Shown here: positions 1-32,000 of the stretch, one piece after another
How positions within the stretch are numbered: the stretch's first letter is position 1
Layout: each line of letters begins with the position of its first letter
Assembly: GCA_000166095.1 (NCBI GenBank)
Contig: CP002278.1
Span: forward strand, 1,050,001-1,082,000
Length of the DNA: 32,000 nucleotides
Reading direction: 5' to 3'
Source of the DNA: Methanothermus fervidus DSM 2088
Lineage (GTDB): Archaea; Methanobacteriota; Methanobacteria; DSM-2088; Methanothermaceae
Program-made: the position numbers and the translations under genes
The notes under the pieces: generated by a model
What the model was told of the DNA's origin: nothing
Databases searched by the model: none
What the model saw: only the letters and a program-made list of their open reading frames with translations

Positions 1-2
1 GG

Positions 3-1433
3 TATCTTTGTGATAATAGAGATGAAAATTTATGTAAAGATTGTTTTTCATGCTATAACAACTGCCCTCACAATGTTTATGAAATTATTAATGGTGAACC
101 ATTCCCAATATGGCATGAAAGATGTGTTGGATGTCGTATATGTGAAGAAATGTGTCCTAATAATGCAATAGAAGTTCACGCAGTACCTGAAGACAGAAGG
201 AATGTCTGGTCATATGCTGATTTAGTGGAAATACAGAGAAAAGCTGAAGAAGGAACATATAAAGTTAGAGGATGTGGAGCAACAAGAAAAGTTCCTACCT
301 TTGATGATCTTGTAATTGTACCTGCACAAGTTTCAAGGCCTCCTATAGATAAATACAGAGAACCATGTAATACCAAAGTTGTTTTAGGAGATAGGTATGC
401 TGAAAAACCTTTAGAATTAGATACTCCAATAATGATAGCCGCAATGTCCTTTGGGGCAATTAGTAAGGAAGCCAAAATAGCATTGGCAATGGGTGCAACA
501 TTGGCAGGTACAGCCACAAACACAGGCGAAGGAGGCATGTTACCTGAAGAAAGAAAATATGCTTCAAAACTTATAGCACAGTATGCATCAGGGCGTTTTG
601 GTGTATCAGCTGAATATCTCAACAATGCAGATGCTATAGAAATTAAAATAGGTCAGGGTGCAAAAGCAGGAATGGGAGGACATTTATTAGGAGAAAAGGT
701 TGTAGCTGAAGTAGCAGAGATAAGAATGATACCAGAAGGTACGGATGCCCTTAGTCCTGCAAGACATATGGATATAGTTGGACCTGAAGATCTCAGCATG
801 AAAATTTCACAACTACGAGAAATAACAGACTGGAAGGTGCCAATAATAGTTAAATTCACATCAGGGCGTGTAAGTGACGATGTAAAAATTGCTGCGAAGG
901 CAGGAGCAGATATTGTCGTCGTTGATGGTATGCAAGGAGGTACTGGAGCAGGGCCAGACGTTGTAACAGAACATGCTGGAATTCCAACAATAGCAGCTAT
1001 AGTAGAAGCAGATGAAGCTTTAAAAGAAATTAATTTAAGAGATGAAGTTAGTTTAGTTGCAGCTGGAGGTATAAGAAGCGGAGCAGATGTTGCAAAAGCT
1101 ATAGCATTGGGTGCAGATGCTGTATATATTGGAACAGCTGCATTAGTAGCTATAGGTTGTAGAGTTTGTCAAATGTGTCACACAGGCAAATGTAGAAAAG
1201 GAATTGCAACTCAAGATCCTATATTAAGAAGACGTCTAGATTATGTAGAAGGAGGAAAAAGAGTTGCAAGATATATTGAAGCAATGACAGAAGAACTCAA
1301 AATGTTAACTCAACAAGCTGGAAATACTGACGTTAGAAAATTAGAAAAAGATGATCTTAGAGCATTGAATTTAGAGGCAGCTGCGTTAACTGGTGTTAAA
1401 ATGGCTGGAATGGATGCACCACTCAAAATTTAG
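3..1433 (+). CDS. Glutamate synthase FMN-binding domain protein (GltB domain-2 type) fused to an N-terminal 2x[4Fe-4S] ferredoxin domain; 5' end runs off the window
   Basis: The frame of ORF 150..1433 stays open back to base 3. The upstream part encodes two CxxCxxCxxxCP clusters (CKDCFSCYNNCP, CVGCRICEEMCP). The body carries glutamate synthase FMN-domain motifs (MSFGAIS, NTGEGG, IKIGQGAKAGMGGHL, VDGMQGGTGAGP, AAGGIRSGADVAKAIALGAD). Confidence 0.9.
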   Translation, partial: YLCDNRDENLCKDCFSCYNNCPHNVYEIINGEPFPIWHERCVGCRICEEMCPNNAIEVHAVPEDRRNVWSYADLVEIQRKAEEGTYKVRGCGATRKVPTFDDLVIVPAQVSRPPIDKYREPCNTKVVLGDRYAEKPLELDTPIMIAAMSFGAISKEAKIALAMGATLAGTATNTGEGGMLPEERKYASKLIAQYASGRFGVSAEYLNNADAIEIKIGQGAKAGMGGHLLGEKVVAEVAEIRMIPEGTDALSPARHMDIVGPEDLSMKISQLREITDWKVPIIVKFTSGRVSDDVKIAAKAGADIVVVDGMQGGTGAGPDVVTEHAGIPTIAAIVEADEALKEINLRDEVSLVAAGGIRSGADVAKAIALGADAVYIGTAALVAIGCRVCQMCHTGKCRKGIATQDPILRRRLDYVEGGKRVARYIEAMTEELKMLTQQAGNTDVRKLEKDDLRALNLEAAALTGVKMAGMDAPLKI

Positions 1434-2671
1434 TAAGATAATGCAAAAGAATTTTCAATTATTTTTCTTTCTACTCTACTTAAAAATATTCTCATTTTTA
1501 ACAATTTATCTATATTTGTTGAAATTGAATCTACACCCATATATATTAATTTTTCAACAATTCTTTCTTCAGTGGCTGCATACCCTGCAACACAACTTTC
1601 AACATTTCTTTCATTACATTTTTTTATAATATAAGATGCTATTTTTAAAATTGATGGATGTAAGAAATTAAACAGTTTAGCAACTTTTACCCCTCTCCTA
1701 TCAACAGCTAAAGTACACATTGTTATGTCACTGAGACCTATAGACACAAAATCAGATCCAACGTCTAAGAATTTATCTATCTGCAATGCACTTCCAGGAG
1801 TTTCTATTGATACTCCAACTTTAATATCTCTATGTGGTTTTAGGCCCATTTTATTAAGAATTGATTTGACCATTAAATATTCAGATATATCTCTCACAAA
1901 AGGTACCTTCAGAGCAATGTTTGAATAACCTTCATCAATTAACTCTATTAGAGCTTTTAACTCAGCTTTTAAAATTTCAGTTTCTTTTAGATCTCTCGTA
2001 ATACCTCTATATCCTAAAAGTGGGTTAGGTTCTTTTGGTTCTTTACTACCCTCTAAAGCTGTTAATTCATCTGTTGGTATGTCAAAAGTTCTAATCCAAA
2101 CAGGTTTTGGATAAAACGAATCAACAACTTTCCTAAGACCATCAACTAAAGTTTTTGTTAATTTTCCTTCCTTAAGGAGTTTATGAGGATGTTTTCCTGT
2201 TTCGATGACCATATTCTCTATTCTAACAGATCCAACACCATCTGCATATGGTGCTGCTCTCTCTGCTAATTCAGGTACATTAATATTAATTTTTAAATCT
2301 ATTCCTGTCTTTGGTTGTGGTAATTCTTCAATTTTTTCTTCTAATTCCATTATACCTTTATATACTCTTCCAGTTTTTCCATCTACAGTTACTATCATCC
2401 CATCTTTTAAAACTTTTGTTGCTTTCTCAGTGCCTACAATACAAGGAATTTTTAATTCTCTAAGAACAATAGCAACATGACTTGTCAATCCACCATAATC
2501 TGTAACTACTCCTGCCACCCTTTTAAGGTGAGGTATCATATCCCTAGATGCTTTCTTGACAACTACTACTTCTCCACTCTCTATTTTCCTTATATCTTCT
2601 TTTTTATGTATTTTTCTTACTCTTCCACTATTAACATATGGACTAGCTCCTATACCTTTAGTTAATATCAT
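1430..2671 (-). CDS. PEP-utilizing enzyme family protein with a phospho-His mobile domain and a PEP/pyruvate-binding TIM-barrel domain; no N-terminal ATP-grasp domain
   Basis: 413-aa ORF. The N-terminus has the mobile-domain signature (VVTDYGGLTSHVAIVLRELKIPCIVGT). The C-terminal half resembles the PEP synthase / PPDK PEP-binding domain (NPLLGYRGI, VGVSIETP, FVSIGLSDITMCTLAVDR). Its stop overlaps the stop of the convergent gltB-like gene by 4 nt. Confidence 0.8.
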   Translation of the reverse strand: MILTKGIGASPYVNSGRVRKIHKKEDIRKIESGEVVVVKKASRDMIPHLKRVAGVVTDYGGLTSHVAIVLRELKIPCIVGTEKATKVLKDGMIVTVDGKTGRVYKGIMELEEKIEELPQPKTGIDLKININVPELAERAAPYADGVGSVRIENMVIETGKHPHKLLKEGKLTKTLVDGLRKVVDSFYPKPVWIRTFDIPTDELTALEGSKEPKEPNPLLGYRGITRDLKETEILKAELKALIELIDEGYSNIALKVPFVRDISEYLMVKSILNKMGLKPHRDIKVGVSIETPGSALQIDKFLDVGSDFVSIGLSDITMCTLAVDRRGVKVAKLFNFLHPSILKIASYIIKKCNERNVESCVAGYAATEERIVEKLIYMGVDSISTNIDKLLKMRIFLSRVERKIIENSFALSY

Positions 2672-2858
2672 ATTATACCTCTTCTAATTCTAAATTATCA
2701 ACAAAAACGTAATTTTTATTTTCAAATTTATATATATTTATTCACATGAAAAATAATTGATGAAGAAAAAACTATTTTTTCCTAAATTAATAATGAAAAA
2801 TTAATTTTTCGTTAAAATTATATACTAAAACTGAAAAAAATAATTAAAGGTGGTTAAA

Positions 2859-3848
2859 ATGCCAAGATTTAGCACCTGGAAACTTAAATTAAGGATGTTC
2901 TTAGCAGTGGCAATATTATTTGGAATCCTGTATGCATTGTTAAGCGTAATTGGAATTTACGCCGGAATCAAAAGTCCTTTAATATATATCCTACTAGCTT
3001 TATTCATAGTGTTTATCCAATACTTAATATCTCCAAAAATTGTTGAAATGGGCATGAACATACATTATGTTTCTCCACAAGAAGCTCCAGAATTACATTC
3101 AATTGTTGAAGAATTAGCAAGGAATGCTGGAATTCCAAAACCTAAAGTTGGAATAGCCGAAATATCAATACCAAATGCGTTTGCATTTGGAAGAAGTAAA
3201 AGAGATGGAAGGGTCTGCGTAACACGAGGTATATTGAATCTACTAGATAAAGAAGAATTAAAAGCAGTTTTAGGCCATGAAATATCACATATAAGACACA
3301 ATGACATGATAGTAATGACTTTTATCAGTGTAGTACCACTAATATGTTATTGGATATTCCAAAGTATGTACTGGGGAAGTCTAATGGACAGGGACAGAGG
3401 TTCCTCATTAGCAATAATTGGAATTCTAGCTTTCATTGCATACATGATAGGACAGCTCTTAGTACTCTTTGTCTCAAGAATTAGAGAATATTATGCAGAT
3501 TTAGGAAGTGTGGAAATTGGTGGAAAACCACATAAACTAGCAAGTGCATTATATAAATTAGTTTATGGGTCAGCAGTCGTAAGTAAAGAAAACAAAGAAG
3601 AAGTAAATCAAGTTTCTGGATTTAAAGCTTTCTTTTTAAATGATATTAATCAGGCAGGACATGAAATAAAAGATCTAAAACAAGTTGACATGGACATGAA
3701 TGGTACAATAAGCAGGGAAGAGCTCGAGAGGCTTAGATACACTCCCGTAAAAATAGGTCTAACAGAGAAAATACTAGAAATCTTTTCAACACATCCTAAC
3801 ACCTTAAAAAGGATTAAAAGATTGTCCGAATTAACAACGTCTGTTTAA
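2859..3848 (+). CDS. htpX: HtpX-like M48 zinc metalloprotease, membrane-bound, with an EF-hand-like insertion
   Basis: HExxH motif (GHEISHIRHND), N-terminal transmembrane helices and a C-terminal STHPNTLKRI motif typical of HtpX. The ATG at 2859 is preferred over the GTG at 2850 because AAGGTGG lies 6 nt upstream. Confidence 0.9.
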   Translation: MPRFSTWKLKLRMFLAVAILFGILYALLSVIGIYAGIKSPLIYILLALFIVFIQYLISPKIVEMGMNIHYVSPQEAPELHSIVEELARNAGIPKPKVGIAEISIPNAFAFGRSKRDGRVCVTRGILNLLDKEELKAVLGHEISHIRHNDMIVMTFISVVPLICYWIFQSMYWGSLMDRDRGSSLAIIGILAFIAYMIGQLLVLFVSRIREYYADLGSVEIGGKPHKLASALYKLVYGSAVVSKENKEEVNQVSGFKAFFLNDINQAGHEIKDLKQVDMDMNGTISREELERLRYTPVKIGLTEKILEIFSTHPNTLKRIKRLSELTTSV

Positions 3849-4458
3849 CTACACCAATGACATTTGAACGTGGTAGCCATGTATTAAGAGGAGTTTCAGT
3901 GATAACTTCGTTTGGTAAATAAATTTTTTTAACAGACTTATTATCACTAACTAAATATACCATATCTCCTTCTATCTTACCAACTCTCTTAACAATAAGG
4001 CCATAAACCGGATGTTTAGCTATTACAATGTCCCCCACTTTAAAATCTTTTGTTTTTACCGCAATGATTTCTTGTCCATTTTTTAATGTTGGATACATGG
4101 AATCTCCACTTACTATGGCAAACATTGGCAATTTGTCTTCACCAAATTGAGATATTATCTTAACATTCACATCTTTATACCCATATTTTTCCGCAATGTT
4201 TTTAACATTTTCTTTTATGGATTCAACGGTACTGTCAGGATCATAAATTGCTGCTGAAACATAATTAGATATTTCATGTAACATTTCAGGAGGGGGAGGA
4301 TTGATGAAAAAATTGGATATTTTTATATCTGATGTTGTTCCATTTGTCTCTATTATTATATTTAGACGATGAAAACTCATATCCTGGAAATTATCACTTG
4401 CAAAACCTATCAAAAATAATATAAGTAGGAATATACCAATCCACAAGATTTTTTTCAA
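3814..4458 (-). CDS. S26 (bacterial LepB-type) signal peptidase I-like serine protease with an N-terminal membrane anchor and an extra domain
   Basis: Box B motif SGDSMYPTL and box D-like motif IVKRVGKIEGD indicate a Ser/Lys dyad. The N-terminal hydrophobic segment is ILWIGIFLLILFLIGF. The 3' end overlaps htpX convergently by 35 nt, so the last residues are uncertain. Confidence 0.7.
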   Translation of the reverse strand: MKKILWIGIFLLILFLIGFASDNFQDMSFHRLNIIIETNGTTSDIKISNFFINPPPPEMLHEISNYVSAAIYDPDSTVESIKENVKNIAEKYGYKDVNVKIISQFGEDKLPMFAIVSGDSMYPTLKNGQEIIAVKTKDFKVGDIVIAKHPVYGLIVKRVGKIEGDMVYLVSDNKSVKKIYLPNEVITETPLNTWLPRSNVIGVVKQTLLIRTIF

Positions 4459-4462
4459 GGCC

Positions 4463-5125
4463 TCACCTCACTTCAAAAATTTTAATTAAAGACCTCGTTG
4501 TTTTAATATCAAGTTGTCCCGGAGCTGTTTTTATATTTCCACTAGCAAATGTAATTGGAGAGCCAAAAAGATGAGCTACTACACGAGTAAATTTTCCTAA
4601 TTCACCCATAGCAATACCAATCACATTTTTTTCTTTATTCATTACTTTTAGCAATGTAAGAACGTCGTCCATATTTTTAGGCATTACAGCAACCTTTGCA
4701 ATATCTCCAATTTTTTTCTCTTTTTTAATAATTTTTATTAATTTATTTTCACTAGGAGTTTTTTCAAAATCATGAAATGATATTATGCTTTTATTTGAAA
4801 CCTCTATAACTCTATTTCTATACTTATCCTTCGTAGATAATTCAATATCTGTGTAATCTGCATATTTTGCTGCAGTGGAAAGTAATTTTATTCTATCAAC
4901 TTCCTTTCCTCTAAAATATCCACCTTCTTTTCTACACCGGTTAGTTACTATACTTGGAAAATCTACATTCTTCATAAGTTTTTTAATGTCATCCACACTA
5001 GGGTTTCTCAATGCATCTAATCTAAGTTCTATTATGTCTGCTCCTTCTTCAATATATTGTTTAGCAGATTCCAACATTTTATCTATATTTTCTTCAAATG
5101 CAGGCACACAAATTTTTATTTTCAT
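4463..5125 (-). CDS. aroD: 3-dehydroquinate dehydratase, type I
   Basis: Type I DHQase motifs are present (IIELRLD, DIELS, ISFHDFEKTP, KVAVMP). The ORF track starts at 5137, but the second ATG at 5125 follows a GGGG purine patch and gives the usual MKIKICVP start. Confidence 0.85.
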   Translation of the reverse strand: MKIKICVPAFEENIDKMLESAKQYIEEGADIIELRLDALRNPSVDDIKKLMKNVDFPSIVTNRCRKEGGYFRGKEVDRIKLLSTAAKYADYTDIELSTKDKYRNRVIEVSNKSIISFHDFEKTPSENKLIKIIKKEKKIGDIAKVAVMPKNMDDVLTLLKVMNKEKNVIGIAMGELGKFTRVVAHLFGSPITFASGNIKTAPGQLDIKTTRSLIKIFEVR

Positions 5126-5181
5126 CTTAAACCCCATATTTTTTAATTTTTTACATTACTTACAATTTTATTTTTGATATG

Positions 5182-5207
5182 TTTTCGGATCCGAAAAATT
5201 TATATAT
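5182..5207 (+). promoter_or_regulatory. Perfect 16-bp palindrome TTTTCGGATCCGAAAA (5182-5197) abutting a TATA box TTTATATAT (5199-5207) upstream of amt
   Basis: Read directly from the sequence. The palindrome occupies the BRE position immediately upstream of the TATA element. Confidence 0.5.
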
Positions 5208-5229
5208 GAGTAAAATTAATTATCGATAT

Positions 5230-5249
5230 GTCGGAATGAGGTTTCCGAC
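5230..5249 (+). promoter_or_regulatory. NrpR-type nitrogen operator GTCGGAA-TGAGGT-TTCCGAC (GGAA-N6-TTCC core) at the predicted amt transcription start
   Basis: The inverted repeat has 7-nt arms and a 6-nt spacer. It lies about 25 nt downstream of the TATA box and 30 nt upstream of the amt ATG. It matches the GGAA-N6-TTCC operator defined for NrpR in Methanococcus maripaludis. Confidence 0.6.
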
Positions 5250-5278
5250 TTCCATGAAATAGTTGGAGGTGTTAAAAA

Positions 5279-6497
5279 ATGGATCCAATAAATGCAGGTG
5301 ATACTGCTTGGATGCTTGTATCTACAGCTTTAGTGTTGCTAATGACAGTTCCAGGGGTAGCAATATTCTATGCAGGACTAGTAAGAAAAGAAAATGTATT
5401 AAACACAATATTTATGTCGTTTATTGCATTTGCAATAACAAGCATTATATGGGTAATTTATGGATTCCCACTGGCTTTTGGCCAAGACATAAATGGAATA
5501 ATAGGAGCTCCAGTAAATATTTTGACGAATGGTCTTAACACCAATTCAACACACACTTGCACCTACAATACCTGCATTTATCTACATAGCATTTCAATTG
5601 ACTTTTGCAGCAATAACAGTGGCATTAATATCCGGTGCAGTTGTAGAAAGAATGAAATTTTCAGCATGGATGATATTCGTAGCATTATGGGTAAGCCTCG
5701 TCTACGTACCAATAGCACATTGGGTCTGGGGCGGAGGATTCCTATCAAAATTAGGTGCACTTGACTTTGCAGGAGGTACTGTAGTACATATAAATTCAGG
5801 TATTGCAGCTCTAGCGCTAGCATTATTACTAGGTAAAAGGAAGGATACAAGGTTGTTACCTCATCACCTTGGATATGCAGCAATAGGTGCTGCACTACTA
5901 TGGTTTGGATGGTTTGGATTTAATGCAGGGTCAGCGTTGACAGCAGGTGGACTTGCAGCATCAGCATTTTTAGTAACTAATACAGCAACTGCAGCTGCAA
6001 TGATTTCATGGGTAATTTTAGATTACCTAAAAACAGGTAAACCAACATTACTAGGGGCATTGTCAGGTATAGTAGCAGGTCTTGTAGCTATAACACCAGC
6101 TGCAGGTTTCGTTACAGTTCCAGCAGCTATCATAATAGGTTTAGTTACAAGTGTATTCTCATACTTTGCAGTGTCTTACCTCAAACCAAAGCTAGGATAC
6201 GACGATGCACTTGATGTATTTGGTATACATGGTGTTTCAGGTATATGGGGATCAATAGCAACAGGTCTGTTTGCAGCTCCATTCATAAACCCATTAGGTA
6301 AAGGACTGTTCTACGGTAATCCAAGTCAAGTGCTTATACAACTTTTAGCTGTAGCAACTGTACTTGTATATTCCTTTGTAGTTACTTTAATAATAGGTAA
6401 ATTAATAGACATAACCATAGGACTACGTGTATCTGAAAAAGAAGAAATAGAAGGACTAGATACAAACCTCCATGAAGAAACCGGATACAGATTATGA
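5279..6497 (+). pseudogene. amt: Ammonium transporter Amt, split by a 1-nt frameshift near 5526-5545
   Basis: ORF 5279..5764 gives a good Amt N-terminus up to ...[10 protein letters not shown] and then degenerates. ORF 5529..6497, one frame over, gives the rest ([65 protein letters not shown]). Removing one A from cttAAca would restore [14 protein letters not shown]. Confidence 0.85.
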
Positions 6498-6528
6498 TTT
6501 GTTTGAGTAAATGTAGGTGGTATTATAA

Positions 6529-6874
<346 letters not shown>

Positions 6875-6918
6875 CATTTATTTAATTTTTTATTAAAAAA
6901 TGAAGGAGGTCAGGAAAA

Positions 6919-8247
6919 ATGGCCACAATCGAAGAAATAATAAAAAAAATAGAAGAAAATGATATTAAATTTCTTAGACTCCAATTTGTAGACATTCATG
7001 GAAATTTCAAAAACCTGGCAGTTCCAATTAACAAGCCTGATGACGTAGAAGACATTGTTAAAGACGGTGTATTGTTTGATGGATCATCAATTGAAGGATT
7101 CGTTGAAATAAATGAAAGTGATTTGCTTTTAAAACCAGATATAGACACATTTTCAACCCTTCCATGGAGACCTGAAGAAAAAGGAGTTGCTAGATTTATT
7201 TGCGATGTATATTGGCCTGAAGGAAAACCATTTGATGGAGATCCCAGAGGCAGACTAAAAAGAGTCTTAGAAGAATATAGGAAAAAAGAAGGGTATGAAT
7301 ATAATGTTGGACCCGAACCAGAATTTTACATTGTGAAAAAAAATGAAAATGGAGAAATAGTTCCTTGTGATGATGCAACATATTTCGATGTTGAACCAGC
7401 AGATAAAGCTACAGACATAAGAAGAGAACTAGTACTTGCCTTAGAGAAATTAAATTTTGATATAGAAATGAGCCATCATGAAGTCGGTCCTGGACAACAT
7501 GAAATCGATTTTAGATTTGATAATGCATTAAAGACTGCTGACGCAGTCATGACATTTAAACAAGCAATAAAAGCAATTGTACATAAAATGGGTTACATTG
7601 TTACTTTCATGCCAAAACCATTCCAAGGAGAAAATGGAAGTGGTATGCATTGTCACCAATCATTGTTCAAAAAAGGTGAAAACATATTTTATGATCCAGA
7701 TACTCCAACAAAATTGTCAGAAACTGCATTTTACTTCATAGGAGGTTTACTAGAACATGCAAAAGCACTAGCAGCTGTATGTGCACCTACAGTTAATTCC
7801 TATAAGAGATTAGTTCCTGGATATGAGGCACCTGTTTACATTTCATATGGATTCAAAAACAGGTCAGCATTAATCAGAGTACCAGCAGCAAGAGGAAAAG
7901 CAACACGTATAGAATTCAGACTTCCTGATCCATCATGTAACCCATACCTTGCGTTTGTTGCCATGCTTGAAGCTGGTATGGATGGTATTAAAAATAAAAT
8001 AGATCCTGGCGATCCTGTTGATCTTAATATTTATAAGCTTAGTGAAGATGAACTTAAAAAATTGGGTATAGATGTCCTACCTTCCAGTCTTTGGGAAGCA
8101 TATCATGCATTAGAAGAAGATGAAGTTGTCAGCTCAGCTTTAGGTGAATACATATATGAGAAATTCTATTCCTTCAAGAAGAAAGAATGGGATGACTACA
8201 GATCCCAAGTATTTAAATATGAAATAGATAGGTACCTAAACATTTAA
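6919..8247 (+). CDS. glnA: Glutamine synthetase, type I
   Basis: 442-aa ORF with GS motifs ([67 protein letters not shown]). A GGAGGT ribosome-binding site lies upstream. Confidence 0.95.
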
Positions 8248-8277
8248 TTTTTTGTCTTTTTCTTTTTTTCTTTTTTT
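8248..8277 (+). terminator. Oligo-T tract (archaeal-type terminator) after glnA
   Basis: TTTTTTGTCTTTTTCTTTTTTTCTTTTTTT lies directly after the glnA stop codon. Confidence 0.5.
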
Positions 8278-8331
8278 AATTTGTTAACACATCCTAAATA
8301 AATTTAGCCATGTCTAACTCGGAAGTATCAA

Positions 8332-9741
8332 ATGGATCTAAAAAATCTATTTAGAAAAAAATCTTCCGAACTAATTATCAAGGAAACCGAAGCAAAAGAA
8401 CATAAATTAAAAAAGGCATTAAGCGTATATGACTTGATCGCATTAGGTATTGGTGCAATTATTGGAAGTGGTATATATGTAGTTACTGGCATTGCAGCTG
8501 TCAAAGCAGGTCCAGCAGTTATATTATCATTTATTTTAGCAGCAATAGCATGTGCATTTGCTGCAGTTTCTTATGCTGAACTGGCATCAATGTTTCCAAT
8601 TACAGGTTCAACATACAATTATGCCTATGTTGCAATGGGAGAATTTTTTGCGTGGATTATAGGCTGGGATTTAATACTTGAATATGTTTTTTGCTTACCA
8701 GCTGTTGCAGTGGGATGGTCAGGATACTTCACAAATTTATTAGCCAGTGTTGGAATAAATATTCCTAATTATTTAGCCAATTCTTTTTTACAAGCACCTA
8801 ATGGATTTATCAATGTTCCAGCGATTGGAATATTGTTATTTATCGCTATATTAAATTATATTGGTGTAAGAAGAGTTGCTAGTAGTAACAACCTGATGGT
8901 AGCACTTAAAATTTTAGTGCTTCTATTCTTTGTTTTTATTGCTGTTTGGCATGTAAAACCAATTAATTGGCACCCATTTATGCCATTTGGTTGGCAGGGA
9001 GTACTAGCAGGTGCAGCAATTGCATTTTATGCTTTCATAGGTTTTGATGCAGTATCTACAGCTGCTGAAGAAACAAAAAATCCTGGCAGAGACATGCCAG
9101 CAGGAATTCTTGGATCTCTAGGAATCAGTACTTTATTATATATTGCAGTCTCAATTGTTCTAACAGGTATAGTGTCTTACACTAAACTAAATAATCCAGC
9201 CCCTATTGCAGAAGCCTTAAAAATAATAGGCATGAACTGGGCATGTGGATTAATTTCATTGGGAGCCTTAGTAGCAATCACAAGTGTATTAATTGTTATG
9301 TTCTATGGTGCAACGAGAATTATATTTGCAATTTCCAGAGATGGTCTACTACCTCCAATTTTTTCTAAAGTTCATAAAAAATACAGGACCCCAAGCATAT
9401 CTATAGCTTTAATTGCAATTGTAACAATGTTGACAGCCGGGTTCTTACCAATAAACATAATTGTAGAATTTGTGAATATAGGGACGATGCTAGCATTTGT
9501 TCTCACATCCCTCAGTGTAATAGTGTTAAGATATACCCAACCTGACCTACCAAGGAAATTCAAAGCACCTGGTGTACCAGTGGTACCTATTTTGGCAATA
9601 ATTTCAATGCTCTTGCTTATGATGTCTCTTTCATGGGAAACATGGGTCAGACTTGTTGTGTGGTTTATAATAGGACTATTTGTGTATTTTGGATATGGAA
9701 GACACCGTAGTATATTAGCAAAAAACAATGAACAAGAATAA
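8332..9741 (+). CDS. APC-superfamily amino acid permease (cationic amino acid transporter-like)
   Basis: 469-aa polytopic membrane ORF with APC-type motifs (LIALGIGAIIGSGIYV, FIGFDAVSTAAEETKNPGRDMP). Confidence 0.85.
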   Translation: MDLKNLFRKKSSELIIKETEAKEHKLKKALSVYDLIALGIGAIIGSGIYVVTGIAAVKAGPAVILSFILAAIACAFAAVSYAELASMFPITGSTYNYAYVAMGEFFAWIIGWDLILEYVFCLPAVAVGWSGYFTNLLASVGINIPNYLANSFLQAPNGFINVPAIGILLFIAILNYIGVRRVASSNNLMVALKILVLLFFVFIAVWHVKPINWHPFMPFGWQGVLAGAAIAFYAFIGFDAVSTAAEETKNPGRDMPAGILGSLGISTLLYIAVSIVLTGIVSYTKLNNPAPIAEALKIIGMNWACGLISLGALVAITSVLIVMFYGATRIIFAISRDGLLPPIFSKVHKKYRTPSISIALIAIVTMLTAGFLPINIIVEFVNIGTMLAFVLTSLSVIVLRYTQPDLPRKFKAPGVPVVPILAIISMLLLMMSLSWETWVRLVVWFIIGLFVYFGYGRHRSILAKNNEQE

Positions 9742-9838
9742 AAAAATTGTTTTTTCTACTTTTTTTATTTTTTAATTTTTTACTTAATAAGAGAAAGATT
9801 ATATATTAAAAAATTACTTTTTATTATTAACCAAGCTT

Positions 9839-11080
9839 TTGGAGGATGGAAAGTTGGGAAATGTCTTGAAAGTTGGTGTAGGACAGGATAAAAATCCTAA
9901 AAAAGCTGTGGACATGGCATTGAATAATGTAGAAAATCCAGATTTAACATTGGTTTTTGCATCTTCAAATTTAAACATGGAAAAAATATATGAAACTATT
10001 AAAGATGAAGTTGGAGATAGCTGTGTAGTTGGAGGCAGTACTGCAGGAGAATTTTCATCAGTAGTTAAAGAACCAAAAGAGAATACTGTGGCTGTAATGA
10101 CAATAGAAAGTCCGTATTTAGGTGTGGGAGTAGGAATAGGTGAAAAAATAAGTGAAGATCCATTCAAATGTGGAAGAACAGCAGTTCGTGATGCATATTC
10201 ATCATTTAAAGGTAAGGGAACTCTATCATCATTAATGTCAGTTGCATTCATGTCCAAACGTGCATCAGAAATATCAAAATTAAAACCCTTTGTAAATATT
10301 GTCATCCCTGATGGTTTGTGTGGAAAAGAAGAAGAATTTCTAAGAGGAGTTGTTTATGAAAGTGAAAGTACCACTCCAATAATTGGAGGATCTACCGGAG
10401 ATAATTTAAAGTTTGAAAAAACATTTCAAATTTGTAATGGTTTATATTCCAATGCAGGAGTTGTCACTGTACTTGGAACTGTATTAAAAATTGGATGTGG
10501 TTATGGACATCCCTATACACCTACTAATAAAACTGCAGTGGTCACAAAGTCTGAAGGTAGAGTACTTTATGAATTAAACCACAAACCTGCTGATGAGGTC
10601 ATAAAGGAATTTCTAAATGTTGATGAGCTCACTTATGAAATGTTTTCAACGAAAACATTTGGTGTCAAATCTTCGGATGTTTTTGGAGAATATACAATAA
10701 AAGCTCCAGCAAAAATCAACGACGATGGGAGTATTATGTTTTACTCTGAAGTAAAAGAAGGTAGTTTATTAACATTGATGGAAACTAATAAAGAAAATGC
10801 TATAAATTCTTTCAAAAACACATTAAAAGCTGCAATTCATGATGCTGGTAATCCAGAAAACATTGGATGTATTATTATTTTCAATTGTGTTCTAAAATAT
10901 TTACTCAACAAAAAATTGGGAATAAATGACCTTGAAATTATTAGAGAAATGTTAGGAGATGTTCCAGTTATTGGATTCAACACTTATGGAGAACAAGGTG
11001 CAACATTAGGTGGCTCAATTGGCCATTACAATCAAACCTCAACATTAATGGTAATTGGAGATGAAGTAATTACTCAATAA
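9839..11080 (+). CDS. FIST-domain protein (FIST-N plus FIST-C sensor-like, no output domain)
   Basis: The layout is typical of FIST proteins (PDLTLVFAS..., VVGGSTAGEF, IIGGSTGD, GFNTYGEQG). The track start is a TTG at 9839. A TTG at 9854, 8 nt after GGAGG, is an equally good start. Confidence 0.6.
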   Translation: MEDGKLGNVLKVGVGQDKNPKKAVDMALNNVENPDLTLVFASSNLNMEKIYETIKDEVGDSCVVGGSTAGEFSSVVKEPKENTVAVMTIESPYLGVGVGIGEKISEDPFKCGRTAVRDAYSSFKGKGTLSSLMSVAFMSKRASEISKLKPFVNIVIPDGLCGKEEEFLRGVVYESESTTPIIGGSTGDNLKFEKTFQICNGLYSNAGVVTVLGTVLKIGCGYGHPYTPTNKTAVVTKSEGRVLYELNHKPADEVIKEFLNVDELTYEMFSTKTFGVKSSDVFGEYTIKAPAKINDDGSIMFYSEVKEGSLLTLMETNKENAINSFKNTLKAAIHDAGNPENIGCIIIFNCVLKYLLNKKLGINDLEIIREMLGDVPVIGFNTYGEQGATLGGSIGHYNQTSTLMVIGDEVITQ

Positions 11081-11233
11081 CATAAATGTTTTCTCCATTT
11101 TTTAACAAATTCTTCTTTTTTTGAATTCTAAAGTTAAATTATTAATAATAGAAAAATTAAGTTTTTTAATGCAAAAGAGCAAAAAATAATTATCTTTACT
11201 ATAATTTTTCCCATAATACTAGGAGGTCGCTAA

Positions 11234-12442
11234 ATGAGAAATATCCGTGTTGAAAGTGTTAAACAATTGCCCATTGAAAATCAAGACATTGAAATTGTGG
11301 AAAGAAAAGGAATAGGTCATCCGGATAGTATAAGTGATGGTATTGCAGAATCTGTAAGCCGTGCATTATGTAAAGCATATTTAGAACGATTTGGTGCAAT
11401 TATGCATCACAACACAGATGAAGTACAAGTCATTGCTGGAGAATCTTCTCCAAAGTTTGGTGGCGGCGAAGTAATAAAGCCCATACATATTTTATTAGCA
11501 GGGAGGGGAGTAGCTGAAGTTAAAGGAGAAAAAATTGGGCTAAATAGAATTTCAATTGCAGCAGCAAAAGAATATCTTAAAGAAAATATAAGAAATCTTG
11601 ATGTTGAGACATCTGTAGTAATCGAATGTAAAATAGGTCACGGATCAGCAGAATTACAAGAAGTATTTGAAAGAAAAAAAGATAAAATACCTTTAGCAAA
11701 TGATACTTCATTTGGTGTAGGTTTTGCACCATTATCAGAAACAGAAAAAATAGTATTAGAAAGTGAAAAATTGCTTAACTCAGATAAATTTAAAAAGAAA
11801 TATCCGATGATTGGAGAAGATATTAAAGTTATGGGATTAAGAGAGAAAGATAAAATTACATTGACACTTGCATGTGCGATGGTAGATAAATATATAGATG
11901 ATCTTGACACTTATAAAGAAGCTAAAGCTGTAATAAAAGAAACTTTACGTAAATTAGTTTCTAAACATACAGAAAGAGACGTAGACATCTATGTAAATAC
12001 TGCTGATCGTTATGATGAAAAAGAACCTTCTATATATTTAACAGTGACTGGTACTTCAGCTGAAATGGGAGATGATGGATCTACTGGTCGTGGTAACAGA
12101 GCAAATGGATTAATAACGCCAAACAGACCAATGTCTCTAGAGGCATGTTCTGGTAAAAACCCTGTAAATCATGTTGGTAAAATTTACAATTTATTATCAA
12201 ATGAAATTGCTGAAAAAATTGTAAATGAGGTTGATTCCGTATTAGAAGCACAAATATTACTACTAAGTCAAATTGGTAAACCAATAGATAATCCAAAGGT
12301 TGCAGATTGTCGTGTTATCTTAGAAGAAGGATGTAAACTATCAGAAGTGAAAAGTGATATTGAAGCTATTATTGATGATTCACTTGAAAACATACAAAAA
12401 ATTACAGAGAAATTAATAGAGGGCAAAATAACTACATTTTAA
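11234..12442 (+). CDS. mat: Archaeal-type S-adenosylmethionine synthetase (methionine adenosyltransferase)
   Basis: 402-aa ORF with the archaeal MAT N-terminal signature [17 protein letters not shown] and the motif [18 protein letters not shown]. An AGGAGGT ribosome-binding site is present. Confidence 0.95.
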
Positions 12443-12612
12443 TTTACTCTAAAAACTCTGTTAAGGATGAAACCCGAAAGTTTTTTATATTTGTCAATTA
12501 AAACTACTAACAAAAAGCATGGTAAATAGAACTTTATCTAAATTTTGAATTACCAACAATTAATTTTCTTTTCATTATTAATTTTTGGAAATTCTTACTA
12601 AGGAGGTCTACA

Positions 12613-15723
<3,111 letters not shown>

Positions 15724-15724
15724 G

Positions 15725-17893
15725 TTGCTGATAAATTTGCTAACAAATTCTGAATTAAAATACATAAAAAAAAGACTAGGACGAGATCCTAACCCACTGG
15801 AATATGGAATGCTAGATGTCATGTTTTCTGAACATTGTTCATACAAAAGTAGTAGGCCTGTTATCAAAATGTTTCCAACAGAAGGTGACAAAGTTATTGT
15901 TGGACCTGGAGATGATGCTGGTGTAATCGAAATTAATAAAAAATTTGCTTTGGCAGTAGGTATAGAAAGTCATAATCATCCTTCAGCAATCGAACCATAC
16001 AGTGGTGCAGGAACTGGTATTGGTGGAATATTGCGTGACATAATTTCTATGGGAGCATGGCCAATTGCACTTCTGGATTCATTACATTTTGGACATTTGG
16101 AGGATCAAAGATCATGTTATCTATTTGAAAACGTTGTTAAAGGAATATCTGATTATGGAAATAGAGTAGGGGTTCCAACCGTAGCAGGTGAAGTAGAATT
16201 TGATGAAAACTTCAAATTAAATCCTCTTGTAAATGTAATGTGTATAGGTATAGTTCCAAAAAAGAAAATAAAAAGAGGAATTGCACCCAATGTAGGTGAT
16301 GTATTCTTTTTAATGGGTGGACTAACAGGTAGGGATGGAATTCATGGAGTAACCTTTGCTTCTGAAGAATTAACCAGTGAATCAGAAATAGAAGATCGTC
16401 CAGCAGTTCAAATAGGTGATCCATTTACAAAAAAAATAGTCATGGAAGCTTCTTTTGAAATAATGGAAAAAATACCTGTTTCAGGTGTTAAAGATCTTGG
16501 CGGTGGCGGTCTAACATGTTGTATTTCAGAAATGGTTGCAAAATGTAACAATGGAGCAGAAGTATATGTTGATAAGGTTCCATTACGAGAAAAGAACATG
16601 ACTCCATATGAAATAATGCTCTCAGAATCTCAAGAAAGAATGATGTTTGTGATGCCACCAAAGTATGTAGAAAAAGCTTTAAAAATATGTAAGAAGCATG
16701 AAATACCTGCTGCAGCTGTAGTTGGTAAAGTAACTGATACAGGTAGGTTAGTTGTAAAGAAAAACAATAAAATTATAGCAGATATCCCTGCAGATTTATT
16801 GGCTAATCCTCCAGTTGTATACAGAGAATCCAAAAAACCAAAAAAGATTAAAACTAAAATACCTGATGTAGAGCATCCTCACCCAGAAGAAGCTTTAAAA
16901 AAGGTTCTATCATCCCAAAATATAGCAGATAAAAGTTGGGTATATTATCAATATGATTATGATGTACAGATAAGAACTATTGTTAAACCAGGAGATGATG
17001 CTGCAGTATTAAGGATTGATGATAAAACAGCTATAGCAGCCACTGTTGATAGTAATTGTGCCCATACAAAATTAAGTCCATATCATGGTGGTGCAGGATC
17101 AGTTGCAGAAGCTATAAGAAATGTTGTCTCCATGGGTGCATGGCCAATTTGTATTGTAGATTGTCTTAATTTTGGCAATCCTGAAAAACCTGAAATATTT
17201 TGGCAATTTAAAGAATGTGTCAAGGGGATGGCAAAGGTTGCAAAAGAATTCAAAGTACCTGTAATAAGTGGTAATGTTAGTTTTTATAATGAAACTGAAG
17301 GTATAGCTGTTAATCCTTCACCAGTGGTAGGCGTTGTAGGTAAAGTACCCATAAATAATATTCGAACCCTTGAATTTAAAAATAAAGGTGATAAAATTAT
17401 AATGGTTAGCAAAACATACAAAGAACTCGGTGGTTCAGAATATTATAAAGTTGTTCATGGTATTTCCAGCGGGATAGTCCCAAAGGTAAGGATCCAAGAT
17501 GAAATAGCAGCTGCTAAATCTATTTATAATCTTGTTTCTAAAGACAATGAAAATAAAATCACTGCAATCCATGACTGTTCTAAGGGAGGACTTGCTATTG
17601 CATTGAGTGAAATGGCAATAAGAAGCGGTATTGGCGCTAAAATAGATTTAGATTTAGTGCCTAAATCAGAAAATATTGATAAAATCGAAACTTTATTTTC
17701 AGAATCACATGGAAGATACATAATGACCGTAGATAAATCGGTTGCAAATGATTTTATAAAAGAAATAAATGTCCCAGCAAAAATAATAGGAAAAGTTACA
17801 TCTAAAAAACTTAAAATTAATGATATAATAAACATAAGTGTTAAGGAACTTCAGGAAAGTTATTATGGTGTCATAGAAAATTTTGTTGTATAA
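15725..17893 (+). CDS. purL: Phosphoribosylformylglycinamidine synthase subunit II
   Basis: 722-aa ORF with PurL motifs ([51 protein letters not shown], duplicated AIR-synthase-like halves). The TTG start lies 1 nt after the ileS stop; an alternative TTG is at 15737. Confidence 0.93.
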
Positions 17894-17903
17894 TCTCTTA
17901 AGA

Positions 17904-18460
17904 ATGATAAAAATGAATTTTAAGAGAGAAGTAATAAGGCAAACAATACATGCTTCGGGAGCATGGTTTATTTTACTTGAAAATTTTTTTCCAAATTATT
18001 TAATTGGATCAATAGCCTTACTTTTTAGCTTAATTGGGTATTTCATTTGGTATTTAGATAGAAGAGTATATTTAAGCTTTATATCTAAAATTTTGAGAAC
18101 ATGTAGAAGAAATAAAAAAGACAAGGGATTTATTTATTTTTTTATAGGGATTGGACTAACTTTCCTTTTATTTAATAATAAAGATATTATAAATGCTGCA
18201 ATTATAGTTCTATGTTTTGGAGATGCCCTATCTACAATAGTTGGTAGATTTTATGGAAAACATCCTTTTCTATTTGGGGAAAAAACATGGGAGGGATTCT
18301 TAACATTTTTATTCACATCTTTTTTTTGACAATGATAATACTTGACCCAATAAGAGCATTTATTGCAGCATTGGTGGGCGCATTGGCAGAAAATCTTCCA
18401 CTGGAAGATAATATAACGATACCTCTTTTTGTTGGCATTGCTTTGAGCTACTCCTCATAG
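17904..18460 (+). pseudogene. Polyprenol/dolichol kinase-like CTP-transferase-family membrane protein, split by a frameshift in a T8 run (18320-18327)
   Basis: The ORF to 18329 carries GDALSTIVGRFYGKH...KTWEGF. The frame starting at 18329 continues with a typical C-terminus (AFIAALVGALAENLPLEDNITIPLFVGIAL) and stops at 18458-18460. A 1-nt change in the T8 run joins the two parts. Confidence 0.7.
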
Positions 18461-18623
18461 AGTTTCCTACTTCATCAAGCTTCATCAAGAAAAAATATAG
18501 TCCTAAGTAGGGCATTCTCCCAAACAGACAATCAAAGCTACTCCACTCTTCAACAATACATGAATTTCATTTAGATTTATCATGAAAATTTAGGTTTTTT
18601 CTAGATATTATTGCATTTTGGAC
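18445..18623 (+). repeat. Intergenic repeat, copy 1: module E (GAGCTACTCCTCATAGAG...ATAGTCCTAAGTAGGG) plus a diverged module L1 (TTTTTTCTAGATATTATTGCATTTTGGAC, 18595-18623)
   Basis: It shares GAGCTACTCCTCATAG with 30201-30216 and 25061-25072. It shares ATAGTCCT[A/G]AGTAG with 25689-25701. Its L1 segment matches 25148-25176 and 30433-30461. Confidence 0.7.
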
Positions 18624-18649
18624 AAAAAAGAAATTAAAAAATAAGAAAA

Positions 18650-21600
18650 TCATTTCTCCGGCCTTCTCAATAGATATCCTGCTGCTATTAATGCAATCAA
18701 TATTATAACTCCGATTATTCCTGCAAATGGCACTGATGATGGACTTCCAATTCCTTTAGACACTGGTGTAATCTCATATGCTTTACCTGCTGCAGCACCT
18801 GTAATTCCTGCTTTACCTGTAGCACCTGATTCTGATGAGGATTTACTTGCAGCTCCAGAAGCTTGAGCTGCTCCTCTTGCACCAACTTCACCACCAACTC
18901 TACCTGAAGGACCTGAAATTCCTGGTGAAACTCCCCTTGTTGCTGCAGTTCCAATTCCTACTCTTCCTAATGCAGTTGGAGCTCCTAGTTGTGATGGTGC
19001 TCCTGGAATTGAAGGTTGTGGTGTAGTTGTTGGAATTCCAGGGACTGAAGGTTGTGGTGTTGTTGGAGCTCCTGGGATTGAAGGAGCAAATGCAGCATTT
19101 TTTGTTGCTATATATAGCTGAGATCTTACTGAATTTAATAGATTTGGATTTACATAGTTTAATGCCCATCTTATCATAGCTATATTTCCACAACTGCAAT
19201 CACAGCATGCTGGTCCATATCTGGCTATTAGAGCTGCCCATCTATTCATGAGGAATCTCATTGTATTCGCATCTAATTTTAATCGATTTTGATGTGCTAA
19301 GGTTAACAATGTGCCTATCCAATGAATCTGATCAAATGGATTGTTGTTAAGCCAGTTTGAAATGCCTAAATTATATTTATCTCTTAAATACACATCTATG
19401 AATTCCTTATACACGTCACTACTAATTTCTCCTGGAACTGTAGTCTGCCAAATTTTCAGAGATTCAATGAATGTTGAAATCCTATAAGCTCCTGCCTGGC
19501 CTTTACTCATCAATGCTTTAATAAATTCTGGATTGAAATATCTCGTTCTGAGATCTCTTGCAATATAATCACTTAAAGAAAGTATTTCTGGATTAAATTT
19601 ATTAGAAGTTATAGCAATCCTAATTTTTGGAGTTTCACCTGTTAATACTCTTATTGTCATTGCCAATCCACCTAAATAACTTGCCATAGCATCATTTTCT
19701 GCAACGCCAACTACATATGTACTTCTTCCTTGATATATACCTGAAACTCCGCTCAATAAATCTTTAAATAAGTCTGTATTCTTCTCACCCCAGGTAGTCT
19801 CTGAATAGAAATTACTCATCCTATTTATGAAGATATTTGATAAATCTGTCTCGTTTTTCCAGGTCCATGGTTGATCTATAGCTTCTTTTATGCCAGTTCC
19901 ATATCCTCCAGCAGGTGGGCCCACTATCCTTAATATTGCATAATTTCCTGCTTTTTCAGGTTCTACTCCTGATGCTATATATTTTTGAACAGATTCTAAC
20001 CAATGTTTAGCTACATAATTTTGATCTATTGGATCATCGCCTTTTACTAAAAGTTTTAGATCAACTAATGGTTTCACTGCCGCATCTAATGCCTTTACTA
20101 TTGTATCATTATATTGTCTTGCTATTGTATTATAAGATGCTGCAAGAGCTAATCTAAATGCACGATCAAGTAATACTGCAACCTGTCCATAAGCATCTCT
20201 GAATAAACCACTAATCATGACAATTGCATCGATTCTAGGCCTATTTAGAGTTGTTAGTGGTGTTAATTTAATACCAGAGACTCTTCCTCCTGCTGCCCAG
20301 GTTGGCTCCACACCTAACAATCTTAAAACAAATGAAACCATTGCTCCATCGTCTCTAGCTACATCAACTCCAAATATAACGACAGCCAGTTTTTCTGGCG
20401 GCTTTTCATATTCTTTTAATGCTAAATCAGCAATCTTTTTTCCTAATTCATATGCAGATTGTGTTGGTATCAATGTTGGATCTGTTGCATAGAAGTTCTT
20501 TCCAGTTGGTAAGACATTAGGATTAACAATAGGATCTCCACCAATCTGTGGAGCAACGTATCCACCATTTAAAACATTTAACAATGAATTTAATTCAGAA
20601 TTAAAACTTTGTTTCAATTTGTCGATGAGATCTTTTCCTAATTCTAATTTCTTTGTAATATTTTGTGAAACTGTGATATTTTTTCCTAACAATATGTCTT
20701 TTATCCATGCCTTCACTTGGTTATAAAGTTCATCAAACATCTCAGGTGTTATATTTTCATATGAAATTCCTTTTTCCTGTGCCAATAACCTTATAATAGA
20801 TGGATTGTCAACTCCACCATCTATACTTAACATTGAAGCTACAGTTTCAGCTATTTCGTCTGCAGTCCATTCTTTTCCAAATGTATGTAATCCATAGGGC
20901 ATCAATGTTGTTTCAATTTTAATTAAGTAATCTGAGCATGCTTTGATTAATTCTTCATCGCTTAAATTAGTATTTATTTCAATTTTAGATCTCTCTATTA
21001 ATTTCTTTATATCCTGTATATATGCCTTTTTGAGATTTTCATCTATAGCTTTTTTATAATTTTCTAATAATGTTTTAAGATTTAATAAGTCTCCGTATAA
21101 TCCTGACAACTTCATTGGAGGTGTTAAGTAATCTATTATTACCCCATAACCTCTTCTTTTTATTAATAATCCATCAGCCACGTTATCGACTCTGTATAGA
21201 TGAATGTTAGGTGTATCTCCAATAACTATATCTGGGAAATCAAAATCTAGTAATGCTGTTTGCTTTCTAGGAAGATGTTGATAAGTTGTGTCTACACCAA
21301 TGTGAATCATTGCATCTGCATTAAATTCTTTATTTATCCAAGCATAGAATGCGAGATATTGGTGATGTGGAGGAAGTATCAACGCATGTAACAAAGCATC
21401 TGGATTTCCTTCGTAACCTAATATTGGTTCTGGCCCAATGAATACATTTCCAATAATAATTCCAGGTATAACAATATATTTTGTTCCATTTTTAACTATA
21501 GTCATCAGATTGCCTGGAGGCTCTCCCCAACCTGCAAGTCCTGTAATATTTAACAGCATGAACTCTTTTTTCATCCTATAGAATTCTTCCCATGTGCTCG

Positions 21601-23461
21601 TGCCATTTATTATTGATCTCAATGTGCTTACAATTTTATCCAGTATTTCTAATCCTCTTTGTGATTTATTAGGACACATCTTTATACAATCTCTCATTTC
21701 TTTATACCATTTGTCAAGGACTTTTGTTGCAGTGCTGAGAATACCCGGATCCTTTTTACTATAATTCAGAGCAAATTTTATTATTTCTTCTATATATCCA
21801 AGAGGACCTTCCACAACATACTTTTGAGCTATTGGATTTAAACTGCTAAACCATCGTTTATATTTCTCTGCTTCCCACAATATCGAATTATTAGCAAGTT
21901 TTTCAAGTTCTCCTGGTGCCCATGGTGCCACATTTATGCCTTTAGTTCTTAAAATTTCAACAAATTCTTCAACATTTGGTATTTTGTCAATTGTATATCC
22001 TGCTTCCTTTAATTTGTTAAGTATGTTAATGATAGATTCTGGAAGATTTAAATAACTAGTTCCTATGTTCCATTTTCCTACACCATTCTCATATATAATT
22101 GCAATCTTTTTATCTTTATTTGGTTTAATTTTCAATTGTAACCATTTTTCAACTCTAGAAACAACTTTAGATACTCTTTCATCAATTACAGAATATGAAC
22201 TCAATTCACAACCAGTTAAAGGATCTACACGTTTATCTAGTGCTGCAATAGCAATAGGCTCTATCAGTCCCTGTGATTCTGGGAACACTAATTGCCCTGC
22301 TATATCGTCTCTACTCCATGGTGTTAAGCCATCATCAGAAATTAACCAATCTTTAACACTTCTACTTTCAATTTGAATTATTTTTATAACAGGAATATTT
22401 AGACGTTGTAATAATGCCACAACATTTTTTGAGGCTGGTCCTCCAAGTAAGTAAGTATGTGGTGCTAAAATTATATCTACAACTGGTTTTACAGAATCTG
22501 GATTTGATTCATACTCCTTTACAGACTTTGCGGTTGTGAAAAATTCAACAATGCCTGCATATGTTTCATAACCATATCTAGCAACAACAGGTATTACATT
22601 GTAACCTTTAGTTGTCAATTTCTCAATTAATGAATCAATTCCTGCTGTACCTCCTAGTGCCACATAACTATCTAATTCTATAATTCCAACAGTTGGTTTT
22701 TGAGGATTTAATGGATAATCTTTGAAATATTCTGTTAAATTATTATAAAATTTTCCATTTCTGTAAATTACATGCCGTGAAAACACTTTAACCTCGTCAT
22801 ATTTTACATACACAGGTTTTTTGTTGTATTTCGCCCACATATCTATTGCACAAAGTATTAAATTCTTATCATTCTCTGTACTTGGATAACAATAATATGA
22901 ATACAATTTTGCCCATTTTTGTATTTGTGGATATTTATTTACATATTGGCTTAACATCGTTAGAGGATTGTCAGAAATTTGAGTATAAGCACTGACATTG
23001 TATATATCCTGATCAGGAATTCCTTCAAATATTTTCTTACCATCAATCTGAGACAATTTTACAGAATCAACGCCTTCAGGACAACGTAAATGCACAAAAA
23101 GTTTGTCATTTGTTAAGACTCCTGGACTTTTCAATGTATTAACAAGTTTTGTATAGGTTTCCATAGTATGACCAATTGATTTTACAATGATAATATCTGA
23201 ACTTTTTATCATTGCTGTTAAGTCATCTGAAGACATTTTACTTATCTGTTCACCAGTCCTAACAGTGATATTGAATTTGTCTTTATATTGAGGATACTCT
23301 TCATAAATTTTGTATGTTGCTTCAACCGAATGTCTTGCATAGTGAGGTGGATTTAAAATTAATATGTTTATTTTTTCATGATCTGTAGTATTCTCTGCGG
23401 CTGCAGTCCCTAATAAGGAGAAAATCAGTAGAAATGCTATTAGAATAATTGTTCTTCTCAT
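18650..23461 (-). CDS. CobN / Mg-chelatase H family protein (1603 aa) with an N-terminal signal peptide and a C-terminal Pro/Thr-rich linker, Gly/Ala/Ser-rich tract and transmembrane anchor
   Basis: CobN-family similarity runs along most of the length (e.g. HALILPPHHQYLAFYAWI, IHIGVDTTYQHLPRK, NGGYVAPQIGGDPIVNPNVLPTGKNFYATDP, ISGLFRD, EWLPG-like regions). The start is set at the ATG at 23461, which follows GGAGGG at 6 nt and gives MRRTIILIAFLLIFSLLGTAAAENTT. The C-terminus is ...VPFAGIIGVIILIALIAAGYLLRRPEK. Confidence 0.85.
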   Translation of the reverse strand: MRRTIILIAFLLIFSLLGTAAAENTTDHEKINILILNPPHYARHSVEATYKIYEEYPQYKDKFNITVRTGEQISKMSSDDLTAMIKSSDIIIVKSIGHTMETYTKLVNTLKSPGVLTNDKLFVHLRCPEGVDSVKLSQIDGKKIFEGIPDQDIYNVSAYTQISDNPLTMLSQYVNKYPQIQKWAKLYSYYCYPSTENDKNLILCAIDMWAKYNKKPVYVKYDEVKVFSRHVIYRNGKFYNNLTEYFKDYPLNPQKPTVGIIELDSYVALGGTAGIDSLIEKLTTKGYNVIPVVARYGYETYAGIVEFFTTAKSVKEYESNPDSVKPVVDIILAPHTYLLGGPASKNVVALLQRLNIPVIKIIQIESRSVKDWLISDDGLTPWSRDDIAGQLVFPESQGLIEPIAIAALDKRVDPLTGCELSSYSVIDERVSKVVSRVEKWLQLKIKPNKDKKIAIIYENGVGKWNIGTSYLNLPESIINILNKLKEAGYTIDKIPNVEEFVEILRTKGINVAPWAPGELEKLANNSILWEAEKYKRWFSSLNPIAQKYVVEGPLGYIEEIIKFALNYSKKDPGILSTATKVLDKWYKEMRDCIKMCPNKSQRGLEILDKIVSTLRSIINGTSTWEEFYRMKKEFMLLNITGLAGWGEPPGNLMTIVKNGTKYIVIPGIIIGNVFIGPEPILGYEGNPDALLHALILPPHHQYLAFYAWINKEFNADAMIHIGVDTTYQHLPRKQTALLDFDFPDIVIGDTPNIHLYRVDNVADGLLIKRRGYGVIIDYLTPPMKLSGLYGDLLNLKTLLENYKKAIDENLKKAYIQDIKKLIERSKIEINTNLSDEELIKACSDYLIKIETTLMPYGLHTFGKEWTADEIAETVASMLSIDGGVDNPSIIRLLAQEKGISYENITPEMFDELYNQVKAWIKDILLGKNITVSQNITKKLELGKDLIDKLKQSFNSELNSLLNVLNGGYVAPQIGGDPIVNPNVLPTGKNFYATDPTLIPTQSAYELGKKIADLALKEYEKPPEKLAVVIFGVDVARDDGAMVSFVLRLLGVEPTWAAGGRVSGIKLTPLTTLNRPRIDAIVMISGLFRDAYGQVAVLLDRAFRLALAASYNTIARQYNDTIVKALDAAVKPLVDLKLLVKGDDPIDQNYVAKHWLESVQKYIASGVEPEKAGNYAILRIVGPPAGGYGTGIKEAIDQPWTWKNETDLSNIFINRMSNFYSETTWGEKNTDLFKDLLSGVSGIYQGRSTYVVGVAENDAMASYLGGLAMTIRVLTGETPKIRIAITSNKFNPEILSLSDYIARDLRTRYFNPEFIKALMSKGQAGAYRISTFIESLKIWQTTVPGEISSDVYKEFIDVYLRDKYNLGISNWLNNNPFDQIHWIGTLLTLAHQNRLKLDANTMRFLMNRWAALIARYGPACCDCSCGNIAMIRWALNYVNPNLLNSVRSQLYIATKNAAFAPSIPGAPTTPQPSVPGIPTTTPQPSIPGAPSQLGAPTALGRVGIGTAATRGVSPGISGPSGRVGGEVGARGAAQASGAASKSSSESGATGKAGITGAAAGKAYEITPVSKGIGSPSSVPFAGIIGVIILIALIAAGYLLRRPEK
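18996..19087 (-). repeat. About 33-36-nt tandem repeat (about 2.5 units) inside the CobN-like gene, encoding PQPS[IV]PG[AI]PTT
   Basis: On the plus strand, GGTGCTCCTGGAATTGAAGGTTGTGGTGT, TGGAATTCCAGGGACTGAAGGTTGTGGTGT and TGGAGCTCCTGGGATTGAAGG follow one another. The protein reads PSIPGAPTTPQPSVPGIPTTTPQPSIPGAP. Confidence 0.6.
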
Positions 23462-23543
23462 AGATTTCCCTCCATCAATAAAATGTTTAACATTAGTAAT
23501 AATATTAAAATTTTTTTTCATTAACAATTAAAATAAATTAAAA

Positions 23544-23639
23544 TTAACTTCAATAACGAAGAGAGAGGTAAATTTCAAGTGTAATAGCTAGAGAGAATTA
23601 AGGAGAGGTAGTTATAAGTTATAACTTATAAGTTATAAG
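23544..23639 (+). repeat. Intergenic repeat, copy A of the core module L2 (…TTCAATAA.GAAGAGAGAGGTAAATTTCAAGTGTAATAGCTAGAGAGAATTAAGGAGAGGTAGTTATAAGTTATAACTTATAAGTTATAAG)
   Basis: It is nearly identical to 25179-25279 and 30582-30681, with only a few substitutions. It contains the perfect 20-bp palindrome TTATAAGTTATAACTTATAA (23612-23631), which is also four [G/C]TTATAA heptads. It sits between the cbiB stop and the CobN-like gene start. Confidence 0.85.
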
Positions 23640-24515
23640 CGAGGAAAATAATGCTGAAACTATAGCCAAATACAAAATTATGGAAACTACAGCCAGCCTG
23701 ACAGCCTTATCTATCGAATTTTCATTTAACTTCCCGTCGTCTCCTAAAACATAATGGTCTGGCTTTTCTAATTTTGCTTGTAATGCACCAGCAGTGGCCG
23801 CCATTGGATAACCTGCATTTGGACTGTCAGGGACCTTAGAATCTCTTAACATTATTTTAAAGCTATTTCTCCAATCCATATTTAAAAGTAGTGAAGCAAA
23901 GACTATTAACATTCCAGTGATCCGTGCAGGTATAAAATTAAGTATATCATCTAATTTCGCTGGGAACCATCCAATTTCTCTATACTCTTTATTCTTATAT
24001 CCAATCATTGCATCAAGTGTATTCACAACCCTATAAAATACTGCACCATATATCCCAAAAAACAATGCATAAAAAATCGGAGACACTACAGAATCCACAA
24101 TATTTTCACTTAAACTCTCTATGGCCGCTGAAATAATCTGTGTCCTTGATAATTCACTTGTATCTCTACTTACAATTTCAGATACTTTTTTGCGTGCAGA
24201 TTCTATATCATCCAACCTCTTTTTCACTTCTAATGGATATTTAATAAGTAATTTTATTGAAAACGTAGAAGATAAAATTATTGAATAAAGAATTATTTGT
24301 AAAAACATTGGAAGAAAAGCTATGAAATAAAGTGGAATTATATAAAGTATAGAAGTGAGGAAAGTGATTATAACACCTGAAATTTTCTTATTTGGTAATC
24401 TTACATATAAGAAATCTATAGTTTTACCAATCCAAACAACAGGATGAATTCTAGTTGGAAGTTCTCCAATTAAATCCAATATTATCGCAAAAAATAAAAT
24501 AATTAAAAAATTCAT
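23619..24515 (-). CDS. cbiB: Adenosylcobinamide-phosphate synthase (CbiB/CobD)
   Basis: 298-aa membrane ORF with CbiB signatures (HPVVWIGK, DTSELSRTQIISAAIESLSENIVDSVVSPIFY, NTLDAMIGYKN, PNAGYPMAATAGAL). Its start overlaps the upstream CYTH gene stop (ATGA, 24512-24515). Confidence 0.9.
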   Translation of the reverse strand: MNFLIILFFAIILDLIGELPTRIHPVVWIGKTIDFLYVRLPNKKISGVIITFLTSILYIIPLYFIAFLPMFLQIILYSIILSSTFSIKLLIKYPLEVKKRLDDIESARKKVSEIVSRDTSELSRTQIISAAIESLSENIVDSVVSPIFYALFFGIYGAVFYRVVNTLDAMIGYKNKEYREIGWFPAKLDDILNFIPARITGMLIVFASLLLNMDWRNSFKIMLRDSKVPDSPNAGYPMAATAGALQAKLEKPDHYVLGDDGKLNENSIDKAVRLAVVSIILYLAIVSALFSSLITYKL

Positions 24516-25060
24516 TGTTGGTGCCTTTTCTTTTCTAAATAAAGCTCAAGGTATGATCTTCTCTCAAAATTATTCTTTATATTTAATTTTTTACAAATTT
24601 TAAAGGCATGGTCCACATATTCTTTAATTTTATTTTTATTTTTTACATTCTTCTCAACTTCAATAAATTTACCAACTTTATATACATCATCAAGACAAAT
24701 CTCAAAATCTTTAAACTTGTAAACTTTTCTTTTTTTCTTTATTGTTGCTACTGCTTTGTAACCAAGGAATTTAAGTATTTCAACCATATTTTTTAAATTT
24801 TCTATACCAACTTCAACCTCTTCTCTAGTTTTACTAATTTTATCTATTTTTGGACCTTTATATGTTAAAATTATTTTAGTTTTTTCATTTTCGATCTTTC
24901 TAATTCTCAATGCTTCATCAGTCTTTGAAAAGTCTCTGTCTGGAGCATTGAAATAAATATCTTCTTGATATATTTCCTCAATTTTTTCTGCTCCTAATTT
25001 TTTTAACCTGTCTTCAATTTCTTTTAAATTATTAACATGGGCTTTCACTTCGACTTCCAT
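24512..25060 (-). CDS. CYTH-domain protein (CyaB-type class IV adenylyl cyclase / triphosphatase family)
   Basis: 182-aa ORF starting MEVEVKAHV (the ExExK motif of CYTH), with ALRIR, LTYKG, REEVEV and FIEVE strand motifs. A GAGGAG ribosome-binding site lies 6 nt upstream. Confidence 0.8.
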   Translation of the reverse strand: MEVEVKAHVNNLKEIEDRLKKLGAEKIEEIYQEDIYFNAPDRDFSKTDEALRIRKIENEKTKIILTYKGPKIDKISKTREEVEVGIENLKNMVEILKFLGYKAVATIKKKRKVYKFKDFEICLDDVYKVGKFIEVEKNVKNKNKIKEYVDHAFKICKKLNIKNNFERRSYLELYLEKKRHQQ

Positions 25061-25073
25061 GAGCTACTCCTCA

Positions 25074-25102
25074 ATTTCCATACTATTTAGTCTATTTAAA
25101 AC
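25074..25102 (-). repeat. Solitary CRISPR-repeat-like unit (SR) on the minus strand: GTTTTAAATAGACTAAATAGTATGGAAAT
   Basis: This is the reverse complement of 25074-25102. It matches the units at 30765-30794, 30829-30858 and 25311-25340. It lies in the predicted 5' UTR of the CYTH-cbiB operon and ends 13 nt before the ATG. Confidence 0.75.
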
Positions 25103-25139
25103 ATGCATGAGACGAATAATTTTCATTTTTTATTTTAAT

Positions 25140-25303
25140 ATATATAGTTTTTTCTAAGTATTATTGCGTTGGAGAGAGAAAATCAATTTCAATAAGAAGA
25201 GAGGGAGGTAAATTTCAAGTGTAATAGCTAGAGAGAATTAGGGAGAGATAGTTATAAGTTATAACTTATAAGTTATAAGTGAAATAGAGATAGACTTATC
25301 AAG
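25140..25303 (+). repeat. Leader-like repeat, copy B (module L1 at 25140-25178 plus core module L2 at 25179-25303)
   Basis: It is collinear with 30425-30463 plus 30582-30705 and partly with 23544-23639 and 18595-18623. It starts with a TATATATA box (25140-25147) readable on both strands. It contains the 20-bp palindrome at 25252-25271. Confidence 0.85.
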
Positions 25304-25310
25304 CAAGATA

Positions 25311-25340
25311 TTCTAAGAATAGACTAAATAGTATGGAAAT
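25311..25340 (+). repeat. Solitary CRISPR-repeat-like unit (SR), 5' third diverged: TTCTAAGAATAGACTAAATAGTATGGAAAT
   Basis: The 3' 21 nt are identical to the unit at 30774-30794. The unit is followed by AGAAAAAAGGTGA (a ribosome-binding site) and the ATG at 25360. Confidence 0.7.
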
Positions 25341-25359
25341 AGAAAAAAGGTGATAGTTT

Positions 25360-25605
25360 ATGCCTAAAGCAACGTTAGCTACAGGAATTATAGCAATAGG
25401 TGCTGGTCTAGCAATAGGTTTTGCAGGTTTAGGAGCTGGAGTAGGACAGGGAGTAGTTGGATCATCCTCAGTTGGAGCAATAGTTGAAGATCCTGGATCA
25501 TTTGGTAAAAGCCTCCTATTTACAGCTCTACCAGAAACTCACACAATCTTTGGATTCATTATTGCTATAATGTTGATAATGTTTTCAGGAATGATGGGCG
25601 GATAA
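25360..25605 (+). CDS. A/V-type ATPase proteolipid (subunit K/c)-like protein with a single two-helix hairpin, located outside any ATPase operon
   Basis: 81-aa ORF with a Gly/Ala-rich first helix (GAGLAIGFAGLGAGVGQGVVG) and a second helix carrying a conserved acidic residue (ALPETHTIFGFIIAIML). An AGGTGA ribosome-binding site lies 7 nt upstream. Confidence 0.7.
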   Translation: MPKATLATGIIAIGAGLAIGFAGLGAGVGQGVVGSSSVGAIVEDPGSFGKSLLFTALPETHTIFGFIIAIMLIMFSGMMGG

Positions 25606-25750
25606 GCTACTCCTATTTTGAGCCACTCCCTACGGAGCTTCCTGATTCATAGAGAAAACTTGCCCAAAGACTATATCCCTATAGGAGATAGTCCTGAGTA
25701 GAGGTTTTCTCTCAGGTAGGCTATCTAGGGCTATCTTTTCCCTGACATCC
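25605..25750 (+). repeat. Intergenic repeat, module E copy 2 (AGCTACTCCT...CATAGAGAAAACTTGCCCAAAGACTAT...ATAGTCCTGAGTAGAGGTTTTCTCTCAGG)
   Basis: It shares CATAGA[G/A]AAAACTTGCCCAAA[G/A]ACTAT and TTTTCTCTCAG with 30213-30251. It shares ATAGTCCT.AGTAG with 18497-18510. It begins at the last base of the proteolipid gene stop codon. Confidence 0.7.
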
Positions 25751-25802
25751 AAACTTTTTGGGCTAAATTATTATATAAACAAAAATAAAAGCGGTGAGAA
25801 CT

Positions 25803-26582
25803 ATGATCTATTATATTATCTATTTTATTACCGGTCTTCTAGCAGGAGTTGTAGGTGGACTTTTGGGCACAGGTGGTTGTGTCATAATGATGCCAGTAAT
25901 TCGTTTTGGTTTCCATTTTGATCCGGCTATTGCGGTAGGAACAACTTTAACTGCTGTGGTTTTTACTGCCGGTTTCGGTGCCTTTCAACATATCAAAATG
26001 AAAAATGTTGATAAAGAAACTGCGCTTTTAACCGGTTATTCAGGAATTTTAGGAGTAATTATCGGCTCAATTATTTTTGGCTACATCAAAAATCATGGTA
26101 ACCTGATTGATTTGATTGTTGGTATCGCTTTCATTGTTGTTTCTTTACGAATGCTTTATGAGGGATTATTCGCCAAAATTAAGCAAGTTGAACAAGTGCA
26201 AAAAATTCCAGGGACGCCTCTCTCTAAAACGATTATAGGTTCAGTTATTGGCACTTTAACTGGTATTATTGGTTTAGGAGGAGGCTATGCTCTTGTCCCA
26301 TCGTATACTTTATTCTTGAGATCTCCGATAAAGTTGGCTATCGGTACTTCTATGGCTGCTTTTGTCTGGATAGCTTTGGTTGGTGCCATCTACAAAATAT
26401 TCCAGGGAGTTGTCAATATTCCAGCAGCGATTGCTTTGGGCATTGGTGCAGCGATTGGGGCGATTTATGGAGCAAAATTAGTAGCGAAATTTAAATCCAA
26501 TGTCTTAAAAATCTTGTTTGGTCTTTTATTTACCTATGTCTCTTTGAAATATATATTAATTTACTTTGGCATCGTTATTTAA
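25803..26582 (+). CDS. TauE/SafE family sulfite-exporter-like permease
   Basis: Polytopic membrane ORF with the internally duplicated TauE pattern (GLLAGVVGGLLGTGGCVIMMP and GTLTGIIGLGGGYALVP). The ATG at 25803, with GGTGA 5 nt upstream, is preferred over the GTG at 25794. Confidence 0.85.
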   Translation: MIYYIIYFITGLLAGVVGGLLGTGGCVIMMPVIRFGFHFDPAIAVGTTLTAVVFTAGFGAFQHIKMKNVDKETALLTGYSGILGVIIGSIIFGYIKNHGNLIDLIVGIAFIVVSLRMLYEGLFAKIKQVEQVQKIPGTPLSKTIIGSVIGTLTGIIGLGGGYALVPSYTLFLRSPIKLAIGTSMAAFVWIALVGAIYKIFQGVVNIPAAIALGIGAAIGAIYGAKLVAKFKSNVLKILFGLLFTYVSLKYILIYFGIVI

Positions 26583-26872
26583 CCACTACAGAGATAAATA
26601 AAGTGAATAGGATGCGACTCTAGGAATAAAACTTTGTAGGAACCGAGATGTTAAGAGGTAACTAATCCACAAATGAGTAAAAAATTGAAAGTGAGGGCAT
26701 GATGGTGAAATCAGATTCAAAGACCTCTTCTGTCCTTCATTTATTTTTACCATTATTCAAGCCGGACTTACAACCTCTAGCGGTCCTGCAATGGTTTCAT
26801 ATATTAAAGATCTGTGTGTAAAACAGAACAAATGGCTTGATAAAAAACATTAAAGAGGATTAAAATTGAACA

Positions 26873-26978
26873 AGAGTAAAAGAAGAGTTGTGTATATTTT
26901 TAAAACAAATGCTAGTTTTGTTCATCTATATAAATACTTTTCTTATTTCTTAATCCCCGATAGAGTGGAAATCTGTTT
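26873..26978 (+). repeat. Promoter-like repeat module P, copy 1 (…CATCTATATAAATACTTTTCTTATTTCTTAATCCCCGATAGAGTGGAAATCTGTTT), upstream of the KaiC-like gene
   Basis: It is collinear with 30466-30576, differing by a few substitutions and one short indel. It contains the strong TATA box TATATAAATA (26927-36; second copy at 30525-34). Confidence 0.8.
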
Positions 26979-27016
26979 AATTCTGAAAAAATATTAAAAT
27001 AAAAAAATTTATTAGT

Positions 27017-27772
27017 ATGGGTAGACAAAACATGAAAAACATGAAAAAAGTAAAAACCGGAATTCCTGGAATGGATGATATATTACATGGAGGAATACCT
27101 GAAAGAAATATAGTTTTGTTGTCTGGTGGTCCAGGCACTGGAAAAACAATATTTTGTCAGCAATTTCTATATAAAGGTGTTAAAGAGTATAATGAGCCAG
27201 GAATTTTAGTAGCATTAGAAGAGCATCCTGTACAAATCAGGGAAAATATGAAACAATTTGGGTGGGATGTTAGAGAACTTGAAGAAGAAGAAGAAAAATT
27301 TGTCATAGTTGATGCATTTACATCTGGAATAGGACGTGCTGCAAAAAGAGAAAAATATATAGTAAAGGATCCAAACGATGAAAGAGAATTAATCGATGTT
27401 TTAAGAACTGCTATAAATGATATTGGAGCTAAAAGAGTAGGAATTGATTCCGTAACTACCCTCTACATAAATAAACCAATGATGGCCAGAAAAACAGTGT
27501 TTCTATTAAAGAGAGTCATTTCCGGTTTAGGATGCACTGCTATTTTTACATCTCAAATTTCTGTTGGAGAGAGAGGATTTGGAGGCCCTGGAGTTGAGCA
27601 TGCTGTTGATGGAATTATAAGGTTAGATTTAGATGAAATAAAAGGAGAATTAAAAAGAAGTTTGATCGTTTGGAAAATGAGAGGAACCAATCATTCTTTA
27701 AAAAGACGTCCATTTGATATAACTGATAAAGGAATTTATGTACACTCAGATAAAGTATTAAAAATTAGATGA
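27017..27772 (+). CDS. KaiC-like / RecA-superfamily ATPase (single KaiC domain)
   Basis: The N-terminus is typical of KaiC/RadA-like proteins ([41 protein letters not shown], Walker A). A Walker B-like RVGIDSV and [12 protein letters not shown] are also present. Alternative starts are at 27032 and 27041. Confidence 0.85.
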
Positions 27773-27784
27773 AAGGTGTTAGTT

Positions 27785-28276
27785 ATGATTCCATTAGTGC
27801 CTACATCAAAAACTGAAATAAATAAGTTAGAACATGTTTTAGTGTTAGGAACATTGTTTAGACCCGAAATTTTGAAATTAATAAAGGATCCTAGAGAAAG
27901 AATTACCTGGGTTGAATCTTTAGCTGTTGCTTCAGGGAGCATAGCAAGAGAAAAAGCAGGGTACACTGTAAGGGAAATAGCGGAAGAATTAGGAAGAACA
28001 GAACAAACAATTAGAAAACATGTGAAGGGTGAAACAAAGGCTGGAAAATTAGTCAGAGAAACCTATAATATGATAAAAGAAGGAAAACTAGACATGTCAG
28101 AGTTGGAAGATTTTTTAGAAACTACTGTTAGAAAAGAAGAATTAGAATCAAAATTATCAAAAGTTAAAGAATTAGATAAAAAATTAGAGAAACTTAAAAA
28201 AGAAAATGAAAAACTCAACACAAAACTAGAAAAAGTCAGGGAAAAATTGGAAGAAATATTAGAGGACATAAAATAA
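27785..28276 (+). CDS. Helix-turn-helix protein with a C-terminal coiled coil
   Basis: The HTH-like segment is YTVREIAEELGRTEQTIRKHVKG. The C-terminal 60 aa are a K/E/L heptad-rich coiled coil (ELESKLSKVKELDKKLEKLKKENEKLNTKLEKVREKLEEILEDIK). The ATG at 27785 lies 6 nt after AAGGTG and 12 nt after the KaiC-like gene stop. Confidence 0.65.
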   Translation: MIPLVPTSKTEINKLEHVLVLGTLFRPEILKLIKDPRERITWVESLAVASGSIAREKAGYTVREIAEELGRTEQTIRKHVKGETKAGKLVRETYNMIKEGKLDMSELEDFLETTVRKEELESKLSKVKELDKKLEKLKKENEKLNTKLEKVREKLEEILEDIK

Positions 28277-28278
28277 TA

Positions 28279-28758
28279 TTATACGTACATTCTGTCACTT
28301 TCTTTACCTTTTTCAATATCTTCACCACATTCTTTATGTATTTTCCACAAAACATGGAGTTTTGCCTTAAACACCCTCTTTATGGTGGACATCAATTTGT
28401 CTTTACTTAAACCATCTTTATATATTACGTCTCTAACAACATAACCCTGCAATACATCGTCATTTTCCTGAATTTCAAAATCAACAAGAAATTTATTCAA
28501 TGAAAATTTTATATCCCACATAAATTCCCTACGTTCTTTCCTGTTTAAATCTCTAAGTTTTTGCACATGTTCTGGACTAACTTTCGTAGCACATCCAACA
28601 ATAATCACATCTGATTTTCCAAGAGGTTGTATGACATCCATGTAATGTCCTGGGGGACATTCAATTAAAAAATGAAAATTTGCCGATTTATCACTCATTT
28701 CTTCCTTATACATATCTTCCTCTAATAACCATTCTCTAATTTTTTCCTTGATTTCCAT
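28279..28758 (-). CDS. Conserved hypothetical cytoplasmic protein of unknown function
   Basis: 159-aa ORF with non-repetitive composition and coding-like periodicity. It is tightly packed after the 267-aa gene with a 14-nt gap. I recognise no motif with certainty. Confidence 0.55.
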   Translation of the reverse strand: MEIKEKIREWLLEEDMYKEEMSDKSANFHFLIECPPGHYMDVIQPLGKSDVIIVGCATKVSPEHVQKLRDLNRKERREFMWDIKFSLNKFLVDFEIQENDDVLQGYVVRDVIYKDGLSKDKLMSTIKRVFKAKLHVLWKIHKECGEDIEKGKESDRMYV

Positions 28759-28772
28759 ATTTTTTACACACC

Positions 28773-29576
28773 CTATGTTTTATATACTTTCAAAACAAAA
28801 TCACATACCTGATTTTCAAAATATGGTGGATCTAGTAGAATTGATTTTTTTATTTTCACAATATAAACATTGTCATCTGGTATTGAATTTAAATTTAACC
28901 AGATTACTTGCTTTTCACTTTTTACCATTGATTTTATTCTATCGTTTAAATTATAAAATTTTTCTGAATTGAAATCATTATTAGGATTTTCCACAGTATT
29001 TAAATTCCACAAAATATTACTTGCATTTGATATTAAAAAATAATTGTATTGATTAAGTTCAGAAGTAGTGACAGAAAAATGTTTTGAAATTTTTGATGGA
29101 ATAGGGCCTACTTCAGAATCTGTTTTGTTTGCATCAATCTTTATCACAACACAATCTGCAAAAAAATCACACACTACGGTTCTATTTACAACCACAACTT
29201 CTTGAGAAGAAATAGGTGGATCCTCCTTAATTACAATTTTTCCTCCATTTTTTGGATAAAGTATTAAGCTTGTGGTCGTATTTGGCAATATTTTTCCAAT
29301 TAATTCATCATAATTTTCTTTTAATTTTAAAATTTTCTTAAAAGATAAGACATTCCCACTATTTTCTTTTTTTAATCCAAGTATTACATCGCTTGAATTC
29401 CAAGTCCCATAGGTATTTACGAGAATGTCTACTGCTCCTCTTACTTGTCTCTCTAAATTAAATCTATAATATTGATCACTTGTGTTTTTTATTAAATTAT
29501 CAACTGTATTTACAGAAATTCCAAAAATAATTACGATAACTATAAGAGAAAGAAGTAAATCTGTGGATAATATCAT
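28773..29576 (-). CDS. Hypothetical protein with an N-terminal hydrophobic anchor (pilin-like / class III signal-like), Asn/Ser-rich
   Basis: 267-aa ORF with an N-terminal MILSTDLLLSLIVIVIIFGI segment and no other transmembrane helix. Its start lies 2 nt after the dedA stop, which implies an operon. Confidence 0.55.
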   Translation of the reverse strand: MILSTDLLLSLIVIVIIFGISVNTVDNLIKNTSDQYYRFNLERQVRGAVDILVNTYGTWNSSDVILGLKKENSGNVLSFKKILKLKENYDELIGKILPNTTTSLILYPKNGGKIVIKEDPPISSQEVVVVNRTVVCDFFADCVVIKIDANKTDSEVGPIPSKISKHFSVTTSELNQYNYFLISNASNILWNLNTVENPNNDFNSEKFYNLNDRIKSMVKSEKQVIWLNLNSIPDDNVYIVKIKKSILLDPPYFENQVCDFVLKVYKT

Positions 29577-29578
29577 TT

Positions 29579-30181
29579 TTAACCCCTATTTTTAGCTATA
29601 ATATAAATTATAACTATTACGATACCTATTGCAACAATATAATCAAGTTTATGAAATATTTCAACCACCGATTTCCAATGTGGACCTAATGAATAACCTA
29701 CATATGCTAACATATAACACCATGGTATAGAACCTATGAAAGTATAAATACTAAATTTTTTTAGATCCATTTTGGCTGTACCTGCAGGTAATGAAATAAA
29801 TGTTCTTACAATTGGCATTACTCTACTTATAAATACAGCCTCATGTCCATATCTTTTAAACCATTTATCAGCCATTTCAAGTTTTTTCTTTGTAATAAAA
29901 ATATATTTACCATATTTTTCCAAAAATGGTCTTCCACCTTTTATCCCAACAAAATATGCAATCCACGACCCAACTAAATTTCCTAAAGCTCCAGCCATAA
30001 CTACAAGATATAAATTCAAATTTCCTTTCCAGGCAACATAACCGCTAAAAGGCATTATAATTTCACTAGGTAGGGGAATACATGCGCTTTCAAGTACCAT
30101 AGTGAAAAAAATGCCAATATATCCTGTTGATTCTATCAGCGAGATTATAAAGTTAGCGATTGTTTCAACAATGCCTGCCAT
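29579..30181 (-). CDS. DedA / SNARE-associated family membrane protein
   Basis: DedA motifs are present (ESACIPLPSEIIMPFSGY, GALGNLVGSWIAYFVGIKGGRPFLEKYG, RVMPIVRTFISLPAG). The start is set at the ATG at 30181, preceded by GGGGTGAAGAA. The 38 codons upstream in the track ORF run through repeat module E. Confidence 0.85.
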   Translation of the reverse strand: MAGIVETIANFIISLIESTGYIGIFFTMVLESACIPLPSEIIMPFSGYVAWKGNLNLYLVVMAGALGNLVGSWIAYFVGIKGGRPFLEKYGKYIFITKKKLEMADKWFKRYGHEAVFISRVMPIVRTFISLPAGTAKMDLKKFSIYTFIGSIPWCYMLAYVGYSLGPHWKSVVEIFHKLDYIVAIGIVIVIIYIIAKNRG

Positions 30182-30200
30182 TTCTTCACCCCAATTTTTT

Positions 30201-30300
30201 GAGCTACTCCTCATAGAAAAAACTTGCCCAAAAACTATCAGTTTTCTCTCAGACATGCGATGGGGATTGTCTCGTCCCCTTTTTAGGATCTGCATGCCGA
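30201..30300 (+). repeat. Intergenic repeat, module E copy 3 (GAGCTACTCCTCATAGAAAAAACTTGCCCAAAAACTAT...TTTTCTCTCAG...)
   Basis: See the module E copies at 18445 and 25605. It contains the hairpin GGGGA-ttgtctcg-TCCCC followed by TTTTT (30262-30284). Confidence 0.7.
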
Positions 30301-30424
30301 TATATAATCTCTTAACTTATTTTTTAATCCTTTTAATGCTCCCAGGTTTAACCTTCTCAACTACCTATCAGTTTTTTTCAGCTTGTAGAAGTCATCTTGT
30401 ATGAAAAAAGTAGCATAAGGAAGT

Positions 30425-30764
30425 ATATATAGTTTTTTCTAAGTGTTATTGCGTTGGAGAAAGAAAGAGTAAAGAAGAATTTGTGTATATTTTTTTAGAA
30501 CAAGTTCTATTTTTGTACTTCATCTATATAAATACTTTTCTTATTTCTTAATCCCCGATAGAGTGGAAATCTGTTTTTTACAAAATCAATTTCAATAAGA
30601 AGAGAGAGAGGTAAATTTCAAGTGTAATAGCTAGAGAGAATTGAGAGAGGTAGTTATAAGTTATAACTTATAAGTTATAAGTGAAATAGAGATAGACTTA
30701 TTAAGTATGTTAAGACAAAACATTTTTATACTGTATCCTGCCTAAAAACAAAATAATCAGTTCG
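30425..30764 (+). repeat. Leader-like repeat, copy C: L1 (30425-30463), inserted promoter module P (30466-30576), core L2 (30582-30705), then about 59 nt of unique AT-rich sequence up to the first CRISPR-like repeat
   Basis: It is collinear with copy B apart from the insertion of module P, which is homologous to 26873-26978. The 20-bp palindrome is at 30654-30673. Confidence 0.85.
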
Positions 30765-30858
30765 GTTTTAAAATAGACTAAATAGTATGGAAATACGAAA
30801 TATTTACAACCATGTGCAAATGAAGCTGGTTTTAAGATAGACTAAATGGTATGGAAAT
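30765..30858 (+). CRISPR. Mini CRISPR-like array of two 30-nt repeats (GTTTTAAAATAGACTAAATAGTATGGAAAT and GTTTTAAGATAGACTAAATGGTATGGAAAT) and one 34-nt spacer (ACGAAATATTTACAACCATGTGCAAATGAAGCTG)
   Basis: The repeats lie at 30765-30794 and 30829-30858 with 2 mismatches and a 64-nt period. A conserved leader-like sequence precedes them. Repeat length, the GTTTTAAAA...AGAC start and the ATGGAAAT end resemble archaeal methanogen CRISPR repeats as I recall them. No cas genes are in the window. Confidence 0.5.
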
Positions 30859-31153
30859 CGAAAAGAGGCTCAAGCAATAGAAATAGAAGTATACCATATT
30901 TTTTCCTGTGTCCATTGTCTAAAAAAAGTCCTGAAAAGGAGCTTGTTGAATTAAAACAGAACGAAAATCCATAATATGTATTTGTATCAGAAAATAATAC
31001 ATGATCTACTGATACTGGTGCACTAACATTTTCTATTATAATAGAAGGTACAATAAAAGTTTCAATTCCAAATTCACGTCCATCAGAAACTCCTTTTCCA
31101 TTTAATCTAATAAAAATAACATGCTCCATCATGGCTTTCATGGTAATAACCAT
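30842..31153 (-). CDS. Hypothetical ORF, probably the frameshifted C-terminal continuation of the 31107..31832 gene
   Basis: It overlaps the upstream ORF by 47 nt in another frame. A 1-nt change in the A6 run (plus-strand T6 at 31153-31158) fuses the two. Its last six codons and stop lie inside CRISPR-like repeat 2. Confidence 0.4.
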   Translation of the reverse strand: MVITMKAMMEHVIFIRLNGKGVSDGREFGIETFIVPSIIIENVSAPVSVDHVLFSDTNTYYGFSFCFNSTSSFSGLFLDNGHRKKYGILLFLLLEPLFDFHTI

Positions 31154-31832
31154 TTTTTAGGCAATTTAACAAAATATTTGTGTTGTTATGTGTTGTATAT
31201 TCCTCATAAGGACATTTTTTGATTAAAAATGGAGAAATTGCATTTTTATAATAAGAAACATTTTTTAATCCTTTTTCAGATAAATATGCTGCCAAAGAAT
31301 CTCCATAATATATTTTAGATTTATCATGATGCAGATTTCCATATTTTCTTAGTTTTATAAAAGGTAACGGGTCTGGTAAACCTTCAATTGAAAATTCTTT
31401 TGTAATGGTCTCTTGATGTTTCACGTTTCCCTCTTCAACATCTAATGAAAAGTTTATATCAATTAAAAAAGGATCATTACTATTTGTTTTCAAATAATTT
31501 ATAATACAATTTGATTTAATACCTTTATTTTCATATTTTTTAGATATTTCGTTTATTTTTGATTCTATTATTTTTTTTGCGCTATCTGAACTATTTGTAT
31601 AGCTGACATTGTTATCAATGACATTATATGCCATATCTTCAATAACTTTCCTTGCAATTATTGGTACATTGTTTTTAATATCATCCACCGTATAAATAAC
31701 ATTTTTAGAGGATTTTTTGTTGAGAATTATTGAATTCTCCATATTTATAAACGAAAAAACAGCTGAAAGTAATAAAATTAAAGGTATTATTAGTAGAAAA
31801 GTCATATTACTTATTATATAACCTCTTTCCAA
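31107..31832 (-). CDS. Hypothetical protein with a class III (prepilin-like) signal sequence
   Basis: The N-terminus MERGYIISNMTFLLIIPLILLLSAVF has a short charged leader, then RG[Y], then a hydrophobic helix, as in archaeal type IV pilin-like proteins. The remainder is Asn/Lys-rich. Confidence 0.55.
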   Translation of the reverse strand: MERGYIISNMTFLLIIPLILLLSAVFSFINMENSIILNKKSSKNVIYTVDDIKNNVPIIARKVIEDMAYNVIDNNVSYTNSSDSAKKIIESKINEISKKYENKGIKSNCIINYLKTNSNDPFLIDINFSLDVEEGNVKHQETITKEFSIEGLPDPLPFIKLRKYGNLHHDKSKIYYGDSLAAYLSEKGLKNVSYYKNAISPFLIKKCPYEEYTTHNNTNILLNCLKNGYYHESHDGACYFY

Positions 31833-31923
31833 ATTTTCACCCCTTTTTTTAAATATTTTAAGTTTTGAAATAATTTTTTATGAAATTATAAATATTTAAA
31901 ATAAAGTAAATAAATTTATAGTT

Positions 31924-32000
31924 ATGAAAATAATTAAATTAGATCCCTATAATCCAAAAACAAAAGTTTTAAATAAAGTCAGGAGAATGTTAGCCGAAGG
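31924..32000 (+). CDS. Sua5/YrdC/YwlC-family (threonylcarbamoyl-AMP synthase-like) protein, N-terminal fragment running off the window
   Basis: MKIIKLDPYNPKTKVLNKVRRMLAEG resembles the usual Sua5/YrdC N-terminus (MKI..id....... ....a...l..GG). Only 25 codons are visible. Confidence 0.4.
   Translation, partial: MKIIKLDPYNPKTKVLNKVRRMLAE

Follow-up and report, generated by a model that had tools for sequence, protein, structure and literature searches.

Repeat modules between unrelated genes of Methanothermus fervidus as probable remains of CRISPR leader-array units

What kind of element recurs in the gaps between unrelated genes of Methanothermus fervidus DSM 2088, filling one part of a chromosomal segment and leaving the other part free? 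The segment analysed (hereafter the window, a stretch of 32,000 nt at positions 1,050,001 to 1,082,000 of contig CP002278.1) had been the subject of a preliminary description, which divided the repeated intergenic sequence into five modules (E, L1, P, L2 and SR) and proposed either a recombination-driven cassette array or an old CRISPR leader region since colonised by genes. A BLAST comparison of the window with itself showed that all five modules are real and lie at, or very near, the positions assigned to them, with three copies of L2, two of L1 plus a diverged one, two of P, three to four of E and four of SR. All of these copies fall between 18.4 and 30.9 kb. Each gap of more than 20 nt between 18.3 and 31.1 kb holds at least one module, and the housekeeping half (1-18.4 kb) proved to be as module-free as had been claimed, with zero BLAST matches to any module; six first-half gaps of 84-178 nt hold no module. 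The family does not end at 30.9 kb, however, as had been proposed, since two more SR copies and the leader-proximal sequence described below recur in inverted orientation at ~32.50-32.61 kb (Logan contig L045). From the k=31 assembly breakpoints it follows that P-like sequence also occurs at least once more, beyond the window.

The modules are combined as L1-L2-SR, L1-P-L2-SR-spacer-SR, L2 alone, P alone and E-L1', and a 14-kb stretch accommodates at least five units, set among ordinary genes. As described earlier, P separates L1 from L2 in copy C, whereas copy B joins L1 to L2 directly, without P. The gene functions of the window bear out that the units delimited by the modules are functionally unrelated; they are ordinary operons, one of them an ATPase K-subunit gene paralogue and another a KaiC-HTH pair. 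Module ends and orientation relative to the genes are inconsistent, and the modules differ at every boundary. The GC content is 24-28% for L1/P/L2-type upstream sequence and 39-45% for E, against 12-25% for ordinary gaps. The window contains no tRNA, and its sole match to Rfam covariance models at E<=1 is a chance one, to mir-221 at 1088-1171.

The nature of the modules is best approached from SR, of which the window holds exactly the four significant copies previously counted (alignment scores 49-60, against at most 30 for the best shuffled-sequence matches). These copies, and the sequence that goes with them, are the following.

25074-25102, minus strand: SR-B1, a solitary CRISPR repeat with 1 mismatch to the reference repeat, ending 13 nt upstream of the CYTH ATG in sense orientation
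25311-25340, plus strand: SR-B2, a solitary CRISPR repeat with a degenerate 5' end, ending 19 nt upstream of the proteolipid ATG
30765-30794, plus strand: CRISPR repeat C1, GTTTTAAAATAGACTAAATAGTATGGAAAT
30795-30828, plus strand: spacer of 34 nt, with no match found in cas loci, viral contigs or the window
30829-30858, plus strand: CRISPR repeat C2, with 2 substitutions
30859-30877, plus strand: trailer similar to the E start in reverse complement, with 13/20 matches to the junction at 25055-25073

SR-B1 and SR-B2 flank the L1-L2 sequence at 25.1-25.3 kb. The segment 30765-30858 is a mini-array of two repeats and one spacer, in which C1 and C2 are 64 nt apart, as in real arrays. A second mini-array (unit D), separated from unit C by a 1.8-kb segment, is formed by the inverted copies outside the window, where an SR pair encloses a 36-nt spacer beside the same leader-proximal sequence. 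In both units C and D the two SR copies run in the same direction and are spaced as in an array; regular direct repeats with a unique spacer of ~30-40 nt are thus present in their minimal form, one spacer each, and at most two repeats are adjacent where an array is usually expected to have at least three. Degenerate extra repeats did not emerge above the shuffled background in gapped alignments, and for the same reason the SR-like ends of P and of the reverse complement of E, which scored within that background, were rejected as not significant.

At 23 loci elsewhere, where arrays reach 113 units, the repeat matches SR except at 1-4 bases. Arrays of this type sit in Methanothermobacter-like metagenome contigs and in a Methanobrevibacter MAG; one of them (L035) adjoins cas7-cas5-cas3-cas4-cas1-cas2, with the leader between cas2 and the array, and another (L033) adjoins a cas6 gene whose product is 86-88% identical to Methanothermobacter Cas6. 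Judged by these sequence relationships, SR is a genuine CRISPR repeat by descent, of a cas-associated repeat family. A scan of genome contigs for SR returned only the Methanobrevibacter MAG, and missed an exact SR match just outside the window; that match, 500 nt past the window end in L045, rules out that SR is absent from the rest of M. fervidus. The M. fervidus DSM 2088 genome paper reports 0 CRISPR repeats (PMC3035299), which is consistent with the maximum of two adjacent repeats found here.

The ORFs of the window include no cas gene, integrase, recombinase or transposase, and tblastn searches with 16 Cas proteins revealed no cas remnants or pseudogenes in it. Methanothermus is absent from the best 120 of 725 Cas6 homologues, and no cas genes of this genus were found in the literature searched; the genome is probably without cas genes. 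It should be noted that a contig (L048) with a complete cas6-cas8-cas7-cas5-cas3-cas4-cas1-cas2 set and a similar G+C content comes from the same sample as a 98.6%-identical strain; relatives at this identity are represented by DRR667206 and SRR24635347. Its host is unproven, and it is flanked by a different repeat that is absent from the window; in BLAST searches its similarity to L1, L2, P and E did not go beyond AT-rich chance matches.

Upstream of the repeats, and in places without them, lie the three modules of the leader-like unit.

18594-18635, plus strand: L1', a diverged L1 with the first L2 bases, cut by the 3' end of the CobN-like gene (76% identity over 42 nt to 25147-25188)
23540-23642, plus strand: L2-A, an L2 copy without L1, P or SR
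25139-25181, plus strand: L1-B, beginning with TATATATAG
25179-25310, plus strand: L2-B, joined directly to L1 (no P) and to SR-B2, with the leader-proximal 52 nt missing
26872-26997, plus strand: P-P, upstream of the KaiC-like gene, holding the TATA-like CTATATAAATA
30424-30466, plus strand: L1-C, 95% identical to L1-B
30465-30595, plus strand: P-C, the P copy between L1 and L2
30582-30712, plus strand: L2-C, the L2 copy of unit C
30713-30764, plus strand: leader-proximal segment, with TTTTTATA ~32 nt before the first repeat

The L2 copies are 91-94% identical (BLAST E 1e-34 to 2e-48), and each of them holds the palindrome noted earlier, in the form of a perfect 20-bp TTATAAGTTATAACTTATAA. 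The third L1 copy is weak, with 74-76% identity and an E of 5e-6 in a 2-kb search space; the two P copies are 82-89% identical and have in common an exact 58-nt core (26921-26978 and 30519-30576). In units B and C, SR is immediately preceded by L2, and this probably also holds for the third, inverted unit outside the window, where the last 14 nt of the leader-proximal segment recur, inverted, beside the second mini-array. Compared with a CRISPR leader, the L1-P-L2 unit fits in its upstream position, its AT-richness and its conservation in multiple copies, and TATA-like boxes are visible; it has no detectable homology to the leaders of related systems: when L1, L2, P and E were compared by BLAST with the leaders and flanks of the 23 SR-type arrays, including the cas-linked ones, nothing beyond AT-rich chance similarity emerged. 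From position alone, we infer that L1, P and L2 were once leader sequence, and the TATA-like boxes in P, in L2 and at 30726-30733 in the leader-proximal segment are candidate promoters of the genes that now adjoin them.

The E module behaves differently in that it tends to a tandem arrangement and occurs without SR.

18442-18560, plus strand: E1, a GC-rich repeat unit (39% GC)
25060-25073, plus strand: E-start 14-mer, TGAGCTACTCCTCA, between the CYTH start codon (minus strand) and the minus-strand SR
25605-25750, plus strand: E3, the longest E copy (45% GC), beginning exactly where similarity with the paralogous ATPase K-subunit locus ends (25604)
30198-30300, plus strand: E4, with two internal deletions, upstream of dedA on the opposite strand
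30362-30392, plus strand: E5', a putative, heavily deleted second E unit, recognised by by-eye alignment

E1, E3 and E4 are related via short blocks (20/20, 26/34 and 26/28 matches) separated by large indels, and these extensive differences precluded a covariation analysis; folding of both strands gave z values from +0.45 to -2.5 and revealed no stable structure common to the copies. At 18535, another AGCTACTCC motif opens a truncated tandem E unit. The short E match that had been placed at 25061 is present, although it is an identity of 14 nt rather than 12 and marginal when taken alone (E 0.03-0.045); the junction of SR with the E start recurs, diverged, at 30859-30877. In two related strains (L004 and L006) a fuller E start occupies the position of E5', and between related strains the E4/E5 region varies by deletions.

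Several genes are joined to the modules at one end or the other. The 3' ends of cbiB, Sua5 and a frameshifted membrane-protein gene lie inside L2-A, an SR and E1, respectively: on the minus strand, cbiB takes its final 7 codons and its stop from the palindrome of L2-A, and the first bases of E1 supply the last codons and stop of the frameshifted gene. In L001, a 1-nt indel in the L2-A region accompanies a cbiB product of 300 aa instead of 298 aa. The KaiC-like gene, in turn, starts ~40 nt past P, as CYTH and the proteolipid gene do past their SR copies. The proteolipid paralogues are identical but for 2 SNPs over ~207 nt, with the 5' 40 nt diverged, a pattern that indicates gene conversion in this genome. 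A candidate second proteolipid-E3-tauE locus (L049) is better explained as an assembly chimera formed via a 115-nt identical stretch. The KaiC-HTH pair is also found together in Methanocaldococcus, with 88% identity and no other neighbours in common, and looks horizontally acquired. The order of genes in this region of a very compact genome seems to reflect recombination among relic repeats.

The explanation that we favour, with a probability of roughly 60%, is that the modules are the eroded remains of several CRISPR leader-array units, reduced by deletion and recombination. A type I-B-like CRISPR system such as Methanobacteriales have would have been present in an ancestor of M. fervidus, with several arrays that had one long leader in common, as in the long-repeat/short-repeat (LR-SR) elements of Methanocaldococcus jannaschii. 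Once interference and adaptation had ceased, recombination between repeats would have shrunk the arrays to two, one or zero repeats, and ectopic recombination between near-identical leader copies, together with deletions, would have produced the present mosaic. In a genome of 1,243,342 bp and 1,311 proteins that is 93.6% coding, deletions would have reached the neighbouring genes, which would be why several genes end inside modules. The account builds on the cas-associated family of SR, on the spacing and orientation of the mini-arrays, on the composite upstream unit that recurs, and on deletions that distinguish copies and strains; the strong divergence of P between strains, the gene conversion of the proteolipid paralogues and the lack of cas genes in the window also speak for it. 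The indel mosaic between copies noted in the preliminary description consists of deletions and insertions of the kind expected from recombination and decay, and the suggestion of a former leader region colonised by genes came close to the evidence, in that SR is a true CRISPR repeat and L2 stands upstream of it. Some points sit less easily with such decay, among them the lack of detectable similarity of L1, P, L2 and E to the leaders and flanks of cas-linked arrays. Copies that are still 91-96% identical in a streamlined genome need recent duplication, gene conversion or selection, and E is unexplained by the account, no leader or trailer origin being evident for it.

One could instead regard the modules as MITE-like dispersed elements, L1-L2 with its inverted SR copies being a 270-nt element with 26-nt terminal inverted repeats and E a second small element. 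Like MITEs, the modules are short non-coding intergenic repeats, and in one copy the ends are inverted (arms 25071-25096 and 25318-25343, 96% complementary, 221 nt between them); moreover, direct AGCTACTCC motifs stand on either side of E1, the starts of E copies coincide exactly with gene ends, and the E region varies between strains. Unlike MITEs, unit B has no target-site duplication (its flanks, CTCCTCA and AGAAAAA, are not duplicated), the ends are not consistent, inverted SR arms occurring only in unit B and no other copy having the same two ends, and a cognate transposase is absent from the window. The SR pairs of units C and D are direct, with the spacing of an array, and the strain differences in E resemble deletions of a shared tandem copy, not new insertions. 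We consider a MITE-like origin rather unlikely.

A further proposal starts from the same relics and is, in our estimate, quite doubtful: after loss of immunity, leaders and repeats may have been co-opted as portable promoters and homology patches that capture and express duplicated or foreign genes (the K-subunit paralogue, the KaiC-HTH pair), with repeats in the 5' UTRs of CYTH-cbiB and of the proteolipid gene. If it were true, a dead CRISPR locus would have turned into a platform for gene capture and expression.

That the two mini-arrays and the solitary repeats are functional, being transcribed and then processed by Cas proteins encoded elsewhere or in some strains and serving defence, anti-cas exclusion or regulation, appears distinctly unlikely. 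The repeats are nearly undecayed (0-4 changes), a TATA-like box precedes C1, the sample holding the 98.6%-identical strain also yielded the complete cas contig, and E. coli offers known examples of orphan arrays with anti-cas spacers (PMC8616872). However, that contig carries another repeat and its host is unproven, the genome paper gives no CRISPR, no Methanothermus Cas6 stands among the best-ranking homologues listed above, and the spacer of unit D, like that of unit C, matches no cas locus, viral contig or window sequence; viral contigs also lack any match to SR or the L2 core.

Selection on duplicated regulatory regions, that is, common promoters or 5' UTRs co-regulating the flanking genes, is likewise improbable. 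It would account for the high identity of the copies and for the location of P just upstream of the KaiC-like gene, of L2-SR upstream of the proteolipid gene, of SR upstream of CYTH and of E upstream of dedA. In the 98.6%-identical strain, P-P keeps its TATA element; it is nevertheless 16% diverged, against 0.4-2% in its flanks, and thus diverges ~10x faster than they do. Orientation is inconsistent, E being sense to tauE and antisense to dedA and both L2-A and unit C facing gene 3' ends, and the gene functions are unrelated. Finally, the cassette array first proposed, understood as an integron-like platform in which the modules are recombination sites of a gene-capturing site-specific recombinase, is hardly credible in spite of the unrelated units between modules and the seemingly acquired KaiC-HTH pair, because there is no integrase or recombinase in the window or 600 nt beyond, the modules are not uniform sites, the "cassettes" are ordinary operons of mixed orientation, and they include the essential genes Sua5/TsaC and cbiB.

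Most likely, then, the modules exemplify the decay of CRISPR loci and not a new kind of system. A hyperthermophile recorded as CRISPR-free carries at least six CRISPR-repeat copies and several leader-like units, all too small for array finders to detect. The course of decay can be pictured here in concrete and datable terms: arrays are reduced to one or two repeats, leaders persist longer than arrays, and deletions fuse relics to gene ends. Informative ghost loci can be present in genomes that are scored as CRISPR-free.

Among known systems, the closest in form to the lone repeats and single-spacer, two-repeat arrays are orphan or isolated arrays, mini-arrays and SRUs, which likewise have repeats nearly identical to those of complete systems and no adjoining cas genes. 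According to the passages on them in PMC8616872 (Faure 2019, Medvedeva 2019, Almendros 2016), mini-arrays and SRUs occur mostly on viruses or proviruses of hosts with a cognate system, and their spacers usually have targets. In M. fervidus, in contrast, the setting is chromosomal housekeeping DNA, the searches described above found no target, and the cognate system is found only in other genera. That system is represented by the type I-B loci of Methanothermobacter and Methanobrevibacter (L035, L033, L011 and others), which differ in having cas genes, tens to more than 100 repeats per array instead of two, and an upstream region unrelated in sequence; they agree in a repeat within 1-4 bases of SR, in repeat and spacer length, and in orientation relative to the AT-rich region upstream. 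The LR-SR elements of M. jannaschii, reportedly described by Bult et al. in 1996 and now read as CRISPR leaders and repeats, differ from the M. fervidus units, in which the arrays have 0-2 repeats, the long unit is a mosaic with L1, P and L2 in varying combination, no cas genes are known, and at least five units are crowded into 14 kb among ordinary genes. Yet the general plan is the same in both genomes: several copies of a long conserved AT-rich unit occur in each genome, followed by repeats of 27-30 nt with unique spacers of ~35 nt, and in some copies these repeats are very few.

Self-comparison of the window located all five modules of the preliminary description, including exactly four significant copies of SR, the number given there. 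The distribution that had been claimed also held: no module matched anywhere in 1-18.4 kb, where six gaps of 84-178 nt are free of them, and between 18.3 and 31.1 kb all gaps of more than 20 nt carry a module.

Modules and module groups (window positions; a prime marks a diverged or deleted copy)
23540-23642, 25179-25310, 30582-30712: L2, 91-94% identity among copies
25139-25181, 30424-30466: L1, 95% identity
18594-18635: L1', diverged L1 copy, 76% identity
26872-26997, 30465-30595: P, copies sharing an exact 58-nt core
18442-18560, 25605-25750, 30198-30300: E, from self-comparison
25060-25073: E-start motif, 14 nt
gap 1: E1, L1' and the initial bases of L2
unit A: L2 alone
25060-25340: unit B, E-start (14 nt), SR (minus strand), 36 nt, L1, L2, SR (plus strand)
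after the proteolipid gene: solitary E3
before the KaiC-like gene: solitary P
30198-30858: unit C, E4, deleted E5', L1, P, L2, 52-nt leader-proximal segment, repeat, 34-nt spacer, repeat

The three L2 copies all contain the perfect 20-bp palindrome TTATAAGTTATAACTTATAA, and the E copies are similar in short blocks only, separated by large indels. The leader-proximal segment of unit C, which contains TTTTTATA, is missing from unit B, as is P.

The published genome of M. fervidus DSM 2088 (1,243,342 bp, 31.6% G+C, 93.6% coding) is listed with 'CRISPR repeats 0' (PMC3035299). The window is matched at 100% identity by Logan contigs of run SRR072735, and another Logan contig, L045, carries the view past its end to 32,607. 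There, a Sua5/YrdC gene has its stop codon within an SR; this 3' end holds two further minus-strand SR copies with a 36-nt spacer between them. After them comes AAATAATCAGTTCG in reverse complement, which in unit C makes up the last 14 nt ahead of repeat C1. These parts form unit D, an inverted mini-array. Breakpoint analysis at k=31 explains all contig ends and requires one more copy, outside the window, identical to the P of unit C from 30508 onward. Unit D is the probable place of this copy, in which case C and D would make up an inverted repeat, at least about 270 nt long, around a 1.8-kb segment.

The nature of SR is established by loci elsewhere. A metagenome scan found it at 22 loci, in arrays of as many as 113 repeats, and a scan of species-representative genomes found a tandem SR array with degenerating terminal units in a Methanobrevibacter metagenome-assembled genome. 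It should be noted that the latter scan is uninformative on the remaining M. fervidus genome, because it did not report the exact SR copy just beyond the window. At locus L035, the order is cas7-cas5-cas3-cas4-cas1-cas2, a leader of about 170 nt and an SR-type array, while at L033 a small SR-type array lies 5' of a cas6 whose product is 86-88% identical to Methanothermobacter Cas6. SR therefore belongs to a type I-B-like system of Methanobacteriales. By descent its copies here, including those just beyond the window, are certainly CRISPR repeats: four make up two mini-arrays with one spacer each, and two stand alone. These outside loci also set the transcribed orientation, GTTT(T/A)AAAATAGACTAAATAGTATGGAAAT. 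Two SR-type arrays terminate in the classical Methanothermobacter repeat. At their trailer ends, the long SR-type arrays L026 and L031 have a single copy of the Methanothermobacter repeat GTTAAAATCAGACCAAAATGGGATTGAAAT, which differs from SR; a 35-nt spacer precedes it. This suggests replacement of the repeat type inside one array.

L1, P and L2 are AT-rich (24-28% G+C), multi-copy and located 5' of SR in units B and C, traits that match the leaders of multiple arrays. They have no similarity to the leaders or flanks of cas-linked SR-type arrays, nor to the cas contig L048, and their leader status is therefore inferred from position. Module E, found in tandem, has 39-45% G+C against 12-25% for ordinary gaps; it gave no Rfam match, no convincing common fold was found among its copies, and the leader idea does not explain it.

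Several genes run into the modules. The palindrome of L2 in unit A encodes the last seven codons and stop of cbiB, and in the compared sequence L001 a 1-nt indel near this end goes with a CbiB of 300 rather than 298 aa. The CYTH gene starts 13 nt past the minus-strand SR and the proteolipid gene 19 nt past the plus-strand SR. A frameshifted gene (17883-18460) has its 3' end within E1. This membrane-protein gene is split at a run of eight T (18321-18328), beyond which the frame reads MIILDPIRAF...FVGIALSYSS* and terminates in E1; gene calls on Logan contigs likewise stop at 18329. The gene may be a pseudogene, or the split may stem from a homopolymer sequencing error or from programmed slippage.

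The genes between modules are ordinary: a CobN-like protein, CbiB, CYTH, an ATP-synthase c subunit, TauE, a KaiC-like ATPase with its HTH partner, DUF2299 and a DedA/VTT protein. The orphan c/K subunit, or proteolipid (25360-25605, 81 aa, 100% identical to ADP77915), is 91% identical in amino acids to its paralogue ADP78032 (P0320) in the ATPase operon, 117 genes distant. In DNA, the first 40 nt have diverged (about 65% identical) and the 3' 207 nt (25397-25603) are the same except for two SNPs, the pattern of a gene-conversion tract that runs up to the stop codon; homology ceases at 25604, the exact start of E3. Logan assemblies at this locus are broken or chimeric (L041, L049).

The KaiC-like protein (27017-27772), which matches that of DSM 2088 at 100% identity, shares 88% with a Methanocaldococcus protein, far more than expected across two orders. 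A 163-aa HTH partner adjoins it in both (window 27017-28276; contig L040, 8285-10029) and the other neighbours are not shared, suggesting horizontal transfer of the pair. The CobN/Mg-chelatase-like protein (18650-23527, minus strand, 1625 aa) has an N-terminal signal-like segment, a Pro/Gly/Thr-rich linker encoded by three tandem repeats of 33-36 nt (especially 18992-19096) and a hydrophobic, surface-anchor-like C-terminal tail ending in RRPEK, unusual for a cobaltochelatase subunit. Between tauE and P, a unique stretch of 289 nt (26583-26871; 35% G+C, above ordinary gaps) contains a 40-codon ORF (MMVKSDSKTSS...) preceded by GTGAGGG, and may be a small gene or pseudogene fragment. Two proteins without a Pfam family (28773-29576 and 31107-31832, minus strand) flank unit C on both sides; each begins with a hydrophobic segment of the archaeal class III (pilin-like) signal type at its N terminus.

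The related strains L004 and L006 diverge from the window by 0.4-1.5% in coding regions and by 16%, indels included, in P, which keeps a TATA-like element; 3' of E4, the strains differ through deletions of the second E unit. Change in the modules is therefore fast and proceeds by indels, as would be expected of relics or gene-conversion substrates. The interval between E4 and the L1 of unit C (30301-30423) is the most strain-variable part of the region. Here, at 30313, 30328 and 30349, Logan contigs of three further samples stop or diverge.

The whole family is most economically explained as at least five leader-array units that collapsed, with deletion and ectopic recombination trimming them. 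Something speaks for each of the rival accounts (functional mini-arrays served by Cas in trans, a MITE-like mobile element, conserved regulatory modules, an integron-like platform), yet every one of them fails one direct test or more. The window contains neither cas genes or their remnants nor an integrase or transposase, and searches of viral contigs, the window itself and the cas loci gave no match to the spacers. Methanothermus proteins were absent from the best 120 of 725 homologues of the cognate Cas6, all at least 49% identical.

Sample DRR667206 contains a 98.6%-identical M. fervidus-like strain (L004). The same sample yielded L048 (Logan DRR667206_4, 1-9670; 27-31% G+C), with a complete I-B operon in the order cas6-cas8-(104 aa)-cas7-cas5-cas3-cas4-cas1-cas2. 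The repeat 5' of this operon (...TCAAATCAGACTATTTTAAGGGTTTGAAAC) differs from SR, and no vestige of it was seen in the window. Which host L048 belongs to is unproven; a close relative of M. fervidus may still possess CRISPR-Cas.

What the first reader, a model, noticed from the sequence alone, without database searches (positions are those of the whole stretch)
25061..25359. CRISPR-repeat-like units sit in the 5' UTRs of two divergent operons around a shared leader-like sequence
The 29-30-nt unit GTTTTAAA(A)TAGACTAAATAGTATGGAAAT occurs twice here in inverted orientation: 25074-25102 on the minus strand and 25311-25340 on the plus strand. Each copy is in the sense orientation of the gene it faces. 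Each copy also ends just upstream of that gene's ribosome-binding site and ATG. On one side the order is SR-T-GAGGAG-TAGCTC-ATG (CYTH-cbiB operon, ATG at 25060). On the other it is SR-AGAAAAAAGGTGATAGTTT-ATG (orphan ATPase proteolipid gene, ATG at 25360). Between the two copies lie a TATATATA element (25140-25147) usable on both strands and a roughly 165-nt sequence that elsewhere precedes a two-repeat mini-array. A CRISPR repeat built into an mRNA leader is not a standard arrangement. It suggests Cas6-type processing or crRNA-like tagging of these mRNAs, or a repeat exapted as a regulatory RNA element. The dull alternative is two fully decayed arrays.
Basis: partly seen in the sequence, partly recalled or inferred. 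Interest (0 to 1): 0.8.

Follow-up and report, generated by a model that had tools for sequence, protein, structure and literature searches.

The report
Stray CRISPR repeats beside decaying cas genes
The two inverted units are genuine CRISPR repeats, most likely debris of collapsed arrays beside a frameshift-riddled type I-B CRISPR-Cas locus in Methanothermus fervidus; they now sit in front of two housekeeping genes, so this is mostly ordinary decay, with one testable twist because cas6 is still intact.

Summary
The window is Methanothermus fervidus DSM 2088. A full 29-nt CRISPR repeat lies at 25074-25102 (-), 13 nt before the CYTH ATG. A copy with a degenerate 5' end lies at 25311-25340 (+), 19 nt before the ATG of an orphan ATPase c-subunit gene. 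Between them are a TATA element and a leader that recurs, 95-96% identical, before a two-repeat mini-array at 30765-30858.

The same repeat builds arrays of up to 113 units next to intact type I-B cas operons in other Methanobacteriales. M. fervidus, published as having no CRISPRs, has its own I-B locus about 13 locus tags right of the window. In it cas8b, cas7, cas5, cas3, cas4 and cas1 each carry a frameshift. Only cas6 and cas2 are intact. A further leader and repeat follow cas2, and a solitary repeat sits directly before the cas2 ribosome-binding site.

Best reading (about 0.6): these are collapsed or ectopic leader-repeat modules of a recently decaying system, reshuffled with other local repeat modules, and they now supply promoter and 5' UTR sequence to the neighbouring genes.

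Cas6 cleavage of these leaders is possible but unproven. Intact cas6 is what chance predicts (P about 0.6). The repeat does not fold. No transcript data exist.

Interest is moderate to low.

The parts
25074..25102 (-). R(-): full-length 29-nt CRISPR repeat GTTTTAAATAGACTAAATAGTATGGAAAT, in the sense orientation of CYTH.
   Evidence: Exact match, 0 expected by chance. The same repeat forms arrays of up to 113 units next to type I-B cas operons.
25061..25073 (-). 13-nt junction TGAGGAGTAGCTC between R(-) and the CYTH ATG. It holds the Shine-Dalgarno-like GAGGAG and belongs to a recurrent motif, TGAGGAGTAGCTCA.
   Evidence: The same 14-mer lies on the minus strand at 18444-18457 and 30200-30213, each just upstream of a start codon. 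A degenerate copy follows R2.
23619..25060 (-). CYTH (class IV adenylate cyclase-like, 24512-25060) and cbiB/cobD (23619-24515) operon.
   Evidence: Pfam PF01928 and PF03186. TIGR00318. Exact matches to ADP77914 and ADP77913.
25139..25181 (.). Module A: TATATATA box plus 35 conserved nt. The A-rich, BRE-like AGAAAAAAC lies on the minus-strand side. It is a candidate bidirectional archaeal promoter.
   Evidence: 95% identical copy at 30424-30466. TATA-to-ATG distance is 86 nt for CYTH. The promoter function is inferred.
25179..25303 (+). Module B: CRISPR leader body, including four tandem (G/C)TTATAA heptamers that form a palindrome.
   Evidence: 96% identical to 30582-30705 and 92% identical to 23540-23642. 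Its 3' end continues into the leader that follows cas2 in L050.
25311..25340 (+). R(+): degenerate repeat TTCTAAGAATAGACTAAATAGTATGGAAAT, fused to the leader by a ~50-nt deletion.
   Evidence: 26/30 matches to the repeat, with the 3' 22 nt exact. The deletion is visible in the three-leader alignment.
25341..25605 (+). Junction AGAAAAAAGGTGATAGTTT (SD AAGGTGAT) and the orphan A-type ATPase c/K-subunit gene (25360-25605).
   Evidence: PF00137. Exact match to ADP77915. It is a >90% identical paralogue of ADP78032. Its DNA is identical to the copy that follows ahaI in L045 from 25489 onward.
30424..30764 (+). Second leader: module A (30424-30466), inserted module C (30465-30576), module B (30582-30705) and a leader-proximal 59 nt (30706-30764).
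   Evidence: The stretch 30693-30780 is 97.7% identical to the sequence after cas2 in L050.
30765..30858 (+). Mini-array: R1 (30765-30794, the canonical 30-mer), a 34-nt spacer (30795-30828) and R2 (30829-30858, 2 substitutions).
   Evidence: R1 is identical to a repeat in the Methanothermobacter-like locus L025. The spacer has no match in the window, in the cas locus or in the viral contigs tried.
30859..30880 (+). Trailer CGAAAAGAGGCTCAAGCAATAG after R2. It is homologous to the junctions after R(-) and R(+).
   Evidence: BLAST gives 30829-30872 vs 25102-25060 at 84% and 30830-30868 vs 25311-25350 at 87.5%. Alignments. It is conserved in the lineage that is 97% identical to the window.
23540..23642 (+). 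Third copy of leader module B, with no repeat attached. It overlaps the last codons and stop of cbiB on the opposite strand.
26872..26978 (+). Second copy of module C (TATA-like TCTATATAAATA plus the repeat-like end ...CCCCGATAGAGTGGAAAT), upstream of the KaiC gene.
   Evidence: 89% identical to 30465-30576. Sequence. TATA distance.

Best explanation
The two units are leftovers of the CRISPR system of Methanothermus fervidus. They are collapsed or ectopically copied leader-repeat-trailer modules of a type I-B CRISPR-Cas locus that lies just to the right of the window and is itself decaying. Recombination among repeats, leaders and other local repeat modules (A, B, C and the GGAGTAGCTC motif) reduced the arrays to one or two repeats and placed those remnants against unrelated genes. 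Because the remnants carry an archaeal TATA promoter (module A), and because each terminal or solitary repeat is followed by a purine-rich Shine-Dalgarno-like trailer, they now form the promoter and 5' leader of the CYTH-cbiB operon and of a duplicated ATPase c-subunit gene. Shown: the repeat identity, the leader paralogy, the cas locus and its frameshifts, the intact cas6 ORF and the deletion in the plus-strand copy. Inferred: module A drives both genes, so the repeats are transcribed, and the arrangement has no dedicated Cas-dependent function. If Cas6 is made, it would cut the leaders 8 nt before the repeat end, but only as a by-product.
For: 1. The organism is M. fervidus DSM 2088: window proteins are exact matches to ADP77906, ADP77909, ADP77913, ADP77914 and ADP77915. 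2. The unit is a working CRISPR repeat elsewhere. It shows a 65-67-nt period and arrays of up to 113 units. It lies next to cas6-cas8b-cas7-cas5-cas3-cas4-cas1-cas2 in L021 and L028. 3. Contig L050 is from the same strain: its Mfer_1138 ORF is 100% identical. It carries that operon with a frame switch in cas8b, cas7, cas5, cas3, cas4 and cas1, each at or near a short homopolymer run. cas6 (237 aa, 68% identical end to end to L021 Cas6, TIGR01877 106.7 bits against a cutoff of 58.65) and cas2 are intact. The frameshifts recur in independent runs. 4. The sequence after cas2 is 97.7% identical to window 30693-30780, that is, leader end plus repeat. The shared sequence is therefore a true leader, present in at least three copies. 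5. R(+) is a deletion derivative. R2 is degenerate, as terminal repeats usually are. 6. In a lineage 97.2% identical to the window, the R2 site keeps the repeat and trailer, but a different repeat module replaces the spacer, R1 and leader. This shows ongoing reshuffling. 7. The genome paper lists 0 CRISPRs and 28 pseudogenes. 8. There is no synteny for CYTH in other Methanobacteriales, so the arrangement is lineage-specific. 9. The repeat and both UTRs have no significant RNA structure. 10. Shmakov et al. (PMC10120712) report frequent, dynamically gained and lost ectopic repeat copies in genomes that carry CRISPR-Cas.
Against: R(-) and R1 are essentially perfect copies (29/29 and 30/30). This needs either very recent decay or selection. 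A repeat followed at once by an SD and an ATG occurs three times in this strain (CYTH, c-subunit, cas2). All four terminal or solitary repeats are followed by an SD-like purine tract. That is more regular than random debris, although common descent of a repeat-plus-trailer unit would also explain it. cas6 is intact with a consensus TATA (TTTTATATA) about 56 nt upstream of its start, so Cas6 cleavage of these leaders could occur and could matter. A second strain about 1% diverged has 0 changes in the 159 nt upstream of CYTH, against 14 changes in 1451 nt of the rest of that alignment, which is almost all CYTH-cbiB coding sequence. The expectation is only about 1.5 changes, so this is not significant.
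Confidence: 0.6

Rival explanations
1. Cas6-dependent leader processing. The repeats are transcribed inside the 5' leaders. The still-intact Cas6 cuts them 8 nt before the repeat end. This yields mRNAs with a uniform short leader (ATGGAAAT tag, then SD, then ATG), which sets their stability or translation. It would be a natural counterpart of engineered Csy4/Cas6 UTR insulation.
For: Cognate cas6 is full length, keeps the glycine-rich loop GIGEKNSLGFG and has a consensus TATA upstream. There are three repeat-SD-ATG junctions in one strain: CYTH, c-subunit and cas2. Module A's TATA with an A-rich BRE-like flank on the minus strand predicts a transcription start near 25113-25117, upstream of R(-) (inference). 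No run of five or more T lies between the predicted starts and the ATGs.
Against: Intact cas6 is what chance predicts. Six frameshifts in 2438 codons give P(no hit in 237 codons) of about 0.6 (inference). R(+) has lost the canonical repeat 5' end, which Cas6 enzymes usually contact. No transcript or cleavage data exist. No relative is diverged enough to test conservation.
Confidence: 0.14
2. The repeat acts as DNA, not RNA. The TTTAAATA inside R(-) is a TATA box for CYTH, so transcription starts downstream of it, about 10 nt before the ATG, and most of the repeat is not in the transcript.
For: TTTAAATA is one mismatch from the methanogen TATA consensus TTTATATA and starts 40 nt before the ATG.
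Against: A start about 10 nt before the ATG would fall inside or after the SD GAGGAG. Other genes in the window have SD-containing leaders. R(+) has lost this motif (TCTAAGAATA). A stronger TATATATA with a BRE-like flank lies 86 nt upstream.
Confidence: 0.1
3. crRNA-like regulator. R(-) plus the 14 nt after it (TGAGGAGTAGCTCA) yields a crRNA-like RNA. With Cascade it binds the identical 14-mers just upstream of the start codons of the DedA/VTT gene (30181) and of a 41-aa ORF (18436), as CreR, CreA and the Haloferax CRISPR-like RNA do. The mini-array at 30765-30858 could be another guide of this kind.
For: The 14 nt after R(-) match both sites exactly from the first base. Both sites have the same 5' flank, CTA, where a type I PAM would lie, whereas the repeat locus itself has AAT. 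There is precedent for type I-B crRNA-like RNAs that regulate non-cas genes (PMC10120712).
Against: Identity between the two 'targets' extends to 20 nt and includes the supposed PAM side (TCTATGAGGAGTAGCTCAAA). That fits a paralogous repeat element better than a guide-target pair. The 'guide' is itself the SD and start of an mRNA. Cascade genes cas8b, cas7 and cas5 are frameshifted in this strain. The mini-array spacer has no seed match above chance in the window or in the cas locus. The PAM of this system is unknown.
Confidence: 0.06

Closest known systems
Degenerate or orphan CRISPR arrays beside decaying cas loci
   Same: Bona fide repeat and leader sequences. Arrays are reduced to one or two repeats and the terminal repeat is degenerate. 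The cas operon is pseudogenised by frameshifts.
   Different: The remnants are spread over several intergenic regions in both orientations, and three of them abut the SD and ATG of intact genes. cas6 and cas2 remain intact.
Standalone repeat-like elements and mini-arrays that encode crRNA-like regulators (CreR, CreA of CreTA, the Haloferax I-B CRISPR-like RNA; Shmakov et al. 2023, PMC10120712; bioRxiv 10.1101/2023.03.10.532045)
   Same: Type I-B context. Solitary repeats and a two-repeat mini-array lie near or inside the cas locus, including one between cas1 and cas2. Ectopic repeat copies are typical of genomes that carry CRISPR-Cas.
   Different: No convincing spacer-to-promoter complementarity was found. 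The window units lie before housekeeping genes about 6-13 locus tags from the cas genes. The sequence after the repeat is an mRNA start, not a short pseudo-spacer closed by a second repeat. Cascade is broken in this strain.
LR-SR multicopy elements of Methanocaldococcus jannaschii (many copies of a long leader segment, each followed by a few to many short repeats). This comparison is from my own knowledge of Bult et al. 1996 and was not checked here.
   Same: Several dispersed copies of a conserved leader in a hyperthermophilic methanogen, some followed by very few repeats. The repeat type is related (...TGGAAAT 3' end).
   Different: M. jannaschii has functional cas genes and long arrays. Here the system is decaying and the leaders are mosaic (modules A, B, C).
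Phage solitary repeat units (RNA anti-CRISPRs, Racr; PMC10651486) and viral mini-arrays (PMC6858448)
   Same: Single repeats outside arrays that could be bound by Cas6 or Cas proteins.
   Different: Those are encoded by mobile elements to inhibit host immunity. No viral or mobile-element signature was found here.
Engineered Csy4/Cas6 cleavage sites placed in 5' UTRs (a synthetic-biology device; from my own knowledge)
   Same: The order repeat, RBS, ATG is the layout used to give an mRNA a defined, insulated leader after Cas6-family cleavage.
   Different: That device is artificial. No natural example at housekeeping genes is known to me, and cleavage here is untested.

Membership tests
CRISPR repeat of a type I-B system | The same sequence forms regularly spaced arrays with unique spacers. 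| tested here: met
   Arrays of 3 to 113 units with a 65-67-nt period in L001, L005, L014 and others.
CRISPR repeat of a type I-B system | Arrays with this repeat lie next to cas genes of that subtype. | tested here: met
   L021 and L028 carry cas6-cas8b-cas7-cas5-cas3-cas4-cas1-cas2, then leader, then array. The M. fervidus locus L050 has the same gene order followed by a leader and the repeat.
Functional CRISPR array at the reported site | At least two direct repeats separated by a spacer, downstream of a leader. | tested here: not met
   At 25061-25359 there are two single repeats in opposite orientation. Only 30765-30858 has two repeats and one spacer.
Functional CRISPR-Cas system in this genome | Intact effector and adaptation genes. 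| tested here: not met
   cas8b, cas7, cas5, cas3, cas4 and cas1 each align in two reading frames. The sites are shown. The frameshifts are reproduced in contigs from several runs.
Cas6 substrate | A cognate cas6 gene is present and intact. | tested here: met
   L050:402-1115 encodes 237 aa. TIGR01877 scores 106.7 bits (cutoff 58.65). It is 68% identical over its full length to L021 Cas6.
Cas6 substrate | The repeat is transcribed and cleaved 8 nt before its 3' end. | not testable with these tools
   No transcript or 5'-end data for M. fervidus were found. Promoter positions are inferred only.
crRNA-like regulatory mini-array (CreR/CreA type) | Two repeat-like units flank a short spacer. | tested here: inconclusive
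   Met by 30765-30858. Not met by R(-), by R(+) or by the unit before cas2.
crRNA-like regulatory mini-array (CreR/CreA type) | The 5' seed of the spacer is complementary to a PAM-flanked promoter or 5' region. | tested here: inconclusive
   The mini-array spacer gives only chance-level matches in the window and in L050. The 14 nt after R(-) match two gene-proximal sites with a CTA flank, but these look like paralogous elements. The rest of the genome could not be searched.
crRNA-like regulatory mini-array (CreR/CreA type) | Conserved in related CRISPR-cas loci. | tested here: inconclusive
   R(-) is identical in a strain about 1% diverged. R2 and its trailer are kept, but R1 and the spacer are absent, in a lineage 2.8% diverged. 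No repeat lies before cas2 in L021 or L028.
Structured cis-regulatory RNA in a 5' UTR | A stable or conserved secondary structure. | tested here: not met
   The repeat folds at -0.5 to -0.8 kcal/mol. The two UTRs have z-scores of -0.58 and +0.20. There are no Rfam hits.

The most novel reading that the evidence does not exclude
In Methanothermus, CRISPR repeats placed directly before ribosome-binding sites (CYTH-cbiB, a duplicated ATPase c-subunit gene and cas2) serve as Cas6 cleavage sites that give these mRNAs a defined 8-nt-tagged short leader. cas6 would then be the one nuclease gene kept intact in a dying type I-B locus because it has been recruited to host mRNA maturation or regulation.
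Probability: 0.12. Interest if true: 0.75.

Novelty: new member of a known kind. Interest (0 to 1): 0.36.

Why it matters
The result corrects the record for a classic hyperthermophile. M. fervidus was published with 'CRISPR repeats: 0', yet it carries a type I-B locus, at least three leader copies and five or more repeat units. This is a system caught in early decay.

It also shows how array debris can be rewired into promoters and leaders of ordinary genes, and how leader and repeat modules reshuffle a small genome.

The practical value is a cheap, decisive experiment. With cas6 intact and three repeat-SD-ATG junctions, 5'-end mapping would show whether a Cas6 enzyme processes host mRNAs in nature. 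If it does not, this is an ordinary CRISPR graveyard.

Tried and rejected
- Rfam at gathering threshold and at permissive E-values gave nothing relevant and no CRISPR-DR family.

- RNA folding of the repeat, both UTRs and the element after the c-subunit gene gave no significant structure.

- Protospacer searches for the mini-array spacer in viral contigs, the window and the cas locus found none.

- Scans of viral contigs for leader module B and module C found none. The single viral hit for the repeat core (L037) is a chance match inside a coding sequence.

- Modules A, B, C and the GGAGTAGCTC motif occur only in Methanothermus sequences among all loci fetched.

- CYTH has no conserved synteny in Methanobacterium or in metagenomic relatives.

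- The next-closest CYTH homologue is only 57% identical, so deep comparative tests are impossible.

- My first cas6 search used the Cas6 of L025, a different Cas6 subfamily, and returned no Methanothermus hit. Together with the genome paper's 'CRISPR repeats 0', this briefly suggested a Cas-less genome. The Cas7 search overturned that. The lesson is that the earlier negative was a false negative.

- One contig in the protein collection encodes an uninterrupted 322-aa Cas7 (P0408). I could not fetch it. Other contigs from this strain differ from each other only by gaps, so it may reflect a sequencing error or real heterogeneity.

- The M. fervidus chromosome itself was not retrievable. The genome-contig scan did not return it, and gene look-ups gave only short contigs that break at the repeat modules. 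Genome-wide copy numbers, the size of the cas-adjacent array and the exact distance from the window to the cas locus remain unknown.

- No transcriptome or transcription-start data for M. fervidus were found.

Full report
**Source and observation.** The window comes from Methanothermus fervidus DSM 2088. GlnA, MetK, CobD, CyaB-like CYTH, the c-subunit and other products are exact matches to ADP77906-ADP77921, and KaiC is Mfer_1125.

GTTTTAAATAGACTAAATAGTATGGAAAT lies at 25074-25102 on the minus strand with no mismatch. The 22-nt core ATAGACTAAATAGTATGGAAAT occurs four times in the window, against 0 expected from shuffles. The plus-strand copy at 25311-25340 is exact only in its 3' 22-23 nt. 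Its 5' end is TTCTAAGA, giving 26/30 matches.

The minus copy ends 13 nt before the CYTH ATG. The plus copy ends 19 nt before the ATG of an 81-aa ATPase c-subunit gene.

Between the copies lie TATATATA (25140-25147) and about 165 nt that recur at 30424-30466 (95% identical) and 30582-30705 (96% identical). That second copy sits upstream of a two-repeat, one-spacer mini-array at 30765-30858.

**The unit is a real CRISPR repeat.** A scan of one genome per species returned a Methanobrevibacter MAG with the repeat at a 65-nt period, decaying at the distal end. A metagenome scan returned 29 loci, with arrays of up to 113 repeats.

Two of these loci (L021, L028) carry a complete type I-B operon, cas6-cas8b-cas7-cas5-cas3-cas4-cas1-cas2, followed by a leader and the array. 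A Methanothermobacter-like locus (L025) has five degenerate repeats ending 49 nt before cas6. One of them is identical to the 30-nt R1 of the window.

The RNA does not fold: -0.5 to -0.8 kcal/mol, no better than shuffles. That is typical of this repeat class and means any RNA-level role would need a protein.

**The genome has its own type I-B locus, and it is decaying.** The genome paper lists 'CRISPR repeats 0' and 28 pseudogenes. A search with one Cas6 subfamily found no Methanothermus protein. A Cas7 search did, returning a 198-aa 'type I-B Cas7 [Methanothermus fervidus]' fragment.

Contigs encoding that fragment include L050 (8834 nt). L050 is the same strain, because its 321-aa ORF is identical to Mfer_1138/ADP77924. 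That places the locus about 13 locus tags beyond KaiC, just right of the window.

tblastn with the L021 and L028 Cas proteins shows the full operon in L050. There is a change of reading frame in cas8b, cas7, cas5, cas3, cas4 and cas1, at or near short homopolymer runs such as A6, A7 and G6. Contigs from several sequencing runs show the same frameshifts.

cas6 and cas2 are intact.
- cas6 encodes 237 aa. It matches TIGR01877 above cutoff, is 68% identical over its full length to L021 Cas6, and keeps the glycine-rich loop.
- A consensus TATA lies upstream of it.

With six frameshifts in 2438 codons, an unhit 237-codon gene is expected with P about 0.6. Intact cas6 is therefore not evidence of selection. 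This is my inference.

**The shared sequence is a true leader, and the plus-strand unit is a deletion derivative.** Downstream of cas2, L050 reads leader-proximal sequence plus GTTTTAAAATAGACTA. This is 97.7% identical to window 30693-30780.

Aligning the three leaders shows that the copy at 25179-25340 keeps the leader body. It lacks about 50 nt next to the repeat, and the repeat's canonical 5' end is degenerate. The strain therefore has at least three leader copies: one adjacent to cas2, one before the mini-array and one before the c-subunit gene. A fourth, partial copy at 23540-23642 overlaps the end of cbiB.

**The region is a mosaic of reshuffled modules.**
- Module C has its own TATA and a repeat-like end...GATAGAGTGGAAAT. 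It is inserted between A and B at 30465-30576 and stands alone before KaiC.
- The 13 nt between R(-) and the CYTH ATG belong to a motif, TGAGGAGTAGCTCA. The motif recurs on the minus strand just upstream of two other start codons (18436 and 30181). A degenerate copy follows R2.
- The three repeat-plus-downstream units are 84-87.5% alike beyond the repeat.
- In a lineage 97.2% identical to the window, the R2 site keeps the repeat and trailer, but a different repeat element precedes it instead of the spacer, R1 and leader.
- The 'orphan' c-subunit gene is a >90% identical paralogue of ADP78032. In L045 that paralogue follows the end of the ATPase subunit I (ahaI) gene, and its DNA is identical to the window from 25489 onward.
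- CYTH has different neighbours in other Methanobacteriales.

All of this points to recombination among dispersed repeats, not to a designed arrangement.

**What argues for more than debris.**
- A solitary repeat-like unit (26/30 matches) sits between cas1 and cas2, followed directly by AAGGTGATTAA-ATG. The order repeat, SD, ATG therefore occurs three times in this strain.
- All four terminal or solitary repeats are followed by an SD-like purine tract.
- R(-) and R1 are perfect copies.
- Module A has an A-rich BRE-like flank on the minus-strand side. That predicts a start near 25113-25117, so R(-) probably lies in the CYTH leader (inference).
- With cas6 intact, cleavage 8 nt before the repeat end is possible.
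- The 14 nt after R(-) match two gene-proximal sites that share a CTA flank. This resembles crRNA-like regulators (PMC10120712). However, the match between those two sites extends through the flank, which favours paralogy, and Cascade is broken here.

**Limits.** The only relatives available are about 1% and about 2.8% diverged. The 159 nt upstream of CYTH show 0 changes where about 1.5 were expected, which is uninformative. The chromosome could not be scanned and no transcript data exist.

**Verdict.** The best-supported explanation is nevertheless the dull one: collapsed and ectopic leader-repeat modules of a recently inactivated type I-B system, now serving passively as promoter and leader sequence (confidence about 0.6). 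Cas6-dependent leader processing (about 0.14), the repeat acting as a TATA element (about 0.10) and a crRNA-like guide (about 0.06) remain open. One 5'-end mapping experiment would separate them.

Noticed in passing
L050:1-8834 (same strain, just right of the window): A complete type I-B cas locus in M. fervidus DSM 2088. Six of its eight genes are frameshifted at or near short homopolymer runs; cas6 and cas2 are intact. The published genome description lists 0 CRISPRs.
   Followed up: yes
L050:8409-8438: A solitary repeat-like unit, GTTTTAGATTAGACCAAATAGTATAGAAAT, between cas1 and cas2, followed directly by AAGGTGATTAA-ATG of cas2. No counterpart was found at that position in the intact loci L021 and L028.
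   Followed up: partly
window 26872-26978 and 30465-30576: Module C: a 107-112-nt repeat with its own TATA-like box and a CRISPR-repeat-like 3' end (...CCCCGATAGAGTGGAAAT). It occurs once upstream of KaiC and once inserted into the mini-array leader. It may be the relic of a second leader-repeat unit.
   Followed up: partly
window 23540-23642: A third copy of leader module B with no repeat attached. Its reverse strand encodes the last codons and stop of cbiB, and it lies just upstream of the 1625-aa ORF start.
   Followed up: partly
window 18444-18461, 30200-30217, 25604-25640 (minus-strand sense): A recurrent element, TCTATGAGGAGTAGCTCAAA. It lies 6 nt before the ATG of an unannotated 41-aa ORF (18436) and 19 nt before the likely true start of the DedA/VTT gene (30181). 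Related copies follow the c-subunit stop codon, inside a ~130-nt element with only modest predicted structure (z about -1.8).
   Followed up: partly
window 25360-25605; L045: The orphan c-subunit gene is a near-identical paralogue of ADP78032, which in L045 follows the ATPase subunit I (ahaI) gene. The two differ only in the first ~130 nt, which suggests recent duplication or gene conversion. Contig L045 joins ahaI and the other copy's 5' part to this locus's downstream sequence and may be chimeric.
   Followed up: partly
window 30842-31832 (-): ORFs 31107-31832 and 30842-31153 are two halves of one frameshifted gene. It is intact (329 aa) in a lineage 97.2% identical to the window. Its last codons are the antisense of repeat R2 and the trailer.
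   Followed up: yes
window 25647-25674 and 30211-30238: A 28-nt repeat, TCATAGAGAAAACTTGCCCAAAGACTAT (2 mismatches between copies), that is part of the elements carrying the GGAGTAGCTC motif.
   Followed up: partly
L042:1-6100 (related lineage, region right of the window): Beyond the window end lie Sua5/YrdC, a Zn-dependent PLC-like gene, and a 970-aa ResIII/DEAD/SWI2_SNF2/YagJ helicase-like gene with a 421-aa partner. Together with the cas locus, this could be a defence island.
   Followed up: no
L025:3870-4210 (-): In a Methanothermobacter-like contig, a five-unit degenerate array reads toward cas6 and ends 49 nt before its ATG. This resembles the cas6-proximal mini-arrays described for type I-B systems.
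   Followed up: no

Follow-up and report, generated by a model that had tools for sequence, protein, structure and literature searches.

The window (the whole 32,000-nt stretch of Methanothermus fervidus DSM 2088 DNA that was analysed) contains a genuine minimal CRISPR array, which was probably made in a cas-positive ancestor and is now most likely an orphan relic in DSM 2088, where it is probably non-functional. Four proteins of the window were traced to this strain by exact look-up: ADP77914, ADP77915, ADP77909, and a 103-aa ORF, whose cluster includes M. fervidus entries. It was previously unannotated, and the genome paper of DSM 2088 reports "CRISPR repeats 0" (PMC3035299); the kind to which it belongs, orphan or minimal arrays with a multicopy leader, is already known. 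Because relatives of the strain have cas genes and no counterpart was found for the strain, the array is most likely an ordinary leftover of an immune system and not a new type of element.

Anatomy of the array and family of its repeat

The array occupies positions 30424-30904 of the plus strand, and one gene of the opposite strand reaches into it:

30424-30764, plus strand: leader, 341 nt, 26% GC, composed of four modules (A-D)
30723-30730, plus strand: candidate archaeal TATA box, TTTTTATA, 34 nt 5' of R1
30765-30794, plus strand: repeat R1, GTTTTAAAATAGACTAAATAGTATGGAAAT
30795-30828, plus strand: spacer 1, 34 nt, unique, ACGAAATATTTACAACCATGTGCAAATGAAGCTG
30829-30858, plus strand: repeat R2, GTTTTAAGATAGACTAAATGGTATGGAAAT, with two substitutions relative to R1 (A8G, A20G)
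30899-30904, plus strand: T6 run, 41 nt past R2, candidate archaeal termination signal of the array transcript
30842-31832, minus strand: gene of unknown function, frameshifted in DSM 2088 (30842-31153 and 31107-31832)

The original prediction had placed two repeats with 2 differences in 30 positions around a unique 34-nt spacer, and both the coordinates and the shuffled controls agree with it. R1 matches R2 at 28 of 30 positions (mismatches at repeat positions 8 and 20), the period is 64 nt, and 100 shuffles of the window gave no match of this type. Beyond the 30-nt repeat, the flanks of R1 and R2 are alike only in CGAAA. Since nothing else around the repeats is similar, the two units do not belong to a longer duplicated segment, an outcome that the prediction had named as speaking against it. 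A chance or segmental duplication unrelated to CRISPR would fit the presence of only two copies, both followed by CGAAA, yet it is hardly credible in view of the shuffles, of the borders at which the similarity ends, and of the core, which is identical in about 900 repeats of cas-linked arrays.

The AT-rich leader has the same orientation to the repeats as the leader of locus L028, and it carries TTTTTATA, a candidate promoter element, from which transcription is predicted to start near 30751-30756. The string TATATAAATA, previously proposed as the promoter module, is indeed present at 30525-30534, within leader module B. The last codons and the stop of the 30842-31832 gene are the reverse complement of R2, in agreement with the earlier statement that R2 overlaps the 3' end of a minus-strand ORF (the stop codon of ORF 30842-31153 lies inside R2); this gene is intact in relatives, where it encodes 320-329 aa. 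The neighbours of the array are a VTT-domain gene, this gene of unknown function, and sua5, and no plus-strand ORF follows R2. The tRNA scan found none, and Rfam gave zero matches in the entire window at gathering scores; in 18200-32000 with E values up to 5, only chance-level matches and no CRISPR-DR family appeared. A bacterial promoter scan was set aside as uninformative for an archaeon.

Judged from its sequence, the repeat is a bona fide 30-nt CRISPR repeat of the Methanobacteriales type I-B family. Its 22-nt core is found in a Methanobrevibacter genome (MAG L001), in an array with degenerate terminal repeats, and also in 22 metagenomic stretches with arrays of up to 113 repeats, where 900 of 902 copies read GCTTTGAAATAGACTAAATAGTATGGAAAT. 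The periods of this family range from 63 to 74 nt with a mode of 67 (880 repeat-to-repeat intervals), into which the 64 nt of the window array fit. In L028, the order is cas7-cas5-cas3-cas4-cas1-cas2, a 166-nt leader, and the array, whose repeats are oriented as in the window, while L026 possesses a five-repeat array beside cas6, in which one repeat equals R1 at 30/30 positions. According to folding, the repeat RNA is unstructured, as is typical for archaeal Cas6 substrates of such kind. The assignment to type I-B follows from the cas linkage in L028 and L026, the unstructured repeat, and the long arrays. Absence of the repeat from every cas-linked array would have counted against a CRISPR array, and the repeat proved to be present in such arrays. 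The core was absent from the viral contig collection.

Compared with the Methanobacteriales type I-B arrays (L028, L026, L001), the window array has the same 22-nt core, the same ATGGAAAT 3' end, repeats of 29-30 nt, and a spacer within the same length range, and it shares with L028 an AT-rich upstream leader and the repeat orientation. It differs from them in having two repeats and one spacer, no cas gene in 32 kb, no detectable Cas6/Cas1 ortholog, and a multicopy, mosaic leader unrelated to that of L028.

Scattered leader modules, solitary repeats and a second array

The modules of the leader, their copies, and the solitary repeats of the window are as follows:

30424-30466, plus strand: module A, matching 25139-25181 at 95%
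30465-30581, plus strand: module B, of which 30465-30576 matches 26872-26978, with 58 nt identical
30582-30701, plus strand: module C, matching 25179-25299 at 97% and 23560-23639 at 97.5%
30702-30764, plus strand: module D, unique within the window
23560-23639, plus strand: isolated module C copy between cobD and cobN, carrying the 20-nt palindrome TTATAAGTTATAACTTATAA
25074-25103, minus strand: solitary repeat, 29-nt variant, with TGAGGAGTAGCTC immediately after it and then the start (ATG) of CYTH at 25060
25139-25299, plus strand: leader fragment made of A and C (B and D missing), flanked by the solitary repeats
25311-25340, plus strand: solitary repeat with degenerate 5' part (TTCTAAGAATAGACTAAATAGTATGGAAAT); the ATP-synt_C paralog follows after 19 nt, with its ATG at 25360
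26872-26978, plus strand: isolated module B copy including the TATATAAATA box; the KaiC-like gene begins 39 nt downstream, at 27017

The prediction of an AT-rich leader of about 340 nt with modules recurring elsewhere holds for the sites near 25140, 23544, and 26873, but the copy proposed at 18595-18623 was discounted, as it is a match of only 67% over 43 nt. The pattern of module C had no match in metagenomes, and by inspection the leaders of L028, L025, L032, L017, L026, and L014 have no evident sequence in common with the window leader. The two solitary repeats face outward from the leader fragment of A and C, and their ends lie 13 nt from the CYTH start codon and 19 nt from that of the ATP-synt_C paralog; the one at 25311-25340 is exact in its 3' 23-25 nt only. 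The minus-strand copy at 25074-25103 had not been part of the original prediction.

According to this arrangement, the modules and solitary repeats could have been co-opted as portable promoter/5'-UTR cassettes, with the two-repeat array as a by-product. Module B would then drive the KaiC-like gene, and the divergent CYTH and ATP-synt_C genes would be expressed from module A together with the solitary repeats, which contain a TTTTAAAATA box. This is in line with the short distances to the two divergent starts, each reached through a Shine-Dalgarno-like motif, with the module B copy ahead of the KaiC-like start, in which 58 nt equal the leader, and with the DRR667206 strain, in which the region upstream of CYTH is arranged exactly as in the window. 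However, in the environmental strains an unrelated element replaces the repeat and leader fragment before CYTH, and its presence before this gene in SRR24635347 implies that the repeat is dispensable there. Moreover, TATA-like strings are abundant in AT-rich archaeal intergenic DNA, and R2 is followed by no plus-strand ORF. The cassette explanation is quite improbable.

A further unit lies just beyond the window, past the gene that crosses the window end:

31924-32000, plus strand: start of sua5, a gene that runs on for ~514 nt beyond the window and stops within the second array's terminal repeat
~32498-32593, minus strand: second two-repeat array, ~1.7 kb downstream of the window array and convergent with it

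Contig L002 (run SRR072735), which equals the window over an overlap of 1,250 nt, extends 607 nt past the window end and ends inside this unit. In the second array, 14 nt of leader end precede repeat 1 (GTTTTAAAATAGACTAGGTAGTATGGAAAT), which a spacer of 36 nt separates from repeat 2 (CTTTTAAAATAGACTAAATAGTATGGAAAT); like R2, this repeat 1 carries two substitutions. The 14 nt are the last ones of module D, and because only these are visible, we infer the full identity of this leader to the first. The 1.7-kb block between the convergent arrays holds two divergent genes, the unknown 329-aa gene and sua5, both of which have their stop codon within a terminal repeat. In all, ~9 kb of the DSM 2088 chromosome hold two two-repeat arrays that converge, a pair of solitary repeats, and three fragments of the leader. 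The way in which modules and solitary repeats are scattered, arrays converge, and genes end inside repeats suggests repeated recombination among the units.

The spacer of the second array matches positions 5199-5234 of locus L007 at 35/36 (E = 2e-13), and the 5' flank of this protospacer is TTA. The protospacer lies inside a PLPC-like gene that adjoins sua5 only in relatives without the second array. The gene family is rare (8 relatives), its 90% cluster holds no DSM 2088 member, and no viral relative of it was found. The spacer is best explained as a real Cas1-Cas2 acquisition in the Methanothermus lineage, because the fragment has a spacer length typical of the family, sits between two full repeats, and matches the gene of the relatives at 35/36. 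That it is co-linear with this gene would also be expected of a remnant left by deletion, which is less likely.

For spacer 1, no protospacer was found in the viral contigs, the 32.6 kb of its own locus, or any fetched locus. The viral contigs were searched with two 22-mers per spacer for both spacers, with zero matches, so the viral origin that had been suggested for checking found no support there. Partial matches near promoters had been proposed as well; in the 32.6 kb none exceeded the shuffled controls, and neither spacer reached the 62% identity cutoff for self-targets (shuffled spacers, 20-23 of 34-37 positions).

Some other candidates were rejected. With regard to spacers against cas genes, neither spacer has an exact match of more than 11 nt to the cas operon of the relatives (L042 and L043). 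A resemblance of the spacers of the second repeat family of the relatives (see below) to the GAGCTACTCC element was dropped, as the alignments score at shuffle level, and a structured RNA in this element was not supported either (fold z-score -1.16, not significant).

cas genes, related strains and the fate of the array

The expectation that no cas gene lies near the array was confirmed for the whole 32-kb window. For the neighbouring proteins, PADLOC gave no more than one weak match to Csa3, in the HTH region of a 166-aa protein (27776-28276; E = 1.6e-4), and it was not taken as cas evidence.

Close relatives do possess a complete type I-B operon, which is present in both DRR667206 and SRR24635347. 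Compared with the window, contigs of the former show 98.6% identity over 4.66 kb and those of the latter 98.7% over 3.37 kb. On a 9.67-kb contig of DRR667206 (28% GC), the order is cas6-cas8(602 aa)-104 aa-cas7-cas5-cas3-cas4-cas1-cas2, in which Cas6 is P0020. The 90% cluster of this Cas6 consists of two sequences, from DRR667206 and SRR24635347, and the 90% cluster of the relatives' Cas1 likewise has two sequences, with no M. fervidus Cas1 seen. Among the best 120 relatives of Cas1 (down to 64% identity), none was named as M. fervidus, and the same was true of the best 120 matches of the cognate Cas6 of L026, the tables in both cases naming cluster representatives only. When 10 clusters with run- or metagenome-only representatives were opened in the Cas6 search, they contained no M. 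fervidus member. As a control, all other DSM 2088 proteins that were looked up appeared in the relatives' clusters under NCBI names. Because these proteins appear there while no Cas6/Cas1 ortholog does, DSM 2088 seems to be without the relatives' type I-B operon, which would leave room for a different or divergent cas module elsewhere in its genome. The literature search on cas genes in M. fervidus returned nothing useful.

Upstream of cas6, both relatives carry an array with a repeat of another family, GTTTAAATCAGACTATTTTAAGGGTTTGAAA. This second repeat is related to the window repeat, with which it has the 5' half (GTTT(T)AAA..AGACTA) but not the 3' half in common, and it is absent from the window.

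The units themselves differ between strains. In the DRR667206 strain, both mini-arrays are present with unchanged spacers, and one SNP distinguishes them from those of DSM 2088. At the array site of SRR24635347, SRR28876213, and SRR25293641, only one repeat is present, and an inserted element with 26-nt inverted ends (GRGCTACCCCCTACGGAGCTTCCTAC) interrupts it just behind its first bases; when the flanks are joined, they read CAG|GTTTAAAATAGACTAAATAGTATGGAAAT. Past sua5, these same environmental strains have no array, and the PLPC-like gene and a type III restriction-modification system are found there instead. No spacer gain was seen between the strains compared. The units vary by rearrangement and disruption, without spacer turnover.

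From these data, we propose that the units arose and were kept up in an ancestor with cas genes, where Cas1-Cas2 would have inserted the spacer beside the leader. A putative promoter within the leader's final 60 nt (module D) would transcribe leader, R1, spacer, and R2, up to the T6 run at 30899-30904; Cas6 is predicted to cleave 8 nt before each repeat end, which would release a crRNA of ~64 nt with a 5' AUGGAAAU tag, and this crRNA would guide Cascade in a cas-bearing cell. Recombination among dispersed repeats and leaders, together with insertions of another short element, may then have scattered and truncated the units. In DSM 2088, the array is perhaps still transcribed, but would be neither processed nor used.

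Several observations run counter to a relic. The operon of the relatives sits beside the different repeat GTTTAAATCAGACTATTTTAAGGGTTTGAAA; a spacer gained since the split from the 98.6%-identical strains would imply recent cas activity; and the leader copies, being 95-97% identical, could still be under selection.

A working mini-array, served by cas genes elsewhere in the 1.24 Mb genome as in M. jannaschii, and forming part of a memory that is spread over one-spacer arrays with their own leaders, is a rather unlikely alternative; its transcript would be processed by Cas6 and serve interference. In its favour, the leader is intact, the TATA-like box lies 34 nt 5' of R1, both repeats are of full length, the sister spacer has a real protospacer in the Methanothermus gene pool, which makes the acquisition recent, and the cas-bearing DRR667206 strain shares both mini-arrays. 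To our knowledge, CRISPR-Cas is present in nearly all hyperthermophilic archaea, which was also counted in favour of this alternative. It is opposed by the relatives' Cas6 cluster, which holds no DSM 2088 sequence, by the Cas1 cluster, in which none was seen, and by the best 120 relatives and the 10 opened clusters, which include no M. fervidus Cas6. The strains show no gain of spacers, and two substitutions each are found in R2 and in repeat 1 of the second array. Furthermore, the genome paper gives no array of detectable size (PMC3035299).

It was also suggested that the unit might resemble the CreA RNAs of haloarchaeal CreTA modules, in which case a crRNA-like RNA would repress a host or toxin gene by partial complementarity. 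The two repeats, the single spacer, and the unit's own candidate promoter do resemble CreA, but the resemblance is one of layout only. In the 32-kb window, neither a cas operon nor a toxin-like small gene adjoins the array, the best spacer match in 32.6 kb is no better than shuffled ones, and the spacers match nothing in the cas operon of the relatives. In addition, Cascade is required for CreA, and orthologs of the Cas6 and Cas1 of the relatives were not detected for this strain. Such a regulatory role is very improbable, and haloarchaeal CreTA differs from the present unit in being part of a cas operon, in its partial self-target, and in its Cascade genes.

In the strains lacking the second array, the gene targeted by its spacer occupies the array's own site beside sua5. 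On this basis, the dispersed repeats and one-spacer arrays might be genome-remodelling tools between sibling strains, beyond their being an immune relic, which we consider improbable. A CRISPR cut of a neighbouring or incoming block, made up of the PLPC-like gene and the type III restriction-modification system, may have been repaired by recombination between a solitary repeat of this site and an array repeat; this repair may have deleted the target and moved the array to its place, with the solitary repeats of intergenic DNA as landing pads that fix the ends of deletions and relocations.

Relation to known systems

The relic that we favour has counterparts in several known systems. According to Almendros et al. 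2016, as cited in PMC8616872, orphan type I-F (CRISPR4) arrays of E. coli persist in strains lacking the cas operon. As far as that account goes, the E. coli orphans and the present units are both small arrays in strains whose relatives keep a cas operon that the strain itself has lost (E. coli) or seems to lack (DSM 2088). In E. coli, the lost cas genes are the targets of the spacers, whereas here one spacer matches a strain-variable chromosomal gene. Virus-borne mini-arrays and solitary repeats have also been reported (Faure et al. 2019 and Medvedeva et al. 2019, via PMC8616872). In the description given by this source, they likewise consist of one spacer between two repeats or of a lone repeat, their repeats are those of complete systems, and to be active they would need Cas proteins that are encoded elsewhere. 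The units in DSM 2088 differ from them by their chromosomal setting among housekeeping genes (sua5, cobD, cobN), with no viral genes nearby and with a repeat that does not occur in the viral contigs.

The layout of the array was compared by the original prediction to the multicopy elements of M. jannaschii, and this part of it stands: the layout is alike, the repeat is real, and a second unit lies 1.7 kb away. One full leader was seen, the second unit has at least the last 14 nt of a leader and a repeat, and three partial copies are present. M. jannaschii has cas genes and long arrays too, besides roughly 18 dispersed leader-repeat loci. Bult et al. are said to have described these LR/SR elements in 1996 as a long segment followed by a few short repeats, at several sites. 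Both organisms seem to have a long conserved segment and few short repeats at several sites, some with one or two repeats; in DSM 2088, however, the leader occurs mostly as fragments, so the likeness is one of layout.

These results correct the record for a reference hyperthermophile, since several leader-repeat units exist in a genome whose paper lists none (PMC3035299). The units of DSM 2088 fall under the three-repeat threshold of standard array finders. The current understanding of the CRISPR mechanism is unchanged. If the loss of the operon is true, DSM 2088 and its cas-bearing relative would form a natural pair for following the fate of arrays, leaders, and solitary repeats. The match of an archaeal spacer to a strain-variable chromosomal gene of the same genus bears on CRISPR as a limit to gene flow among relatives. 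Modest extra interest is added by the cas-bearing sibling strain, which shares the mini-arrays, and by the neighbouring spacer, which targets a gene found at the array's own position elsewhere.

A second two-repeat array and its protospacer

Just past the window end, at nucleotides 1-115 of a contig assembled from run SRR072735 (L002; approximately window positions 32498-32607), a second array was found on the opposite strand, which likewise consists of two repeats and one spacer. The last 14 nt of its leader are identical to those of the leader of the reported array (repeats at 30765-30794 and 30829-30858). The two arrays are convergent, with a 1.7-kb block containing two genes between them, and the sua5 stop codon falls within the terminal repeat of the second array.

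The spacer of the second array matches positions 5199-5234 of L007, a contig of environmental Methanothermus relatives, at 35 of 36 positions, and the match is also present in contigs L008 and L009. The 5' flank of the L007 protospacer is TTA. The protospacer lies in a PLPC-like gene of 297 aa adjoining sua5 in the environmental strains, and the position of this gene is exactly that of the second array in DSM 2088. Between sua5 and the PLPC-like gene of the relatives, the intergenic sequence at L007 5394-5409 reads TTTTATATAGACT, which is similar to the repeat's initial 13 nt and may be a decayed solitary repeat; its alignment score of 33 is borderline, the shuffle maximum being 30 with shuffles scored against a different target.

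Leader palindrome and a second dispersed element

Every copy of leader module C contains the perfect 20-nt palindrome TTATAAGTTATAACTTATAA, composed of four GTTATAA-like units, which could be a protein-binding site. A second dispersed element with the pattern GAGCTACTCC...CATAGAGAAAACTTGCCC...GGTTTTCTCTCAGG was found in the window as well as in contigs of the relatives.

Positions of the palindrome and of the second dispersed element
Window 30654-30673, palindrome TTATAAGTTATAACTTATAA in module C
Window 25252-25271, palindrome TTATAAGTTATAACTTATAA in module C
Window 23612-23631, palindrome TTATAAGTTATAACTTATAA in module C
Window 18442-18545, second dispersed element
Window 25606-25765, second dispersed element
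Window 30200-30256, second dispersed element
Window 25062-25074, second dispersed element
L007 7136-7161, second dispersed element
L033 1-32, second dispersed element
L037 1-105, second dispersed element

In the relatives, a version of this element with 26-nt inverted ends splits the repeat at the array site, and another copy stands before the CYTH gene instead of the repeat and leader fragment. The element looks like a small mobile element; it showed no significantly stable fold (z = -1.16).

Type I-B cas operon of the relatives

A complete type I-B cas operon is present in close relatives from runs DRR667206 (L042 1-9670) and SRR24635347 (L043 1-1984); ahead of it lies an array built from repeats of a second family, GTTTAAATCAGACTATTTTAAGGGTTTGAAA. 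The Cas6 and Cas1 of the relatives each fall in a 90% cluster of two sequences, both members of the Cas6 cluster being from the relatives. With the relatives' Cas1 as query, no M. fervidus Cas1 was seen among the best 120 matches.

In the window, a 166-aa HTH protein (27776-28276), adjoining a KaiC-like ATPase, weakly matches the HTH region of the Csa3 model (E = 1.6e-4), which is probably not meaningful because the protein has no CARF domain.

Paralogous and split genes

The A-type ATPase proteolipid gene (ADP78032) has a paralog in the 81-aa ATP-synt_C gene at 25360-25605; the two have diverged over roughly the first 50 nt and are nearly identical over the remainder. In contig L010, the genuine ATPase gene is fused to sequence found 3' of the paralog in the window, a junction that was probably created artificially during assembly across the part common to both genes.

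In DSM 2088, a frameshift divides one gene, whose product has a hydrophobic N-terminus, into the ORFs at 30842-31153 and 31107-31832, and two independent read assemblies show this split as well; the gene's counterpart in the relatives is unbroken (320-329 aa). An ammonium transporter gene, immediately upstream of the P-II gene, occupies two overlapping ORFs (5279-5764 and 5529-6497) spanning profile positions 1-82 and 80-399, and this split is a frameshift or pseudogene.
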